64,000 nucleotides of DNA from a virus (taxonomy: Duplodnaviria; Caudoviricetes): IMG/VR virus record IMGVR_UViG_3300009873_000014, positions 5,121-69,120 of that record; one strand, written 5' to 3'. The notes under the pieces were generated by a model that saw nothing but the letters and a program-made list of their open reading frames with translations, made no database searches and was not told the DNA's origin. Of this stretch, positions 1 to 64,000 are shown piece by piece; the stretch's first letter is position 1; each line of letters opens with the position of its first letter. The position numbers were made by a program, and so were the translations under genes.

Positions 1-212
1 TGGTCACCACGCCGGGGTTCCTGCCGCCCAAGCGCCAGAAGGCCGCGGCGGGTCTGCGGCTCGTCGCGTCGGCCGGCAACGCGCCCGGCTGCGCCTGCGG
101 TGGCGGCGGTTCGGAGCCGTGCGGGTGCCGTGGAGCGTCGGCTTCGACCGAGGCCGAGCGGCTCCTCGCGCTGGCGCAGCTCGACCAGGCGCACGCCCTC
201 CGCAGCAGGTAG
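1..212 (+). CDS. 3' end of probable capsid maturation protease (5'-truncated by window)
   Basis: Frame from nt 3 reads VTTPGFLPPKRQKAAAGLRLVASAG...LRSR* (TAG 210-212); directly upstream of the capsid gene; VxxPGF resembles C-termini of actinophage head proteases. Confidence 0.5.
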   Translation, partial: VTTPGFLPPKRQKAAAGLRLVASAGNAPGCACGGGGSEPCGCRGASASTEAERLLALAQLDQAHALRSR

Positions 213-367
213 TAGTTGCGGCGACCCGGCGGGTGTGTCACGATCACGCCCGATCGGGGCCGGTCCGCCAAGCGGTACCGGCCGAGGCGTACAGCGTGCG
301 CTCGGGGACCCCACGTCATCGGAGGCAACGGCAGCAGAGCCGTGCCCGACACGTGAAGGACTACCCC

Positions 368-2704
368 ATGAAGCGCAGCACCCGTTCGTTCGATCTCTCC
401 GCCGCCATCGAGGGCGTGCACTACACCGTCGGCGACGACGGCACCGTGTACCCGATCGTCCGTGGTGGCGACGGCCCCACCGAGCCGACGCTCTCCGATC
501 TCGTCGCTCGCCTGATCGACGCCGAGGGCAACGCCCTCGCCGACGACGCGCTCGCCGAGATCGAGTACCCCGAGCTGGCGCAGCTCCGGGCCGACGTGTA
601 CGCCGGCTACACCGCCGCCCGCGCCAACGTGGGCAAGGAGACGAAGGGCGTGCCGACGCCCGAGGAGCTGGCGCAGCTCACCCTCGTCCAGAAGGCGATC
701 GCGGTGGCCGACGCGCAGCTCGACGCCCGCACCGACGAGTCGCCCGAGGCCCGCGCCGCCGCCCTGGCCGCGCTCGACGGCGCGGTGGCCGACCGCCCCG
801 TGGTGACCGCCGGCTCCGATGCCGACCCGGACGCCGATCCCGATGCCGACCCGGATGCGGACCCGGATGCCGACCCGGACGCCGATCCCGACGCCGACCC
901 CGACGCCGACCCCGAGGGCGCGCCGGCGGGCGGCGGGCAGCAGGCGTCGGCCGGCCAGCCCTCGCTCCGGGCGCTGTCCACCGAGGGCCGGCAGACCCCG
1001 CCCCCGGTCCACGCCGGCCACCGCAACCGGGTCACCGCCGCCGCCGGGATGCCCGGCGTCGCCCCCGGCACCGTGCTCGACCGCGGCTTCACCGAGCACC
1101 GTGACGACCTCGATCGGGTCGCCGCCTCGCTCCGGGTGCTCCGCCAGACCCCGGCGCAGCGGGAGGCCGGGATCTACCCCGAGGGCCGCAAGACCTACCT
1201 CGGCACCATCCACGCCCCGACCGACACGCCCCGCGTCGTCCGGGCGTCGGCCTTCGCCGACATGGACGCCGCGATCGAGGCCGTGTGCCTCGCCACGCAG
1301 GAGAACGACCGCGAGTTGGAGGAGCTGATCCTCACCGGCCGCGCCCGTTCGATGCGTGCCGCCGCCGGCGTGCTCCGGGCCTCGGGCGGCTCCTGCGCCG
1401 TGCCGATGCCCGACTACACGATGACGTTCGTGGGCCAGCGCGGCACCTCGTTCGTGGACCGGCTGCCCACCGTGGTCGAGAAGCGCCCCATGAGCTGGTA
1501 CCCGTGGATCGAGACGGATCTGAACGAGGCCAACCCGTGGGCGGCGGGCATGGGCACCGTCACCGCCTCGCAGGACGCCGTGGGCTACGGCCCGGCGGAC
1601 GACGTGCCCGAGGGCGGCGCTCCGTACAAGAGCTGCGTGCACATCGACTGCCCGGAGCCGGTGTCCTTGGAGATGGAGGCCAACTACCTCTGCGTGATCT
1701 ACGGGCGGTTCCAGCTCATCGCCTTCCCCGAATACACGCGGGTGTTCGACACGAGCACCGGCCTGTGGTTCGACGTGAAGCGCGACCTGTGGGCGCTCGG
1801 CAAGTTCAAGACCAAGGCCGGCGCGGGCCACACGATCCAGCTCGACGTGACCACCTACGACGCGGTGCGTGAGCTGACCGCCGAGCTGATCCGCCTGCTC
1901 GCCTCGTGGCGGTCGGCCCGCAAGAACCCGAACGGCCGGCTCGTCGTGGCCGCTCCGGGGTGGCTGCGCCACCAGCTCCTCGCCGGCATGGTGAAGGAGA
2001 TGGACCTGGCGGGCGAGAAGCTCAAGATGACGGCCGATCAGATGTGGGCCGTGGTCGCGCAGGAGGGCCTCTCGATCATCGACCATCAGGTGGACGCCGG
2101 CCCGACCTCGCTCGGCGAGAGCACCGTGCTCCCGCTGCCGACCAACACCCTCCCCGACTGGCCGGAGGAGACGCGCCTCATCGTGTGGGCCGAGGGCGGC
2201 GCGTTCCGCCAGTCGGCCGGCGAGGTGTCGGTGGGCCTGACCGAGACGCTCTACAACACGAACGACGTGGGCCAGTTCAACGAGACGTTCGAGGCCATCG
2301 GGTTCCGCACCAACGACGTGTGGATCATCGACGTTCGCCTCTGCGCCAACGGCACGCAGGCGGGCACCGTCGTGTCCTACTGCGGCGACGCCCCGGCGGA
2401 GGGGGCCAACGAGGTCCAGCGCATCATGCTCACCGGCACCACGGCCGGCGACTTCACCCTCACCTTCGAGGGCGAGGAGACGGAGCCGATCGCCTACAAC
2501 GCCTCGGCCGCGACCCTCAAGACCCGGCTCGAAGCCCTCGGCGTCATCGACGCCGGCGACGTGGAGACGAGCAAGCTCGGCAGCGACCTGTACGTCCAGT
2601 TCACCGGCAAGTTCGAGGATCAGGACGTGGAGGCCCTCGTGGGCGACTTCGCCGGCCTCACCGGCGGCTCGCCGGCCGTGCAGGTCGTGCAGGTGGGCGG
2701 CTGA
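368..2704 (+). CDS. Major capsid (hexamer-type) protein with N-terminal scaffold-like region and C-terminal accessory domain
   Basis: ATG 368 after GAAGGA RBS; helical acidic N-terminal ~330 aa; ASGGSCA..PDY motif typical of cluster-B-like capsids; C-terminal NEVQRIMLTG...FTLTF...IAYNASAA domain seen in actinophage virion proteins. Confidence 0.8.
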   Translation: MKRSTRSFDLSAAIEGVHYTVGDDGTVYPIVRGGDGPTEPTLSDLVARLIDAEGNALADDALAEIEYPELAQLRADVYAGYTAARANVGKETKGVPTPEELAQLTLVQKAIAVADAQLDARTDESPEARAAALAALDGAVADRPVVTAGSDADPDADPDADPDADPDADPDADPDADPDADPEGAPAGGGQQASAGQPSLRALSTEGRQTPPPVHAGHRNRVTAAAGMPGVAPGTVLDRGFTEHRDDLDRVAASLRVLRQTPAQREAGIYPEGRKTYLGTIHAPTDTPRVVRASAFADMDAAIEAVCLATQENDRELEELILTGRARSMRAAAGVLRASGGSCAVPMPDYTMTFVGQRGTSFVDRLPTVVEKRPMSWYPWIETDLNEANPWAAGMGTVTASQDAVGYGPADDVPEGGAPYKSCVHIDCPEPVSLEMEANYLCVIYGRFQLIAFPEYTRVFDTSTGLWFDVKRDLWALGKFKTKAGAGHTIQLDVTTYDAVRELTAELIRLLASWRSARKNPNGRLVVAAPGWLRHQLLAGMVKEMDLAGEKLKMTADQMWAVVAQEGLSIIDHQVDAGPTSLGESTVLPLPTNTLPDWPEETRLIVWAEGGAFRQSAGEVSVGLTETLYNTNDVGQFNETFEAIGFRTNDVWIIDVRLCANGTQAGTVVSYCGDAPAEGANEVQRIMLTGTTAGDFTLTFEGEETEPIAYNASAATLKTRLEALGVIDAGDVETSKLGSDLYVQFTGKFEDQDVEALVGDFAGLTGGSPAVQVVQVGG
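818..913 (+). repeat. 8 tandem 12-nt units encoding (DADP)8 in capsid N-terminal region
   Basis: gat gcc gac ccg / gac gcc gat ccc ... with synonymous variation. Confidence 0.95.
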
Positions 2705-2748
2705 CCCGCCGGGTCGTCCATCCACCCGCCACGACGTAGGAGCCATCC

Positions 2749-3618
2749 ATGACGCAGCCGATCACCGCCGCAGCCGAGATCACCCCCCGCGGTGGCCTCG
2801 GAGGTGCGGTCGGGCTGGGGGTCATCATCCCCCCGTCCGACCCGCTGGACCCCAACGGCGACTGGGCGCGCACCCAGTTCATCGCCGAGGGGCCGGCGTG
2901 CGGCGGGACGGACGCGGCTCCGGTGGACACCTGCGACACGCCGGTGGACGTGCCCGAGGGCACGACGCCGTGGGCGTACTCTCCGCCGTCTGTGCCCTTC
3001 GAGGTCCGGGCGGCGGAGAGTTGCTCCACCTTCCATTCCGAGCTGTCGATCGAGGCGTGGCACGAGCGTGTCGATCGACGCATGGAGCTGTGCCAGTGGT
3101 CCGAGATCGCCTACGAGCTGTGGACCGGCTCGCAGGCGCAGGCATCGGACCCGCCGGCGCAGAACCGCTACCTGGCCTCGACGCTGGGCCTGAACCTCAC
3201 GCCGGACGGTGCGGTCGGCGTGGTGGAGGCCATCTCCCGCATGGAGGACGGCCTCTCGCGCTGCACGTGCGGCGCGGTGCACCTGATCCACGTGCCGCTG
3301 CGGCTCGTGGCGTACCTCTCCGACGCCGGCCTCGTGACCCGTGAGGGTGATCGGCTCTACACCGACGCCGGCTCGCTCGTGATCGCCGACCGGGGCTACC
3401 CCGGCACCGGGCCGGGCAACCAGGCCCCCGACGCCGGGACGCTCTGGATCTACGGCACCTCCGTGCTGACCGCCCGCCTCGCGCCCATCGAGCACCCGCA
3501 GAAGGATCTCCGCGAGGCGCTCGATGCGGCCACCAACCACATCGCCGTCCGCGCCGTCCGTCGCGCCGCCATCACGTGGCTCTGCTGCCACCTCGGCGCG
3601 CACGTCACCTTCTGCTGA
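2749..3618 (+). CDS. Major capsid pentamer-type protein
   Basis: 289 aa directly after the capsid gene, RBS AGGAG; PFEVRAAESCS...E.LWTG pattern and position match the separate pentamer gene of cluster-B-like actinophages. Confidence 0.65.
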   Translation: MTQPITAAAEITPRGGLGGAVGLGVIIPPSDPLDPNGDWARTQFIAEGPACGGTDAAPVDTCDTPVDVPEGTTPWAYSPPSVPFEVRAAESCSTFHSELSIEAWHERVDRRMELCQWSEIAYELWTGSQAQASDPPAQNRYLASTLGLNLTPDGAVGVVEAISRMEDGLSRCTCGAVHLIHVPLRLVAYLSDAGLVTREGDRLYTDAGSLVIADRGYPGTGPGNQAPDAGTLWIYGTSVLTARLAPIEHPQKDLREALDAATNHIAVRAVRRAAITWLCCHLGAHVTFC

Positions 3619-3629
3619 GGAGCACCAAC

Positions 3630-4631
3630 ATGGATCGACCCCTGATCGCCGCCGGAGCCTGCGCCCCGGAGGCACCGCTCGTCTACTGCCCGCCCGTGGA
3701 GCCGACGGCGTACGACTTCGAGATCTTCGGCCAGCTCTACGAGGATCTGTTCGACCTCGGCCCCACGCTCGTCCTCTCGACCACGGCGGCGCTCGACCCG
3801 CAGCCCGTGTCGCTGGACCTGACGTTCGAGCTGGCCATGCCGATCACCCCGATCTCGTCGCCGCCGACGCAGGACGAGGTGCCCACCTCGTGGCAGACCG
3901 TGTACGCCACGGCCGGCGACCCGGCCGGCGAGGTGTCGGTGTTCCTGCCGCTGACGCAGCTCCCGTTCGCGCCCGGCACTCCGTTCTGGCTGCGCGTCTC
4001 GATCACCGACGAGAAGGGGTGCGTCACGCAGGCGGTGGCTGCCCTTCCCAACGGTCTGCCGGAGTCGTGGGAGGACCCGGTGACGGTGTACCTCTCCCTG
4101 AACGACGCGGCCTTCATCCAGCTCGACGTGCCCGGCGGCGGGGACCCGTCCGACCCGATCCCGTTCGAGGACTTCACCGGCGAGTGCCCGCCTCCGACGG
4201 CCGCGCTCGCCGTGAAGCCGGCGTGCGAGTTCCCGGTGCAGGTCGATGGGATCGAGTTCCCCGACTCGATCGAGGTGTCCGGCCCCGACGGTGGCCCAGT
4301 GGTGGCGGTCGTGTTCAACCCCACGGCCGACGAGGAGCCGGTGCCGCTCGTGGTCGAGCTGGCCGAGCCGGAGCCGCTGCCGATCGGGTACCAGGGGGTC
4401 GCGGCCGTGGACGGCCTCGTTCCGTTCGAGGGCGTCCGGTGGGCGGTCATCCGCCGCACCGACGCCGGCCTCGATGCCACCGACGTGAAGATCTACGACG
4501 ACGCCACCAGCGCGTTCGGGATCAACCTCGCAGGGGGCCAGTCGTTCGAGTTCCCGTTCTCGCCGGACCACCCGTTCCGGTTCGACGTGATCGCGGTGAA
4601 CGCCGCGACGGTGCAGGTGGCGTACCGGTAG
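3630..4631 (+). CDS. Hypothetical virion protein (acidic, beta-rich)
   Basis: ATG 3630 after GAGGAG; genome-typical codon usage; within head module. Confidence 0.6.
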   Translation: MDRPLIAAGACAPEAPLVYCPPVEPTAYDFEIFGQLYEDLFDLGPTLVLSTTAALDPQPVSLDLTFELAMPITPISSPPTQDEVPTSWQTVYATAGDPAGEVSVFLPLTQLPFAPGTPFWLRVSITDEKGCVTQAVAALPNGLPESWEDPVTVYLSLNDAAFIQLDVPGGGDPSDPIPFEDFTGECPPPTAALAVKPACEFPVQVDGIEFPDSIEVSGPDGGPVVAVVFNPTADEEPVPLVVELAEPEPLPIGYQGVAAVDGLVPFEGVRWAVIRRTDAGLDATDVKIYDDATSAFGINLAGGQSFEFPFSPDHPFRFDVIAVNAATVQVAYR

Positions 4632-4636
4632 GGCCG

Positions 4637-5518
4637 ATGAGCGACGTAGAGCCGGAGCCGGACCCCACGTGCCCTCCTGTCGGAGTGGTCGGGCCTTGTG
4701 CTCCATACGTCGCGCCCGACGAGGTGGTCTGCCCGTGCGACGCCATCGACATGAACGACGAGGCGGACCGGGCGTTGTGGGAGCGGATGCTCCTCCACGC
4801 CTCGCTCCGCACGTTCACGGCCACCGACGGCCGGTTCCGTGGGTGCTGCGAAGCCACCATCCGGCCGTGCCCTCGGCGGGTCGTGTGCGGGCCTGGTGGC
4901 CGGCTGCCCGACCCCGGTGACGTGAGCTGGCCGTGGCCGGCGTTCCCGGCGATGGTGCAGGCGGTGCCGGAGCCTCTCCTCGTGAACTGCTGGGCGTGCA
5001 CCTGCCGGCAGGAGCGGTGCTCGTGCGCCTCGTTGGAGACGATCCGGCTGCCGTGGCTGCCGGTGCGCTCCGTGACCGAGGTGCTTATCGACGGCGAGAT
5101 CCTCGACCCGAGCGCCTACACCCTGTTCCCTGGCACCAACGTGCTCGGCCGGATCGACGGCGGCACGTGGCCGACGTGCCAGGACCAGGCCAAGCCGACG
5201 ACGGAGGAGGGCACGTGGTCGGTGACGTTCAAGCACGGCCTCGATCTCCCCGAGGACGCCAAGGATCTCGTCGCCGGCTTCGCGTGCGCTCTCGTGAAGC
5301 GGTGCAAGGGCAAGCCGTGCGGCCTGCCCGACGGCATCCTCGTGGTGAAGCGGCCGGGCGTCGAGTACGCCGTCGTGGACCCGCAGGAGTACCGCAAGCA
5401 GGGCCTCACCGGGTACCGCCCGCTGGACGACTGGATCATGGCGCTCCGCGCCGGCCACGCCCGTGAGCGGCCCCGTCTGTGGTCGCAGTTCCAACGGCCA
5501 ACGGCGATGAGGGGTTGA
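4637..5518 (+). CDS. Head-to-tail adaptor
   Basis: ATG 4637; Cys-rich; VTEVLIDGEILDP.AY...R.DG..WP.CQD...WSVT and V.RPGV motifs like cluster-B adaptor; synteny. Confidence 0.65.
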   Translation: MSDVEPEPDPTCPPVGVVGPCAPYVAPDEVVCPCDAIDMNDEADRALWERMLLHASLRTFTATDGRFRGCCEATIRPCPRRVVCGPGGRLPDPGDVSWPWPAFPAMVQAVPEPLLVNCWACTCRQERCSCASLETIRLPWLPVRSVTEVLIDGEILDPSAYTLFPGTNVLGRIDGGTWPTCQDQAKPTTEEGTWSVTFKHGLDLPEDAKDLVAGFACALVKRCKGKPCGLPDGILVVKRPGVEYAVVDPQEYRKQGLTGYRPLDDWIMALRAGHARERPRLWSQFQRPTAMRG

Positions 5519-5520
5519 CG

Positions 5521-5811
5521 ATGCCGAACAAGGTCACGACGCGAGCGGTGGACCCGTGGACCTCTGCGTTCACGGGCGGCGCGAACGTCCGAGAGATCGC
5601 TTCACACGCGGACGCCCTGGCGGCGCTCCGCTCGTCCCGACCGGCAACCGACGACGAGGAGGTGCCCACCGGTTCGCCGCGTGCGGTGCTCGCGTGGGTG
5701 GGGCATGATGTGGAGCGTGCGAAGGCTGCCTTGGTGGCCGAGCAGAGCCGGGGTCAAGACAAGCAGCGTCCGTCGCTCGTGGCGGCGCTTCACGAGAGGA
5801 TCACCGGCTGA
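5521..5811 (+). CDS. Small hypothetical structural-region protein
   Basis: 96 aa; VLAWVG.D.ERA.AAL.AE...RPSLV motif common in actinophage head-tail regions; stop overlaps next ATG. Confidence 0.65.
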   Translation: MPNKVTTRAVDPWTSAFTGGANVREIASHADALAALRSSRPATDDEEVPTGSPRAVLAWVGHDVERAKAALVAEQSRGQDKQRPSLVAALHERITG

Positions 5812-6542
5812 TGGCCAACAACTGCCACATCGAGTACGCGTCCTGCATGATGATCGCCGTCCCGCTCGACGCGACGTGCAGCATCGTGGAGGACGCCCCG
5901 ACGTTCGTGTCCGCGGGGTTCACCGAGATCAACGGTGAGTGGGAGCGCGAGGAGGGGACCGACTACTCGGCGAAGAACGCCGCCGGTCAGCTCTGCGGTC
6001 CCGACCTCAAGGGTCCCGACGTGGACAAGTGGATCAACCTGTCGGGCACGCTCTGCCTGATGGACTGGGGCCTCCTCGCGATGGCCACGGGCAACCCGCT
6101 CACCCTGAACGCCGGTGGCGACGTGGTGGGCTACGGCGAGCGGGTCACGCCGCCCACCGCGCCGTGCGCCGTGAACGTGCAGCCCCGGTTCGCGCTGGCG
6201 GTCATCACCCGCTCGGCGACCGGCGACGGCGTGTGCGACCCCTCGGGTGGGGCCGACGGGGCGACGGAGTGCCTGCTCCACGTCTACCCCCTGGTCACCA
6301 ACTTCAAGCACTCGGCCCCGTCCCACAAGGACGAGCGCCGGATGGTGGAGTTCACGGCTCGGGCGTACAACAACCCGAACATCTTGCGGGGGCCGTGGAA
6401 CCTGTACCCCGCGGCCAACGTGCCGGACACGATCCCCGGCGACCTGGCGCACTGGGAGGGCTTCATCCCGTGCACGGGGCTGCCGACCCCCGGCTGCGAC
6501 CCGCAGGACCACCCGGCTCCGCTGCCGGCCGAGGAGCCGTAG
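5811..6542 (+). CDS. Major tail protein
   Basis: 243 aa; E.EEG.D...KNAAG.LC motif; followed by a strong hairpin; synteny. Confidence 0.75.
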   Translation: MANNCHIEYASCMMIAVPLDATCSIVEDAPTFVSAGFTEINGEWEREEGTDYSAKNAAGQLCGPDLKGPDVDKWINLSGTLCLMDWGLLAMATGNPLTLNAGGDVVGYGERVTPPTAPCAVNVQPRFALAVITRSATGDGVCDPSGGADGATECLLHVYPLVTNFKHSAPSHKDERRMVEFTARAYNNPNILRGPWNLYPAANVPDTIPGDLAHWEGFIPCTGLPTPGCDPQDHPAPLPAEEP

Positions 6543-6629
6543 GCCCCTCTCCCGTTCTTGGGGCCGGCCGGTCCCGGTTCATGCCTGACCCCGGCGTGGT
6601 CGATACCGGTCGGTCCCGAGCCATTCGAT

Positions 6630-6661
6630 GCGACGCCCCCTCTGCCGGTAGGGGGCGTCGC
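6630..6661 (+). terminator. Stem-loop after major tail gene
   Basis: GCGACGCCCCCT-ctgccggt-AGGGGGCGTCGC, 12-bp perfect stem; no U-tract. Confidence 0.6.
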
Positions 6662-6687
6662 CGCGTCCGAGCACGTACGCTCTCGGC

Positions 6688-7191
6688 ATGAGCGACGTGG
6701 GCTACTCCCTCGGGCCGGGCATCGACTCGCTGCCCGACGACTGGACGTTCCAGCTCGCCCTCGCCTACCTGACCTCGGCGCAGTCCTGCGGGTTCGACTG
6801 CGAGCGGGCGTTCGTGGCCGACTCGGGCTACGTGGAGCCGTGCTGCGACCCGTGCCAGCTCGCCGTCATCGTGGACGCTGGCTGGACGCCGGACCCTCGT
6901 GCCGGCGCAGCGGGGATCTGCCTGCCGAACCTCACGGTCAGCGTGAAGCTCCTTCTCGACCAGTGCGTGTACGTGCCCGAGGAGGACGAGGGCTACGACC
7001 CGGTGAAGGAGAACACGCAGGCGCAGATCAACCTCTCGGCGCGGTGGCAGATCATGCGGGGGTTGCAGGCGGGTCGGGCAGCGGGCGCGCTCACCGTGGC
7101 GTGTGGCAGAGTGGTGCCCGCGCAGTGGACGAACCTCTGGACCGAGGGGGGCTGCGCTCGCTGGCAGACGGTGTGGACCGTCTCGATCTGA
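6688..7191 (+). CDS. Probable tail terminator / head-tail joining protein
   Basis: 167 aa, Cys-rich, ends GGC.RW.....TVSI; synteny. Confidence 0.5.
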   Translation: MSDVGYSLGPGIDSLPDDWTFQLALAYLTSAQSCGFDCERAFVADSGYVEPCCDPCQLAVIVDAGWTPDPRAGAAGICLPNLTVSVKLLLDQCVYVPEEDEGYDPVKENTQAQINLSARWQIMRGLQAGRAAGALTVACGRVVPAQWTNLWTEGGCARWQTVWTVSI

Positions 7192-7201
7192 GGAGCTGGA
7201 C

Positions 7202-7588
7202 ATGGCCGATCGACCCGGAGAGCGTGCAGCAGGCCGAGGCCGCGCCAGCGGCGGAGCGCCCGCTCCGGACGCCGGTGAGGCTCCCGAGGCCCCGGAGACG
7301 CCCGTGGAGGCCCCCGACGCCCCCGAGAGCGCCCCGGAGGCTCCCACGCCGCCCGTGGAGGCCCCGGAGTCCCCTGCGGCGCTTGCTGACGCCGGGCCGG
7401 CCCCCAAGCGCCGCTACCGGGCCATCGCAGCGATGGGAGCGGGCGACGACGCCGTGCTCGTCGGCGAGATCTTCGAGGCCACGGCCGACGATGTGCGCGT
7501 GCGCTCGGGGTTCGTGACGCCGCTGCCGGACCCGACGCCCGCCCCGGTCGCCGAGGCGTTCGATGGCGTGGGTCGCACCTCAAGCTGA
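7202..7588 (+). CDS. Hypothetical Pro/Ala/Glu-rich protein
   Basis: ATG 7202 after GAGGAG; EAPE repeats. Confidence 0.55.
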   Translation: MADRPGERAAGRGRASGGAPAPDAGEAPEAPETPVEAPDAPESAPEAPTPPVEAPESPAALADAGPAPKRRYRAIAAMGAGDDAVLVGEIFEATADDVRVRSGFVTPLPDPTPAPVAEAFDGVGRTSS

Positions 7589-8009
7589 GGTAGAGGCTCA
7601 CCTCGCCCATCACCCCGCGGTCAAGCGGGGGGTCCACGCGGTCGCTGAGGCGATCGTGGACACGGCCAAGGTGCTCGCTCGGGAGCGGGCCTACGACTCC
7701 GGCGAGTACGAGCGCATGATCCTCACGTTCGCCGAGCCGGGCAGCCCGGCCGAGTGGGCGGTGGCCACGGCGAAGCACTCGTGGTTCGTGGAGGTGGGCA
7801 CCGGCATCCACGGCCCGTTCCGCCGGCCCGTGCTGGCATCGGAGACGACGCGCTTCGGGTACTTCCGGTTCGTCGTCATGGACGGCGGCTCGCCGCGCAC
7901 CGTCTACACGGACAAGCACCAGGGCCGGCCGGCGCGGCACATCATGCGGGACGCGGCGGTGCAGGTGGCCAGCGCGCCGGGCCTCACGTGGAACGCGATC
8001 CTCACCTGA
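7563..8009 (+). CDS. Neck/tail completion protein (HK97 gp10-like)
   Basis: A..LA....YDSGEY...I ; AKHSWFVEVGTG ; G.PARHIMRDA motifs. Confidence 0.65.
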   Translation: MAWVAPQAEVEAHLAHHPAVKRGVHAVAEAIVDTAKVLARERAYDSGEYERMILTFAEPGSPAEWAVATAKHSWFVEVGTGIHGPFRRPVLASETTRFGYFRFVVMDGGSPRTVYTDKHQGRPARHIMRDAAVQVASAPGLTWNAILT

Positions 8010-8096
8010 CGGCGGCACCTAGCACGCGGTAGGTGGTACTGCGGTAGGGTGTCGCTCGCCCACTGGGGGCCATCACGCCGGGGAAAGGACCAACCC

Positions 8097-8483
8097 ATGC
8101 CCGACTTCAAGTTCGACGTGCCCGACGACGAGCCGCTGTTCGATGAGCCGTTCACGCTCACGTTCCCCGGCGGCGTCGGCACCTTCACCCTCCTCGACCG
8201 CGGCAACCCGCCCGACGAGGACGACGTGAACCCGGAGACGAAGCCGCTCTCCTACTTCCGCGAGTTGCTCGTGGAGCAGGTCGTGCCCGACGAGCGCGAG
8301 GCGTTCAAGGAGGCGCTCACCGACGCGCTGAACGCCGAGCCGCCGCGGCTGGCCATCGGCGACCTCGCCGCGGCCTTCGGGTGGATCACCACCACCCGCG
8401 CCGAGGCCGAGAAGGAGCGCGTGAAGAAGGTGGCCAAGCGCCCTACTGGGGGGCGCTCGCGCTCGCGTGCCTCGTCCAGCTAA
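8097..8483 (+). CDS. Tail assembly chaperone (G-type)
   Basis: ATG 8097 after GAAAGGA; ends ...KRPTGGRSRSRASSS; two ORFs upstream of tape measure. Confidence 0.7.
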   Translation: MPDFKFDVPDDEPLFDEPFTLTFPGGVGTFTLLDRGNPPDEDDVNPETKPLSYFRELLVEQVVPDEREAFKEALTDALNAEPPRLAIGDLAAAFGWITTTRAEAEKERVKKVAKRPTGGRSRSRASSS

Positions 8484-8860
8484 GGGAGCACGAGCTGAAC
8501 GGCCGGCTGATCCTCGGATCGAACCCGGCCGAGCTGCCCCTCAAGGACTGGCTCGACGCCGGCTACGTGCTCCTCGTGGCCGACGCCCCTCCGGAGGCCC
8601 GAGAGCTGTTCGATCGCCTGTTCACCTCCGAGACGGAGGAGGACATGGAGATCGGGTTCTCGGACCTGCGGGAGCTGCACGAGTGGTACGCCGAGCAGGC
8701 CCGCAAGGCGGACAAGGCCCTCGGCCGTGAGCGCCCGCCGATCGCCGGTCGGGCCGGCCAGTCGCCGATGACTGCCGCCGAGGAGTGGACGGCGTTCGTG
8801 GAGGCCCACCGGGAGCCGGCCGAGGGCGACCAGCGTGACGAGGAGCCGGCCGAGGAGTAG
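8450..8860 (+). CDS. Tail assembly chaperone GT extension (probably reached by -1 frameshift)
   Basis: -1 frame ORF overlapping the G gene with no convincing own start; GGGGGG at 8448-8453. Confidence 0.55.
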   Translation, partial: GALALACLVQLREHELNGRLILGSNPAELPLKDWLDAGYVLLVADAPPEARELFDRLFTSETEEDMEIGFSDLRELHEWYAEQARKADKALGRERPPIAGRAGQSPMTAAEEWTAFVEAHREPAEGDQRDEEPAEE

Positions 8861-8960
8861 TGTCGCCGGCAACGAGGAGAGCTGGGCAGCGAACCTCCCT
8901 GATGGTGCCTCCGGCCTCCGGGCCGGGGGCATCGTCGCGTTCGGGGGTAGTGTCGCGCCC

Positions 8961-11900
8961 GTGCCTGACTTCACCCTCGGCGGCGTTGGCGTCCGCGTAG
9001 AGCCGGACTTCGACGGCTTCACGCGGGAGGCGTCCGCCAAGCTCGACGTGATCGAGCGGGAGCTGGACCCGGTGGAGGTGAAGCTGGTCGCCGATCTCGT
9101 CAAGGGGTTCCGCAAGGAGGCAGAGGCCAAGGCTCGGGAGGCGGTCAAGACCGTCGAGGTGCCGATCGACTTGGAGCCGAACGCCCGCGGCTTCAAGGGC
9201 GAGACGCAGCGGCTCGTGAAGGAGATCTCGTCGCAGGTGACCGGCGAGATCCGCCTGCTCCCGAAGCTGTCCAAGGGCTTCAAGGGTGAGCTGCGCGCCG
9301 AGGTGGCCAAGGCCACGGCGGACATGGAGATCGTGTTCGCGCCGAAGCTGGCCAAGAACTTCCGGGCCGACCTTCGCGCTGAACTGCTCTCGGCGACCAA
9401 GGGCGTGAAGCTCGTCCTCGAACCTGAGCTGTCCAAGGGGTTCGGCAAGAAGGTGCGGGCGGACGTGGCTGCGGCCATGAAGAACGTGAAGCCCTACGTG
9501 GAGCTGTCGCCCCGCTTGGACCCGAAGTTCCGGTCCAAGCTGCGGGCGCTCGTGAAGGGGCTGTCGGCGGAGATCTCCGTCGAGGTGAACCCGGAGGGTG
9601 TCACCGAGATCCGGCGCAAGCTGCGTGAGGCCGTGGCGCTCGCCGCGCAGGGCCTCCGGGTGAAGGTGTCGGTGGACCCCGAGGTCGGCGCGTTCAACCA
9701 GCGCCTCCGGGCCTCGGTCGCTGCGCTCTCCGTGCGGTCCCGGCCGCGGGTGGGCGTCGGGGCGAACACGACGCCGTTCCAAGCGGAGCTGCGGTCGGCG
9801 CTGGCCAAGGCCAAGGCGGCTGCCGTGGTGCCGGTGCGGGTCACGGTGGCCGGCGGGGAGCGGGCGCTCTCGGGCCTCAACTCGATCCTGTCGGGGACCT
9901 TGAGCACCGTGAAGGGCCTGACGATCGGGCTAGGTGCCCTGGCCGTCGGGATCGGCGCGGTGGGCGTCGCCGGCGTCAAGAGCGCCGCCGACTTCGAGTA
10001 CGCGCAGGACGCGTTCAAGCTCCTCCTCGAAGATGCGAAGCTCGGCCAGGAGATCTTCGACGGACTGCTCAAGGCGTCCAAGGAGACGATCTTCGAGGTG
10101 CCGGACCTGTCGCCGGTCACTCGCCAGCTCATCGTCATCCGCAACACCCTCGGCGACGAGAACTTCGGGATCGACCGCATCCTCCCGAGCCTCACCACCA
10201 TCACCGACCTCGGCGCGGCACTCGACCTGACCGGCCCGCAGATCCAGCGCATCGGCCTCGCGCTCGGCAAGATCGCCGGCCGCGGCAAGCTCACCGCTGA
10301 GGAGCTGCGCTCGATCACCAAGAACGCCCCCGGCTTCTCGGCCATCGCCGCCATCGCTGAGGATCTCGGCGTCTCGATCCCCGAGGCGTTCGAGGCCGTG
10401 CGCGCCGGCGAGGTCGATAGCAAGCGGGCGATCGACGCCATCTTGCAGGGGATGAAGGAGTTTCCGGGGGCGGTGGGGGCCGGCGCTCGGGAGGCGCAGA
10501 CCACGTTCAAGGGGGCGCTGTCCAACCTGCCGGACATCGCGCGCATCGCCTTCTTCGAGTCGTTCGAGAGCCAGCTCCCCCGGCTGACCAAGCTGATCGG
10601 CCCGGACGGTCCCCTGGTCGGCGCGATGGAGGCCACCCTGCCGGCCATCGCGCAGGGGTTCACGCCGATGGCCGAGAGCGCCCTGCTGACCGTGCAGCGA
10701 CTCGCCACCCCGATCGCCAACGTGATCCTCGGGATGCTGCCCGTCATCCAGGCCGTGCTCGGGGCGATCGGCGACATGGCCCCGGCCTTCGATGCCATCG
10801 CCCGCTCGGCCTCCACCGTGCTCGTCCCGCTCGCCGAGTCCTTCCGCCGGCTCGCGCAGGTCGTGACCGTCGTGGTGGTGCAGGCCCTCGACTCGGCTGG
10901 GCCGGCCCTGACCGGGCTGACCGACAACCTCGCCGACTTCCTGGGCTACGTGGGCCAGATCGCCTACCTGGCCGGCCCGCTGATCCCCCTGTTCTTGGAG
11001 CTGGCGGGTGCCATCGCGTCCACGGTCGGCGAGAGCCTCGTGTCCCTGGCCAAGCAGTTCGCGGGGGCCTTCGAGGACGCCGCGCCCGTCCTGATCGACG
11101 TGGTGGAGACGATCGGTCTGCTCGTGCAGGAGGCGTCGCCCCTGATCGGCGTGCTCGGCGAGGTGGTGGTGCTCATCGGCACCGCTCTCGTGAAGGCCGT
11201 GAAGGGGGCGGATCTCGATGAGCTGGTCGAGGCCCTCGGCGACCTGGCCCTCGCGGCTGCCGAGATCGTGGTGGCCCTGACCCCCCTGATCCCCGTCGCG
11301 GCCGAGGTCGTGACGATCCTGGCGCAGCAGCTCCTCCCCGTGGTCGAGGCCCTTGCTCCCGTCATCACGGCCGTGGTCGTGGCCATCGGCCCGCTGATCC
11401 GGGTGCTCGCCAACCTGGCCCCGCTCCTCGTCACCGTGTTCGCTCTCGTGCGGGTCCGTGCGTGGGGGCAGGCCATGCAGGAGACGATGACGAGCGTGCT
11501 CGCGCAGATGGGCAGCCTCGGCACCAAGATCTTCGACGGGCTGACCAACGTGGACTGGGCGGCGGTCGGCCGGAAGCTGACCGCCGGGGCTGCCATCGCC
11601 ACCGCCGGCATGTCGGGCATGTTCGCCGGCGCGGCCGAGGACGCGACCACCGCCATCACCTCGATCGCCGCGGCCGGCACCTCCATCGCCATCGCCTTCG
11701 CCACCGGTGGCCCGATCCTCGGCGTGCTCGCTGTGGCCAGCACCGCCATCGGCTTCTTCTTCGGCCAGGCGCAGAAGCGGGCCAAGGAGGCTGCCGCCGC
11801 GCAGCGCGAGCACGAGGCGGCGGTGCGCTCCATGCGCGACGCGTTCATCAACGCCGGCGTGGATCAGTATTCGGCGGACCAGCAGAAGGCCATCGTCGTC

Positions 11901-14900
11901 ACCGAGGAGCTGGTGAAGATGATGAAGGAGGGCGAGGAGAACGCCGATCTCCTCAAGGAAGCCTTCACCGGCCTCGGCCTCGAAACGGGTGAGGTCGCGC
12001 TGGCCATCGCCAAGGGGACCGAGGGGCTGGACGACTTGCAGGAGGCCATCGACCGGGCCGCACGCGACAACTCGACCCTCATCTCGTCGCAGGCCATGCA
12101 GGGCCTCACCGACTTCGGCGTGCTCACCGACGACGCCCGCGCCGCCATCTCCGACCTCTCGAACGAGTGGGCCAGGACGATCGAGATGAGCCAGACCGAG
12201 GTGGAGCTGATGATCCGCGACAGCGGCGCGGACCCGTCCAACCTCGTCACGCTGATGGAGACGTACCGGGCGCTCGGCGCTGAGGTGGGCACCACGGCCG
12301 AGGTGCAGCGCCAGTTCCAAGAGATGCTCCAAGAGGATCTCGCAAACTCGCCGGCGGCGCAGTTCCTCAAGACCCTCGGCCCCGACACGATGGACGCCCT
12401 CGCGCAGCAGACCGAGCTGGCCAAGGTCCAGAAGTTCATCACCGACGAGCAGAACCGGAACAAGGGCGGCGCGATCAAGTTCGCCGAGGCGTACGACCAC
12501 GTGTCGGAGTCCCTGAACCGCGCCAACACCGCCTACAAGAACTGGGTGAACGGGTTGCAGGGCAGCAAGGTCCCGCTCGCCGACGTGAAGCTGGGCCTCC
12601 TCGACTACGCCGAGCAGCTCTTGGAGGTCCGCAACTCCACGGAGCTGTCGCCGTTCGAGAAGCAGCAGCGGGAGTTGCAGCTCGTGGCCAGCGCGCAGGA
12701 TCAGGCCACCGACGCGCTGGCCCGGTTCGTGGAGGAGAGCGGCGGCAACTACGACCTGTTCTCCGAGAAGGTGAACGCCCTCTCGTTGGAGCTGACGGCC
12801 GGCCTCGCCGAGTCGCTCGGGATCTCGCAGGAGGAGGCGTACGCGCTCGTGCAGGAGATCCTCAAGATCCCGAACGAGGCCGAGTTCAAGGTGCTCGCCG
12901 ACACCTCGAACGCCGTGACCGGGTTGCAGGACGTGCAGACCCGCGTGACCGACTACATCATGTCGAACATCTCCAACAAGGTGTTCTTGGACGCCACGCA
13001 GCCCGAGGACAAGGCCACCGTCATCCGGGCGTTCATCGACCAGTACGTGGCGAGCAACCCGACCACCGCTGCCTTCTTGGACACGCTCGACGTGACCGAG
13101 AAGGACAAGCTGGTGAACGACATTCTCACCGGCATCGACGGCAAGACCGCCACCGCCACCGTGACCGTGAACGTGGACGAGGTGATCCGCCGGTCGGACG
13201 CTCGCCAGGCCGAGATCCGTGAGGGCAAGGCCAACATCGCCGCCGGCTGGGCGGAGTTGCTGCGCCGGCAGCAGGCCGGGGAGCCGCTCGTCCAGAACGC
13301 CCTCGGCTCCGTCGTGCGCTCGCCGATCGTGTCGCTCGTCGGCGAGGCCGGCCCCGAGGTGATCCTGCCCCTCACCGACAAGAAGCGGATGGCCGAGTTG
13401 CTCCGCCAGGTCGGCGTGGACGCCTCCGTGGCCGAGGTCGCCGCTGGCATGGCCGCGGGTACCGGCATCACGAGTGGCATCGGCGGCGGCGCGGCTCCCC
13501 TGCCCGCCACGGGGGCCTCGTCGGGGGGTAGCGGCACCGTGATCGAGTGGACCGTCCAGAACGACGGGCTGGACGAGTGGGCCACCGCCACGTCGCTCCT
13601 GTTCACCACCACCACCGACGGGATCACCGCCACGCTCACGGCGTGGCAGATGAGCGTGCAGGGCATCATCGACCAGCTCGCCGCCTCGATGACGAGCCGC
13701 TGGTCGGCCACCCTTGCCGGCATGGCGGGGATGGCCACCACCGGAGGGGCCAACATCGTCGGTGCCTTGGAGGCGGCACTCGCCGAGGGGTCGGCCGTCG
13801 TGCTCGCCGTCGTAGGCGATTACGGCAACCAGCTCGCCAAGGCCCTCAACCCGATCCTCGCCGCCACCGGGGCCAAGGAGATCCCGGTGCAGCAGTTCCG
13901 AGAGGGCGGGATCAACACGCCGCGGATCGTGCCCGACGGGTCGTACAACGTCCACGTGTTCGGTGAGCGCGGCACGCACGGCGAGGCGTACGTGCCCTTC
14001 GACCCGGCGCTGCGCTCGTCGTCGCGGGCCATCGCCGAGGAGACGGTCCGCCGGCTGGGCGGGCAGGCCATGTGGTTCCGCTCCGGTGGCCTCACCGGCG
14101 ACACCGCCGGCCTGAACCCGGCGTACGCGCAGCGGCTCAATGCGTTCGCCGGTGCGGTCGGCCAGGACTACCACGTGAAGCCGGGCCACGGGTACCGCTC
14201 GTACGCCAAGCAGGCGAGCCTCTACGCCAAGTACCTCGCCGGCCAGGGCAACCTCGCTGCGCCCCCTGGCCGCTCGATGCACAACTTCGGCCTCGCCACC
14301 GACGGCCCGCACTGGGCCGGCCGCAACCCCGGTCTGTTCGGCATCGTGTTCCCTCTGCTCGGGAAGGGCGAGCCGTGGCACGCCGAGATGGCCGGTGCCC
14401 GGCAGATCGCGAAGGGCATGGTTCCCGACGGAGGCTCGATCCCTGGCCTCGTGCCGATCCCCGAGGTGCCCGTCGTGCCCGACCGGGGCGAGCTGCGCCG
14501 GGCGGCGCTGGCCAGCATGGAGCACGCTCGCGCCGAGGCGCTCGCGTGGGCGTCCAAGGTCAGCTTCGCCGCCCCCGCTGGTATCGGAGATCTCGTCGCT
14601 GCCGGCGTGCCGGTGGACGTGGCGCGGGCGCTGGCCACCATCCGAGCGATGGAGTCCGGCGGCAACTACACGGCGCGCAACCCCACCTCGTCGGCGTCGG
14701 GGGCCTACCAGTTCATCGCCTCGACGTGGGCCAACTACGGCGGCTACCCGGCGGCGTGGATGGCCCCGAAGCAGGTGCAGGACGCCAAGGCGCTCGCGCA
14801 CGTCATGGGGATCATGGCGCGCTACCCCGGCATCCTCGAAGCGGTGCCGGCGGCGTGGTACACGGGCGGCTACCCCGGCCCTGGCCGGATGGGCTACACG

Positions 14901-15245
14901 CCGGCCGGCAACTCGCTCTCCGTGCAGGAGTACGTGAACCGGTGGCTGGCCAAGTACGCCTCGATCCCCGGCTACGAGGACGGCGGGCTGTCGCTCAAGG
15001 AGAAGGTGGCCCGGATCTCCGAGCGCAACAAGGCCGAGCTGATCCTCCCGCTCACCAAGCCGAGCCGGGTGCGGGAGCTGGCCGATCAGCATGGCCTCAC
15101 GGAGTTCCTGTTGGAGCAGGAGCGCCGGCGCTCCGAGGACCGGCCGAACATGACCGTTCAGGTCACGGCTCCTGCTGCGGAGCGCCCGGAGACGTACGCT
15201 GCATCCCTGCGGAACCGTCTCGCTCCGCTCCTCGGCACCACCTAG
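8961..15245 (+). CDS. Tape measure protein with C-terminal M15-type peptidase and lysozyme/transglycosylase domains
   Basis: ~2090 aa; GTG 8961 (FTLGGVGVRV.PD start motif); tape-measure core (FEYAQ..F..LL...); GYRSYAKQ..LY...SMHNFGLA.D...EPWH; AIRAMESGGNY.A.N..SSASGAYQF...TW. Confidence 0.92.
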   Translation: MPDFTLGGVGVRVEPDFDGFTREASAKLDVIERELDPVEVKLVADLVKGFRKEAEAKAREAVKTVEVPIDLEPNARGFKGETQRLVKEISSQVTGEIRLLPKLSKGFKGELRAEVAKATADMEIVFAPKLAKNFRADLRAELLSATKGVKLVLEPELSKGFGKKVRADVAAAMKNVKPYVELSPRLDPKFRSKLRALVKGLSAEISVEVNPEGVTEIRRKLREAVALAAQGLRVKVSVDPEVGAFNQRLRASVAALSVRSRPRVGVGANTTPFQAELRSALAKAKAAAVVPVRVTVAGGERALSGLNSILSGTLSTVKGLTIGLGALAVGIGAVGVAGVKSAADFEYAQDAFKLLLEDAKLGQEIFDGLLKASKETIFEVPDLSPVTRQLIVIRNTLGDENFGIDRILPSLTTITDLGAALDLTGPQIQRIGLALGKIAGRGKLTAEELRSITKNAPGFSAIAAIAEDLGVSIPEAFEAVRAGEVDSKRAIDAILQGMKEFPGAVGAGAREAQTTFKGALSNLPDIARIAFFESFESQLPRLTKLIGPDGPLVGAMEATLPAIAQGFTPMAESALLTVQRLATPIANVILGMLPVIQAVLGAIGDMAPAFDAIARSASTVLVPLAESFRRLAQVVTVVVVQALDSAGPALTGLTDNLADFLGYVGQIAYLAGPLIPLFLELAGAIASTVGESLVSLAKQFAGAFEDAAPVLIDVVETIGLLVQEASPLIGVLGEVVVLIGTALVKAVKGADLDELVEALGDLALAAAEIVVALTPLIPVAAEVVTILAQQLLPVVEALAPVITAVVVAIGPLIRVLANLAPLLVTVFALVRVRAWGQAMQETMTSVLAQMGSLGTKIFDGLTNVDWAAVGRKLTAGAAIATAGMSGMFAGAAEDATTAITSIAAAGTSIAIAFATGGPILGVLAVASTAIGFFFGQAQKRAKEAAAAQREHEAAVRSMRDAFINAGVDQYSADQQKAIVVTEELVKMMKEGEENADLLKEAFTGLGLETGEVALAIAKGTEGLDDLQEAIDRAARDNSTLISSQAMQGLTDFGVLTDDARAAISDLSNEWARTIEMSQTEVELMIRDSGADPSNLVTLMETYRALGAEVGTTAEVQRQFQEMLQEDLANSPAAQFLKTLGPDTMDALAQQTELAKVQKFITDEQNRNKGGAIKFAEAYDHVSESLNRANTAYKNWVNGLQGSKVPLADVKLGLLDYAEQLLEVRNSTELSPFEKQQRELQLVASAQDQATDALARFVEESGGNYDLFSEKVNALSLELTAGLAESLGISQEEAYALVQEILKIPNEAEFKVLADTSNAVTGLQDVQTRVTDYIMSNISNKVFLDATQPEDKATVIRAFIDQYVASNPTTAAFLDTLDVTEKDKLVNDILTGIDGKTATATVTVNVDEVIRRSDARQAEIREGKANIAAGWAELLRRQQAGEPLVQNALGSVVRSPIVSLVGEAGPEVILPLTDKKRMAELLRQVGVDASVAEVAAGMAAGTGITSGIGGGAAPLPATGASSGGSGTVIEWTVQNDGLDEWATATSLLFTTTTDGITATLTAWQMSVQGIIDQLAASMTSRWSATLAGMAGMATTGGANIVGALEAALAEGSAVVLAVVGDYGNQLAKALNPILAATGAKEIPVQQFREGGINTPRIVPDGSYNVHVFGERGTHGEAYVPFDPALRSSSRAIAEETVRRLGGQAMWFRSGGLTGDTAGLNPAYAQRLNAFAGAVGQDYHVKPGHGYRSYAKQASLYAKYLAGQGNLAAPPGRSMHNFGLATDGPHWAGRNPGLFGIVFPLLGKGEPWHAEMAGARQIAKGMVPDGGSIPGLVPIPEVPVVPDRGELRRAALASMEHARAEALAWASKVSFAAPAGIGDLVAAGVPVDVARALATIRAMESGGNYTARNPTSSASGAYQFIASTWANYGGYPAAWMAPKQVQDAKALAHVMGIMARYPGILEAVPAAWYTGGYPGPGRMGYTPAGNSLSVQEYVNRWLAKYASIPGYEDGGLSLKEKVARISERNKAELILPLTKPSRVRELADQHGLTEFLLEQERRRSEDRPNMTVQVTAPAAERPETYAASLRNRLAPLLGTT

Positions 15246-15263
15246 ACCTCGGAGGCTCTCCAC

Positions 15264-17459
15264 GTGCAGCGGTACTTGTGCATCGACGGCGTGGAGATCT
15301 CGAACCCGAACCGGACGATCGCGTACCTCCGCAACCAGGGCGGGCACATGCTGGCCGGTGGGCCGGGCCAGTTCGCCGTCGGCGACTGCGGCTGCCCGGA
15401 GTTCGATCCCGACGGGGCGTGCTCGATCGCGGTGCGGATCTACGGCGACTGGTCGAGTCCCGGCCAGTTCTGCGGCGGGATCGAGATGCTCACCGGCAAC
15501 TACTACGACTACATCGCCACGACGCTCGTGGCCGTCATGGGGCCTGCCCCGATGCCGGTGCGCCCGCCGATGCCGCCGCTCGATGACCCGGCGTGGGTGC
15601 CGACCGGCTCGTTCCTGCTGGCCGAGCCGTTGGGCGGCTGCACCACGGACCCGGAGCCGACTGAGTTCGCCGCGTACTACCGGCTCGTCCTGACGAACAT
15701 TCACACGGGAGCCGTGGCCGAGACGGTGCAGTGGACGAGCGGCGTCACGGTCGGCCCTGGGGAGCCGCCCGGCAGCCTGTTCTCGTTCGACGGGGGAGTG
15801 ACCTGGCTGAGTCCTCTCGACGGGCCTCCGGGGGCAACTTCGTGGGAGGCGACCTACGTGTACGAGGATCTGCCCTGCGCGTCCACGCCCGGCTGGCGGC
15901 GGGCGCGACTCTTTGTCACCGCCGACGAGAACGCTCTGATGGTGGGCCAGCTCTACGTCTCGTCGTTGGCCGGTCCGATCACGACCGAGGTGAGGGCGTA
16001 CCCGTCGGCCGCGCCGGTGCTCCCTGGCGACATGCCGCCCCTGAACGATGCCGGGTGGCTCACTCTCGCGCCCGCCATGTCCGCCCCGAACGCGATGGCG
16101 GCGGGAGGCGCGTGGGCATGGGACGGGGTGCAGTACGTGGACGTGCCGGGGGACGGCTTCTACTGGACGCACGTGATCGACGCGAACGGTGAGGAGCTGG
16201 ACTTCATCGCCGCGGTCAGCTACTCGGAGTTCGCTCCCGGCGTGATCGGGTCGTACTACGTCACCGCCGATGGCGGCGCTACGTGGACGCAGATCACCGA
16301 CCTCGGCCTGCCGCTGTTGGAGTTCGGCTCGCAACCGCCGGAACCGGAGTTCACCACTCCGGTCGCCGACGATGCCCCGTGGTACGACGATCGACGGCCC
16401 GAGTCGGCCGACGTGCTGGGCGTGTGGATCAACGACTGGACGCTCTCCTCGCCGCACAAGCGCCAGAAGGACGATCGGACGTGGGGGTCCTCGATCGGTT
16501 CGACCAAGTACGTCGGCCGGGAGCTGGTGATCGCCGGCGTCGTGTTCACCACCTCGTGCAAGGCCACGGAGTACGCCAAGCAGTGGCTCTACGAGGCCCT
16601 GAACGGCGGATGCGTCGGCGGGCCGTGCGGGCTGCCCGAGGGCGTGATCTACACGGCGTGCCCCGAGGGCACCGATGACACCTCGACGGTCCGCACGCTC
16701 AAGCGGCTCGGCCTGATCTCCTACGACCCGATGGAGGGCGACGAGGACTTCCCGTGCTGCTGGGGGTTCCGCTTCGAGGCGACGCTCGCGACCGAGGCCC
16801 CGTTCATGTACCACGAACCGGTCACGCAGTACCGGGGGCCGCTGGTGCCAGCCGATCAGGAGCCGGCCTGCAACATCTGCACGCCGTGCCCGCCCCTCCC
16901 GGCGGTGTCCCCGCTCGTGTGCGGCTGCGCCGACGTGCCGGTGAAGGTGGTGCCCGAGCCGGACCCCGACGACTGCTGGTGCAACCCCGTGCAGATCAAC
17001 CGGATCTCCGTGCCCATCGCCGCGCCGGCGTTCTGGACGGACGCCACGGCCATCATCAAGATCACGGCCGGCTTCGACACGAATGATCCCGGCGACCCCG
17101 GCATCCGGAACCTCCGCATCAGGGCGTGGCAGAACCCGGTGGCGCTCCCCGGTCCGCCGCTCGGCTCGATCGAGGGGTTCAACTGCCAGGACCCGTGCAT
17201 GGAGATCGACGTGGCGTGCATCCCCCGCGGCGCGACGCTCACGATCGACGGCACGACCCGGCGCGCCACGATCTCGAACAACGGCGGCGAGGTGAACGGC
17301 TACCCGTACCTCTCCTCGGACGCCGGTGGCGCTCGGTTCGAGTGGCCCGAGGTGTCCTGCGACGGCCTCATGGTGGCCATCGACTCGGACGCCTTCGACG
17401 GCCACACGGCCCCGGACTCCACCATCGAGATCCAGATGGTGGGCCTCGACCGTGGCTGA
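15264..17459 (+). CDS. Minor tail protein (distal tail/baseplate hub-like) with internal insertion
   Basis: Directly after tape measure; YLCIDGVEI.N.NRT.AY and DDAPWYD..RPES motifs. Confidence 0.75.
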   Translation: MQRYLCIDGVEISNPNRTIAYLRNQGGHMLAGGPGQFAVGDCGCPEFDPDGACSIAVRIYGDWSSPGQFCGGIEMLTGNYYDYIATTLVAVMGPAPMPVRPPMPPLDDPAWVPTGSFLLAEPLGGCTTDPEPTEFAAYYRLVLTNIHTGAVAETVQWTSGVTVGPGEPPGSLFSFDGGVTWLSPLDGPPGATSWEATYVYEDLPCASTPGWRRARLFVTADENALMVGQLYVSSLAGPITTEVRAYPSAAPVLPGDMPPLNDAGWLTLAPAMSAPNAMAAGGAWAWDGVQYVDVPGDGFYWTHVIDANGEELDFIAAVSYSEFAPGVIGSYYVTADGGATWTQITDLGLPLLEFGSQPPEPEFTTPVADDAPWYDDRRPESADVLGVWINDWTLSSPHKRQKDDRTWGSSIGSTKYVGRELVIAGVVFTTSCKATEYAKQWLYEALNGGCVGGPCGLPEGVIYTACPEGTDDTSTVRTLKRLGLISYDPMEGDEDFPCCWGFRFEATLATEAPFMYHEPVTQYRGPLVPADQEPACNICTPCPPLPAVSPLVCGCADVPVKVVPEPDPDDCWCNPVQINRISVPIAAPAFWTDATAIIKITAGFDTNDPGDPGIRNLRIRAWQNPVALPGPPLGSIEGFNCQDPCMEIDVACIPRGATLTIDGTTRRATISNNGGEVNGYPYLSSDAGGARFEWPEVSCDGLMVAIDSDAFDGHTAPDSTIEIQMVGLDRG

Positions 17460-18600
17460 CTTCGCCACGACCTGTCTCGGGGAGGGCGAGTACGACGCCC
17501 TCGTGAGGACCCGGCGCACCAAGCTCGGCAACGCTCGGGTGATCGGCGAGCTGCGGCTCCGCTACGGCAACTGGGGCCGCGCCCTGAACGCCACCTCGAC
17601 TGCCGGCGTCACCGTGCCGATCTCGGGGCGCGACGGCGGCGACTGCTGCGAGGTGCTGAATCAGATCACCGACCCGTGGCGCTTCGAGTTGGAGCTGTAC
17701 CGCAACGGCGAGCAGGTGTGGTGCGGGCCGATCCGAGACGTGAGCGGCGACCCCGCCGGCGGCACCGGCGAGATCCTCGCCTCCGACCTCTCGTACTGGA
17801 ACACGGTGCGGGTGTTCCTGCACACGATGAAGCCGCGCGGCGTGGACCTCGCCGAGATCTACGCCGGCTACCTCAACTATGCCTTCAAGGGCATCCTCCC
17901 GACGTGGGCCGAGGGCGACCACGAGCTGTACCACGACGATCCCGGCATCACCGTGTCCCCAACGCCGGTGGGCATCCCCGGCGACCGGACCGTGGCCCCG
18001 GCCGACCTCAAGTACCTCTCCGGCGAGTTGGAGGAGTTGGCGCGCACCGGGTGCGACTGGACGGTCACGAACCGGACGTGGTGGGTGGGCGGCATGGTCA
18101 TCACCAAGCCCGGCACCACGACCCCGATCGTGCTCCCCGGCTGGCTCACCGATGAGCACTTCCGCCGACCGGGCCGCATCCGCCGCACCGGCGAGGGCCA
18201 GATCACCGAGGGCCACGTGCGCGGCAACGCCGTGCGCGCCTCGCGTGGCGGGCCGGACCCGGTGGACGGGGTGCTCGTGCAGCGGGTGCTCGATGAGTAT
18301 TCGATCGAGGATCAGGCGTCGTGCGACGCCTCGGCCGACACGTGGTACGAGCGGGCGCGGGACCCGCTGGTCTACTTGGAGGGGAACAACGCCCTCGACC
18401 CGTCGGCCCCGCTGGACATTCAGACCCTCATCCCTGGCGTGCTGACCAAGGTGGATCTCGGCGGCGGCGGGTGCGTGCCGATCCGGACCAAGCTCCGCTT
18501 CGAGCGGCTCTCGGCCAACTTCAATGCCGAGGGCGAGGAGATCACCGTGGCGCTCCAACCGCAGGGCACCTCGTTCGACGCTCGTGGGGAGGGCGGCTGA
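17452..18600 (+). CDS. Minor tail protein (Tal-like)
   Basis: GTG 17452; WGRALNATS.A, EL..YRNG..VW.GP, APLDI..LIPG motifs. Confidence 0.7.
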   Translation: MADFATTCLGEGEYDALVRTRRTKLGNARVIGELRLRYGNWGRALNATSTAGVTVPISGRDGGDCCEVLNQITDPWRFELELYRNGEQVWCGPIRDVSGDPAGGTGEILASDLSYWNTVRVFLHTMKPRGVDLAEIYAGYLNYAFKGILPTWAEGDHELYHDDPGITVSPTPVGIPGDRTVAPADLKYLSGELEELARTGCDWTVTNRTWWVGGMVITKPGTTTPIVLPGWLTDEHFRRPGRIRRTGEGQITEGHVRGNAVRASRGGPDPVDGVLVQRVLDEYSIEDQASCDASADTWYERARDPLVYLEGNNALDPSAPLDIQTLIPGVLTKVDLGGGGCVPIRTKLRFERLSANFNAEGEEITVALQPQGTSFDARGEGG

Positions 18601-18833
18601 TGGCGAACCGAGACAGCGGTGCGATCTTGGGGGGTGCCGACGAGGCCGTGTTCCGCGCTCTGCTCGCTCGGGTGGCGCGCCTTGAGGCGCAGGTGCGAGA
18701 TCTCCAAGCTCGGGGCGACGCGATGCTGCCGGCGGACTTCCGCTACGAGTGGGTCGCCATCGGTGGCCAGCGCGCCGTCGTGATCCGCCGGGTGTCCACT
18801 GGGGCGACGGATCAGATCACGGACCCGATGTAG
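18600..18833 (+). CDS. Small coiled-coil tail-region protein
   Basis: 77 aa; TGA/ATG overlap; LLARVARLEAQVRDLQ heptads. Confidence 0.55.
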   Translation: MANRDSGAILGGADEAVFRALLARVARLEAQVRDLQARGDAMLPADFRYEWVAIGGQRAVVIRRVSTGATDQITDPM

Positions 18834-18882
18834 GGGTAGGCTCCGCAGCGCCGGGGTCGGGCACGCATCACGAGGAGTCCGT

Positions 18883-19836
18883 GTGGCTGGTAAGTGCGCC
18901 TGCTCCAAGACGTGCAACTGCTGCACCGACACGTCGCCGTCGATCGGCGTCTCTGGCACCGGGTCGCTCGGCCAGTGCTTCACCCCCGAGGTCCGCTACT
19001 CGGCTGACGCCGGCAACCGCGCCCGACCGGGCACCGACGGAGCGGTGCTCGCCGACCTCTGCGCCACGAACCCCGACGGCACCCCGACCACGGTGGACGG
19101 CAACGGGTGCCTGGTGCTGCCGCCGCCGTGCATCCTCGACCAAGGTGGCGATCCGATCGAGCCGAACGAGGCGGGCTGCGTGCAGCTCCCCGCCAACACG
19201 CCGCCGGCGTACGGGTGCGGCCTCGACCAAGACGGCGAGGGCACCCTCATCCTCGACACGCCCACGGCGTGGCCGGCGAACGACCTGTGGGGCACGCCGT
19301 TCGGCGGTGGCATCGGTGGGACCACGGCCGTGTTCTGCATGGAGGAGGGCGGCGTCCGCGGCGTGCCCGAGCACACGTCGTTCGTGGTGAGCGCCGGCGG
19401 CGAGATCGTGGACTTCCTGCCGGACTTCGAGCCGATCCCTGACGGGACGGCCTACGCCTCGGCGGCGTCCGCCCCGCTCGCCGTGGTGAACCCGTCGCCG
19501 AACCGCCGGCTGACCGTGTTCGCCACCCTCGTCGGCCTCGTAGACGCCTCCTCGCCGCCCTCCGGTGACGTGTACGGGCGGTTGCAGGTCCGCCGCGACG
19601 GCGGCTCGTGGACGACGGTGCGAGAGCTGCGCTGGCCGGACAACCGCCTCGACGGCGCGCCGGTCATCCGCGACGAGAAGGAGCTGATCGCCCACTGGGA
19701 CGGCCAGCTCGATCCCGGCGACGGCCTGACCTTGGAGGTGCGGGTGGTGGTGGCCAACACCTCCGACGCCGGCGGAGATCCCGCCACCGTGCAGCGCATC
19801 CGGTGGGCCATGAAGGCGATGGGGGTGACGGTCTGA
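18883..19836 (+). CDS. Minor tail / fibre-like protein
   Basis: GTG after GAGGAG; Cys-rich N-terminus, beta-sandwich-like C-terminus. Confidence 0.6.
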   Translation: MAGKCACSKTCNCCTDTSPSIGVSGTGSLGQCFTPEVRYSADAGNRARPGTDGAVLADLCATNPDGTPTTVDGNGCLVLPPPCILDQGGDPIEPNEAGCVQLPANTPPAYGCGLDQDGEGTLILDTPTAWPANDLWGTPFGGGIGGTTAVFCMEEGGVRGVPEHTSFVVSAGGEIVDFLPDFEPIPDGTAYASAASAPLAVVNPSPNRRLTVFATLVGLVDASSPPSGDVYGRLQVRRDGGSWTTVRELRWPDNRLDGAPVIRDEKELIAHWDGQLDPGDGLTLEVRVVVANTSDAGGDPATVQRIRWAMKAMGVTV

Positions 19837-20465
19837 TGGCAGGCTCGTGCGTCGATCAGGGCATCGGCATCGACGGTGACGGCAACGTGATCCTCTCGGG
19901 GGCGACCTCGAAGGAGTGGCCCAACGAGGCCGGCTGCCCGATCGCCTCCAACAACGGCCTCCACTTCGACCCGGTGACCGGGCACGCGTGGATTCCACCT
20001 CGGGTGGCCCCGCACTACGAGGTGGTGATCGAGGAGGGCACGACGATCACGCCCGCCGACGATGACACCGTGGATCTCGGCACGTTCGAGTTGGAGCACA
20101 CGGTCGGCCCGTGCGGGCAGCGGCGGGTCATCATCGAGATCGGCGGTGGCTACAACGCCTACCGCCTCTACTCGGGCAACTTCTGGCTCCTCAAGCGGTA
20201 CGCCACCCTGTTCGTGGACGGCACTCCGGAGTCCTTCACGGGGTTGGAGATCGTGACGGCGTGCGAGAACAACTCGGGCGGCGCGGTGTCGCAGGCCGGC
20301 CCGATCGAGATGACCCCGTTCTCGTGGGTGCTCGATCCCGGCCAGACCGTGAAGGTCGTGACGAGCTACCAGTTGGAGTTCCCCGGCTTCACCGCCAACG
20401 CCGTCAACTCGTTCGTGTTCCGCCCGCCGCCGATCCGGGCTACCTTCTTGCCGATCCCCACGTAG
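19836..20465 (+). CDS. Minor tail protein
   Basis: Stop/start overlap; 209 aa beta-rich. Confidence 0.6.
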   Translation: MAGSCVDQGIGIDGDGNVILSGATSKEWPNEAGCPIASNNGLHFDPVTGHAWIPPRVAPHYEVVIEEGTTITPADDDTVDLGTFELEHTVGPCGQRRVIIEIGGGYNAYRLYSGNFWLLKRYATLFVDGTPESFTGLEIVTACENNSGGAVSQAGPIEMTPFSWVLDPGQTVKVVTSYQLEFPGFTANAVNSFVFRPPPIRATFLPIPT

Positions 20466-20474
20466 GAGGCGAAG

Positions 20475-20660
20475 GTGGCCCCACCGGACGAGTCGAGCGA
20501 ACCCGACGATCTCGACGCCTGCGAGGTGGGCCTCGCCGACTTCGCAGTGGACGACGAGACGGCGGCGCTCCTGCCCCTGTTCCCCGACCACGACCCGGCT
20601 CGTGAGGCCGAGTGGCGAGAGCTGTTCGGAGGTGATGGCGATGCAGCCGGTGGTGCGTGA
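20475..20660 (+). CDS. Small acidic hypothetical protein preceding lysin
   Basis: GGAGG RBS, GTG start, 61 aa, overlaps lysin start by 20 nt. Confidence 0.45.
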   Translation: MAPPDESSEPDDLDACEVGLADFAVDDETAALLPLFPDHDPAREAEWRELFGGDGDAAGGA

Positions 20661-21570
20661 CCTCGACCTCCTGCGCCGGCTCCGCAAGTACGAGCTGAAC
20701 GTGATCGAGGTGGCCGACTGGCAGACCCGCGGGAAGCCGGGCCTCGTGAACGCCGGCCACCTGACCCACCACACGGCCGGCTCGCGCAACGGCAACACGC
20801 CGTCGCTGAACGCCGTCATCAACGGCCTCGATCGACCGGATCTCGGCTACCACCTCGACGGCCCGCTGGCGCAGACCTACACGCCGCGGGAGCCGGACTT
20901 CACCGTGTACCTCGTCGCCTCCGGCATCGCCAACCACGCCGGCAAGGGCGGCTTCGACGGGTACTCGGGCAACGGTGCCTTCTCGGGTACCGAGCACGAG
21001 CACACGGGGTACGCCTCGGAGCCGGTGAGCGCCGACAAGTGGGAGACGCTCGCCCGTGTCGCCGCGGCCCACGCCGACGGCCACTTCGGCGCTGACCGGT
21101 GCATCAACCACTTCGAGTGGACCGACCGCAAGATCGACTTCGTGGAGTCGATCAACAACCCCTCGGCGTTCCGCAGGCGCGTCGATGAACTGCTCCGCGC
21201 CGGCGGGGCACCGAACCCGAACCCGTCGGAGGACGACATGACCCCGGAGCAGGAAGCCAAGCTCGATCGACTGCTGGCCAGCAACACCCGGATCGAGGCC
21301 GAGCTGCGCGCCATCAAGGCGCTGGCCGGCAAGGGCCTCGCGTTCGTACTGCGGGACCCGCGCGACAACAAGGCGTGGATCTTCACCGACGATGGCCGCT
21401 GGCACGTGCCCAACCGCAAGGTGCTCAACACGCTCGTGTGGACCGGCGTGGTCGGGGCCTACGGCGACAAGATCCCGGTGGGCGACCCGGAGTTCATCGA
21501 CGGCGTGCCCGAGATCGCCCGCCCGGTCGAGATCGAGGATCTCGCCGCGGCCATCGCTGCCGAGGGGTAG
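20641..21570 (+). CDS. Endolysin, N-acetylmuramoyl-L-alanine amidase (Amidase_2-like)
   Basis: V.EV.DWQTRG, HHTAG, GPLAQ, ANHAGKG, GTEHEH, H.EWT.RKID motifs; C-terminal putative wall-binding region. Confidence 0.88.
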   Translation: MQPVVRDLDLLRRLRKYELNVIEVADWQTRGKPGLVNAGHLTHHTAGSRNGNTPSLNAVINGLDRPDLGYHLDGPLAQTYTPREPDFTVYLVASGIANHAGKGGFDGYSGNGAFSGTEHEHTGYASEPVSADKWETLARVAAAHADGHFGADRCINHFEWTDRKIDFVESINNPSAFRRRVDELLRAGGAPNPNPSEDDMTPEQEAKLDRLLASNTRIEAELRAIKALAGKGLAFVLRDPRDNKAWIFTDDGRWHVPNRKVLNTLVWTGVVGAYGDKIPVGDPEFIDGVPEIARPVEIEDLAAAIAAEG

Positions 21571-21576
21571 TCCCCG

Positions 21577-21903
21577 GTGTTGCTGGCGCAGGCGGAGAAG
21601 CTCTCCGACCCGTCCACGTGGGAGCAGTTCGGCCCGTTCGGCATCGTGTTCGTCGTCATGTCGATCCTCGGGACGTGCATGATCGCGGCGTTGCTCTACG
21701 ACCGCCGCCAGACGCGCATCGACCACGAGGCCGAGGTGGCGCAGCTCCGAGCCGAGCGGGACGCCGAGCGGGAGCGGAGCGACGCGTGTGCGGCGGCGCA
21801 GCTCGCGCAGGCCGAGAGGCTTATCCCCATCGTGGAGCGGGCAGTGACTACGGTGGAAGCCAACACCACCGCCCTCGCTCTAGCTCGGGAGGCTCTCCGG
21901 TGA
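21577..21903 (+). CDS. Membrane protein (holin-like), 1 TM + coiled coil
   Basis: FGPFGIVFVVMSILGTCMIAALL hydrophobic segment; directly after lysin. Confidence 0.55.
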   Translation: MLLAQAEKLSDPSTWEQFGPFGIVFVVMSILGTCMIAALLYDRRQTRIDHEAEVAQLRAERDAERERSDACAAAQLAQAERLIPIVERAVTTVEANTTALALAREALR

Positions 21904-22055
21904 TCGCCTCCCCTCCACGGTCGGCGCAGGAAGCCAGCGATCGAGTCTCGGACGCCCTGACCCAGTTGGAGCAGGCGTTCGTCCGCTCGGGAGCCGTAGC
22001 GCGTACCGTGTTGGACGAGCTGACCCCCAAGGAGGCGGACCCCGATGGCGAGTGA
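21900..22055 (+). CDS. Small hypothetical protein
   Basis: GTGA overlap; 51 aa. Confidence 0.4.
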   Translation: MIASPPRSAQEASDRVSDALTQLEQAFVRSGAVARTVLDELTPKEADPDGE

Positions 22056-22455
22056 AGATCAGGTCGAGGTTGAGGGTGAGGGTTCGTCGGACACGCAAAC
22101 CCTGCTGACCGAGGTGCTCCACGAGCTGCGGGAGCTGGTGCACGTCACCAAGGAGGGAACTGCCGCCACCGAGCAGGCGGGCGAGCTGGTGGCCGAGGAG
22201 ACGGCCGCTCGTCGCTCGTCGGTCCGCTGGACCCGCGCCCTCGTCGTCGTGGTGGCCGTGGCGCTCCTCGCCGTCGGGGCGTGGGAGCTGGACCGACGGA
22301 CCGTCTCGTGCCAGAGCCGGACCGAGGCCCGTGAGGACATTCGTGCCTACGGCGTCTCGATCGCCGAGGAGCTGTCCACGCCGGCGACCCGAGAGCGGAA
22401 CATGGCCACGGTCGCTCGAATCGGCGAGGAGACGATCCCCGACCCTGAGTGCTGA
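22045..22455 (+). CDS. Single-TM membrane protein of lysis cassette
   Basis: ALVVVVAVALLAVGAW TM segment; Cys in external part. Confidence 0.55.
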   Translation: MASEDQVEVEGEGSSDTQTLLTEVLHELRELVHVTKEGTAATEQAGELVAEETAARRSSVRWTRALVVVVAVALLAVGAWELDRRTVSCQSRTEAREDIRAYGVSIAEELSTPATRERNMATVARIGEETIPDPEC

Positions 22456-22511
22456 TCGAGATGTAGCGTCGTCCGGGCATGGCCAAGTCCACGACCCGGA
22501 AGGGAGTCCCC

Positions 22512-22982
22512 ATGCGACGCTCCAAGCTCAAGGCGGTCGGAGCCACGCTCCTCGCCGCCGTCCTCGCCCTCACCCTCGGCTCCATCGTGTTCGCCGGCCC
22601 GGCCGGCGCGCAGGCCACCGTCGAGGTGGTGGAGGTGCCCTCGGACCCCGGTGGCATCGGCCTCTCGGTCACCTGGCTCACGCTCCTCGTCGCGGTCACC
22701 AAGGCCGTCTCGTTCGTCAAGAGCCTGTTGGCCAAGGACTGGAACGCGGTGCTCACGCTGATCGTCTCCGTGGGGGTGGCCATCGGCCTCGTGTTCTTGG
22801 TGGCCAACTCCGACTTCACCGGCTTCTCCGTCCCCGGCCTCGACGTACCCCTGGCCAGTGCCAAGGCCGGCACGCTCGCCCTCATCGGCATCGTGCTCGG
22901 CCTCGCCGCCGCCTACGGGCGCGACGTGCTCAAGTCGTTCGACAACACGCAGAGCACGGCGGAGCCACCCCTGGTCACCTGA
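22512..22982 (+). CDS. Multi-TM membrane protein (holin candidate) with signal-like N-terminus
   Basis: ATG 22512 after AAGGGAG; about 4 hydrophobic segments. Confidence 0.55.
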   Translation: MRRSKLKAVGATLLAAVLALTLGSIVFAGPAGAQATVEVVEVPSDPGGIGLSVTWLTLLVAVTKAVSFVKSLLAKDWNAVLTLIVSVGVAIGLVFLVANSDFTGFSVPGLDVPLASAKAGTLALIGIVLGLAAAYGRDVLKSFDNTQSTAEPPLVT

Positions 22983-23061
22983 CGGCCTGACGGCTACCAT
23001 GCGCCTCGCTGACGCATGACCGGTCACCACGCGGGACCGTTCTCGGGGCGAAGGCGCAGAG

Positions 23062-23093
23062 CGAGGGGACGTGCCTCCGGGTGCGTCCCCTCG
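23062..23093 (+). terminator. Stem-loop separating late genes from recombination operon
   Basis: CGAGGGGACG (23062-71) / CGTCCCCTCG (23084-93). Confidence 0.55.
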
Positions 23094-23124
23094 TCGCGTC
23101 CGGGGGTGGTGCTTGCGGTATACC

Positions 23125-23140
23125 CTCTACCCCGGTATAG
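23125..23140 (+). promoter_or_regulatory. Palindromic operator/promoter copy (CTCTACC-CC-GGTATAG)
   Basis: Overlaps TATAGT -10-like box upstream of gam-like gene. Confidence 0.7.
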
Positions 23141-23171
23141 TGCGCTGCACCCGAGAACGGAAGGACCCGTG

Positions 23172-23936
23172 ATGTTGGACCCGACCCCGCTGCCCGCCGA
23201 GGTGGCAACCGACGAGCCGCCCATCTCCGAGGAGCTGCTCGCACTGGTGATCGCCGGCGTCGCCAAGCCGAACGCCGAGCACCTCCCCCGTGCCGACGAG
23301 CACGTGGACGACGAGGACCCGGAGCGCAAGGCGCGCCGTGAGGCCGTCGTCGCCGCCACCGAGACGATCGAGCGGTGGACGATCGAGGACGAGGCCGCGG
23401 CGGAGTGGGCCGGCGGGCACTTCGCTCGGGCCTCCGAGGAGATCGCCGAGGCCGAGCGCCAGGCCAAGGAGTTCCACCGCCGGGTCGATCGCTGGCTCGC
23501 CGATCAGGTCGCCGCCCCCGCCCGCCTCAAGGCGCTCATGGAGGGCAAGCTGACCGACTGGGGCCTCCGCCAGCGGGCGGCGTCGAACGGCAAGACGGCG
23601 ACGTTCTCGACGCCCTCGGCGAGCGTGGCAACCCGCGGCGCTCCGAAGGAGCCGAAGCTGGTGATCGACGGCGGCAAGGCCGGCATGGTCGAGCTGGTGG
23701 CGTGGTTGGAGGAGAACCTCCCCGACACCGATCTCGAACCGGTCATCAAGGTCGAGAAGTCGGTGCTCCTCACCGGCCTCAAGGCGGTCACCGACCTCAC
23801 CGGCGGGAAGGGCGAGACGGCCAAGCCGCTCCTCGTCGGTGCCGACTCCAAGGTGTTCCTGGCGAGCACCGGCGAGCAGGTCCCCAACGTCTCGGCCGAC
23901 CACGGCGAGATCTCCGTGACGGTGAGCGCACGATGA
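23172..23936 (+). CDS. gam: Mu Gam-like host-nuclease inhibitor
   Basis: AEWA.......EEI......A.....R...WL...  coiled-coil then K.ATF.TPS.SVATR, matching the Gam family pattern; start may be GTG 23169. Confidence 0.7.
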   Translation: MLDPTPLPAEVATDEPPISEELLALVIAGVAKPNAEHLPRADEHVDDEDPERKARREAVVAATETIERWTIEDEAAAEWAGGHFARASEEIAEAERQAKEFHRRVDRWLADQVAAPARLKALMEGKLTDWGLRQRAASNGKTATFSTPSASVATRGAPKEPKLVIDGGKAGMVELVAWLEENLPDTDLEPVIKVEKSVLLTGLKAVTDLTGGKGETAKPLLVGADSKVFLASTGEQVPNVSADHGEISVTVSAR

Positions 23937-24160
23937 GGCCGACCCGTCCCACCCCGCGCCGGTCGATGATCGGCTTCACCCTCCCCAACCTCCCCGGCGT
24001 CAAGCTCCTCCCGCGCTCGCGCCGGGTCGGCGGTCCCCGCCGGGTCCGCGGGCACGTGGGCAAGGCCACCGCCACCCCGCTCCACATGAAGCGGGACCGC
24101 AACCGTCGCCGCAACGCCATCGCGGCCGAGTCGCGCCGGCGCAACCGGCCCCGCCGATGA
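23933..24160 (+). CDS. Small very basic hypothetical protein
   Basis: ATGA overlaps at both ends; Arg-rich. Confidence 0.5.
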   Translation: MRPTRPTPRRSMIGFTLPNLPGVKLLPRSRRVGGPRRVRGHVGKATATPLHMKRDRNRRRNAIAAESRRRNRPRR

Positions 24161-24531
24161 GCACCGACGCCGGGGCCACCGCGGCGGGCGACGCCGGCCT
24201 CGATCGAGAGGCCGTGGAGCGCCACCTCGCCGACGACGCCGAGGCCGCGGCCGAGGAGCTGCGGTTCCAGTGGGAGGACGACCAGCGCGCCGTCATCCTC
24301 GGCGACGAGGGCAGGCAGGAGTGGTACTGGCAGGATCTCGCCTTCACCGCTGCGTCCGAGCGGTCGGCCACGGCGGTGCTCGTGTCCACCGGTGACGGTG
24401 GGCAGCACGTGCTCCCTCGGGAGGACGCCATCGCTCTGCGGGACTACCTGACCCGTGCGATCGAGGGCACCCTCCCGCCGTACGAGGACGCCGAGCCGGT
24501 GCTCCTCCCCGGCGGTGAGGAGCCGTTCTGA
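24157..24531 (+). CDS. Hypothetical protein
   Basis: 124 aa, coupled starts/stops. Confidence 0.6.
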   Translation: MSTDAGATAAGDAGLDREAVERHLADDAEAAAEELRFQWEDDQRAVILGDEGRQEWYWQDLAFTAASERSATAVLVSTGDGGQHVLPREDAIALRDYLTRAIEGTLPPYEDAEPVLLPGGEEPF

Positions 24532-24737
24532 TGGCCGCTGACGACGGCCTGCCGCCCGACCCGTTCCACGAGGCGTCCGAGGTGCGGGAAGCCGTCGCCT
24601 CGGCGATGGCCGGGTTGGAGTCGGCGATGATCTTCGAGCTGGTCGCCTCCTACAAGGCCCACATGGTGGAGGTCGGGTTCTCCGACGCCGCCGCCGAGCA
24701 GATGGCCGTGGACTACCACCGCGGGATCGTCTCGTGA
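24531..24737 (+). CDS. Hypothetical protein
   Basis: 68 aa, coupled. Confidence 0.6.
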   Translation: MAADDGLPPDPFHEASEVREAVASAMAGLESAMIFELVASYKAHMVEVGFSDAAAEQMAVDYHRGIVS

Positions 24738-24871
24738 GGTACCCGCTGCCCGTCCCCACGCCCGCTCCCCGAGCGCGCCGCGATCCCCGGTCGCACGTCG
24801 TGCCGTTCACCAACGGCGGCACGCGCCCGTACGACTGGACCCTCGAACCCCGAGATGAGGACCGACGATGA
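24734..24871 (+). CDS. Small hypothetical protein (45 aa, below ORF-track cutoff)
   Basis: GTGA overlap at 24734 and ATGA overlap at 24868 fill the gap exactly. Confidence 0.4.
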   Translation: MRYPLPVPTPAPRARRDPRSHVVPFTNGGTRPYDWTLEPRDEDRR

Positions 24872-25941
24872 CCGATGACGCCGAGAGCGCCGAGCAGGGG
24901 CAGGTGGAGGAGATCCCCGCCCCACCCGAGATGGATACCCGCCTCGACCCGGACGAGTTCCTGCCCATCCGGCAGGCGCTCGCGAAGGTCATGGGCGAGG
25001 TGCAGTGGATCGGGAAGGGCGGTGAGTTCAAGGAGGGCCAGGGCGACGACCGCCGGGTCAAATACAAGTTCCGCGGCGTCGATCAGGTCGTGAACGCCGT
25101 CGGCCCCATGCTCCGCAAGTACGGCGTGCTCGTCATCCCCGAGGCCATCGAGCACCGCGTCGAGCACCCCACCACCGGCCAGGGCAAGACGATGGTGAAC
25201 GTCGTCGTGAAGATGGCCTACCGGCTCTACTCGCTCATCGACGGCGAGGAGTGCATCCTCGGCTCGGCGTGGGGCGAAGGCTTCGACTCGGGCGACAAGG
25301 CCACGGCCAAGGCCGAGAGCGTCGCCTACCGCGTGTTCTGGCTCCAAGCTCTGGCCATCCCCACCGACGAGCCGGACCCCGACTCGCAGTCGTTCGAGCG
25401 TGGCTCCGGCCAGCAGGCCGAGCGTCAGTCCGGCCAGGGCCGGCGCAGCTCGTCCTCCGGCCAGCGCCGGCAGTCCAGCTCCCGGTCGAGCGCGCCGGCG
25501 TCCGACAAGGTGGGAGAGCGGCAGGCCAAGCAGATCCGCGACGCACTGGCCGAGTTCCCCGAGGGCGTGCGCGCCGAGGTGCTCGCTGCGTTCCGGGCTG
25601 AGTTCAACGTGACCAAGGCCGACGACGTGCTGCGGACCGACTACACGAGGGCCACCCGCTGGCTCCACGAGCAGAAGGTCGGCCCGCAGGCCGCGGCCGA
25701 GGGTGACCCGCCGGCCGACGGCGAGGGCGACGCCGACGGCGAGGACCCGCCCGCCGCTGCCGACGGGCCGTCGTTCTCCGAGGTGCGCGAGCAGATCGTC
25801 GCTCGTGACGATCGCCGGTGGGTGCAGAAGCACCTCGCGCACCTCGGCCTCCCGGCCACCGGTCCCTCCGACGAGCTGACCGACCGGCTCGCCGCGGCGT
25901 GGGCGCGCCAGGGCGGCATCCCCGAGTCGGCGCTGACGTGA
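24868..25941 (+). CDS. erf: ERF-family single-strand annealing protein
   Basis: ALAKVM.EV..I.K, Y.FRGVD.V..AVGP.LRK.GV, GEG.DSGDKAT.KA.S.AYR..LQ...IPTD.PDPD. Confidence 0.88.
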   Translation: MTDDAESAEQGQVEEIPAPPEMDTRLDPDEFLPIRQALAKVMGEVQWIGKGGEFKEGQGDDRRVKYKFRGVDQVVNAVGPMLRKYGVLVIPEAIEHRVEHPTTGQGKTMVNVVVKMAYRLYSLIDGEECILGSAWGEGFDSGDKATAKAESVAYRVFWLQALAIPTDEPDPDSQSFERGSGQQAERQSGQGRRSSSSGQRRQSSSRSSAPASDKVGERQAKQIRDALAEFPEGVRAEVLAAFRAEFNVTKADDVLRTDYTRATRWLHEQKVGPQAAAEGDPPADGEGDADGEDPPAAADGPSFSEVREQIVARDDRRWVQKHLAHLGLPATGPSDELTDRLAAAWARQGGIPESALT

Positions 25942-26120
25942 GCGTGATCGAGCGCCTCGTGCGCCGGCTCACGGAGGTCCGCTACGACGCCATCGACGTG
26001 CTGATCGTGGTGGTGCTGGCCACGGCGATCTCGCTCGGGATCTTCGCGACCATCATCGCCGTGGCCATGCTCGCCCTCGCCGCTCTCGGCCTGTCGATCT
26101 ACAAGGACTCCCGGCGGTGA
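25938..26120 (+). CDS. Small membrane protein
   Basis: 60 aa, two hydrophobic segments, coupled. Confidence 0.55.
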   Translation: MSVIERLVRRLTEVRYDAIDVLIVVVLATAISLGIFATIIAVAMLALAALGLSIYKDSRR

Positions 26121-26350
26121 CCTGCCCTCACGGGATGCCCGGCCCTGGTTCGTGCATGGACTGCCAGTACGAGGGCGACATGCCCCCGCCACCGCGGCGC
26201 ATCGAGCGCGACGAGAGCGCGCCGTTCCCGGCCCACTGGCCCGGCTTCTGCCGTGGCTGCCACCTGCCGATCTCCGAGGGCCAGAGCATCGTGCGCCTCG
26301 GCGACAAGGACGACCCGGACCACGAGTACCGCCACGAGTCGTGCTCGTGA
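26117..26350 (+). CDS. Small Cys/His Zn-binding protein
   Basis: CPHG...CMDC; CRGC...H..C. Confidence 0.55.
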   Translation: MTCPHGMPGPGSCMDCQYEGDMPPPPRRIERDESAPFPAHWPGFCRGCHLPISEGQSIVRLGDKDDPDHEYRHESCS

Positions 26351-26435
26351 GGTACGGTCCTCAACCCCGAGAAGAAGAAGGCCCCCGCGCCGTGCTACCG
26401 GCCGGGGGCTTGACCAGCCCCGTGAGGAGGAGCTG

Positions 26436-26789
26436 ATGACGTTCACCCTACCCGACCCTCCGCCGGCGTCACCCAAGATCGGGCGCTCGGGCCTGTTCGA
26501 TGACGCTCTGCGGCAGATGATGGACCTGCTGTTCGAGCCGCTCGCCGAGGGCGTCGAGGGCCTCGTGAGGCACCCGCGGCCCGGCATGTTCGAGCTGGCC
26601 GGCATCCGGGCCACCACGCCTCGCATCCCTGGCGCGGTCGGCCGCTACCTCGACCAGCTCCCGCAGGACCAGTTCGTGCTCGTGCCGTTCGTCGTGTCCG
26701 ACCGGCTCGGCGAGATGCTCGGCCGGCGCGGGTTCATCGGCCCCACCGACGAGGACCACTGGTTCCGGCTGCCCGAGGCTCTCCGGTGA
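26436..26789 (+). CDS. Hypothetical protein
   Basis: ATG after GAGGAGG; 117 aa. Confidence 0.6.
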   Translation: MTFTLPDPPPASPKIGRSGLFDDALRQMMDLLFEPLAEGVEGLVRHPRPGMFELAGIRATTPRIPGAVGRYLDQLPQDQFVLVPFVVSDRLGEMLGRRGFIGPTDEDHWFRLPEALR

Positions 26790-27529
26790 GCGTCATCCAG
26801 ATCTCGAACGTCCTCCGGCACTCCGCCTCCAAGGGCACGGCGCGGCTCGTGCTCATCGCTCTGGCGGACGTGGCCAACGACGACGGTGAGGTGACCGCCT
26901 ACGCCCGCGGCAGGAAGGTGCTCGCGGCCAAGGCCAACTGCGACGAGGGCAGCGTGAAGCGGGCCATCGCCAAGCTCGCCAAGGACGGGGAGTTGGAGGT
27001 GCTCCGGGTCGGCACCGGGCGTGAGGCGTCCAACTACCGCATCCTCGTCGGCTCGATCGAGGGGGGGCAGGATGCACCCCCTGCGGGTGCAGGACGCGCG
27101 CCCACCGGGGGCGAGACGCGCGCCCTGGGGGGGCAGGATGACCCCCCCATCTCTCCGTCTCCATCCGTCGATGGTCCGTCCTCTCCCTCACCGAAGGCGG
27201 AGGAGGATCTCGACTTCGAGCTGTTCTACGAGCAGATCTACCCACGACGGGTCGGACGAGGAGCTGCGCGCAAGGCGTACACCGCGGCCCGGAAGAAGGC
27301 CGACGCCGACACGATCTTGGCCGGCGCGCAGGTGTACGCCGCGGCCATGAAGGGCAAGGAGGCCCGGTACATCGCTCACCCGGCCACGTGGCTGAACGGC
27401 GAGCGGTGGGCGGACGACCCGGCGGCGCTCGCCGGCGGCAACGGCCGGAACGGTGCGTCCTCGGGCACGGGCGTGTCGCGCTCGATCGACACCGACCGAG
27501 ACGGTGAGGCAGGGGAGTTGGAGCTGTGA
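26786..27529 (+). CDS. Replication initiator / replisome organiser (N-terminal winged HTH)
   Basis: ARLVLIALAD.AND.G...wHTH; C-terminal F..FY..YPRRVG+.AARKA...YI.HPATWLNGERW.D; upstream of DnaC-like gene. Confidence 0.85.
   Translation: MSVIQISNVLRHSASKGTARLVLIALADVANDDGEVTAYARGRKVLAAKANCDEGSVKRAIAKLAKDGELEVLRVGTGREASNYRILVGSIEGGQDAPPAGAGRAPTGGETRALGGQDDPPISPSPSVDGPSSPSPKAEEDLDFELFYEQIYPRRVGRGAARKAYTAARKKADADTILAGAQVYAAAMKGKEARYIAHPATWLNGERWADDPAALAGGNGRNGASSGTGVSRSIDTDRDGEAGELEL
27061..27150 (+). repeat. Four 22-bp iterons inside initiator gene (putative replication origin)
   Basis: GCAGGA/GCGAGA cores at 27067, 27089, 27111, 27133, each flanked by G-run and C-run. Confidence 0.7.
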
Positions 27530-28200
27530 CCGAACCGACCCGCATCGACGCTGCGCTCGCCGCCCGACGGAAGGGCCGCGGTGAGCGGCCGGCTCCACGG
27601 CCACGGACCGACCTCGGCCTCACGCCGGCGGACACGGAGGCGGCGCAGGTCGCCGCCCGGATGCCGGTCTGGCACGAGCTGATCCCGCACAAGTACCTGA
27701 ACGCTCGCCTCTCGGACTGGGAAGGCGTGCCGCTCCGGCTGGCCACCACGTGGCAGGACGACCCGTTCACGGTGGGCACGAACATGGTGATCTCCGGCCC
27801 GGTCGGCGTGGGCAAGACCCACCTCGGGATCGGGGCGCTCCGGCCGCTGTTCTTCGGCGGCGCGTCGATCTGCGTGGTGACCGCCAAGCAGCTCCTCGCC
27901 ATGATCGACCACCGCAACGAGGACTCGTCGGCCAACCGCCGGCACCTGTACCGGGTGGACGTGTTGCAGGTGGACGACCTCGGCACCGTGTCCGAGCACG
28001 ACTGGGTGGTGGGCGAGCTGACCGCCCTGCTGGACGAGCGGTACGGGCACGACCTGCCGACGATCGCCACGACCAACCTCGTGCCCGACGACCTCAAGGT
28101 GGCCATCGGCGAGCGGGCCTATTCCCGCCTCACCGGAGCCGCCGTCGGGATCAAGCTGACCGGCGACGATCGCCGCAAGACCAAGAAGGGACCGAGCTGA
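27526..28200 (+). CDS. DnaC/IstB-like AAA+ helicase loader
   Basis: Walker A GPVGVGKT, Walker B LQVDDLG, TIATTNL, GER..SRL. Confidence 0.88.
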   Translation: MTEPTRIDAALAARRKGRGERPAPRPRTDLGLTPADTEAAQVAARMPVWHELIPHKYLNARLSDWEGVPLRLATTWQDDPFTVGTNMVISGPVGVGKTHLGIGALRPLFFGGASICVVTAKQLLAMIDHRNEDSSANRRHLYRVDVLQVDDLGTVSEHDWVVGELTALLDERYGHDLPTIATTNLVPDDLKVAIGERAYSRLTGAAVGIKLTGDDRRKTKKGPS

Positions 28201-28592
28201 TGGTCGGAGAGAAGTTCGCAGACCTCGGGGGCGTGCCCTCGGAGGTGAAGGAGGCCGTGGCCGCTGGCGATGGCCCGGTGCGCCGGATCGGCAACATCGT
28301 GGACGACGAGCGCGCCGGCAAGCCCGTGTGCCGCTGCGGCGGCGAGGGCATGGTGACCGTGGTGAACGATGCGGTCACCGGGGAGTACCTCGGGTCCTCG
28401 AAGTTCGACCTCGATCCCTCGCGCCGGGTCACGGAGTCGATGTACCCGTGCCCGTCGTGCCGGCCCGAGCAGTTCCTTCGCTGGCAGAAGGGGTGCGCCG
28501 CGCCGAACCACGACCGCAAGAACTGCCCCGAGTGCATGGGGGCCGAGGAGCGCGCCGCCGCCGCGGCCCGAGCCAAGGCGAAGAAGCCGTGA
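28200..28592 (+). CDS. Zn-finger hypothetical protein
   Basis: CRCGG, CPSC, C......CPEC. Confidence 0.6.
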   Translation: MVGEKFADLGGVPSEVKEAVAAGDGPVRRIGNIVDDERAGKPVCRCGGEGMVTVVNDAVTGEYLGSSKFDLDPSRRVTESMYPCPSCRPEQFLRWQKGCAAPNHDRKNCPECMGAEERAAAAARAKAKKP

Positions 28593-28759
28593 TCTACGCG
28601 GAGGTGATCGGCACCTGCCGCCACCCCGGCTGCGGCAAGCCGGCGACCCACCAGCTCATGCGCTCCGGCACCGATCGCCGGGGCATGGCGTGCACCCGCC
28701 ACGTGGACGTGGTTGGTCGGGCCATCGCCAAGGCCATCGGCGAGGAGTACGCCCGGTGA
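28589..28759 (+). CDS. Small Cys-containing hypothetical protein
   Basis: GTGA overlaps; CRHPGC...C.RH. Confidence 0.5.
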   Translation: MIYAEVIGTCRHPGCGKPATHQLMRSGTDRRGMACTRHVDVVGRAIAKAIGEEYAR

Positions 28760-29499
28760 CCGGCTCCGACAAGGTGCTGGCGGTCTACCGCTGGCGCGAC
28801 AACGCAGACATGATCGCCAACGGCGTGCACAAGCTCGGGTGGCTCCGCGGCACCGACCGCTGCCTCGATCCCACGTACGGCCAGCACGGCGGCATGTGGA
28901 CCCGGAGCGTGAAGGGCAAGCGCGTCGTCGTCTGGCAACCGGACGACCTCACCGCCTACTGCTACGAGCGCGGTGGCCCCGACTTCCGTGAGCTGCCCCA
29001 CCCCGACGGGTACTTCGACTCCGTGCTGTTCGACCCGGACTACGTGGCCCGCGGTGGCCGCGCCACCTCCACCACCAAGGACAAGGAGGACCGGTACGGC
29101 CAGGACGAGTCGCCGGCGACGCCGGAGCTGTTGCAGGCTCGGAACAACGAGGGCCTGACCGAGATGCACCGGGTCACGTGCACCGGCGGCATCGTGCTCG
29201 TCAAGACGCAGGACTACGTGTCGAGCGGCCTGATCTACCCGTCGGTGTTCGAGTTCATGCTGCACGCTCGGGAGATCGGCCTGCTCTACCGGGACCGCAT
29301 GGAGTTCGTGGTGGTGCCGACGAGGGAGCGCCACAAGGACGTGCAGCAGCACGCCCGTCGGAACCACTCGACCCTGCTCGTGTTCCAGAAGGTCCCCATC
29401 CGCTACGAGGAGGGCCACGAGGGCGACCCCGCCCACCGGCTGCCCCTCCGCAAGATGCGCCGGCCCGCCGGCCGAGGAGGTATCCGTGAACTGGTCTAG
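28756..29499 (+). CDS. Small phage DNA adenine methyltransferase-like protein with DPDY in place of DPPY
   Basis: DPTYG..G.MW; DFRELP..DG.FDSVLFDPDY; E.HRV...GGIVLVKTQD. Confidence 0.7.
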   Translation: MTGSDKVLAVYRWRDNADMIANGVHKLGWLRGTDRCLDPTYGQHGGMWTRSVKGKRVVVWQPDDLTAYCYERGGPDFRELPHPDGYFDSVLFDPDYVARGGRATSTTKDKEDRYGQDESPATPELLQARNNEGLTEMHRVTCTGGIVLVKTQDYVSSGLIYPSVFEFMLHAREIGLLYRDRMEFVVVPTRERHKDVQQHARRNHSTLLVFQKVPIRYEEGHEGDPAHRLPLRKMRRPAGRGGIRELV

Positions 29500-29797
29500 C
29501 CGCAGTGCCGAGTGCCCGTCGTGTGGCCGTCGCCTCTCCCTGAACGACTCGGGGAAGATGGTCATGCACGGTCCGAAGGACGACCGCTGCCCCGGCTCGT
29601 GGGGTGGTCCCAAGCTGGGTACGGAGCGGTCCTTCGACCCGCCACCCGAGAGCGGCCGGGGCCTCGTCACGTCGCCGCCACCGCCGGGCGTGTCGGCGCG
29701 CCGGTGGCGTGAGGTGGTGCTCACCTGTCGGGACATGGATGACCGGGCCAACCGGGGGGCCTCCACCGGCGCGCCGCTCTCGCTCGCGTTGCGATGA
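29486..29797 (+). CDS. Hypothetical Zn-ribbon protein
   Basis: CPSCGR.L......H......CPGS. Confidence 0.5.
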   Translation: MNWSSRSAECPSCGRRLSLNDSGKMVMHGPKDDRCPGSWGGPKLGTERSFDPPPESGRGLVTSPPPPGVSARRWREVVLTCRDMDDRANRGASTGAPLSLALR

Positions 29798-29970
29798 AGC
29801 TGCCCGCCTGGTACCCGGCCCCCGAGGACGGGTCGCCGTGCCCCGACTGCGGCCACCCGGTGAGCACCCACTCGGAGGGCATCGGCTACGTCCGGTACAT
29901 CGCCACCTCGTGCCACGGGTGCAACGAGATCTCCGTGGTAATGGTGGAGCTGGTGCCGAGTGGAACGTAG
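29794..29970 (+). CDS. Small Cys/His protein (58 aa, below cutoff)
   Basis: ATGA overlap; CPDCGH...H...CHGC. Confidence 0.45.
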   Translation: MKLPAWYPAPEDGSPCPDCGHPVSTHSEGIGYVRYIATSCHGCNEISVVMVELVPSGT

Positions 29971-30379
29971 GACGCCGCTCAAGCGCACCGGGTTCAAGAA
30001 CCGCGGCCAGGGCCTCAAGCGCACCGGTCGGGTGAAGCCACGCTCGGACCGCAACGTCGCCGAGGGAGCCGAGCGCAAGGAGATCCGCACCACGGCCGCG
30101 CCGGCGCGCTGCACCATCGGCCCCGTGCTCGCCGAGCTGGGCGTCGCCGGAGGCTGCGACGGCCGTGGCCGGGTGGAGGGCCTCCACGAGCGCCGCAAGG
30201 CCAGCTCGGGCGGCTCGAAGGTGAACGAGGCCAACCTCATGCCGGCGTGCAACCGGTGCAACTCGCTTATAGAATGTGAGCCGAAGCTGGTCAGGGAGCG
30301 CACCGGCACCCTGCTCGTGGTGAGGGAAGGAGATCCAGAGTGGGAGCAGCTCGGGCGACGACACGATCGGTTTCGGTGA
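29960..30379 (+). CDS. HNH-like protein with replaced C-terminus
   Basis: RRTPLKR basic N-terminus; C....C...HER...S.GG....NL..ACNRCN. Confidence 0.65.
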   Translation: MERRTPLKRTGFKNRGQGLKRTGRVKPRSDRNVAEGAERKEIRTTAAPARCTIGPVLAELGVAGGCDGRGRVEGLHERRKASSGGSKVNEANLMPACNRCNSLIECEPKLVRERTGTLLVVREGDPEWEQLGRRHDRFR

Positions 30380-30786
30380 CCAAGGCGGCTGCGGCTGACG
30401 CTCGGTTCTGGCGTGACACCGAACAGGGCGACGGGTGCTGGGAGTGGAAGGGCTACAAGCGTCCGGACGGCTACGGCTCCATCTGGAATGGCGAGACGAA
30501 CGTGCTCGCCCACCGCTACTCGTGGGAGCTGGCCCGCGGCCCGGTCCCTGACGGACTGGGCCTTGACCACATCTGCCGGAACCGGGCGTGTGTGAAGCCG
30601 ACGCATCTTGAGCCGGTCACCCAGTCCACCAACCTGAGCCGGATGCCGCCCCGATCCGTCTGCAAGAAGGGCCATCCGCTGGTGCCGGGGAACGTATACC
30701 TCTACCCGAAGTCGGGTGCTCGGCTCTGCATCACCTGCCACCCCGAGCGCCGGCCCAACTGGTTCCCTGACGAGGAGCAGCCATGA
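30376..30786 (+). CDS. HNH homing endonuclease (HNH_3 type)
   Basis: CWEW.G.....GYG...AHR.SWEL..GP.P.GL.LDH.CRNRACV.P.HLEPVT...N; C-terminal C.KGH motif. Confidence 0.9.
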   Translation: MTKAAAADARFWRDTEQGDGCWEWKGYKRPDGYGSIWNGETNVLAHRYSWELARGPVPDGLGLDHICRNRACVKPTHLEPVTQSTNLSRMPPRSVCKKGHPLVPGNVYLYPKSGARLCITCHPERRPNWFPDEEQP

Positions 30787-31595
30787 CGCTTGAGCCGTAC
30801 TACGAGGACGATCTCGTGACGCTCTACCACGGTGACGCTCTCTCCGTGATGAGCCGCCTTACCGAGAAGTTCGACCTGGCCTTCACGTCGCCCCCGTACA
30901 ACCTCGGGGCGCTGCCTTGGCCGGCGCTCGGCCACTGGGAGCCGGGGGCGGTATCCGGGTCGGGCGGCGGCGAGAAGTGGTCGGGAGGGGCTAACTCGGG
31001 CGACGGGGTGGACTACGACCAGCACGACGATGCCCTCCCCTGGTCTGAGTACGTGGAGCAGCAACGCTCCACCATCTCGGCTATGTGGTCCCTGCTGGCC
31101 GAGGCCGGGGCGATCTTCTACAACCACAAGCCGAGGGTGGTCGGCTCTCGCCTCTGGCTACCGTACGAGCTGTTCCCCGAGCACGCCTTGCTCCGCCAGG
31201 AGATCGTGTGGGCGAGAGCCGGGGGCATGAACTACTCGCCCACCTACTACGTCCCGACCCATGAGCGGATCTATGTGCTGGCGCAGGAGGCTTGGCGGCT
31301 CCGCTCCAAAGGGGCGTCGGGTCTAGGCGATGTGTGGAGGGTGCCGCAGCAGCCCTCGGATCACCCGGCCCCCTTTCCGGTGGATCTCCCCGCTCGGGCC
31401 ATTGAGAGTACGGGCGCTCGGACGGTGCTAGACCCCTACGCTGGATCAGGAACGACGCTCCGGGCTGCCAAGGACGCTGGCGTGCGGGCGGTCGGGGTTG
31501 AGTCCTCGGAGCGGTACTGCGAGATGGCAGCAGCGCGCCTCGGGTCGTGGGAGCACGCGGTGGCCGGTGCAGGCACCTTGTGGAGCGACGGATGA
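30783..31595 (+). CDS. DNA methyltransferase (N4-C/N6-A, beta-class)
   Basis: TLYHGDAL, FTSPPYN, EIVW, HPAPFP, VLDPYAGSGTT, GVE.SERYCE.A..RL. Confidence 0.92.
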   Translation: MTLEPYYEDDLVTLYHGDALSVMSRLTEKFDLAFTSPPYNLGALPWPALGHWEPGAVSGSGGGEKWSGGANSGDGVDYDQHDDALPWSEYVEQQRSTISAMWSLLAEAGAIFYNHKPRVVGSRLWLPYELFPEHALLRQEIVWARAGGMNYSPTYYVPTHERIYVLAQEAWRLRSKGASGLGDVWRVPQQPSDHPAPFPVDLPARAIESTGARTVLDPYAGSGTTLRAAKDAGVRAVGVESSERYCEMAAARLGSWEHAVAGAGTLWSDG

Positions 31596-31705
31596 GGGAC
31601 GCCGTGGGCGATGACCGCGAGGCGATCGAGGGGAGCGTGCTCGTCGTGCGCGAGGGCCACCCCGAGTGGGAGGAGCTGTCGATGCGCTGGGACAGGTTCC
31701 GGTAG
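31592..31705 (+). pseudogene. Displaced original 3' end of the 29960 gene (37-codon remnant)
   Basis: GSVLVVREGHPEWEELSMRWDRFR* parallels GTLLVVREGDPEWEQLGRRHDRFR* at 30305-30379. Confidence 0.65.
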
Positions 31706-31715
31706 ACACCGGTAC

Positions 31716-31731
31716 CCCTACCCTGGTATAG
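31716..31731 (+). promoter_or_regulatory. Operator/promoter copy (CCCTACC-CT-GGTATAG)
   Basis: TATAGA -10-like box; GTAGAC upstream; precedes J-domain gene. Confidence 0.7.
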
Positions 31732-31740
31732 ATACCCGCT

Positions 31741-32427
31741 ATGGAACTTGTCGCTCGCCCCATCGACCAGTGGCCCGGCCCCCTGCGCGCCTCGTACGAG
31801 CGCCAGTCCTCCAACTTCACGGCGGACTGGCAGGACACGACGGCGCTCCTCGAACGAGAGGTGTCGCACCTCGCCGGCGACTCCGTGACCGTCGTGTTGC
31901 AGCTCGCCATCACCGAGCGGGACTGCCGCAACGACGGCTGGATTCGCTCCGACGCCCGCCCCGCGCACCCCGGCGCGATCATCTCGTTCCCCGACCGCAA
32001 GGGCACCCCGCTCCGGTTCTCCACCGACAAGTTCGAGGACAACACGTGGGGCCTCTCGAAGTACCTCCGGGGGTGGAAGGCCAACGTGCGCGCCATCGCC
32101 CTCGCGTTGGAGGCGCTCCGCAAGGTGGACCGCTACGGCATCGGCTCGGGCGGTGAGCAGTACGTCGGCTGGCAGGCCATCGCCGCCGAGTCCTCGATCG
32201 CCCTCGGCAACGGCCAGATGACGCCCCGCGACGCCGCTCGCGCTCTGCTCGACGCCGCCCACCTCCCCACCGACGAGCCGTCGATCACCGCCTTCCTCGC
32301 CGACCGGGAGAGCTGGGCGCGGGTCTACCGCACCGCCGCCGGCAACATGCACCCCGACCGCCCCACCGGCTCCGAGGCGGCGTTCAAGCTCGTCTCCGAG
32401 GCCAAGGCCGTCCTCGACACCCTCTAG
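31741..32427 (+). CDS. Protein with C-terminal truncated J-domain (HPD motif)
   Basis: NVRAIAL.LEALR.VDRYG...GEQY.GW; C-terminal YR.AA..MHPDR..GS..AF..V.EA. Confidence 0.75.
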   Translation: MELVARPIDQWPGPLRASYERQSSNFTADWQDTTALLEREVSHLAGDSVTVVLQLAITERDCRNDGWIRSDARPAHPGAIISFPDRKGTPLRFSTDKFEDNTWGLSKYLRGWKANVRAIALALEALRKVDRYGIGSGGEQYVGWQAIAAESSIALGNGQMTPRDAARALLDAAHLPTDEPSITAFLADRESWARVYRTAAGNMHPDRPTGSEAAFKLVSEAKAVLDTL

Positions 32428-32459
32428 CCCATCCACCGATCCGCTGCCCGGAGATCCCC

Positions 32460-33554
32460 ATGAAGCGCCGCTACGCCCACAAGACCTTCGCCTCCGCCCA
32501 CCTCGCCATCATCGAGCAGGCCAACCGCGTCATCGAGCAGCGTCGGAGCGAGGGGTTCTCCTCGATGACGCTGCGCGAGATCTACTACCAGTTCATCGCC
32601 CACGACCTGTTCCCCGACGACCGCCGGTGGCTGTGGGAGAACAACAAGTGGGTGCGCGACAAGGACGGGAGCAACCCCAACTCCACCAAGAACGCGCAGC
32701 CCAACTACAAGTGGCTCGGGCAGATCCTCGTGGACGCCCGGATGGCCGGCCTCATCGACTGGAACCGGATGGCCGACAACGTGCGGTCGGCGTCGCTGCG
32801 CGGCGGCGGCTGGCGCGACCCGGCCCACTACGCCGAGTCGATCGGCACCGACTACGCCCGGAACACCTCCTCCGTGCAGGACGTGTGGATCGAGGTGTGG
32901 GTGGAGAAGGACGCGCAGGTCGGCATCGTGGACTCGATCGTGCGGGAGTGGAGGATCTCCTCGTTCGCCTGCCGCGGCAACGTCTCCTCGTCGGCGATCT
33001 ACCAGGCGGGCCTCCGGCTGGCCGACAAGATCCAAGCCGGCAAGCGGGTGGTGATCCTCCACCTCGGCGACCACGACCCCAACGGGATCGACATGAGCCG
33101 CGACAACGAGGACCGGCTCCGGCAGATGATCCTCGTCAACCTCGGCGTGGACCCCTTGGAGGTGGCCGACTGCGCCGCTCTCGAAGATCCCGGCGACGAG
33201 GAGTGGGGGTTCTTGTGGGAGGACGCCACCACCGTCGAGGACCCGTTCCTGTTCCGCCGGATCGGCCTGAACATGGATCAGATCCGAGAGTTCAACCCGC
33301 CGCCGTCGCCGGCCAAGATCACCGACTCCCGCGCCCGTGGCTACATCGAGCGGTTCGGCGAGGACTCGTGGGAGCTGGACGCCCTGACGCCGGCGGCGAT
33401 GAGGGAGATCATCACGGCGAACGTGTTGGAGTTCTTCGATCTCGACGCCTTCCGCGAGGTGCTCGATGAGGAGGAGATCGAGCGCAACCAGCTCACGTCG
33501 ATCGCCGACCGCTGGGACGAGGTTGCCGAGGCTCTCGGCGACGGAGAGGAGTGA
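32460..33554 (+). CDS. TOPRIM-domain protein (Topo VI-A/JetD-like)
   Basis: TLR..YYQ, EVWVEKDA, RG..S.S, LHLGDHDPNG.DM, RRIGLN..Q, K.TDSR, WELDAL. Confidence 0.8.
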   Translation: MKRRYAHKTFASAHLAIIEQANRVIEQRRSEGFSSMTLREIYYQFIAHDLFPDDRRWLWENNKWVRDKDGSNPNSTKNAQPNYKWLGQILVDARMAGLIDWNRMADNVRSASLRGGGWRDPAHYAESIGTDYARNTSSVQDVWIEVWVEKDAQVGIVDSIVREWRISSFACRGNVSSSAIYQAGLRLADKIQAGKRVVILHLGDHDPNGIDMSRDNEDRLRQMILVNLGVDPLEVADCAALEDPGDEEWGFLWEDATTVEDPFLFRRIGLNMDQIREFNPPPSPAKITDSRARGYIERFGEDSWELDALTPAAMREIITANVLEFFDLDAFREVLDEEEIERNQLTSIADRWDEVAEALGDGEE

Positions 33555-34477
33555 CCATGATCTTCTGGCTGGACTTCGAGACGACGGGGCTGGACCCCGA
33601 GACAGACCACATCATCGAGGCCGGGGTCGCGGTGACCACGGACGAGCTGGTCGTGGTCGATCAGTTCCACTCGCCGATCACGCTGCCGTACATCGACGGC
33701 GCGGCGTTCGACGGCGACTGGGAGACGCTCTGCCGAGGGGAGGAGGCCGTGCTCACGATGCACCGGGAGTCGGGCCTGTTCGCCGAGCTGGACGGCGGCT
33801 CTGGCATCCCGGTCTACACGGCGCAGGGGATCATCCTCGACATGCTCCGCCGCCACGGGGCAACCCCGAGCGAACCCATCGCCATCGCCGGCTCGGGCGT
33901 GGACCGGTTCGATCGGCTCTGGCTGGCCAAGCACATGCCCGAGATCCTGCCGCTCGTCACCTACTGGTCGTACGACCTCGGCCCGCTGCGCCGGTCGTTC
34001 CGGCTGTTCGGCACCGACTGGGAGCTGACCGAGCCGACACCGCACCGTGCGCTCGGCGACGTGCTCCGCCACATCAAGGAGCTGGTGCACTACCGCGACA
34101 CCGTGCAGTCGCTCGACGGCGGGTGGCAGCGCCGGCAGATCGGGAACCCCATGCTCGTGCCGGTCGGGTTCCCGTGCCCGAAGATGAGCAGCGGCCAGTG
34201 CGGGTGCTACGGCCCCCACCCTGCCCACGTGAAGCCGGAGCCGGAGCTGTTCACCTTGCTCGCCGAGACGTTGGCCACCGGGAAGGTCCCCGAGGAGGAG
34301 CCGCTCATGCGGCCGTGGGCGCTCCTCCTGTCGGCGCAGGCCAACCTCACCGGCTGGCTCGCCGAGGAGACGCCCTCGGGTCGGAGCGCCAAGGCCGAGC
34401 AGGCGCTCCGAGATCTCAACGAGGGCCTCGCCGGCATGAAGCCCCCGCCGGAGCCGGCCCCCGATGCCGAGGCGTGA
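33551..34477 (+). CDS. DEDDh 3'-5' exonuclease (oligoribonuclease-like) with C-terminal extension
   Basis: WLDFETTGLDP..D.IIEAG; AGSGV..FDR.WL; HRAL.D. Confidence 0.85.
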   Translation: MTMIFWLDFETTGLDPETDHIIEAGVAVTTDELVVVDQFHSPITLPYIDGAAFDGDWETLCRGEEAVLTMHRESGLFAELDGGSGIPVYTAQGIILDMLRRHGATPSEPIAIAGSGVDRFDRLWLAKHMPEILPLVTYWSYDLGPLRRSFRLFGTDWELTEPTPHRALGDVLRHIKELVHYRDTVQSLDGGWQRRQIGNPMLVPVGFPCPKMSSGQCGCYGPHPAHVKPEPELFTLLAETLATGKVPEEEPLMRPWALLLSAQANLTGWLAEETPSGRSAKAEQALRDLNEGLAGMKPPPEPAPDAEA

Positions 34478-34637
34478 GGACCACCCGCACGTGCTCCGGA
34501 TCGAGCGCCCGAACGGTGCCGTCGCCGAGCAGGGCGTGGACGACTTCGCCGGCGCGGTGCGCGCCGCGGAGCGTCTCGCTCCCCTGATCCCCCACGACGC
34601 CGAGTGGAGCGTCGTGCCCACCGGAGGTGACCGATGA
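34464..34637 (+). CDS. Small hypothetical protein (57 aa, below cutoff)
   Basis: GC3-typical frame MPRREDHPHVLRIERP...; ATGA overlap with next gene. Confidence 0.45.
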   Translation: MPRREDHPHVLRIERPNGAVAEQGVDDFAGAVRAAERLAPLIPHDAEWSVVPTGGDR

Positions 34638-35200
34638 CCGACGTACTCGTGCTCGATCGAGGAGAGGGCAAGACGATCGGGCTGGCCAAGGCCATCCTCG
34701 AAGCGGACCCCTTCGGCACCGGCCTGCTCCTCACCCCCACGGCCTGGCAGACCCGCTCCACCTTGGAGGCCATCGCACGCGAGAGCCGGGAGTCGGTCAT
34801 CCTGCACCGCGCCGCCGGTCACCTCGTCCTCCCCAACGGCCGGCTCGTCGGCATGGTCGAGGAGGGGTTGGAGCACGCCATCCGCGGCTACGACCGGAGC
34901 GCCCCCATCTGGATCGACAACGCCGACCTCATGGAGCACGGCATCCGCCACCCCGCCCTCATGGGCCGCAACGTCGTGCTGGCCACCGGCAGCCCGCCGG
35001 CACCGTGGCGGGAGGTGGACGCGGCGTGGACCGCGGCTATCGAGTGGCAGCGGGAACAGGAGCACCGGGCGGCGCTCGGCGACAAGCGCCGCGGCGAGGA
35101 GGCCCTCATCTACCTCGGAGCCATCGGCCATCGGGTGGAGGGCATCGACGCGGAGACGTTCGGCCGGGCGCTCCGCAAGTTCAAGGCCCGGCCAGCATGA
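34634..35200 (+). CDS. Hypothetical protein with degenerate P-loop/Walker B
   Basis: RGEGKT..; IWIDNAD. Confidence 0.45.
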   Translation: MTDVLVLDRGEGKTIGLAKAILEADPFGTGLLLTPTAWQTRSTLEAIARESRESVILHRAAGHLVLPNGRLVGMVEEGLEHAIRGYDRSAPIWIDNADLMEHGIRHPALMGRNVVLATGSPPAPWREVDAAWTAAIEWQREQEHRAALGDKRRGEEALIYLGAIGHRVEGIDAETFGRALRKFKARPA

Positions 35201-35730
35201 GCCTGTTCGACGCCTCCCTCCCCGATGCCACCGGCCTCCAACGGGTGATCCTCTCGATCGACCCCGGCAAGAAGGGCGCGCTCGCGTGGATCGGCGACGA
35301 CGACGTGCTCCTCGCGGTGGAGGACATGCCCGATGCCGAGGAGGTGGCGCTCGGCGTGGCCGTGGCCGGCCTGCTGCGTGACCACGCCCCGTACTGGCCG
35401 ACCGTCGTGTGGATCGAGAAGGCGCAGGCCATGCCCGATCACCTCAAGGGCGCTCGCCAGGGCAGCGCCTCCACGTTCAAGTACGGCAAGAACTACGGCG
35501 TCCTCCTCGGCGTCGTCTCCGCGCTCGGCGTACCGGTGCACCTCGTCGCCTCCTCCTCGTGGAAGGCGAAGGTGCCGGACGTGACCAAGGACAAGGACAC
35601 GAGCCGGGCCAAGGCGGCGCAGCTCTGGCCCATGTCCGCCCACCTGTTCAAGCGCAAGATGGACGACGGCCGCGCCGAAGCTGCGCTCATCGGGTGGTAC
35701 GGCGGGCAGCAGAGGCCGGTCGGCCGATGA
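35197..35730 (+). CDS. RuvC-like Holliday junction resolvase
   Basis: LSIDPGKKGALA; VWIEK; G.AS.FKYG..YG; DDGRAEAALI. Confidence 0.85.
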   Translation: MSLFDASLPDATGLQRVILSIDPGKKGALAWIGDDDVLLAVEDMPDAEEVALGVAVAGLLRDHAPYWPTVVWIEKAQAMPDHLKGARQGSASTFKYGKNYGVLLGVVSALGVPVHLVASSSWKAKVPDVTKDKDTSRAKAAQLWPMSAHLFKRKMDDGRAEAALIGWYGGQQRPVGR

Positions 35731-35894
35731 CGGTCCACGCCCGCTGCCCCGAGTGCGACAAGACCCTGGCCTCCGTCGAGGGCCACTTCCCCGAGCACTC
35801 CACATGGCTCGATGACCTGCGCGTCATCTGCACCGGCTCCGGCTGGATCGTGGAGGACGAGGACATAGTTCCTGGCCGATGGCCCCGAGGCTGA
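35727..35894 (+). CDS. Small Zn-ribbon protein
   Basis: CPEC....H......CTGSG. Confidence 0.5.
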   Translation: MTVHARCPECDKTLASVEGHFPEHSTWLDDLRVICTGSGWIVEDEDIVPGRWPRG

Positions 35895-35962
35895 CCCTCT
35901 ACCCACCTACCGGTACCCGTGCTACGGTACAGGCCCCAACCCCGAGATCAGGAGATCCGCTC

Positions 35963-36343
35963 ATGGCCAAGCTCACGCCCTTCGAGGGCACCGAGGTCAC
36001 CAAGACCTCCATCGCCATCACCAACGCCGGCGACGGGCTGTCCAAGGCCCTCAAGGTGAAGCCGCAGGAGTTCCCGCTCGGCCGCACCGTCTACGTGCTC
36101 ATGGAGTGCGAGGTGACCAAGGTGCGCTACGAGGAGAACGACGGCGACACCCTCAACCGCGTCCACATCTTGAAGGCCGGCACCGCCACGATGGTCACCA
36201 AGAAGATCGCCGAGGAGCACATCAAGGCGCAGAAGGCCGAGATCGAGCGGGCCGAGGACGCCGCCGCCGGCGTCGAGCGCATCCCCGGCACCGCGCCCTA
36301 CTCCGACGAGGACGACGACGCCGGCGACCCGGACGGCGACTGA
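35963..36343 (+). CDS. Hypothetical protein
   Basis: ATG after AGGAG; 126 aa. Confidence 0.65.
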   Translation: MAKLTPFEGTEVTKTSIAITNAGDGLSKALKVKPQEFPLGRTVYVLMECEVTKVRYEENDGDTLNRVHILKAGTATMVTKKIAEEHIKAQKAEIERAEDAAAGVERIPGTAPYSDEDDDAGDPDGD

Positions 36344-36388
36344 CCTGCCACCGCCGACCTACCTTCCGCCACGACCGAAAGGCCCACG

Positions 36389-36631
36389 ATGGCAACCGAC
36401 CCTCGCGACAAGATCATCTCCGACCTCAAGGCGAACACCTCCGCTGCCAAGAAGAACGCCGCCGAGGCCGACCGGTTGCTCCGCGCTCGGGACCGCCTGT
36501 TCCTGCGTGCCAGGGCCGCGACGCCACCCGTGACCGTGCGGGAGATCGCCAAGCTGACCGGGCTGGCCGAGGTGTCCGTGAACAAGCGCCTCAAGCAGCT
36601 CCGCACCGAGGCCGACGCCGCCGGTTCTTGA
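36389..36631 (+). CDS. Small HTH DNA-binding protein
   Basis: VREIAKLTGLAEVSVNKRL. Confidence 0.7.
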   Translation: MATDPRDKIISDLKANTSAAKKNAAEADRLLRARDRLFLRARAATPPVTVREIAKLTGLAEVSVNKRLKQLRTEADAAGS

Positions 36632-36655
36632 CCTCTACCGATACCCCGGTATAGA
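36628..36655 (+). promoter_or_regulatory. Sigma-A-like promoter with operator (TTGACC-N16-TATAGA; CGATACC-CC-GGTATAG at 36639-36654)
   Basis: Direct sequence. Confidence 0.8.
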
Positions 36656-36696
36656 GTCCCGTTCGACACACACGCCGTCTACCCGAGAAGGCACCC

Positions 36697-37305
36697 ATGA
36701 GCGACGACCAGGCCGACCAGTCGGCCCCCACCACCATCCCCATCTCGTTCGAGTTGGACCTGTCCAAGCACCTCGGCCGCTGGGAGGCCCCCAACGGGAT
36801 CGGCCCCGAGGGCGAGGGTGCCACCTTCGAGCCGCTGACGATCGAGGACGTGGTGATCCGCACCGCCGCCCACATCGTCGCCAGCGGCATCGACGCCGAG
36901 GCCCGGCAGAAGGTCGCCGCTCGCATGGCCGAGCTGGTGGCCACGACCCGCTCCGACGTGGTGCGGGAGATCGTGGAGGCCGAGGTGTGGCGGCAGATGG
37001 AGGAGCCGTTCACGCCGATGGACCGGTTCGGGCACGCCACCGGCGAGCCGACCACCCTCGCTGCGGAGGTGTCCGCGATGGTCGCCAAGGCGCTCACCGA
37101 GCAGATCACCGAGCCGGGGGGCCGCGGCTCCTACGACTCGCCGAAGAACACCGTGGTCGGCTGGGCCGTGGCCAAGGCCGTGAAGGGTGAGGTGACCAAG
37201 CAGGTCACCGCCGCGGTTGCCGAGGCCCGCGATCAGGTGATCGCCACCGTCTCCGACGTGGCCGGCGCGGAGATCTCCAAGGCCGTGAAGGCGGCGCTCC
37301 GGTGA
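36697..37305 (+). CDS. Hypothetical helical protein
   Basis: 202 aa, typical codon usage. Confidence 0.65.
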   Translation: MSDDQADQSAPTTIPISFELDLSKHLGRWEAPNGIGPEGEGATFEPLTIEDVVIRTAAHIVASGIDAEARQKVAARMAELVATTRSDVVREIVEAEVWRQMEEPFTPMDRFGHATGEPTTLAAEVSAMVAKALTEQITEPGGRGSYDSPKNTVVGWAVAKAVKGEVTKQVTAAVAEARDQVIATVSDVAGAEISKAVKAALR

Positions 37306-37652
37306 CCATCTCGATCGAGGAGGCCAAGGCGGCTGCCGCCACCCTCAAGGCCGCGGCCGACTCGGACACGCTGCCCCGGCAGATCCGGTGGGAGCTGGAC
37401 GGTCGAGCCGACGAGTACCGCAAGGCGGCGGCGATGGCCGAGGACGTGGTGGCCTCCGGTGAGGAGTGCGCCATCGAGATCTGCTCGTCGGTGACCCGCG
37501 GCATGATGGTCGCCCACGACCGGTTCGGCTGGTGCCGGGTGCTCCGCAAGCTGAACGACGGCCTCTCGCTCCACATGGAGTCGCCGGACGGCCCGAACGG
37601 GTGGTACCGGAACTTCCTCGACCCCACCTCTCCCGTCGTGGTGCGGGCCTGA
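37302..37652 (+). CDS. Hypothetical protein
   Basis: Coupled; 116 aa. Confidence 0.6.
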   Translation: MTISIEEAKAAAATLKAAADSDTLPRQIRWELDGRADEYRKAAAMAEDVVASGEECAIEICSSVTRGMMVAHDRFGWCRVLRKLNDGLSLHMESPDGPNGWYRNFLDPTSPVVVRA

Positions 37653-37966
37653 TGGCTGTCCACGAGGTGCCGCTGGTCGCCCGGTTCGACGGTGCCGACT
37701 ACACGGCCGACTTCGTGGCCACCAAGGGCAGCGGCGAGGAGATCCCCGTGCACGGCACGGTCTACCTTCGCCTCACGGGCCGCGGCGACACGGAGATCAA
37801 GGTCCCCGTGGAGCCGGAGTTCCTGGCGCTCCTGCTGGGCCAGGCCCGCGACGAGGACGAGCCGGAGCGGACGGAGGCCATGCTCTCCCGCAGCTCCATG
37901 CTCTCGCCGATCCCGCTGGCCGTGAAGGTCATCATCGACACCGATCCCGCCCACCACCCGCTCTAG
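37652..37966 (+). CDS. Hypothetical protein
   Basis: Coupled; 104 aa. Confidence 0.6.
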   Translation: MAVHEVPLVARFDGADYTADFVATKGSGEEIPVHGTVYLRLTGRGDTEIKVPVEPEFLALLLGQARDEDEPERTEAMLSRSSMLSPIPLAVKVIIDTDPAHHPL

Positions 37967-37975
37967 GAGGAGCTG

Positions 37976-38326
37976 ATGGCAACCGACCCGCCCACCCCCG
38001 ATCCCGCACCCGGCGACCCGCCGGCCGTGGACGTGCCCGAGGGCCTCGTGCTCGAATCGCCGCCCACCGAGGGGTCCAAGCACCCGCTGGTCCGCCAGCA
38101 CGCCCCGTGGCTCCGTGAGCACCCCAAGACCGAGGTGCGCGTCATCGGCCCCGAGACGGCCGGCACGTTCTCCTCGGAGGCGGCGTCCGCCCTCGCCGCG
38201 GCGTTCAACCGCCTCGACGGGTTCCACGCCACGTACAAGACCACCGACGGCGCGAGCCGCGTGTGGGTGACCTACGACCCCGAGCGGCCCCGCGCCAAGC
38301 GCGGCTCCCGCGGCTCCGGGTCCTGA
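37976..38326 (+). CDS. Hypothetical protein
   Basis: GGAGGAG RBS; 116 aa. Confidence 0.6.
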   Translation: MATDPPTPDPAPGDPPAVDVPEGLVLESPPTEGSKHPLVRQHAPWLREHPKTEVRVIGPETAGTFSSEAASALAAAFNRLDGFHATYKTTDGASRVWVTYDPERPRAKRGSRGSGS

Positions 38327-38341
38327 TCGGCTGGGTGGACC

Positions 38342-38584
38342 GTGGCCTTCCCCATCGACCGCTGCCGCTCGTGCAACGCGCCCGTCATCTGGACGGTCAC
38401 CGTGAAGGACAAGCGGATGCCGGTCGATGCGGAGCCGTCTCCTGACGGCAACGTGGAGCTGACCTCCCGCACCGTCGGCCCGCCGCTGGCTACGGTCCAC
38501 CCCCAACCCCCTCTCGATGCCGGCCAGCTCCGGCTCTCCCACTTCGCCACCTGCCCGCACGCCAAGGACTGGAAACGATCGTGA
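38342..38584 (+). CDS. Small Zn-binding protein
   Basis: CRSC.A...W....K.MPVD.EP...GN ... HFATCP. Confidence 0.65.
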   Translation: MAFPIDRCRSCNAPVIWTVTVKDKRMPVDAEPSPDGNVELTSRTVGPPLATVHPQPPLDAGQLRLSHFATCPHAKDWKRS

Positions 38585-39180
38585 AGCGCCTCCTCCCCCT
38601 CTTGCTCATCATCGGCCTCACGGCGTGCTTCCCCGAGTACGCCGGCGCTGGCCAGACGGTGGCCGTGGTCGGCGACTCGATCACCGCCCACTCCGCCAAG
38701 GAGATCGCCACCGCCCTCGCGCCGTACCGCCGGTCCGTGGTCGGCGTTCCTTCGATCGCCATGCCCGAGGCGCTCGGTCGGCTCGTGAAGCCCGCCGTGT
38801 CCACCGACCCTGCCGTGCTCGTGGTCGAGCTGGGCCTGAACGACGCCCTCGACGGGTGGGACTCCTCCGACCTGCCGGCGTTGGAGGCCACGCTCAAGGC
38901 CCTCGACCCGGCCGACTGCGTGGTCTGGATCACCCCGACGGCGCTCTCCCCGAGCTACTACGACCACCTCGGCCCCGGCACCATGCAGGCCCGCGCCAAC
39001 GCGTTCAAGGCGTCGCTCAAGAAGCGCCTCCCGAAGCACCCGAACGTCCACCTCGCCGACCCGTCGGCCGACCAGCTCGCCCACCCCGAGTGGTACGACG
39101 CCGACCGGATGCACCACTCGCCGGCCGGGCGCACCGCCTACGCCGCGTTCGTCGCCGAGGCCGTGGAGATCTGCTCGTGA
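38581..39180 (+). CDS. SGNH/GDSL-family hydrolase with lipoprotein-like signal
   Basis: MKRLLPLLLIIGLTAC signal/lipobox; block I VGDSIT, block III LGLND, block V DRMH. Confidence 0.8.
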   Translation: MKRLLPLLLIIGLTACFPEYAGAGQTVAVVGDSITAHSAKEIATALAPYRRSVVGVPSIAMPEALGRLVKPAVSTDPAVLVVELGLNDALDGWDSSDLPALEATLKALDPADCVVWITPTALSPSYYDHLGPGTMQARANAFKASLKKRLPKHPNVHLADPSADQLAHPEWYDADRMHHSPAGRTAYAAFVAEAVEICS

Positions 39181-39671
39181 TCGCCGACGGGTACGCCGAG
39201 GTGCTCGACACCGGCTACCCCTCCGGGCTGACCGACAAGCTGGACCGCTGGCTGGGCGAGTACCTCGATCTCCACGGCCGGCCCCCGGAGCCGGCCACGC
39301 ACAAGACCCGGCTCGCCTCCGAGCACTGGCGGCGAGATCTCGCCGAGGCGCTCGTGACCTTCTTCGAGTCGCAGCCCGACACGGTGGTGATCTCCTCGTG
39401 GCCCGATGAGTCCGAGAACGTGTGGACCGAGAAGGCCGTGCTCGTGTTCCCCGAGGGTCCGATCGCCGTGGTGGCGCACACGTGGGGAGCCGGCGTGCCG
39501 CCGCACCTCGGCGACGAGATGCGGCCCGTCTACACGGCGTTCCCCGAGGATCTCGTCAACCTCACGGCCAAGGTGCCGGCCGAGAACCCGATCCCCGTGG
39601 TGCTCGTGCTCCCCGAGGACGACGAGCCGGAGCCGGCCCCGCGCCGGCGCTGGCCGTGGAGCCGGCGATGA
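39177..39671 (+). CDS. Hypothetical protein
   Basis: Coupled; 164 aa. Confidence 0.55.
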   Translation: MIADGYAEVLDTGYPSGLTDKLDRWLGEYLDLHGRPPEPATHKTRLASEHWRRDLAEALVTFFESQPDTVVISSWPDESENVWTEKAVLVFPEGPIAVVAHTWGAGVPPHLGDEMRPVYTAFPEDLVNLTAKVPAENPIPVVLVLPEDDEPEPAPRRRWPWSRR

Positions 39672-39817
39672 GCGACACCGACGAGGATCTCTGCCCCTAC
39701 TGCGATCGTGAAGCGGACGAGACGTGCCGCTGCGAGGACGGCCCGGAGAACCCCTGCGGGTTCTGCGGGATGCGAGAGGCCGCTCCGGGCCTCACGGCGT
39801 GCAACTACTGCGCCTGA
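39668..39817 (+). CDS. Small Cys-rich protein
   Basis: CPYC..C.C..CGFC..CNYC in 49 aa. Confidence 0.5.
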   Translation: MSDTDEDLCPYCDREADETCRCEDGPENPCGFCGMREAAPGLTACNYCA

Positions 39818-39838
39818 ACCACGAGAGGAAAGCTGCCC

Positions 39839-40297
39839 ATGACCCACGAGATGGACCCCCAGTCGATCATCGACTTCGGCCGAGACATCGCGGTGAACGT
39901 GGCCGCTGGCCGCACCGTCGTCACCCGGTTCTCGCCCGGCAACGGCACGAGTTACGAGCTGACGTTCGTGCCGATGACGCCGGCCGTGGTCGGGATGCGC
40001 TCGCCCGGCGAGTTCGATCCGATCCAGTCGGTCACGAGCCGGATCTCCGGCACGCCGATCCTCGTCACCAAGACCGAGGGCAGCAACCCGTGGGCGTGGT
40101 GGATCTCCGTGGACATGGGCTACCTGTCGCCCGACTACGTGAAGAAGAACACCGCGCTCGGGTGGGGCGACGTGGCCGTGGTCGGCCTGCTCCTGAACGC
40201 CCTCCGCGGCGTGCAGCGCGCCGAGCTGGACGCGTCGCCGTACATCGCCGAGGATGGCTCGCTCGACACCTCGCTCGGAGGCATGGCGTTCTCCTGA
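39839..40297 (+). CDS. Hypothetical protein
   Basis: GAGAGGA RBS; PGNGTSY motif. Confidence 0.6.
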   Translation: MTHEMDPQSIIDFGRDIAVNVAAGRTVVTRFSPGNGTSYELTFVPMTPAVVGMRSPGEFDPIQSVTSRISGTPILVTKTEGSNPWAWWISVDMGYLSPDYVKKNTALGWGDVAVVGLLLNALRGVQRAELDASPYIAEDGSLDTSLGGMAFS

Positions 40298-40327
40298 TCC
40301 CCGAGGGGGGTTGACCCGGCTGGTACA

Positions 40328-40343
40328 CTATACTCAGGTATAG
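40328..40343 (+). promoter_or_regulatory. Operator/promoter copy (CTATACT-CA-GGTATAG), followed by GACAGGGAG RBS
   Basis: Near-perfect palindrome; TTGACC at 40311. Confidence 0.75.
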
Positions 40344-40363
40344 GTGCCGACAGGGAGAACGAG

Positions 40364-40870
40364 ATGACGACCATGACCGCCCCGTGCGGCTGCACCGTGG
40401 ACATTCGGCCGGGCCGGGAGCACGTGCACCGGCCGGGCTGCACCCGCCAGCCGCCGATCGGGTTCGTGGAGAACGACGGTGGCCGCGCCGACGCCGGGTT
40501 CCGTGGGGACGCCGGCGACTGCGTGACCCGTGCCATCGCCATCGCCGCCGAGCTGCCGTACCGGGACGTGTACGACGCCCTCGCTGCACACGAGGCCAAC
40601 GCTGGCCGGGCGCGCTCGGCTCGCAACGGGATCTCCCGCAAGATCATCCGGGCGTTCATGGAGGAGATGGGCTGGGACTGGACGCCCACCATGCAGATCG
40701 GCTCGGGCTGCCAGGTCCACCTCCGGGCCGACGAGCTGCCGACCGGTCGGCTCGTCGTCTCCGTCTCCAAGCACCTCTGCGCGGTGATCGACGGCGTGGT
40801 GCATGACACCTACGACCCGTCCCGCGCCGGCACCCGCTGCGTCTACGGGTACTGGACGGTCCGCTCGTGA
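40364..40870 (+). CDS. Hypothetical phage protein
   Basis: NDGGR..AGF.G.AGDCVTRAIAIA...PY..VY; H...VIDG..HDT.D...C.YGYW. Confidence 0.7.
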   Translation: MTTMTAPCGCTVDIRPGREHVHRPGCTRQPPIGFVENDGGRADAGFRGDAGDCVTRAIAIAAELPYRDVYDALAAHEANAGRARSARNGISRKIIRAFMEEMGWDWTPTMQIGSGCQVHLRADELPTGRLVVSVSKHLCAVIDGVVHDTYDPSRAGTRCVYGYWTVRS

Positions 40871-41583
40871 CCGACATGGAGCGCCTCGGCTACGTGGCCA
40901 ACTCGTGGGGCATCAAGCAGGCCACCGGGATCTCGCCGGCCACGGTCTGCACCGGGCGCGGCCTCGGCTGGGCGTACAACGGCCAGCAGTGGTGGGGCGA
41001 CGATGCGTGGGAGCAGATGGGGGAGGCCACCGGGATCACCCGGTGGGTCCGCTCCTCGGGCAACCGGTACATCACGGAGTGGTGGCCGATCGCCGTGGTG
41101 GCCAAGGCCGAGGAGCTGGGTCTGCTCCGTGAGGGTGGCAAGAAGATCACGTGGACCGAGGGCCGGCCGTGCGAGCACCACTCGTACGGGGCCGAGGAGA
41201 ACAACGGCAAGTGCTGCCGGGTGGCCACCACCTCGTACACGACGGGCCGCGACGGCGACCGGGTGATCCCCTCGTGTGAGATGCACGCCAAGCGCCACGC
41301 CAAGCGGCTTGCCGACGATGCCGCTCGTGAAGCGAAGTGGGCCGAGCAGAGGGAGCGCCGGGATCGCGCCGAGGACCACAAGCGGCTGGCCGAGGAGCTG
41401 TTGGAGTGGGCCGGCCCGTTGCTCGCCGAGCTGGGCATCCACCCCAAGACGGTTGAGGCCATCATCCACGGCCAGCGCGCCGGCGTCCTCCTGCCGGCCG
41501 AGGCCGTGGCAACCCTCGTGGAGCTGGCCACCGGGGAGCGGTACCCCGGACGGTCCTTGCCCCCTACCGATACCCCGGTATAG
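40867..41583 (+). CDS. Hypothetical protein
   Basis: Coupled; 238 aa. Confidence 0.6.
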   Translation: MTDMERLGYVANSWGIKQATGISPATVCTGRGLGWAYNGQQWWGDDAWEQMGEATGITRWVRSSGNRYITEWWPIAVVAKAEELGLLREGGKKITWTEGRPCEHHSYGAEENNGKCCRVATTSYTTGRDGDRVIPSCEMHAKRHAKRLADDAAREAKWAEQRERRDRAEDHKRLAEELLEWAGPLLAELGIHPKTVEAIIHGQRAGVLLPAEAVATLVELATGERYPGRSLPPTDTPV

Positions 41584-41584
41584 G
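41557..41584 (+). promoter_or_regulatory. Promoter with operator (TTGCCC-N16-TATAGG; CGATACC-CC-GGTATAG at 41568-41583)
   Basis: Direct sequence; precedes helicase. Confidence 0.8.
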
Positions 41585-41592
41585 GTGGTGCC

Positions 41593-43347
41593 GTGAAGAT
41601 CCAGCTCCGCCCCTACCAAGACGAGGCGCTCGGCCGTGTCGCCGAGGTGGAGGCCCGTGGCGTTCGCCGCATCCTCGGCGTCGCCGCCACCGGCCTCGGT
41701 AAGACGGTCATGTTCGTGGCCAAGGCGGCGAACACGCCGGGCCGCACGCTGATCCTCGCCCACCGTGACGAGCTGATCGGGCAGGCCGCGGCCAAGGTCA
41801 TCGAGACGTGGCCCGGCGAGCTGTCGATCTCTCCCTCGGCCTACGAGTCGATCGCCGGCGTCGGCCGCGCCTCGCTGGTGAAGGACTGCTACGTCGCCGC
41901 CACCCGCCCGGATCTCGGCATCGTGAAGGCCAAGGCCAACGACGTGTCGGCCGCTCGGGTGATCGTGGCCAGCGTGCAGACCCTCGCTCGGGAGCAGCGC
42001 CTCGCCGACCTTGTGGCCTCCGGTGCCTTCGCTCTCGTCATCGTGGACGAGGCGCACCACTCCGCCGCCGACTCCTACCGGACGATCACCGCGGCGCTCG
42101 GCTGCGACGACCCGGACGGCCCGGTCAAGCTCGGCGTCACCGCCACGCCCGACCGTGGCGACGGTGAAGGGCTGGACGAGGACTACGACGAGATCGCCTT
42201 CTCCTACGACCTGCTGTGGGGCATCCGCTCCGGCTACCTCTGCGACGTTCGAGGCAAGCAGGTCGGCCTCGCCGGACTGGACGTGAAGGGCCTCAAGATC
42301 CGCCGCGGCGACTACGAGGCCGGTGCTGCCGGCGCTGCGCTCGAAGCTGCCGGCGCTCCGGAGCACATCGTGCAGGCATGGCGGGAGCACGCCGAGGGCC
42401 GGCGCACGCTCGTGTTCACGCCGACCGTGGCGCTCGCCGAGGCCGTGGCGGCTCGCTACCGTGAGGCCGGCATCGCCGCCGAGTGGGTGTCCGGCTCGAC
42501 GCCGCAGGACGAGCGCCGTGCCATCCTCGCCCGGTACTCCTCCGGCGAGACGACGGTGGTGGCCAACTGCGCCGTGCTCACCGAGGGCTACGACGAGCCG
42601 CGCACCGACTGCATCGTGGTCGCCCGCCCCACCAAGAGCCGGGCGCTCTACACGCAGATCGTCGGCCGTGGCACCCGGAAGCACCCGGACAAGGCCGATC
42701 TCCTCGTGCTGGACGTGGTGGGCGCATCCGAGTCGCACTCGCTGATGACCGTCCCCTCCCTGTTCGGCGTGCCCGGCTCGAAGATGGACGAGAAGGGCCT
42801 CACCGCCTCGGAGGCCGTCGCCGAGTGGGAGGAGGAGGAGATCGCCGCCGGCCGGCTCGCCGCTCGGGACGCCGAGATGTTCCGGCAGATGCGCTCCGAG
42901 GGCATCGCATGGGTCAAGGCCCACGACCCGGCCACCGGCCACACGGCCTACCTCCGCCGGCTCGGCACCAAGGGACCCAAGGATCGCCTGCCGACCGTGG
43001 TGCTCGTGGCGATGGACTCCGCCTCGGAGGAGTGGGCCGTGGGCCTCCGGTACGAGGACGGCCGCTCTCGGGTGCTCCACGCTCGGGTGGCCCTAGAGCT
43101 GGCGCAGGGCGTCGGCGAGGATCTCGTCCGGAAGCTGGCCAGCTCGCAGACCATCCAGCGTGCCGACGCCTCGTGGCGGAAGCGCCGCCCGACCGAGGGG
43201 CAGCTCGCCGCGGCGAAGAAGTGGCGGCTCCCCGTGGACCCGGCGTGGACCTCCGGCGAGCTGTCGGAGCGCCTCGACGCCCACATTGAGGTGCGCCTGG
43301 CCAAGCGCCGGCCCCTCCTCGACCTGTCCCCTATGGAGGCATCGTGA
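41593..43347 (+). CDS. SF2 DEAD/DEAH-box (UvsW/XPB-like) helicase
   Basis: LRPYQ, ATGLGKT, LAHRDELI.Q, DEAHH, GVTATP, LTEGYD.P, Y.QIVGRG.R. Confidence 0.93.
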   Translation: MKIQLRPYQDEALGRVAEVEARGVRRILGVAATGLGKTVMFVAKAANTPGRTLILAHRDELIGQAAAKVIETWPGELSISPSAYESIAGVGRASLVKDCYVAATRPDLGIVKAKANDVSAARVIVASVQTLAREQRLADLVASGAFALVIVDEAHHSAADSYRTITAALGCDDPDGPVKLGVTATPDRGDGEGLDEDYDEIAFSYDLLWGIRSGYLCDVRGKQVGLAGLDVKGLKIRRGDYEAGAAGAALEAAGAPEHIVQAWREHAEGRRTLVFTPTVALAEAVAARYREAGIAAEWVSGSTPQDERRAILARYSSGETTVVANCAVLTEGYDEPRTDCIVVARPTKSRALYTQIVGRGTRKHPDKADLLVLDVVGASESHSLMTVPSLFGVPGSKMDEKGLTASEAVAEWEEEEIAAGRLAARDAEMFRQMRSEGIAWVKAHDPATGHTAYLRRLGTKGPKDRLPTVVLVAMDSASEEWAVGLRYEDGRSRVLHARVALELAQGVGEDLVRKLASSQTIQRADASWRKRRPTEGQLAAAKKWRLPVDPAWTSGELSERLDAHIEVRLAKRRPLLDLSPMEAS

Positions 43348-43634
43348 CCGCCTACTCCGACTCCGAGCGTGCCGTCGCCATCGTGACGGCCGCGCTCTCC
43401 GCCATGTCCGACGAGGACGGGCACCTCGTCCGGTCCGCCACGGAGGACCCGACGCAGGAGGCCGCTCTCCTCGTCGCATCCGATCCGCACCCGACCGGCG
43501 TGCTCGCCGTCATCGTCGGGATGACGTGTGGCCTCATCGCCGACGCCGCGCTGCAACGGGAGATGGCCCCGATCGACTACTGGCGGCTCGCCTGCCAGCG
43601 TGAGGCCGAGAGGAGCGTCGCCGATGACCGATGA
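43344..43634 (+). CDS. Hypothetical protein
   Basis: Coupled; 96 aa. Confidence 0.55.
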   Translation: MTAYSDSERAVAIVTAALSAMSDEDGHLVRSATEDPTQEAALLVASDPHPTGVLAVIVGMTCGLIADAALQREMAPIDYWRLACQREAERSVADDR

Positions 43635-44010
43635 CCACGACCACGACGGCCAGCTCGCCCGGTTCGGGATCTGCGGCTACTGCACGGCCCGCGCCGTGGA
43701 GTCTGTGGTGGCCGAGGAGGAGATCGCCGGCACGCCGGAGCCGGACGGCGAGACGTACGACCGGGAGGCCGACCTCGAACGGCTCACCGGCCAGAACAAG
43801 CGGGTGCACGACCTGATGGCCGACGGCCAGTGGCGCACCCTAGCCGAGATCGCCGGCCTCCTCCGTGACCCGGAGGCGTCCATCTCGGCCCGGCTCCGAG
43901 ATCTCCGCAAACCCAAGTTCGGGGGGCACACGGTCAACCGCCGGCACCGTGGCCCCAAGGAGAATGGCCTCTACGAGTACCAGCTCGTGCCGGCCGGAAG
44001 GATGCTCTGA
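43624..44010 (+). CDS. Winged-HTH protein
   Basis: V.DLM.DG.WRTL.EI....PEASISARLRDLRK. Confidence 0.7.
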   Translation: MTDDHDHDGQLARFGICGYCTARAVESVVAEEEIAGTPEPDGETYDREADLERLTGQNKRVHDLMADGQWRTLAEIAGLLRDPEASISARLRDLRKPKFGGHTVNRRHRGPKENGLYEYQLVPAGRML

Positions 44011-44402
44011 TGGCCGACAACGTGACGCTCCAAGCGACCACCAACGAGTGGGATGCACCGGTGATCTTCGCCCGGTACCCCGACGGGTCCACGTACCTCT
44101 CCCGCGGCGACGAGCCACGGCCCGGCTGGAACCACCGGCTCGACTACCCGCACGGCGTGGTGCTCGTGAACGGCCAGCTCTCGCCGTTCGACGTGCGCCG
44201 GCAGCCCGACGACGTGCTCGCCGCGCAGCTCGCGCAGGCCGAGCGCCAGCTCGCCGCGGCGGAGGAGGCAGCGGCTCACCGCTGCACCTGCGGCCACCGC
44301 CGGGACCACCACGCCGACTCCTCGGGCCTCTGCTGGGTCGGCTACGGCCGGCCCGGCGCTCCGTGCGACTGCATGATCTTCGAGCGAGCCTCCGATGGCT
44401 GA
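44010..44402 (+). CDS. Hypothetical protein with C-terminal CxCGH Zn module
   Basis: CTCGHRRDHH...C.....CDC.IF. Confidence 0.6.
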   Translation: MADNVTLQATTNEWDAPVIFARYPDGSTYLSRGDEPRPGWNHRLDYPHGVVLVNGQLSPFDVRRQPDDVLAAQLAQAERQLAAAEEAAAHRCTCGHRRDHHADSSGLCWVGYGRPGAPCDCMIFERASDG

Positions 44403-44562
44403 CGGCAAGGAGATCCCCTGCGGGTCGATGATGAACGCCGGCTCGCCGGGCGCTCCGGACGTGCAGTTCTGCATCCACTCGTGGCCGCACCCCGGCGTGC
44501 CCCACACGACCGCCGACGGCGAGACGTGGGACGAGCAGGACCCTCGGGTGGTCGGCTTCTAG
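44395..44562 (+). CDS. Small hypothetical protein (55 aa, below cutoff)
   Basis: C.S......C.H..PHPG..H. Confidence 0.4.
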   Translation: MADGKEIPCGSMMNAGSPGAPDVQFCIHSWPHPGVPHTTADGETWDEQDPRVVGF

Positions 44563-45062
44563 TGGGCTACCTCCCGTCCGACACCGACCCGCCACCGCCG
44601 GGCCTCATGCGCCGGGCGTTCGCTCTGGCCAACGCCATCGGCCTCGATCGGTCCGAGCGGTTGGAGCTGGCCGAGATGCTCCTCGGCCGAGACGTGACCT
44701 CGTGGAAGCAGCTCGTGCACTACGACGTGGTGCGCCTCGTGGATGCGATGGTCGGCACTGGCCTCATGGCCGCGCTCAAGGAGGTACGGGACCCGTGCCG
44801 CACCTGCGGGCAACGGGAGTCCGCCACCGGCAAGAACGGCCAGTGCACCTCGTGCCGCCGAGCATGGGAGCAGTGGACCCCGCCGCCGGAGGCATCCGAG
44901 GTGGCGCTCGACACCGTGGCCGGCGCGCTCATGCGTGCCGCCGACCGGGCCGGCCTCACCGACCAGCAGGTGGCCGAGCTGGCTATGGCCATCGCCGAGT
45001 CCGACGCCGGAGCGTCCGTGCTCAAGGCGCTACACGATCATGGCTACCACCTCGGCCGCTAG
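44562..45062 (+). CDS. Hypothetical protein with Zn ribbon
   Basis: GTG 44562; CRTC....CTSC. Confidence 0.55.
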   Translation: MGYLPSDTDPPPPGLMRRAFALANAIGLDRSERLELAEMLLGRDVTSWKQLVHYDVVRLVDAMVGTGLMAALKEVRDPCRTCGQRESATGKNGQCTSCRRAWEQWTPPPEASEVALDTVAGALMRAADRAGLTDQQVAELAMAIAESDAGASVLKALHDHGYHLGR

Positions 45063-45477
45063 GCCCACCGGCTCGTTCACCGTCCGCCAGACCAAGGTGC
45101 TCCTCGCCGTGGTGCACCTCCACCGGATGCTCCCGCCCGTCACGACGGCCAAGGTGGACCGGTACCTCGACTCGATCCACCGCCGAGACGTGGAGCGCAC
45201 CGTCGTGCAGCTCGCCGACGCCGGCCTCGTGGAGATCGGACCGGGCCGGCGCAACCGGGTCCTCACGCCGACCGTGCAGCTCGTGCCGCACTGGCCGTTC
45301 GGCGAGTGGGAGCAGGAGACGTGGGTGCCAACCTCCGAGCTGCCGCGCCGCCGGTTCTCCAACCGTCTCCACGGCTCGTGCACGCACCTCCTGACCAGCA
45401 GGTTCGGGAGATTGTGCATCGACTGCGGAGAAGTGGTAGACGCCGTTCGCGATACCGGGGTATCGTCTACCTCGTGA
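45040..45477 (+). CDS. Winged-HTH protein with C-terminal Zn motif
   Basis: DVERTVVQLADAGLVE....R.R.L; C.H......C.DC. Confidence 0.55.
   Translation: MATTSAARPTGSFTVRQTKVLLAVVHLHRMLPPVTTAKVDRYLDSIHRRDVERTVVQLADAGLVEIGPGRRNRVLTPTVQLVPHWPFGEWEQETWVPTSELPRRRFSNRLHGSCTHLLTSRFGRLCIDCGEVVDAVRDTGVSSTS
45450..45465 (+). promoter_or_regulatory. Operator copy, perfect palindrome CGATACC-GG-GGTATCG
   Basis: GTAGAC upstream, TATCGT -10-like; upstream of 45474/MerR genes. Confidence 0.7.
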
Positions 45478-45638
45478 CCATCACCGATGATCCCCATGCC
45501 GCCGCCGAGCGGGCGCTGGCTCTCGCCGAGGCGGATCTCGCCGCGGCCTACGAGCGCGGTGCCGATGCCATCGAGATCGACCAGCTCACGTCGGCCATGA
45601 TCTCGGCCCGGCAGGCGCTCCGGGTGCCGGCCGCATGA
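45474..45638 (+). CDS. Small helical protein
   Basis: Coupled; 54 aa. Confidence 0.5.
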   Translation: MTITDDPHAAAERALALAEADLAAAYERGADAIEIDQLTSAMISARQALRVPAA

Positions 45639-46057
45639 GCGACCAGCTCCTCGCCACCGCGTGGTCCGGCAAGGCCGCGGCGGAGATCGCCGGGATCTCC
45701 TACCGGCAGCTCGACTACTGGGCGCGCACCGATCTCGTGCGCCCCTCGATCGCCGACGCGAACGGCAGTGGCTCTCGCCGGCGCTACTCGTACGACGACC
45801 TCGTGCAGCTCGCCGTCATCCGGGCGCTCCTCGACGCCGGCGTGCAGCTCGGCACCGTGCGAGATCTCCTGCCGGCCGTCGGCGGCGACGAGGTGGGCTA
45901 CCTCGTGGTGGCCGGCGCGACCGTGGCCCGTGCGACCACCCTCGACCAGCTCGGCCCGGTGCTGGCCACGCTCTCGTCGCCGGTGTCCACCCTCGTGTCG
46001 GTCACGGAGATCCGCCTCCACCTCGACCTGGCGCTACTCGACTACGCGCAGGGCTGA
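45635..46057 (+). CDS. MerR-family regulator of the conserved actinobacterial Rv1830-like type
   Basis: GISYRQLDYWARTDLVRPSI..A.GSGSRRRYS..D. Confidence 0.85.
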   Translation: MSDQLLATAWSGKAAAEIAGISYRQLDYWARTDLVRPSIADANGSGSRRRYSYDDLVQLAVIRALLDAGVQLGTVRDLLPAVGGDEVGYLVVAGATVARATTLDQLGPVLATLSSPVSTLVSVTEIRLHLDLALLDYAQG

Positions 46058-46239
46058 CCGCGCGCGAGTAGGCGCGCGCGAGTAGCACGGCCCCGTCGGC
46101 GGGCGCACCGGCGCACGAGCGCGGCGACGCCCCCGACCCGGAGGCCGAGGGCGTCGCTCGGGGGTAGGTGGCCCCCATGCCGGGTAGGTGGCCCGGCGCT
46201 CCGGCGGCGACAGGGAGTAGCCAGCCGGAGATCCTGACG

Positions 46240-46725
46240 CTACCCGCCGGCGAGCACCGGATCGGGGAGCGGGTCATGGCCGGCGAGGCACGGTCCGCAC
46301 CGGACCACCTCGCCGACGAGGTACGTCTCGGACCGTGGCACGCCGCACGTGGCGCACGGGCACGAGATGGTGCGAGATGATGCGTGAACGCCGGCCGTGG
46401 TGAGCGCACCTCCGCACGAGGCACACGTGCGCTCGTCGTAGGGCACCGGTGTCGCCGTAGCCAGCTCCGCTCCGAGCGCCGGAGACGGCGATTCAGCGGG
46501 TGCTCCGGCCGGATTCGCGTGCCGGAGGGTCACGTACCTCCTCCCCTCGTGCTCGTAGGCCACGGCCATCACCTCCTCGGCCGTCGGAGCGCCGCTCCAC
46601 GAGATCTCCGTGCGGGTGTAGGACCCGCTCCGAGCCACGCACCGGACCGTCCAGCTCGTGGCCGGGTAGAGCCGGCGGAGATCGGCCCGGATCGCGTCCG
46701 GTCGGCGGTACCGCTCCATCGTCAT
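46240..46725 (-). CDS. Hypothetical protein (N-terminus resembles polyvalent-associated LPD29-like domain; C-terminal Zn ribbons)
   Basis: IRADLRR.YP...W.VR....SY...ISW.G.PT; CASC..CATC..CGPC. Confidence 0.5.
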   Translation of the reverse strand: MTMERYRRPDAIRADLRRLYPATSWTVRCVARSGSYTRTEISWSGAPTAEEVMAVAYEHEGRRYVTLRHANPAGAPAESPSPALGAELATATPVPYDERTCASCGGALTTAGVHASSRTISCPCATCGVPRSETYLVGEVVRCGPCLAGHDPLPDPVLAGG

Positions 46726-47225
46726 CGGAGATCCCTGCCGTTCGCCGTGCGCCCCGTCGTCCACGCGCCGTCACGGCCGGCTCCGAGCGACTCGCCGCCA
46801 TCCACCCGTGGGCAGTCGGAGCAGTCGCCGGCGAGCGCGACCCAACACTCCGGCGTCAGCGCGTCCGGGTGGCCACACGTGCCGTCCACCTCGTCGGCGA
46901 ACCGGCATCCGGGCACCGGCCGGGCGAACCCGTGCGGCTCGCTCTCGTCCTGCCGGAGCCACGTGGTCGGATCGGCAAGATCCTCACGCACGTAGGCCAC
47001 GGCCGCGGCGACGGCCGCGGCGACCACCTCGCGGCGCGTCTCCCCGGTGAACCGGCGCGCCTGCCGGCCGCTGGCAGCGCGCACGTCGGCGCGCCACTCG
47101 CGGGTCACGAGCACCCGGCGGAGGTTGTACCGCGTCTCCGAGTAGGAGAGATCGGCCACCACCTCTGGCCCGTCGGTCCACGTGACCCGGCCGGCGCTCG
47201 TGAGGTACCCCTTGCGCTCGGTCAC
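46722..47225 (-). CDS. Hypothetical protein
   Basis: GTGA-type overlaps; 167 aa. Confidence 0.55.
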   Translation of the reverse strand: MTERKGYLTSAGRVTWTDGPEVVADLSYSETRYNLRRVLVTREWRADVRAASGRQARRFTGETRREVVAAAVAAAVAYVREDLADPTTWLRQDESEPHGFARPVPGCRFADEVDGTCGHPDALTPECWVALAGDCSDCPRVDGGESLGAGRDGAWTTGRTANGRDLR

Positions 47226-47551
47226 GAGTCCGTCTCCGGCGCTCGGCGCTCGGCGAGCACCATGCGTGCGAGATCATGGGCCGCGTCGGAGATCGTCGGT
47301 TGCGACAGGCCGGGGTACTCCCGTGAGTGTCGCCAGCTCGCACGCCGGCTCGTGCCGCGAGCGTTCACGTACCGGGCACCACGGCTCCGGCGCTCCCACG
47401 TCTCGTGGTAGCGAGAGATGGTGCCGATGCGCTCGCCGTTGAGGTACGCGACGTACTCGCCGGGTCCGGCCCGCTCCACCTCCACGTGCTGGCCGACCAG
47501 CTCCGGCATCCACACGCGGTCGCTCATCTCGACCGTGCGACGGGTGCTCAC
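47222..47551 (-). CDS. Hypothetical protein
   Basis: Coupled; 109 aa. Confidence 0.55.
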   Translation of the reverse strand: MSTRRTVEMSDRVWMPELVGQHVEVERAGPGEYVAYLNGERIGTISRYHETWERRSRGARYVNARGTSRRASWRHSREYPGLSQPTISDAAHDLARMVLAERRAPETDS

Positions 47552-48723
47552 GGCTCGTCGCTCTCGGCCATCGCGTCCAGCGCGTCGCGCTCGTCCTCGC
47601 GAGCCTGGCGCTCGCGCTCGGCGTCCAGCGCCGGGATCGCGCTGGCCGACACCACGAGGAACGCGTGGTATCCCTCGCCGTCGGCGTCCGTGCCCATCTC
47701 GGCGTCACGCTCGGAGGAGATCCGGGTGGCACCGGAGCGGGTGAACGGGCCGTCGTAGGACCCGTCCGGGTTGAGCACGTAGTGCTCGCTCCCCGGCTCC
47801 GGGTCGTAGTCCGGCGCGTGCTCGCACGAGATCTCGTGGCCGATGCTCGTCGCACCGTGCACGAGACACTCGTAGATCTCCCCTGCCTCGTCGTCGGCGT
47901 CCACGAGCACGTACCGGCACGTGAGGTAGCCGGCGATCGGCGTGAGGATCTCGCGCCCGTCCTCGTCGCGCACCGGGTCGCCACCGTTGTTGTGGCCGTC
48001 GGAGTAGGGATCGTGGGCCGGGTCCCGCGGGCACGAGCGCACCTCGCCGGGCGCGGCGTCGGGGATCGCGGCGTCGCACTCATCGCACGATCCGTTCGGG
48101 CGCGAGTCCGGGTGGTGGTCCTCCACCTCCGAGATGATCTCGCCGGCCAGCTCGCCGATGATCTCCGGGTAGAACGAGTCCACCTCGTGGAGCGACGCGC
48201 TGGCCATCTCCACCTCGTGCTCGCCGCCGGCGGAGTCGCGGACCTTCTCGGTCAGCACGAGCCGGACGGTCAGCACGCCGTCCTCCACGATGCGCGCCAC
48301 GGTGGCCTTGCACTCGGCCATCCACTCGGCGTCCAGCTCCGGCAGTCCGATCTCCTCGGCGGTCGGCGGTTGCCACCAGCACACGGAGCCTCCCTGCACC
48401 GGCTGGCGGTAGACGATGCTCGCCGCGCCGTCGAACCCGTCGGGCCGGCCGTCGCGGTGGCCGGACCACGCGACGCGCCCGAACCCGTCGCAATCGTTGA
48501 GGTACTCCACGCCGGTCCACTCGCCGCGCTCCTCGTCCTCGGAGACGATGCGGAGGGTGAGCGTGCGGCCGTCGGCCAGCTCGAACGTGTCGCCGTCCTC
48601 GGTCAGCGCGGCCATCGCCGCGGCGAGCGCCGGCGACGGGTCCAGTCCGTGCCGTGCGATCTCCGCCGGCGTCCGGTCCGTGTTCTCGTCGTAGACCAGC
48701 TCGGTCAGTCGGTAGGTGCTCAT
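47548..48723 (-). CDS. Acidic mosaic hypothetical protein
   Basis: ATG after GACAGGGA; 391 aa. Confidence 0.65.
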   Translation of the reverse strand: MSTYRLTELVYDENTDRTPAEIARHGLDPSPALAAAMAALTEDGDTFELADGRTLTLRIVSEDEERGEWTGVEYLNDCDGFGRVAWSGHRDGRPDGFDGAASIVYRQPVQGGSVCWWQPPTAEEIGLPELDAEWMAECKATVARIVEDGVLTVRLVLTEKVRDSAGGEHEVEMASASLHEVDSFYPEIIGELAGEIISEVEDHHPDSRPNGSCDECDAAIPDAAPGEVRSCPRDPAHDPYSDGHNNGGDPVRDEDGREILTPIAGYLTCRYVLVDADDEAGEIYECLVHGATSIGHEISCEHAPDYDPEPGSEHYVLNPDGSYDGPFTRSGATRISSERDAEMGTDADGEGYHAFLVVSASAIPALDAERERQAREDERDALDAMAESDEP

Positions 48724-48886
48724 GTTCCCTGTCCTCCTGCCGGGTCCTCACCCGGCGGTCGTGCTCGGTAGTCCACGGTGGACGGCCGATGCGAGGAGCG
48801 CCCGGACCCGGCGGGTGGGAGGGTAGGACCCGGCCCGGACGCTCTCCGCACCGGCCAGCCTTGCGGCCGGCCAGTGCTCGTGACGG

Positions 48887-50038
48887 TCAGCTCACCCGGA
48901 CCGGCATGAGGAGCCGGGTCCGACCGTCCACGTCCCGTGCCACGCACGGCTTCTGCGCGTCGCGCATGGTGAACCGCGTGCCGGCCGTCATGCCGGCGAG
49001 GAGATCGGCGAGGTAGTCCGGGTTGTAGGCCACGGTCAGCTCCGGCCCATCCCACGAGCACCCGGCGAGGGTCACCTCGCGCTCCCCGCGGTCCTGCACG
49101 ATCATCCGAGCCACCACGGCCGGCCCGTCGGGCATGAGCCGGACCGGCGTGTTCAGCTCGCCGAACCCTCGGAACGCGGTGGCGATGGCCGACGAGATGG
49201 CCGACGGGTCGGCGATGACGATGGCCGACGGCTCCGTGTCGGCCGACGGGATGAGTCCCTTGTAGTTGGGAAACTCACCCTCCATCTCGCGGCACGTGAC
49301 CGTGGCCGTGCCGTGCGGACCCGTGACGCTCATGGTCAGCGTGGCCACCGTGCTCCGGTCCTCGCGGATCTCCTCGTCCGTCTCCACGATGACGGTCATC
49401 TCGTCGGCCTTGGCCTTGCTCGCCGCGGCCACGATCATCGCGAACGGCCGGCGGGTGACCATCACGTCGAACGGCACCTCGTGCACCGGGCGCTCCGCCA
49501 CGTGGAGCCGGTACGAATCCGTGGCCACCACCCGGTCACCCTCCACCCGGAGGCACGAGAGGATCGGACGGGACGCACCGTCGCCGGCCGTGGCCGGCAG
49601 CGTCTCGGCGAACGGAGCGATGCTGGCCGTGAACGGCCGGCCGTCGGCGACGGCCGCGATCCGCGGCCACTCGTCCAGCGCGAGGCATCGCACCTCGGAC
49701 GTGTAGTCCGTGGTGACCGTGACGCTCGTGACCCGGCCCGTGCCGGCGACCACCACGGAGTCCGACTCCACGATCCGCACGGTGCCCTTCCCCTTGCTCG
49801 CGGCCTTGATCTCCGCGAACGGGATGACGGCCGACCCGTGGCCGGCCACCTCCGCGCCGGCGAACGTGTAGCTCGCCGTCACCTCAAGGTCCGTGCTCGT
49901 GAACGTGACGCCGTGCTCGTCGGCCGTCACCCGGACGCCGGAGAGGATCGGCAGCGCACCGCCGCGGCTGGCCACCGCCTTGCCGACGTGAGGCACGGCC
50001 GTCCGGAGCGCGGCACGGTCAAGCGTGAAATCCATCAT
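48887..50038 (-). CDS. dnaN: DNA polymerase III beta-clamp homolog
   Basis: F.LDR..L......V.KAV.SR..LPILSGV; STDLE; ATDSYRL; GEFPNY..LIP; AYNPDYL.D; LLMPVR. Confidence 0.9.
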   Translation of the reverse strand: MMDFTLDRAALRTAVPHVGKAVASRGGALPILSGVRVTADEHGVTFTSTDLEVTASYTFAGAEVAGHGSAVIPFAEIKAASKGKGTVRIVESDSVVVAGTGRVTSVTVTTDYTSEVRCLALDEWPRIAAVADGRPFTASIAPFAETLPATAGDGASRPILSCLRVEGDRVVATDSYRLHVAERPVHEVPFDVMVTRRPFAMIVAAASKAKADEMTVIVETDEEIREDRSTVATLTMSVTGPHGTATVTCREMEGEFPNYKGLIPSADTEPSAIVIADPSAISSAIATAFRGFGELNTPVRLMPDGPAVVARMIVQDRGEREVTLAGCSWDGPELTVAYNPDYLADLLAGMTAGTRFTMRDAQKPCVARDVDGRTRLLMPVRVS

Positions 50039-50085
50039 GGGTTGATCTCCCTGTCTCGTGAGCCGGCACCTAACCGGCTCGTTTC

Positions 50086-50101
50086 CTATACCGGAGTATA
50101 C
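50086..50101 (-). promoter_or_regulatory. Operator/promoter copy on minus strand (GTATACT-CC-GGTATAG) for dnaN-like gene
   Basis: Reverse complement of ctataccggagtatac. Confidence 0.75.
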
Positions 50102-50217
50102 ACACTCCGAGTCCGTTGGCAAGCATCCCGTGCCACCACCACCACGAGCCACCACCACCACGTCGCCGGCGCTGGCGCGAGTAGCCGCGCGAGCAAGCGC
50201 GCGAGCAACACGCGCCG

Positions 50218-50889
50218 TCACGCGTCCCCGTCCTCTCGTGCCAGATTCTTGAGCGCCACGGCGGAGATCCCCGTCAGCGTGGCGATCTCCGGCCACGTGC
50301 ACCCGGCCCGGCGCATCGCTCGCACCGCGCCAGCTCGAACGGCCGACGCTCGCCGACGTGACTCCTCGGCCAGCACGAGCGCCACGGTCCCGCGGTCGTA
50401 CTCCACGAGCGCCGCGGCCAGCTCCTCCGCCACCACGGCCGGCCGTGGCTCCACGTACCGGACCCGGCCCACCTCGGCCAGCTCCTCCGGTCGCCGGAGA
50501 TCTCCGACCATCGGACCGGGTGGCACGTCCTCCGGCCGTAGCTGGCCGACGGCGAGCGCCACGGCGACGGCGACGGCGAGCCGGTAGGACCCGCTCCACG
50601 GTGCCCACTCCGGCCGGTCGGCCGGCACCCGCACGAGCCGGCGCGCCACGTCCTCGCCGACGTACGCGCCCACCTCCACGAGCCGGACCGGCCACACGTA
50701 CCCGGACGCGGCCAGCGCGGCACGGACCCGGCGAGACGTACGCGCCACCTCGTCCGGGTCCTCGGCCGGTGCACCGTGGAGCACGAGCGCCGGCGCGGCG
50801 TAGCGGGTGAGCACCCGCACCACGGCCGGCCGGCCGTCGCTCGTCCTCGTCGGCACTACCGCGCCGCGCACTGTCTCGGATGGCTCCAC
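50218..50889 (-). CDS. ComM/YifB N-terminal-like domain fused to C-terminal HTH
   Basis: LVLHG.P......R...RVRAAL..SGY.WP.R...V...PAD.....SY.LAVAVA..L..GQL; C-terminal RRAG.TWPEIA.LTGIS; start GTG 50889 or 50913. Confidence 0.6.
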   Translation of the reverse strand: MEPSETVRGAVVPTRTSDGRPAVVRVLTRYAAPALVLHGAPAEDPDEVARTSRRVRAALAASGYVWPVRLVEVGAYVGEDVARRLVRVPADRPEWAPWSGSYRLAVAVAVALAVGQLRPEDVPPGPMVGDLRRPEELAEVGRVRYVEPRPAVVAEELAAALVEYDRGTVALVLAEESRRRASAVRAGAVRAMRRAGCTWPEIATLTGISAVALKNLAREDGDA

Positions 50890-50985
50890 GTCCCTAGCCT
50901 CTCTCGTGGCCACGCTCCACGCGCACGAGCACCCGGCCGGCGGACCGGTCCGGGTGCTCGTGAGTGTCGCTCGTGACCCGCCTAC

Positions 50986-51618
50986 CTAGCGCCGGCCACC
51001 CGCCACGCACTCCGGCCGGCTCCACACGGCCGAATCCTCCGCCGCGGCGTAGCCGATGGTCCGGCCGTCCTCGCCGATCCATCGGCCGTACGGCGACCCT
51101 CCCACGTAGTCCGCGCCACGGAGCGCCGGCGGGTCCGGGTCCTCGTCGGCATGGCCGGCGATGCGCTCGCACCCTCGGACCGGCTCCGAGAACGTGGCCG
51201 ACGGCCGGCACGCGGCCAGCACGAGCACGGCGAGCACGAGCGCCACGAGGAGCGCACCCGCTCGCACGTGGCCACCCTCGGCCGGGTACGCGCCCACCGG
51301 GTCCGGCAGCTCCTCCACCTCCGGCCGTGACCCGTGCGGGTATCGGATGCTCCGCACGGTCCGGCATCCGACGGCGCGCCGGTACTCGCCGACGAACGAG
51401 GAGCCGGCCGCGCTGGCGCGGTTCGGCCCATCGCCGGCGCTCCACTTGCGCGGCACGTACTGGAACACTCGGAACGTGTCCGCGCTGGCCGGCACGAGCC
51501 ACCCGGCGAGGTACTCCCATAGGTCCGCCGGCAGCTTGCCGCGGCGGAGGGTCGGACCCTCCACCACCTCCGACCCGGCTCCGTGCTCCGGGTGCTCCCA
51601 CTCCACTAGGTAGAGCAT
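50986..51618 (-). CDS. Hypothetical protein with internal lipoprotein-like second half
   Basis: ATG after GACAGGGAG; internal GTG 51267 with GAGGGT RBS followed by hydrophobic run and LAAC lipobox. Confidence 0.55.
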   Translation of the reverse strand: MLYLVEWEHPEHGAGSEVVEGPTLRRGKLPADLWEYLAGWLVPASADTFRVFQYVPRKWSAGDGPNRASAAGSSFVGEYRRAVGCRTVRSIRYPHGSRPEVEELPDPVGAYPAEGGHVRAGALLVALVLAVLVLAACRPSATFSEPVRGCERIAGHADEDPDPPALRGADYVGGSPYGRWIGEDGRTIGYAAAEDSAVWSRPECVAGGRR

Positions 51619-51787
51619 CGCTCGTCCTCCCTGTCTCTACGGTCCGCACCCTACGGACCGTGCCAGCGCGGCCGACCGGAGCCGGTAACGCTGGCACCGT
51701 GCCGGAGCCTCGGAGAGTGCTAGAGGCTCCGGCACGGGTGCCGGGTCATGGCGGGTGGCTAGGTCGGCGCACCCGCTCGCCGATGAC

Positions 51788-54331
51788 CTACCGCGCCGGG
51801 TAGTCCTCGCCGTGGAGCGCACGGAGGAGCCGGCACCCGGCGATGGTCAGCACGTCGGCCACGATGCCGGACGAGAGATCGCCGTCCGATCCGACCGGCA
51901 ACCCGTCCACCGCGTACCGGGTGCCATGCTCCGCGGCTTGCCGGTCCGTCAGCTCCTCCACTTGCTGCCACCCGCACACGTCCACGAACACGCGCCACCG
52001 GTCGTACGTGGCAGTCGTGACGCTCATTCCGTCCGGGTCCACGAGGTAGCTAGGCACGTTGTCCACGTTGTCCACCTCGTCCGGGTCCACCTCGGCGCGC
52101 CAGTCGTAGTACGCGCTCTCCACGTCTCGGAGCCACTCCGCACCCGGCGACCCGTCACGGGTGAACCCTCGCGCCGGCCAGTCGCTCCGCTCCCACGCGT
52201 CCGGCTCGTCGTACCCGTAGGCGTCCGGCGCGTCCGGGTCGTGCACGTCGGCGAGGTTGGCAAGCTGCCACGTGGTCCGGCGCTTGCGCTCCGGGTAGAC
52301 CATCTCCCGCGCCACCCGCTCCACGTGCTCCGCCGCGGCCACGTTGTAGGCGTCCTCCCACGCGTCCGCCACCTCGTCACGGAGCCACGTCGGAGCCTCG
52401 GCCGGCTCGCGCTCGCCGTCCTCCGGGTCGCCGTCCGTCTCGGCGAGGATCTCGGCCACCACTCGCGCCACGGTGCACGGCGAGCCGGTCGCCGTCTCCA
52501 CGAGGTAGGCCACCTCGGCGAGCGCCGCGCCGGCCACGCTCTCGGCCGTCTCGCCGTCGGCCCACTGGCCGGAGAGATCCGCGGCCGGCATCTCGTCGGA
52601 GATCTCCGGGTCACCATCGGCCAACCCTCGGAGGAGCACCCGTGCTCGCTCCATGTCGGCCGGCTCGTGCCACGTGGCCGCGGCGCGGCCGGCATCTCGG
52701 CCGGCGACCGTGGCCGCGGCGATGGTCAACCCGTGCCAGCTCCACCCGTAGAGCCACGAGACGGCGAGCGCCGGCACCGTGGCCGGCTCCTCGTCCTCCG
52801 GCTCGTCCTCGGCCAGCTCCGGCAGGATCTCCGCCACCTCCGCCACGAGCCGGCGGAGGAGCCACACGAGCGCCACCACCACGAGCACGGCGAGCACGAG
52901 GAGCACCACGGCGACCGGACCACCCGGCCACCCGGCCCACACGGCGAGCACCACGGCGAGCACTCCGAGCGCCGGCAGCTCCGCCGCGCCGCGCTCGCCG
53001 TCGTACCGCGCCACGTTCGCCGCGTGCGCGTCCTCCGTGTGGCTCGCTCCGAGGTAGCACCACCCGCACCGCTCGGAGTCTCCGCCGGCCGGGTAGGTCC
53101 GCCGGGTGTCGCTCCGGTCCTCCGGTCCGGCCAAGTGGACATGCCACCCGGCCGGGTCCGTCTCGTCCGCCGCGGCGTCCGCGCGGCCACCGGGCAGCAC
53201 ACGAGCGCAGTAGCCACGGTCCACCCGGTACGGGTCCTCGCGGTGCGCCACGGTGCCGACGAACCCGCAAGGCTCGCCGACGGCGAGGAGCGACCCGCAC
53301 ACGGTGCACGGTGCCAGCTCCTCCGGGTCGCCGTCCGTCCACCCGTCCACGTGGCTCCACACGGTGGCACCCGTGGCACGGTCGGCCCACTCCGGCCGGC
53401 TCGTGCCGGAGACGGAGCGCCGGTACTCGTCCTCCGTCATGGCCGGCACCTCGTGGCCGGTAAGCGTCACGCTCCGGCCGTCGTACTCCTCGCCGAACCC
53501 GCTCCGGCCGATCTCCACGAGCCGCGCCCACACTCCGGATGGCACGTGCTCGGAGCCGGAGTGCACCCGCTCCACCCGGTGCACGGTCCCTCCGAGGTTG
53601 ACCCGCTCACCCTCCACGAGTGCCAGCACCTCCGCCACCGGTGCGAGGTAGCCGGAGCCACCCGGCCGCGGCGTCACGTGCTCCACGGTCCGGAGCGTGG
53701 CCGGCTCCGTGTGGGCACCTCCGAGGTTGACCGGGCACGGACCCTCGCCGTACTCGGCCAGGCTCCGGCCACATGCCAGACAGACCGGCCGGCGCTCTCC
53801 GAGCATCTCGGCCACCGCGTCCGCCGCGTCGCTCTCGTCCGCTCGCACGGTCCGGAGGAACCCGGCCGTACCTCCATCCCAGTGCCGGCCCACTCCGGCG
53901 ACCACCTCCGCCGCGGGCAGCTCCTCCACGTCCTCCGGGTCAAGGTCCGACCACCCGCAATCGGCGAGCCAGCCACGAGCCTCGGCCAGCTCCTCGGCCG
54001 TCCACCCGGCCGGCAGCTCCTCCGGCTCCTCGCTCGTGACGCTCGTGAGCCACGCGTCAAGCGCCGCGCACTCCGGGCACCCGTCCACGTTCCGAGGGTG
54101 CTCGCCGCGCTCGTGAGCCTCGGCGAGATCCTCACCCGCTCGGAGCGCGGCGACCCGCTCCACGTCGGCCAGCATGGCGGACCGTGCCGCGTCCTCTGCT
54201 GCCACCCGGTCGGCCACGTCGCCGGCTCCGACCACTCCACCGAATCGCACCGTTGCCCAGTGCCACCCGTCGGCCGTCTCTCGGCCACTCATCGTGTACC
54301 CGTCCTCATCGGTCCGGAACGTCTCTGCCAT
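51788..54331 (-). CDS. Large mosaic (polyvalent-like) protein, 847 aa
   Basis: ATG 54331 after GACAGGGAG; string of short acidic domains with one internal TM segment. Confidence 0.7.
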   Translation of the reverse strand: MAETFRTDEDGYTMSGRETADGWHWATVRFGGVVGAGDVADRVAAEDAARSAMLADVERVAALRAGEDLAEAHERGEHPRNVDGCPECAALDAWLTSVTSEEPEELPAGWTAEELAEARGWLADCGWSDLDPEDVEELPAAEVVAGVGRHWDGGTAGFLRTVRADESDAADAVAEMLGERRPVCLACGRSLAEYGEGPCPVNLGGAHTEPATLRTVEHVTPRPGGSGYLAPVAEVLALVEGERVNLGGTVHRVERVHSGSEHVPSGVWARLVEIGRSGFGEEYDGRSVTLTGHEVPAMTEDEYRRSVSGTSRPEWADRATGATVWSHVDGWTDGDPEELAPCTVCGSLLAVGEPCGFVGTVAHREDPYRVDRGYCARVLPGGRADAAADETDPAGWHVHLAGPEDRSDTRRTYPAGGDSERCGWCYLGASHTEDAHAANVARYDGERGAAELPALGVLAVVLAVWAGWPGGPVAVVLLVLAVLVVVALVWLLRRLVAEVAEILPELAEDEPEDEEPATVPALAVSWLYGWSWHGLTIAAATVAGRDAGRAAATWHEPADMERARVLLRGLADGDPEISDEMPAADLSGQWADGETAESVAGAALAEVAYLVETATGSPCTVARVVAEILAETDGDPEDGEREPAEAPTWLRDEVADAWEDAYNVAAAEHVERVAREMVYPERKRRTTWQLANLADVHDPDAPDAYGYDEPDAWERSDWPARGFTRDGSPGAEWLRDVESAYYDWRAEVDPDEVDNVDNVPSYLVDPDGMSVTTATYDRWRVFVDVCGWQQVEELTDRQAAEHGTRYAVDGLPVGSDGDLSSGIVADVLTIAGCRLLRALHGEDYPAR

Positions 54332-54393
54332 CTCGCACTCTCCCTGTCTCGTGGCGCTCGCTCCGGTCCTCACCGGTGGCCACACGGAGAACC

Positions 54394-54409
54394 CTATACC
54401 GCGGTACAC
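54394..54409 (-). promoter_or_regulatory. Operator/promoter copy on minus strand (GTGTACC-GC-GGTATAG)
   Basis: Followed by GGT giving TATAGG -10-like box; upstream of 847-aa gene. Confidence 0.75.
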
Positions 54410-55045
54410 GGCCGGAGCAACTACCCGCCACCCTCGGCCGGCCCACGAGCACGGCGACCCGGTGCCCACTCGTCCACCACGAGGAGCCACGGCGAGCCGG
54501 TCGGCCAGCTCCACACCGCGCCACCACGTCCAACCCGCCCACCTACGGCCGGCCACCCGCTACCCGTCCGCACCCGCTCCACCGTGCCCACACTGGCCTA
54601 GAGCCACGCACCCGGCCACGCACCCGCAAAACCACGGCCGACCCTCCCACCCTCCACACGTCCCCGGAGGTACCAAAACCACGGAGAACCCGGCCCACTC
54701 GCACACGTAGCGCCGGCTCGTGGCCACGGTGCTCGGAGGTATACCCGTCCTCGTGCTCGCTCCGGCTCGTGCTCGTGAGGCTCCGAGGTATACCCGGCTC
54801 GCTCCGTGCCGGCTCCGTGCTCGTGCTGCACGGCGACGAGGAGCGCACGGCGACCCGCTCGGACCCGTCCGGGCACCCTCCACCCTCCGACCCTCGGACC
54901 GGACCGGCCACGGCGAGGAGCGCCGGCACCCGGCCACCCTCCACGGCGACGCTCCGCACCGCGGGACCGGTACACGCGCACCCGCACCCTCTATCCACAA
55001 GGGGGTCGCCTCCTCTCGGGACTATGTGGCGGGGAGGGTGGGGGT
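54410..55045. other. Non-coding divergent region, putative genome end / packaging origin
   Basis: C-rich left of ~55010, G/T-rich right; GAGGTATACCCG repeated at 54736 and 54785; directly upstream of terS. Confidence 0.5.
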
Positions 55046-55048
55046 ACG

Positions 55049-55828
55049 ATGCGGGGCGTGAGCACGGCCGAGGTGGAGCTGGTCCCTGGTGGGGACGTGG
55101 GGTCCGAGGGGGAGGCTCCTGCGCTGCGGGCTGGTTTTCGTGGTTGGTGGGAGCGGCCGGTGGATGATCTGCCGGGGGTGGGGCCGGAGACGGCGGGGGA
55201 TCGGGTGGTGCGGTTGTTGCGGCGGGGGGCGTGGCCGTCGGTGGTGGCGGAGCTGGCGGGGGTGGATGCTGCGACGTTGCGGGCGACTCGTCGGGAGGCT
55301 GCGGCGTTGGGGGCGCGGTGGGCGGCGATCGTGGCGTGGCGGGAGGACGGCGTGGAGTTGCCTCCGGGGGTCGAGGACGTGGACCTGACGGCGGCGGAGT
55401 GGTCGCTGTTGGAGTTCGGGCGGGCGTTGGCGCAGGCTCGTGCGTGGGACGAGGTGGAGCGTGGCGAGGTCATCCATGCGACGGCGATGGGTGAACGGAA
55501 GCGCACGATCGTCACGACGAAGCACCGGGTCGAGCAGGGGGAGGATGGGGCGGAGAAGCTGGTGCCGGTGGAGATGGTGGAACGGGTCGAGGAGATCGCC
55601 CCTGATCCGGCGGCGCTGATGAAGGTGCAGGAGCGGCTCTACCCGGAGCGGTGGGGGCAGGTGGATCGTCGGGAGACGACGGTGAGCGGCACCGTGAACG
55701 TGGTGCACGCTGATGCGAAAGATCTCGTGGCGTCGGTGCGTGCCCGGCTGTCGGAGGCTGAGGAGCGCAGGGCCACGGCGATCGAGGTTGAGGGTGGACC
55801 CGTAGACGAGGAGCCTCTACCGGAGTAG
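55049..55828 (+). CDS. terS: Terminase small subunit
   Basis: N-terminal HTH (VVAELAGVD..TL); FGRALAQARA..EV; A....ERLYPERWG..DR.E..VSG. Confidence 0.75.
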   Translation: MRGVSTAEVELVPGGDVGSEGEAPALRAGFRGWWERPVDDLPGVGPETAGDRVVRLLRRGAWPSVVAELAGVDAATLRATRREAAALGARWAAIVAWREDGVELPPGVEDVDLTAAEWSLLEFGRALAQARAWDEVERGEVIHATAMGERKRTIVTTKHRVEQGEDGAEKLVPVEMVERVEEIAPDPAALMKVQERLYPERWGQVDRRETTVSGTVNVVHADAKDLVASVRARLSEAEERRATAIEVEGGPVDEEPLPE

Positions 55829-55839
55829 AGTGCGCCGGC

Positions 55840-56217
55840 ATGGGGTCTGGCGAGATGGACATGCCGAAGCGGTGGATCTTCGCCCGGTACGGTCGCCGGC
55901 TGGCGCTGTACCACCGGGGCGAGTTCGTGTGGCAGGCGATCTTGGATCTGCTGCCGTTCCTGCACGGGACGTGGGCGCTCGGCGTGTGGTTCGACCCCGA
56001 CGACGAGGACGGGCAGCGGGTGTTCCAGTGGGGGGTCGTGGTGCTCGGCGGGACGATCTCGTGGGAGCCTGACGGGCCTGGTGCGGTGACCCGCTGGCGC
56101 GGCTGGCGGGAGGACCGTCGTGGCCGCAGGGTCGTCCGGTCGGCGGAGAAGGCGCTGCGCCGTGCAGCTCGGGAGCCTCGGGACTTCGAGGAGCAGGCCG
56201 GGGCCGGCGGGTGGTGA
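55840..56217 (+). CDS. Hypothetical Trp-rich protein
   Basis: 125 aa. Confidence 0.5.
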   Translation: MGSGEMDMPKRWIFARYGRRLALYHRGEFVWQAILDLLPFLHGTWALGVWFDPDDEDGQRVFQWGVVVLGGTISWEPDGPGAVTRWRGWREDRRGRRVVRSAEKALRRAAREPRDFEEQAGAGGW

Positions 56218-56426
56218 TCTCGCTGCGGGCCACGGTGGCGCGGGAGCTGGCCATCGCCGCAGTCGCCAAGGATCACCCGGTGCGGGTGGCGCTCTGCGAC
56301 GGGTCGATCGTGACGTGGCCCGACGGGCGGGTGGTGGTCGATGGGGCCACCGACGCCGCCGGCCTGTTCAGGCAGTTCCACGAGCCGTTCGTCGGCGGCT
56401 ACGTGGTCGAGATCCTCCGAGCCTGA
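56211..56426 (+). CDS. Hypothetical protein
   Basis: 71 aa. Confidence 0.5.
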   Translation: MVISLRATVARELAIAAVAKDHPVRVALCDGSIVTWPDGRVVVDGATDAAGLFRQFHEPFVGGYVVEILRA

Positions 56427-56434
56427 CCGACCGG

Positions 56435-56463
56435 GTAGACAGGTACACCTACCCCGGTATAGG
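56435..56463 (+). promoter_or_regulatory. Promoter with operator (GTAGAC-N17-TATAGG; ACCTACC-CC-GGTATAG at 56447-56462)
   Basis: Direct sequence. Confidence 0.75.
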
Positions 56464-56472
56464 GTGCTCGGC

Positions 56473-59142
56473 ATGGATGAAACCGGGGTCAGCAAGCAGG
56501 AGCCGATGAGCGTCGAGGACGTTCGAGGCTGGTTCGAGACGAGGGTGCGGGAGCACGGAGGGACGGAGGGCCTGCGCCCGAGGGTCCGGCGGGTGGGTGT
56601 CCTGCTCGCCGAGATCGACCGGCTCCTCGTGGCTGCCGAGGCGTCCGGGTTGCGCGAGGGCGACCTGCGCTGCCTGGTCCGACGGTGGGAGGAGCGGGCC
56701 AACGCCGGCATGGTCGTCACCCGCTGGGACGTGAGCGACGGAGGCGTGCTCGGGGCGATCATCCTCTGCACCGCCTGCCGAGGCGATCGCGAGGTGCGCG
56801 GATGCCTCGTCTGCGACGGGACCGGAGAGCTGCACCGGCCCTACGACTTCGAGCGGTACAAGGCCAGCCTCACTTTCACGCCCGAGGAGCCGGGTGAGCA
56901 GCGCCACCTCGCCGACACCGCCTCGGAGCTGGTGGCCAAGCTGGACGCTCGGGTGATCGAGCTGAACCGGCAGAACGCCGAGCTGCGCGACCGGGAGCGC
57001 CGCCTTGAGGACCGGGTGATCGAGGCTCGGGAGGAGCTGGCGGATCTCCGGGCCACGGCCGAGTTGCTGTCGATGCAGCTCTCGTTCGCCCGGCACGGGA
57101 ACCTGGCCAAGCTCGCTGGCGACGTGATGCCCGAGTGGGAGGTCGTGCCGTCGGGCGAGCTGCGCGCCGGTGACGTGATCGCGTGGGGCGGTGACCGGCC
57201 GATGGAGGTGGTCTACGCCGAGGTCCAGACCGACGCCACCTTCGAGGGCGGCTACTCGTACCGGATGCTCACCGGTGGCGGCACCTTCACGGTGCTCGGC
57301 GGCAGGTACGGCGAGTCGGTCCGGCTCAAGGCCACCGACGAGGACGACGAGGACGAGGTGGTGCTGCGGGCGAAGTGCCCGGACGACGGGACCTGCCACC
57401 ACGACTGCGACGCCGAGGGGCCGTGCTGGCGGGTGCTCGCCTGCGGGCCGCTCTCGGGCGTGTACCCCGGCGACGAGTGGCCCATCGAGATCACGATGGC
57501 CCACCGGTACGAGCAGTCGATGCGGGTGCCCGACGACCAGCTCCCCGAGGTCGGCTCGATGTGGGAGTCCGGCACCGGCGAGAGCTACCACGCTGTCATC
57601 GTGGAGGCCGTCGATCGACCGTGGGTCGTGCTGACCGACGTGGTGGACAAGGGGCAGCCGACGCGGGAGTGGCGCACCAACCTCGGAGCCTTCCTCGCCG
57701 GCTGGGAGAACGCCGGCCACGCCGAGGAGGGATGCACCGCCGAGGACGAGTTCCTCGCCGACCACCCGGTGTTCACGGAGGCGATGGTCACCGCCGCTCG
57801 GCAGGACGTGCCGTTCTGGCCGAACCCGCTGCGCTGGCTCCGCCACGAGATCCTCGTGTGGCGCATCGCCTTCAACCCGGACCTGCCCAACGACGGCATG
57901 ATCCTCGGCAAGCTGATCGCCGGCACCTGCCGCCAGCCTGCCGGCTCGCCGATCGTGGACGACGCCACCGCCGGCGAGGGCGCGGGCGTGGCCATCCGGA
58001 AGCCGCAGCGCGGCGACCGGGGCCTGCTCGCCCCGAACCCGAACGCCGCGCCGGCCAACGCGCTCGTGGTGGCGTGGGCGGTGGGGTCGCGGCTGCGGCC
58101 GTGGTGGCTCTCCCCGCAGAGCACGAAGGTCCGGCTCCGGCACCGGGTGCAGATCACGCGCCTCGGGGCGTGGTGGATGCGTCGGCGCTACGGCGTCTAC
58201 GTGGACGAGATGGCCGCGTGGACGGAGGCGACGGCCGGCCGGCCGCTCACCACGCAGAGCTACGTGGACACGTGGCTCGCCGAGCACGAGGCCCGGAAGG
58301 ACTCGTTGGAGGCGGCGGTCGCCCGGTTCGTGCACGGGCTGGACGACTCGGGGTTCCCCACCGACACCGATCGGCCGACCCTCACCGAGTGGCTCCGGGC
58401 CTCCGAGCACGAACCCACGCAGTCGCAGTGGCTCGCCGCCGACGTGCTCGACGCGGCCTTCCGGGTCCACGGCATCGGCCGTGGCGCGGGCACCACGTGG
58501 CTCTCGACCCGGCTCGTGGAGTGGCTGAACGAGGTCGAGCCGTTCGCCGTCCGCTCGGCGCTGACCAGCCAGCACCCGGAGACGATCCGGGCCGAGGCCA
58601 CCGACGACCTGTACGGCGCGCTCCACACGGCGCGGGAGTTGCTCTGCCTTGCCGAGCCGTACCTCAAGAAGTCGGACCGCCACCCCGGCAACCGACCGGG
58701 CGTGGCGCGCACCCCGTCGGGGCAGAGCGTCCGTGACGCCATCGGTGCGGCCGTGCGCCTGATCGACGCGGCCGGCACCCGGTGGTGCCCGCAGTGGTCG
58801 AAGGACGCCAACACGCACGAGCTGCACGAGCCGTGCGGGTCGGTAAGCGCCGAGGGCACCGTGTGCTCGCTCACGTTGGAGCCGGGCGCGCACCAGCCCT
58901 TCCCGAACAGTCGGCACGTCGGCGTGAACGCCGCCGGCGTCGAGGTCCACTGGGCGGCGGGCAACGGCCAGCACGAGGAGCCGATGGCCACCGGCGGCGT
59001 GTTCAAGGGCGTGGCCTCCATGCCACCCGGTGGAGTCGAGGTCCAGATCGCCGAGAACCGCCACCAGCAGGGCCACCACCGCTCCGCCGCCGAGGAGGCC
59101 GCGGTCCGCAGCTACGCCGACCGGCAGGGAGATCTCCGATGA
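56473..59142 (+). CDS. Large mosaic protein, 889 aa
   Basis: ATG 56473; Zn-finger, coiled coil, SH3-like, CPDDGTCHH-C module and other short segments in one frame. Confidence 0.65.
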   Translation: MDETGVSKQEPMSVEDVRGWFETRVREHGGTEGLRPRVRRVGVLLAEIDRLLVAAEASGLREGDLRCLVRRWEERANAGMVVTRWDVSDGGVLGAIILCTACRGDREVRGCLVCDGTGELHRPYDFERYKASLTFTPEEPGEQRHLADTASELVAKLDARVIELNRQNAELRDRERRLEDRVIEAREELADLRATAELLSMQLSFARHGNLAKLAGDVMPEWEVVPSGELRAGDVIAWGGDRPMEVVYAEVQTDATFEGGYSYRMLTGGGTFTVLGGRYGESVRLKATDEDDEDEVVLRAKCPDDGTCHHDCDAEGPCWRVLACGPLSGVYPGDEWPIEITMAHRYEQSMRVPDDQLPEVGSMWESGTGESYHAVIVEAVDRPWVVLTDVVDKGQPTREWRTNLGAFLAGWENAGHAEEGCTAEDEFLADHPVFTEAMVTAARQDVPFWPNPLRWLRHEILVWRIAFNPDLPNDGMILGKLIAGTCRQPAGSPIVDDATAGEGAGVAIRKPQRGDRGLLAPNPNAAPANALVVAWAVGSRLRPWWLSPQSTKVRLRHRVQITRLGAWWMRRRYGVYVDEMAAWTEATAGRPLTTQSYVDTWLAEHEARKDSLEAAVARFVHGLDDSGFPTDTDRPTLTEWLRASEHEPTQSQWLAADVLDAAFRVHGIGRGAGTTWLSTRLVEWLNEVEPFAVRSALTSQHPETIRAEATDDLYGALHTARELLCLAEPYLKKSDRHPGNRPGVARTPSGQSVRDAIGAAVRLIDAAGTRWCPQWSKDANTHELHEPCGSVSAEGTVCSLTLEPGAHQPFPNSRHVGVNAAGVEVHWAAGNGQHEEPMATGGVFKGVASMPPGGVEVQIAENRHQQGHHRSAAEEAAVRSYADRQGDLR

Positions 59143-59744
59143 CCAAGCCCAACTACGTGTACGTCGCCAGCTCGTGGCGGAACCCCATGCAGCCGGCCGT
59201 GGTCGCCTCGCTGCGCGCCGCCGGCATCGACTGCTACGACTTCCGTGACCCCGCCGGCGACGGCACCGGCGGGTTCTCGTGGAAGGACGTGCGGGACGAC
59301 CCGGAGGCCCCGGCGGCGAGCAACGTGTGCGCCTGCGGCCACGACGCCTTGGCTCACGGTCTGAGCGAGGCCACCGTCCGGTGCATGGCCGACGGTGGCC
59401 GGTGCACCTGCCGCTCGCTCTCCCCGGTGATCGCCGCCAAGGGGACCGACTGGGTGCCCGCCGCCGAGTACCTCCGGATGATCGAGCACCCCGCGGCGCT
59501 CCACGGCTACGGCCTCGACTACGCCGCGATGGAGCGCGCCGACGCGTTCGTGATGGTGCTCCCGTGCGGCAAGAGCGCCCACCTCGAAGCGGGCTGGGCG
59601 ATGGGGGCCGGGAAGCCGACGGCGATCCTGCTCGAAGATCCCGTGGAGCCGGAGCTGATGTACCGGACCACGTTGGAGAACCCGCACGGCCGCATCTGCC
59701 TCACGATGCTGGATCTCCTCGGGTGGCTGGGGGTGGAGGACTGA
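59139..59744 (+). CDS. Nucleoside 2-deoxyribosyltransferase-like protein with Zn-module insertion
   Basis: VYVASSWRN; YDFR; D..AM..AD..V.VLPCG.SAHLEAGWA.GAGKP; EPELMY. Confidence 0.8.
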   Translation: MTKPNYVYVASSWRNPMQPAVVASLRAAGIDCYDFRDPAGDGTGGFSWKDVRDDPEAPAASNVCACGHDALAHGLSEATVRCMADGGRCTCRSLSPVIAAKGTDWVPAAEYLRMIEHPAALHGYGLDYAAMERADAFVMVLPCGKSAHLEAGWAMGAGKPTAILLEDPVEPELMYRTTLENPHGRICLTMLDLLGWLGVED

Positions 59745-59863
59745 TGGACCCGGAGACGCCCTGCACCTGCGGCGACGTACTGGACGAGCACGACCCGCTC
59801 ACCGGCGAGTGCGAGATCGAGGGATGCGACTGCATCTACTTCGAGGAGGACACCGATGGCTGA
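59744..59863 (+). CDS. 39-aa CxCG-H Zn module protein
   Basis: CTCGD....H....C....CDC..F; coupled. Confidence 0.5.
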   Translation: MDPETPCTCGDVLDEHDPLTGECEIEGCDCIYFEEDTDG

Positions 59864-60344
59864 CGACCCGATCCCCACCGCGCCGAGCGCGGCCGTGCTC
59901 TGCCCGATGCCGGTGATCCACCGGACGTGGAGCGACGAGCAGGACCGCTACGTGTACGAGATCCTTCCGTGTGAGGAGCACCTCGCCGTGCGCCACGAGC
60001 ACCACGACGAGATCTACACGGACGGGATCTACGAGGGCGGCGACTGGTGGACCGTTGGCTGCCACGCCGGCCACGTGCTCGTCGTCCCCTACACCGACGG
60101 CGACGAGCCGCCGGCCGTGGGCGAGGTGGCCCCCGAGATCCAGGCCGCGCTCGTGGCGCTCGGCGTGACCGACGTGCACCCGGAGCTGGACCCGCTCACG
60201 TGCACGGTCTGCCACGGGCCGATGGTGCTCGACGTGGACACCGACCGGTACTACTGCGACACCGAGGCGTGCGCCGAGTACGGCGCGCAGGCCACGGTCG
60301 ATGACAAGCCCCACACGAGGGACGTGCTCCGTGGCCGCGGGTGA
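59856..60344 (+). CDS. Hypothetical Cys/His-rich protein
   Basis: 162 aa. Confidence 0.55.
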   Translation: MADDPIPTAPSAAVLCPMPVIHRTWSDEQDRYVYEILPCEEHLAVRHEHHDEIYTDGIYEGGDWWTVGCHAGHVLVVPYTDGDEPPAVGEVAPEIQAALVALGVTDVHPELDPLTCTVCHGPMVLDVDTDRYYCDTEACAEYGAQATVDDKPHTRDVLRGRG

Positions 60345-60522
60345 GCGCCGCCGGGTCACCGGCGAGACGATGTGCACGTGCGGCGACTACGCGGGTCAGC
60401 ACGAGCGCGAGCGCGGCGAGGACGGCGAGGAGTTCGGCCGGTGCCTGGCGCTCGGCGGGTGCTCGCAGGAGGACGACGCCACCGAGCCGTGCGGCGAGTT
60501 CGAGCCGGACTGGGAGGCGTGA
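60331..60522 (+). CDS. Small CxCG-H Zn module protein
   Basis: CTCGD....H...C....C......C..FEP; start uncertain. Confidence 0.5.
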   Translation: MAAGERRRVTGETMCTCGDYAGQHERERGEDGEEFGRCLALGGCSQEDDATEPCGEFEPDWEA

Positions 60523-60650
60523 TGGGCCGGTCATGCTGCCCCCTCCCTCCGGACCCGCCGCCGACCGACGAGGAGATCGCCGAGGAGCAAGAGCGCGACG
60601 AGATCCATCGGCTGGACGAGGCTGACGAGGCGACCGGGCGGATGCCCTGA
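60522..60650 (+). CDS. Small acidic protein
   Basis: 42 aa, coupled. Confidence 0.4.
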   Translation: MGRSCCPLPPDPPPTDEEIAEEQERDEIHRLDEADEATGRMP

Positions 60651-61063
60651 TGGCCAACGGACGCACCGTCACCGTCTCGGCGAAGATCACGCAGGAGGCG
60701 TTCGAGGCGCTCGAAGCGAAGCGCGCCGGCACCTCTCGATCGACCTTCATCGCCGACCTGATCGAGCCGGCGGTGCTCACCGGCGATCGGGTAGCGGCCG
60801 TGGTCGCACGTGCTGAGGAGCCGCCCGCTGCCCCACCGGCGGAGGTGGTGCCGATCGAGTCCGCTCGCGCTACTGGAAAGGCCACTCGAAAGCCGAAAGC
60901 AGCGAAGAAGGCCAGCTCACCGGCTACTCGAAAGCCCGACTCGAAAGCCGAGGAGGAGCTGACGCCCGAGGAGCGCCAGGCCCGGTGCTCGCACCCGGCC
61001 GACCGGAAGCGCCAGCTCTCGTATGGCACGTTCTGCGGGGCCTGCGGGTACCGGATCAGGTAG
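60650..61063 (+). CDS. Ribbon-helix-helix protein with C-terminal Zn motif
   Basis: TVTVSAKIT......L........SRS.FI.DL; C.HP......C..CG. Confidence 0.65.
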   Translation: MANGRTVTVSAKITQEAFEALEAKRAGTSRSTFIADLIEPAVLTGDRVAAVVARAEEPPAAPPAEVVPIESARATGKATRKPKAAKKASSPATRKPDSKAEEELTPEERQARCSHPADRKRQLSYGTFCGACGYRIR

Positions 61064-61069
61064 CCCGCC

Positions 61070-61405
61070 ATGTGGCTCGTCACCCTCGGCTCGTTGTACG
61101 TGACGTGGGCCGTCGTCTCGTCGTACACGCCGCGCCGGCTCCGCGAGGTCCACGACCCGCGCACCGGCCGACGGGTGGGCGTGGCCAACGAGCCGGCGTC
61201 GCTCCGCCCCGATCCCGCGATGGCCGAGCTGCCGCCCCTGTTCCCTGACCGGTGGCCGTGGCTGCACCGCCGGCTCTGGCGGTTCGCCGGGTACCGCCGC
61301 CGTCAGCTCGCCGCGCTGGAACGCCGCTACGAGCGGTTCGGCCAGCCCGGCGAGGACCGCCTGGTGGCGCGCCGCCCCAACCCGGCGGGTGACTCGTGGG
61401 GATGA
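61070..61405 (+). CDS. Hypothetical protein with N-terminal hydrophobic segment
   Basis: 111 aa. Confidence 0.45.
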   Translation: MWLVTLGSLYVTWAVVSSYTPRRLREVHDPRTGRRVGVANEPASLRPDPAMAELPPLFPDRWPWLHRRLWRFAGYRRRQLAALERRYERFGQPGEDRLVARRPNPAGDSWG

Positions 61406-61629
61406 GGTACTCGCGCGACTGCCTCGTGCCGGGCTGTCGCGTCACGCTGGCCAAGTACCACCCGTTCGCCGTGCAGCACGAGGCGATGGAGCACGTCCGG
61501 TGCTCGTGCGGATGGGTGGGCACGTCGCTCTCGAAGCACGTGGCGCAGCGCCGCCGGTTCGGTCACCCCGAGGGCCACCACGTTCAGGTGGCGGTCGTGC
61601 CTCTGCCTCCGGGGGCCGGCAGCACGTAG
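61402..61629 (+). CDS. Small C2H2-like protein
   Basis: C...C; CSCGW....KH......H. Confidence 0.5.
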   Translation: MRYSRDCLVPGCRVTLAKYHPFAVQHEAMEHVRCSCGWVGTSLSKHVAQRRRFGHPEGHHVQVAVVPLPPGAGST

Positions 61630-61646
61630 CCTCCCTCGGCATGGGC

Positions 61647-63095
61647 ATGTCGCTGGTCGAGGAGCTGGCCTCCCTCCCCGTGGAGGAGGCGGAGGCGATC
61701 ATCGACGCCATGTCCGCCGAGGAGCGGGCCATGCTCACGAGCTGGGCCGGCCAGGCGCGGCCCGAGCAGCAGGCCCCGCTCGGCGACTGGACGTACTGGG
61801 CGCTGATCGCCGGCCGTGGCGCGGGCAAGACCCGCGCCGCCGGCGAGTGGGTCTGCGATCGGATCGAGGCCGGCATCGCTCGCTACGTCGGGTTCATCGG
61901 CCGGTCGGCCGGCGACTGCCGCCGCATCCAAGTGCACGGCGAGTCGGGGTTCATCGCGTGCGCCGAGCGCCGCGGGATGACCGTGGTGGAGCAGCCGTCC
62001 CGAGCGCAGCTCGTCGTGGACGGCGAGGTGATCGTGATGTTGTTCTCGGCCGAGGAGCCGGACTCGCTGCGTGGTCCGCAGACCGACACGCTGTGGGGTG
62101 ACGAGTTCGCCGCGTGGGCACCGAAGAAGGACCCGGTGGGCAACACGGCCTTCACGAACGCCAAGGCCGGCCTCCGTCTCGGCGACAAGCCGCAGGGCGT
62201 GTTCTCCACGACGCCGCGGCCGATCCCCGAGGTGCGCGAGGCGATCGAGAACAAGTCCGGCCTGTGGGTCGTGACGCAGATGGCGACGTGGGATAACCAG
62301 GCCAACCTCGCCCCCTCGTTCATCGCCGGCCTCCAAGAGCAGTTCGCCGGCACCCGCCTCGCGGCGCAGGAGTTCGAGGGCAAGTTCTTGGAGGACGTGG
62401 AGGGCGCGCTCTGGACCTACGGGTCGATCCACGAGACGCGCCGGGACGAGGCTCCCCTGCTGCCGCTCCGGGCGATCGCGGTGGACCCGTCGGTGTCCCG
62501 CAACGGCGAGGGCGACGAGTGCGGCATCGTGTGCGGTGGCGTCGGTGACGACGAGCACTTCTACGTCACGCACGACCTGTCGGCGTCGCTGGGGGTCGAT
62601 GCGTGGGCGCGTCGGGTGGTGGACGCGTTCTACTGGTTCGGCGCGCAGGCGGTGATCGCCGAGGTGAACAACGGCGGAGCGATGGTCGAGGCGATGATCC
62701 ACAACGTGGACCCGTCGGTGCCGGTGCTCATGGTGCGAGCGGCCGACTCGAAGCGGGCGCGCGCCGAGCCGGTGGCGCAGTTGTGGGACCAGGGCCGCGG
62801 GCACATCGTCGGCGAGATGCCGGGGTTGGAGCAGCAGCTCGTCACGTGGTCGGACCGGCAGAAGGAGTCCCCGGACCGGCTGGACGCTCTCGTGTGGCTG
62901 GGCCACTGGGCCAAGGAGCGGATGCGCGGTGCGATCGTGGACGTAGTGCTCCCCGGAGCGTCGGCCAAGGCGCGGCAGGAGGCGCTCGTCGCTGCCACCA
63001 CTACGACGGAGGGCCGGCGGATCGTGTCGGGGACCGCGCTCGCGCAGGAGATGCTCCGCCGTCATCAAGACGGGGCCTCCGTGTTCCCCCTCTGA
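61647..63095 (+). CDS. terL: Terminase large subunit
   Basis: Walker A AGRGAGKT, Walker B WGDEFAAW, STTPRP, QE.EG.FL, IAVDPS...DECGI, EVN.GG, SPDRLDALVW; start 61641 or 61647. Confidence 0.95.
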   Translation: MSLVEELASLPVEEAEAIIDAMSAEERAMLTSWAGQARPEQQAPLGDWTYWALIAGRGAGKTRAAGEWVCDRIEAGIARYVGFIGRSAGDCRRIQVHGESGFIACAERRGMTVVEQPSRAQLVVDGEVIVMLFSAEEPDSLRGPQTDTLWGDEFAAWAPKKDPVGNTAFTNAKAGLRLGDKPQGVFSTTPRPIPEVREAIENKSGLWVVTQMATWDNQANLAPSFIAGLQEQFAGTRLAAQEFEGKFLEDVEGALWTYGSIHETRRDEAPLLPLRAIAVDPSVSRNGEGDECGIVCGGVGDDEHFYVTHDLSASLGVDAWARRVVDAFYWFGAQAVIAEVNNGGAMVEAMIHNVDPSVPVLMVRAADSKRARAEPVAQLWDQGRGHIVGEMPGLEQQLVTWSDRQKESPDRLDALVWLGHWAKERMRGAIVDVVLPGASAKARQEALVAATTTTEGRRIVSGTALAQEMLRRHQDGASVFPL

Positions 63096-63105
63096 GCACC
63101 TCTAC

Positions 63106-63121
63106 TGATACCCTGGTATCC
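63106..63121 (+). promoter_or_regulatory. Operator copy (TGATACC-CT-GGTATCC) abutting the start codon at 63123
   Basis: Same TACC-NN-GGTA core; CCTCTAC upstream as in other copies. Confidence 0.65.
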
Positions 63122-63122
63122 G

Positions 63123-64000
63123 ATGGACCTGCTGCCTGATCTTCCCCAGTCGTACTCCTACGGCGGAGGGGTGCAGAGCACCGCGATGCTCGTGCTCGTT
63201 GGCGAGGGCTACCTCCCGCCCGGCCCCTTCCTGTTCTCCAACGTCGGCGAGGACTCCGAGCACCCGGCGACGATCCGGTACGTGCGCGAGGTCGCCTTCG
63301 AGTACGCCGCGTCTCGCGGTATCGAGATCCATGAGCTGGAACGTGTGGCCACCCGCGGCAAACACAAGGGGCCGATCACGCTCTGGCGTGAGGTGATGGA
63401 TCACACGTCGCGGTCCATCCCGATCCCTGTTCGGATGGGGGACAACGGTGCGCCGGGTACTCGGCAGTGCACCGGCAACTACAAGATCCGGGTCGTGCAG
63501 AAGTGGATCAAGGAGCACGGAGCGACGGCGGCGAATCCGTGGGCGGTGAACGTCGGGATCTCGACCGACGAGTTCGAGCGCGCCAGCTCCCGCACCAACG
63601 AGCCGTACGAGCGTCTCGCCTATCCGCTCCTCACCTTGGAGCACCGGCTCGCTCCGTCTGGCGCGAGCCGAGCGCAGTGCGCCGCCATCATCCGCGACGC
63701 CGGCCTGCCCGTGCCTCCCAAGTCCTCGTGCTTCTTCTGCCCGTTCCACAAGCCCACCGTGTGGGCCGACATGGCGCGGGACGAGCCGGAGCTGTTCGAG
63801 CGGTCGTGCACGATGGAGGACACCCTCAACGTCAGGCGCTCGTCGCTGCCGTGCCCCGGCGCTGGACGCTGGCCGGCCGAGGCCGTCAAGGGGAAGCGGG
63901 ACGACGACGGCAGCGACGCCGAGGTGATCTACCTCGGCTACGACTCGCCGGACGGGAAGGGGGCGTGTCCGTCGTGCCGGTCCCGTCAGCCGATCACCAC
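63123..64000 (+). CDS. PAPS-reductase-family (adenine nucleotide alpha hydrolase) protein, 3'-truncated by window
   Basis: Not in ORF track (open at edge): MDLLPDLPQSYSYGGGVQSTAM...FSNVGED.EHP.T...CT..YKI...GISTDE..R...YPL...PPKSSCFFCPF. Confidence 0.85.
   Translation, partial: MDLLPDLPQSYSYGGGVQSTAMLVLVGEGYLPPGPFLFSNVGEDSEHPATIRYVREVAFEYAASRGIEIHELERVATRGKHKGPITLWREVMDHTSRSIPIPVRMGDNGAPGTRQCTGNYKIRVVQKWIKEHGATAANPWAVNVGISTDEFERASSRTNEPYERLAYPLLTLEHRLAPSGASRAQCAAIIRDAGLPVPPKSSCFFCPFHKPTVWADMARDEPELFERSCTMEDTLNVRRSSLPCPGAGRWPAEAVKGKRDDDGSDAEVIYLGYDSPDGKGACPSCRSRQPIT

Follow-up and report, generated by a model that had tools for sequence, protein, structure and literature searches.

Results

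A position-bound purge of short words in the leftward gene block

The only leftward gene block in the 69-kb genome of an uncultured, high-GC, tailed phage from activated sludge has been purged of TCGA and of several other four-letter words, and this depletion is a selected property of the DNA itself, bound to the position of the block. The block comprises eight genes between 46.2 and 54.4 kb, about 13% of a genome that also carries a long tape-measure gene; coordinates are those of the window, the 64,000-nucleotide stretch that was analysed (Table 1). By analogy with T5 and T7, we see about an even chance that the purge represents avoidance of restriction sites in leading, early DNA.

An earlier note on this DNA had listed five TCGA in 46041-55370 (at 47529, 48431, 48581, 49467 and 50335). 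These positions were exactly reproduced, as was the absence of the word from 50336 to 55370, and the orientation claimed for the genes was borne out for all eight. The density in 46041-55370 is 0.54 TCGA per kb, compared with 7.9 per kb (n=473) in the remainder of the 69-kb genome. The contrast drawn with the putative capsid gene (361-1360) holds as well: TCGA occurs there at 10 per kb, where about 9 had been claimed, and GGGC plus GCCC at 28 per kb, against 2 per kb at 52-53 kb. Depletion of TCGA is confirmed and is stronger than first described, the Markov-2 observed/expected ratio being 0.12 inside 46041-55370 and 0.96 outside.

The depletion was measured against within-gene synonymous shuffles that preserve every protein and each gene's codon usage. 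The block genes contain 5 TCGA where 23.7 +/- 3.4 are expected, 26 GGGC where 78 are expected, 20 GCCC instead of 61 and no CTTC instead of 15, with z values of -5 to -11 for TCGA, GGGC, GCCC, CTTC and CCCC. The pairs GGGC/GCCC, CTTC/GAAG and CCCC/GGGG lie three- to eight-fold below the shuffle expectation in all frames and on both strands, and GATC and CAG/CTG are also depleted, to a lesser degree. At codon junctions the block genes show the same dinucleotide preferences as the other genes; since the depletion extends to three frames and two strands with these preferences unchanged, it points to an effect on DNA and not on translation or RNA. An RNA-level cause such as an mRNA interferase is rejected, since for most words the depletion extends to both strands. 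The unchanged junction preferences rule out a general codon-junction bias, and the plentiful CCGG, GGCC and GCGC in the block rule out a general loss of palindromes.

It is hardly credible that the pattern arose without selection on DNA words, as a side effect of codon-pair bias, GC content or amino-acid composition where proteins evolve fast, are acidic and contain little lysine. The block proteins do contain few Lys, Phe, Ile, Asn and Gln, GC1 and GC2 are higher, and about half of the drop in TCGA is fixed in the proteins: when these are recoded with the genome's own codon usage, 28 TCGA are expected (3.7 per kb, versus 7.9 genome-wide). However, even in the shuffles the expected number of TCGA is about five times that observed, and for the other words the excess is three- to eight-fold; the junction dinucleotides behave as in other genes, and the non-coding junction is likewise free of TCGA. 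The earlier note had named amino-acid composition as an explanation that would undermine its claim; the shuffles weaken that alternative, and as a whole the compositional account is already largely refuted.

The purge extends to the choice of amino acids. In the block, isoleucine (n=53) never precedes Asp or Glu, as 17% of isoleucines elsewhere do, and leucine preceding Asp or Glu is never encoded by CTC, the codon of 69% of the other leucines. Valine in the same position is GTG in 40 of 41 cases, and serine preceding a codon that starts with A is AGC in 10 of 10. Rare codons serve to achieve the word depletion; codon usage is otherwise similar to that of the remaining genome, from which the block differs in GC content and amino-acid make-up. 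The absence of Ile-Asp/Glu dipeptides more plausibly results from the avoidance than explains it.

Extent and gradient of the depletion

Among 68 genes, the eight of the block have the eight lowest word observed/expected ratios (Mann-Whitney p=2.7e-10). Depletion had been described as strongest nearest 55 kb. The gradient toward the divergent junction is real when taken gene by gene (Spearman 0.81, p=0.015), but the minimum falls at 50.5-53.5 kb and not at 55 kb itself. At 55.0 kb the depletion stops abruptly, the observed/expected ratio rising from 0.15 to 1.05 across the junction. For the TCGA-free zone, a count of 1 TCGA compares with 34.9 expected from density (p=7e-15) and no CTTC/GAAG with 28.4 expected; CCCC/GGGG and GGGC are nearly absent too, and GATC is scarce. 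The second-longest TCGA gap of the genome (1,491 bp) likewise lies inside the block. About 20 hexamers, each expected 16-89 times, are entirely absent genome-wide, including XhoI-, SalI- and ClaI-type sites, all of which contain the TCGA core; these losses speak for restriction pressure on the lineage. CCCGGG, GGATCC and GGCGCC are missing from the block (about 22 expected, none seen), as they are from the rest of the genome.

Table 1. Features of the block and its surroundings (window coordinates)
Feature	Position	Strand	Remarks
Distal block part, partial depletion	46058-50335	.	5 TCGA; composite observed/expected 0.27-0.50 by gene
Last block gene, 174 aa, LPD29 domain	46240-46764	-	orthologue in relative 39% identical
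167-aa protein, no assigned function	46722-47225	-	
109-aa protein, no assigned function	47222-47551	-	
Mosaic 391-aa protein	47548-48723	-	very acidic, net charge -60
DnaN-like beta sliding clamp, 383 aa	48887-50038	-	PF00712, PF02767, phrog_947
Internal promoter-like site	50087-50122	-	TTGCCA, 16 nt, TATACT; upstream of clamp gene
231-aa protein, ComM/ChlI-N-like N-domain and C-terminal HTH	50218-50913	-	domain E about 1e-4
TCGA-free zone	50336-55370	.	5,036 bp, longest TCGA gap in genome
210-aa protein, no assigned function	50986-51618	-	most depleted gene, observed/expected 0.09
First block gene, 847-aa acidic ORFan	51788-54331	-	composite word observed/expected 0.15
Non-coding divergent junction	54332-55048	.	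717 bp
Block promoter-like site	54385-54430	-	-10 TATAGG within operator-like word TACCGCGGTATAGGG; directed leftward
TerS-like gene (tentative), 259 aa	55049-55828	+	normal word content resumes, observed/expected 1.05
Large terminase (TerL)	61641-63095	+	Terminase_6N and Terminase_6C domains (T4-type)

Genes of the block

The beta-clamp, the mosaic 391-aa protein and the ComM-like domain that had been read from the sequence are all present. Judged by its profile matches, the clamp has DnaN domains over its full length: PF00712 scores over its cut-off and PF02767 slightly under, phrog_947 matches full length at 8e-35, and TIGR00663 aligns over positions 1-366 with 86 bits, below the equivalog cut-off of 137.65. 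Its best cellular relatives are from Acidimicrobiales (about 36% identity); two clamp-bearing contigs, L030 and L033, are rich in TCGA and are not relatives of this phage. The 231-aa protein has an orthologue in the block of a related phage (42% identity), and the C-terminal half of the 210-aa protein resembles part of that relative's first block gene.

The 847-aa protein carries Cys-pair motifs and a central hydrophobic segment that probably spans a membrane. Both the promoter at about 54395 and a leader conserved in the relative back the start of its gene. No homologue was found among 5.8 billion proteins of similar length, nor any usable Atlas match, and IMG/VR scans returned no relative; tblastn of the 847-aa, 391-aa and 259-aa proteins against phages gave no match. 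Residues 28-201 of the 391-aa protein belong to a family of about 165 aa without named relatives. The structure of this N-domain is modelled with confidence (pLDDT 94), and it matched no Pfam or PDB sequence and, in Foldseek at E <= 0.001, no PDB structure (best VIA-align Z 5.3); in BFVD it matched uncharacterised phage proteins exclusively. The block proteins showed no match to known anti-restriction families in Pfam, PHROG or NCBIfam.

The divergent junction and its terS-like neighbour

Words of the TACCGCGGTATAGGG type occur at about ten other promoters, a promoter/operator of this kind also precedes the plus-strand replication genes, and the relative has a matching site. The junction contains two pairs of 35-38-nt repeats spaced 47-49 bp apart and two GAGGTATACCCG copies, and a conserved GGGGGTCGCC lies where the GC skew flips, from -0.28 to +0.44 at 55.0 kb. 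Runs of CACCC, a candidate for a Chi-like oriented word, are present in the block leader.

The block had been placed next to the terminase. It does adjoin the terS-like gene, but TerL lies 6.3 kb from the junction, and the terS-like product has no TerS profile match in Pfam, PHROG or NCBIfam. Its identification as the small terminase is tentative. The AF2 model (pLDDT 60) suggests an N-terminal HTH followed by a helical core and a beta region. In Foldseek the SF6 small terminase is hit weakly (E 0.13-0.8), the best VIA-align Z (5.9) is to an unrelated HTH protein, and ESM feature matches of 0.93-0.94 include Sf6_terminase clusters. The gene opens a rightward operon and lies 5.8 kb upstream of TerL, compared with 3.8 kb in the relative.

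The sequence turned up in a single Logan run, probably that of the source sample, as contigs for which no molecule ends are listed. These contigs bridge both the 144-bp terminal repeat of the record and the 55-kb junction, so that the assembly behaves as a circle; the repeat looks like an assembly overlap. A near-identity search of the phage collection and scans of JGI metagenomes and GTDB genomes with terS-like and TerL alignments gave no match, and the best TerL relatives in IMG/VR scans reach at most 42% identity.

A site-free zone at the same position in a related phage

The relative, a syntenic phage of 67.2 kb with the same architecture and a TerL 59% identical, shows that the position-bound purge recurs. 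It carries 140 CTCGAG, and the largest gap between them (5,345 bp, the next largest being 1,936 bp) covers the junction-proximal block, at the same position as the block described here, though the genes in the zone differ. An unbiased scan of the gap zone returned CTCGAG, CTCGA, TCGA and CTTC as top words. Codon choice follows suit: the 19 Leu-Glu pairs of six plus-strand genes are all written CTC GAG, whereas the gap genes use CTC GAA, CTA GAG or CTT GAG. Over the relative's whole block TCGA is not depleted with respect to shuffles (observed/expected 1.03); only the junction-proximal zone and CTCGAG stand out. The lack of CTCGAG at the same place ties the purge to position and not to particular genes.

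These data bear on the possibility of an inherited signature, in which the block was recombined in from a related phage that avoids TCGA and the other words throughout its genome, and has not yet drifted back, the gradient reflecting the ages of its mosaic parts. We regard this as improbable. The block proteins are mosaic or ORFans, their orthologues in the relative are more diverged (34-42% identity) than other genes (47-59%), and the deviant GC and amino-acid make-up could be read in the same way. On the other hand, three block genes have orthologues at syntenic positions in the relative, which makes the scaffold ancestral, and a zone of its own, free of another word and occupied by other genes, argues against a simple donor signature. 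The block also shares its genome's private absences of CCCGGG, GGATCC and GGCGCC, all of which occur in the relative's block, and its codon usage is otherwise that of the genome. Donor-like sequence for the block was found in none of the collections searched. Transfer from a donor had been put forward as a finding that would overturn the original claim; the orthologues and the private hexamer absences weaken it.

Discussion

If the purge is restriction avoidance at a leading end, the block would be the first DNA to enter and be expressed, with a genome end at about 55.0 kb and promoters near 54.4 and 50.1 kb directed into the genome, an arrangement like that of T7 and of the first-step-transfer region of T5. 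The purged words would be targets of host restriction-modification or of similar DNA-reading defences. Entering first and unprotected, the segment would itself have to withstand these defences until its products, or something else, shield the remaining genome. Avoiding four-letter words throughout 69 kb would be too costly, so that they would be avoided only there, in contrast to the six-letter sites avoided genome-wide, and the gradient might reflect exposure time or order of expression. Several observations speak against this reading. TerL has T4-type domains; were packaging headful, there would be no fixed end to enter first (PMC12455610). The promoter type of the block is shared with plus-strand replication genes, so that the block need not be expressed earlier than they are, and the depletion minimum sits 2-4 kb away from the junction, within the block. 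The circular behaviour of the assembly, the lack of matches to known anti-restriction families, the undepleted TCGA over the relative's whole block and the abundance of CCGG, GGCC and GCGC count against it as well. No TCGA-specific host restriction enzyme was identified.

A rather unlikely alternative is selection bound to the operon and independent of entry order, whereby this transcription unit alone is acted on by some word-reading factor, be it a nuclease (of phage or host), a methyltransferase, a transcription factor or a nucleoid factor. In a variant of the idea, the unit must stay uncut or unmodified to be expressed, for instance in a carrier or lysogenic state. The depleted domain is indeed one transcription unit plus its leader, with the minimum within the unit and not at its edge, and one word pair is strand-asymmetric (CCTG, 3 versus 35 expected; CAGG, 9 versus 13). 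Furthermore, the phage encodes two DNA methyltransferases, HNH genes and a candidate modification gene set. However, the depletion of most words is symmetrical and extends to every frame, and the words share cores with classic Type II sites avoided genome-wide. A benefit confined to a single operon also needs an extra assumption, since a cut anywhere would be lethal if all the DNA were present at once.

Returning to leading-end avoidance, one could envision a "stealth" leading segment in a long-tailed phage of Actinomycetota type, a bolder proposal that we advance only tentatively. The first 5-9 kb to enter would be under defence pressure strong enough to rewrite proteins, eliminating four-letter words and Ile-Asp/Glu pairs and leaving few Lys and Phe; genome entry would be slow or stepwise in this phage group, and the step in word content at 55.0 kb would reveal, from sequence alone, both where the genome physically ends and in which direction it enters. 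The ORFans would include anti-restriction or DNA-entry functions, with the 847-aa membrane protein, the 210-aa protein and the acidic 391-aa protein as candidates.

Position-limited restriction-site avoidance is of a kind already known from T5 and Murciavirus. Experiments on T5-like and T7-like coliphage relatives have demonstrated it (PMC10644984, PMC12455610). In the present case the signal is read from sequence only, is large enough to show in single genes and is found again in a relative, and it suggests that an uncultured phage follows the same principle. If this is true, genome ends, entry polarity and early regions of metagenomic phages could be predicted cheaply, a short list of candidate anti-defence genes without known relatives would be at hand, and the block would exemplify the moulding of protein sequences by DNA-word avoidance. 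Surveys should also take into account that whole-genome avoidance statistics may dilute or miss strong sub-genomic signals.

T5 has functions needed for its second transfer step, which the membrane-like 847-aa product may loosely recall. T5 and BF23 (Tequintavirus) are restricted only if sites sit in the first-step-transfer region (PMC10644984). The likeness suggested by analogy lies in a segment of about 8-13% of the genome (terminal in T5) that codes mostly for unknown early proteins, and in which restriction sites matter, those elsewhere being tolerated (PMC10644984). Unlike T5, the present phage shows no sign of long terminal repeats, an injection-stop signal or two-step transfer, and family scans found no T5 pre-early genes in it; it is an unrelated phage, and its depletion follows a gradient, affects several four-letter words and has altered the proteins themselves. 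In Murciavirus, restriction sensitivity is set by motifs in the first-injected region, and in T7-like Autographiviridae leading-end promoters face inward, as the promoter-like sites of the block would; variable leading regions are suspected to carry anti-defence genes (PMC12455610). The Murciavirus case concerns one Type I motif and is experimental, whereas ours involves many short words, and only the block follows the proposed entry direction, the remaining genome facing the opposite way.

Genome-wide avoidance of Type II palindromes is matched here by the absent hexamers, block included; the purges of TCGA and other four-letter words differ from it in being graded and limited to 13% of the genome. 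The leading regions of conjugative plasmids offer a further parallel, being first to enter, GC-richer and enriched in anti-defence genes; in a survey of these regions short palindromes were not consistently depleted, and codon adaptation was better (PMC13478746). In the phage block, unlike in plasmid leading regions, the depletion is extreme and is obtained with rare codons.

Word depletion in the leftward block

The depletion of short words in the leftward gene block is not due to chance, composition or codon usage. TCGA occurs five times in 46041-55370, against 473 times elsewhere in the genome (0.54 versus 7.9 per kb). Our recount returned exactly the five positions listed in an earlier note, which had read the region as first-injected DNA depleted of TCGA and GGGC/GCCC and carrying candidate anti-defence genes; its GGGC/GCCC figures were correct as well. 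The longest TCGA-free stretch of the genome measures 5,036 bp and the runner-up, 1,491 bp, lies again within the block, a typical gap being ~130 bp. Under a maximal-order Markov model 42 copies are expected in the region, giving an observed/expected ratio of 0.12, compared with 0.96 in the rest of the genome. When synonymous codons were shuffled within each gene, a procedure that preserves the proteins and per-gene codon usage, the five TCGA of the block stood against 23.7 +/- 3.4 expected, GGGC at 26 versus 78, GCCC at 20 versus 61, CTTC at 0 versus 15 and GAAG at 3 versus 8.5; plus-strand genes contained TCGA as expected (443 versus 456). In an unbiased scan covering every four- and five-letter word, the lowest in the block were CTTC/GAAG (0.13), CCCC/GGGG (0.18), TCGA (0.22), CAGG/CCTG (0.25) and GCCC/GGGC (0.33); these words score 0.72-0.97 in other genes. 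At the three-letter level, CAG/CTG, CCC/GGG and AAG/CTT are moderately low.

On a composite of seven words, the eight genes of the block are the eight lowest of the 68 genes of at least 100 codons (0.09-0.50 versus 0.54-1.05; Mann-Whitney p=2.7e-10), and their values are higher the farther a gene lies from the junction (Spearman 0.81, p=0.015). The depletion is thus graded, as had been claimed, but its placement as strongest nearest 55 kb is only approximate: in 500-bp bins the composite passes from ~15 at 44-46 kb to a minimum of 0-2 at 50.5-53.5 kb, recovers slightly to 4-5 at 53.5-55.0 kb, and at 55.0 kb rises abruptly to 35, at the point where GC skew switches from -0.28 to +0.44.

Every reading frame shows the depletion, which for most words is equal on both strands, and codon-junction dinucleotide preferences in the block are those of other genes. 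Together these properties point to avoidance at the level of double-stranded DNA, not of translation or RNA. The sole clearly strand-asymmetric word of the purged set is CCTG, seen 3 times on the block's coding strand versus 35 expected (complement CAGG, 9 versus 13).

The avoidance is imprinted on codons and proteins. In the block, Leu before Asp or Glu is never CTC (0/9), the codon of 69% of other Leu residues; Val in this position is GTG in 40 of 41 cases, and Ser before an A-starting codon is always AGC (10/10). Ile, encoded essentially by ATC alone, precedes Asp or Glu in 0 of 53 cases, versus 17% elsewhere. Recoding the block proteins with genome codon usage yields 28 expected TCGA; about half of the loss is therefore already set by the proteins' residues, the other half arising from synonymous choice. 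Block proteins are also low in Phe, Ile, Asn and Gln, and many lack Lys altogether. Their Lys content is 0.6% versus 2.8% here and 0.73% versus 2.66% in a syntenic relative (L038:4942-11632); this poverty may follow from the avoidance of GAAG/CTTC and TCGA or may be a trait of the proteins themselves.

About 20 hexamers have no copy in the whole genome (window plus record start), with 16-89 expected for each: AGCGCT, AGGCCT, ATCGAT, CAGCTG, CCATGG, CCCGGG, CTCCAG, CTCGAG, CTGCAG, GACGTC, GAGACC, GAGCCC, GAGCTC, GCATGC, GGATCC, GGCGCC, GGGCCC, GTCGAC, TGATCA and TGCGCA, among which CTCCAG, GAGACC and GAGCCC are asymmetric. CCWGG is ~three-fold low genome-wide. Judged by its word content, the whole genome appears to be under heavy restriction pressure. 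Some of the words purged only from the block form the cores of these absent sites, consistent with a scheme in which six-letter sites would be avoidable over a whole genome, four-letter words over a short stretch only.

Genome layout and gene content

The source record, from an activated-sludge sample, is 69,120 bp long with a terminal repeat of 144 bp; the window covers its bases 5121-69120. GC3-based gene calling in this 71% G+C genome placed all genes on the plus strand except the eight of the block. The plus strand carries packaging and structural genes, including a tape-measure-sized gene of 2,136 aa, and replication and recombination genes (Mu Gam-like, Erf, initiator, topoisomerase-like, helicase and two DNA methyltransferases). 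The methyltransferase genes, with others resembling nucleoside deoxyribosyltransferase and PAPS reductase, raise the possibility that this phage modifies its own DNA as well. The block and the 259-aa gene diverge from a non-coding junction of 717 bp.

The beta-clamp noticed earlier in the block is solid; its nearest cellular relatives are from Acidimicrobiales (~36% identity), a weak hint at the host. A 231-aa protein aligns with the N-terminus of a ComM/ChlI-type gene on another phage-like contig (E about 1e-4); the relative encodes an orthologue of this protein. On the phage-like contig L030, a full-length ComM/Mg-chelatase gene and a clamp gene preceded by a 232-aa gene (674-2107, 5844-7732) echo the window's order of ComM-N-like gene then clamp. 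A one-base deletion variant, represented by two Logan contigs (depth 39.5 of 142), falls in the spacer that separates the ComM-like gene from the clamp promoter. The 391-aa protein is indeed a mosaic, with a net charge of -60; its N-domain falls into a family whose members are ~165 aa long (171 cluster representatives) and gave a confident AF2 model (pLDDT 94), which had no Pfam or PDB match and retrieved only uncharacterised phage proteins from BFVD. The product of the first gene (847 aa) is acidic with a central hydrophobic segment, and a homologue search detected none. No block protein matched known anti-restriction families; that these are anti-defence genes is a hypothesis for which they are candidates. 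The 259-aa protein had no profile match, and we call it terS-like tentatively: the name rests on where the gene lies, on a language-model similarity to small terminases of the Sf6 type and on a low-confidence model whose elements come in the right order.

The promoter-like word of the table has a palindromic core over the -10 and precedes non-structural operons of either strand; its recurrence accounts for the ~15-fold over-representation of TATA. The junction repeats, GGGGGTCGCC and GGTATACC, the latter also present in two copies in the relative's junction, are candidate packaging or regulatory sites.

Features of the window
Feature	Position	Strand	Remark
PAPS-reductase-like, deoxyribosyltransferase-like and two DNA methyltransferase genes	28756-31595, 59139-59744, 63123-63998		
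Eight-gene block	46240-54331	-	
391-aa protein, residues 28-201	48120-48642	-	N-domain
One-base deletion variant	50148		
Longest TCGA-free stretch	50336-55370		
Direct repeats	54627-54806		two pairs, 35-38 nt, spaced 47-49 bp; second pair's members each end in GAGGTATACCCG
Conserved GGGGGTCGCC	55000-55010		exactly at GC-skew flip
259-aa terS-like gene	55049-55828	+	
TerL (large terminase)	61641-63095	+	T4-type Pfam family
Promoter-like word	23136, 31727, 36650, 40329, 41579, 50097, 54395, 56458		TTGACC-like, spacer, TACCnnGGTATAG

Comparison with a related phage

Searches of isolated phages and of IMG/VR contigs returned no close relative. A terS-like protein (P0273) with 64% identity to the 259-aa protein is encoded on a contig of 1.3 kb. 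A homologue with 49% identity lies on a Logan contig of 67,203 bp, which was tiled completely. Its architecture is that of the window: a MerR gene, a leftward block (here of twelve genes), a 560-bp junction, a terS-like gene and TerL (59% identical). Three block genes have orthologues there (the LPD29 protein, the ComM-N/HTH protein and part of the 210-aa protein); the first block genes differ.

The relative shares roughly half of the hexamer absences and carries CTCGAG, CCCGGG, GGATCC and GGCGCC freely. Its 140 CTCGAG sites have a mean gap of 480 bp and a single large gap, 5,345 bp (next, 1,936 bp), which takes in the junction-proximal half of the block as well as the junction and reaches 543 bp into the terS-like gene. 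An unbiased scan found CTCGAG, CTCGA, GAAC, CGAG, TCGA and CTTC most depleted in this zone. In six plus-strand genes all 19 Leu-Glu pairs read CTC GAG, and the gap genes use CTC GAA (twice), CTA GAG and CTT GAG; the three CTC GAG counted in junction-proximal genes match the three sites of gene 7323-7742, located at the left edge of the gap or before it. Across the whole block TCGA is not depleted relative to shuffles (1.03); the effect is thus weaker in the relative and more narrowly confined.

The block scaffold is ancestral to both phages, and the purge occupies a matching position in both, with partly different words and different genes. Moreover, the window's block shares its genome's private absence of CCCGGG, GGATCC and GGCGCC (~22 expected, 0 seen), of which the relative's block has 10-12 each. 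A recent import still carrying a donor's signature is unlikely in view of the ancestral scaffold, the position-bound purge and these private absences. Replacement of the block by a third, unsampled relative is possible.

Discussion

In relatives of T5 and T7, the DNA that is first to enter and first to be expressed must be free of targets, since the remaining DNA is protected through the products of this first segment or through time (PMC10644984, PMC12455610). A purge of this kind is the best-supported reading of our data, although we infer its every step. The block would be first into the cell and first to be expressed, hence its freedom from targets, and the word-content step at 55.0 kb would be the point joining the two ends of virion DNA. 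The junction repeats and the conserved GGGGGTCGCC could then hold packaging signals. Contigs of one run continue across the junction and across the ends of the record alike. Against such a leading end, TerL is of the T4-type family and headful packaging would leave no fixed leading end; moreover, the block's type of promoter/operator also drives plus-strand genes.

The promoter-like sites at ~54395 and ~50090 face leftwards, away from the junction, an orientation like that of the leading-end promoters of T7, which fire inward; this geometry agrees with the proposed reading. In plasmid leading regions, a recent survey found short palindromes not consistently depleted (PMC13478746). Sub-genomic avoidance of restriction sites in leading DNA is already a known kind of phenomenon; the present case differs from those known in its lineage, in how strong the avoidance is and how many short words it affects, in its gradient and in the mark it leaves on protein sequences.
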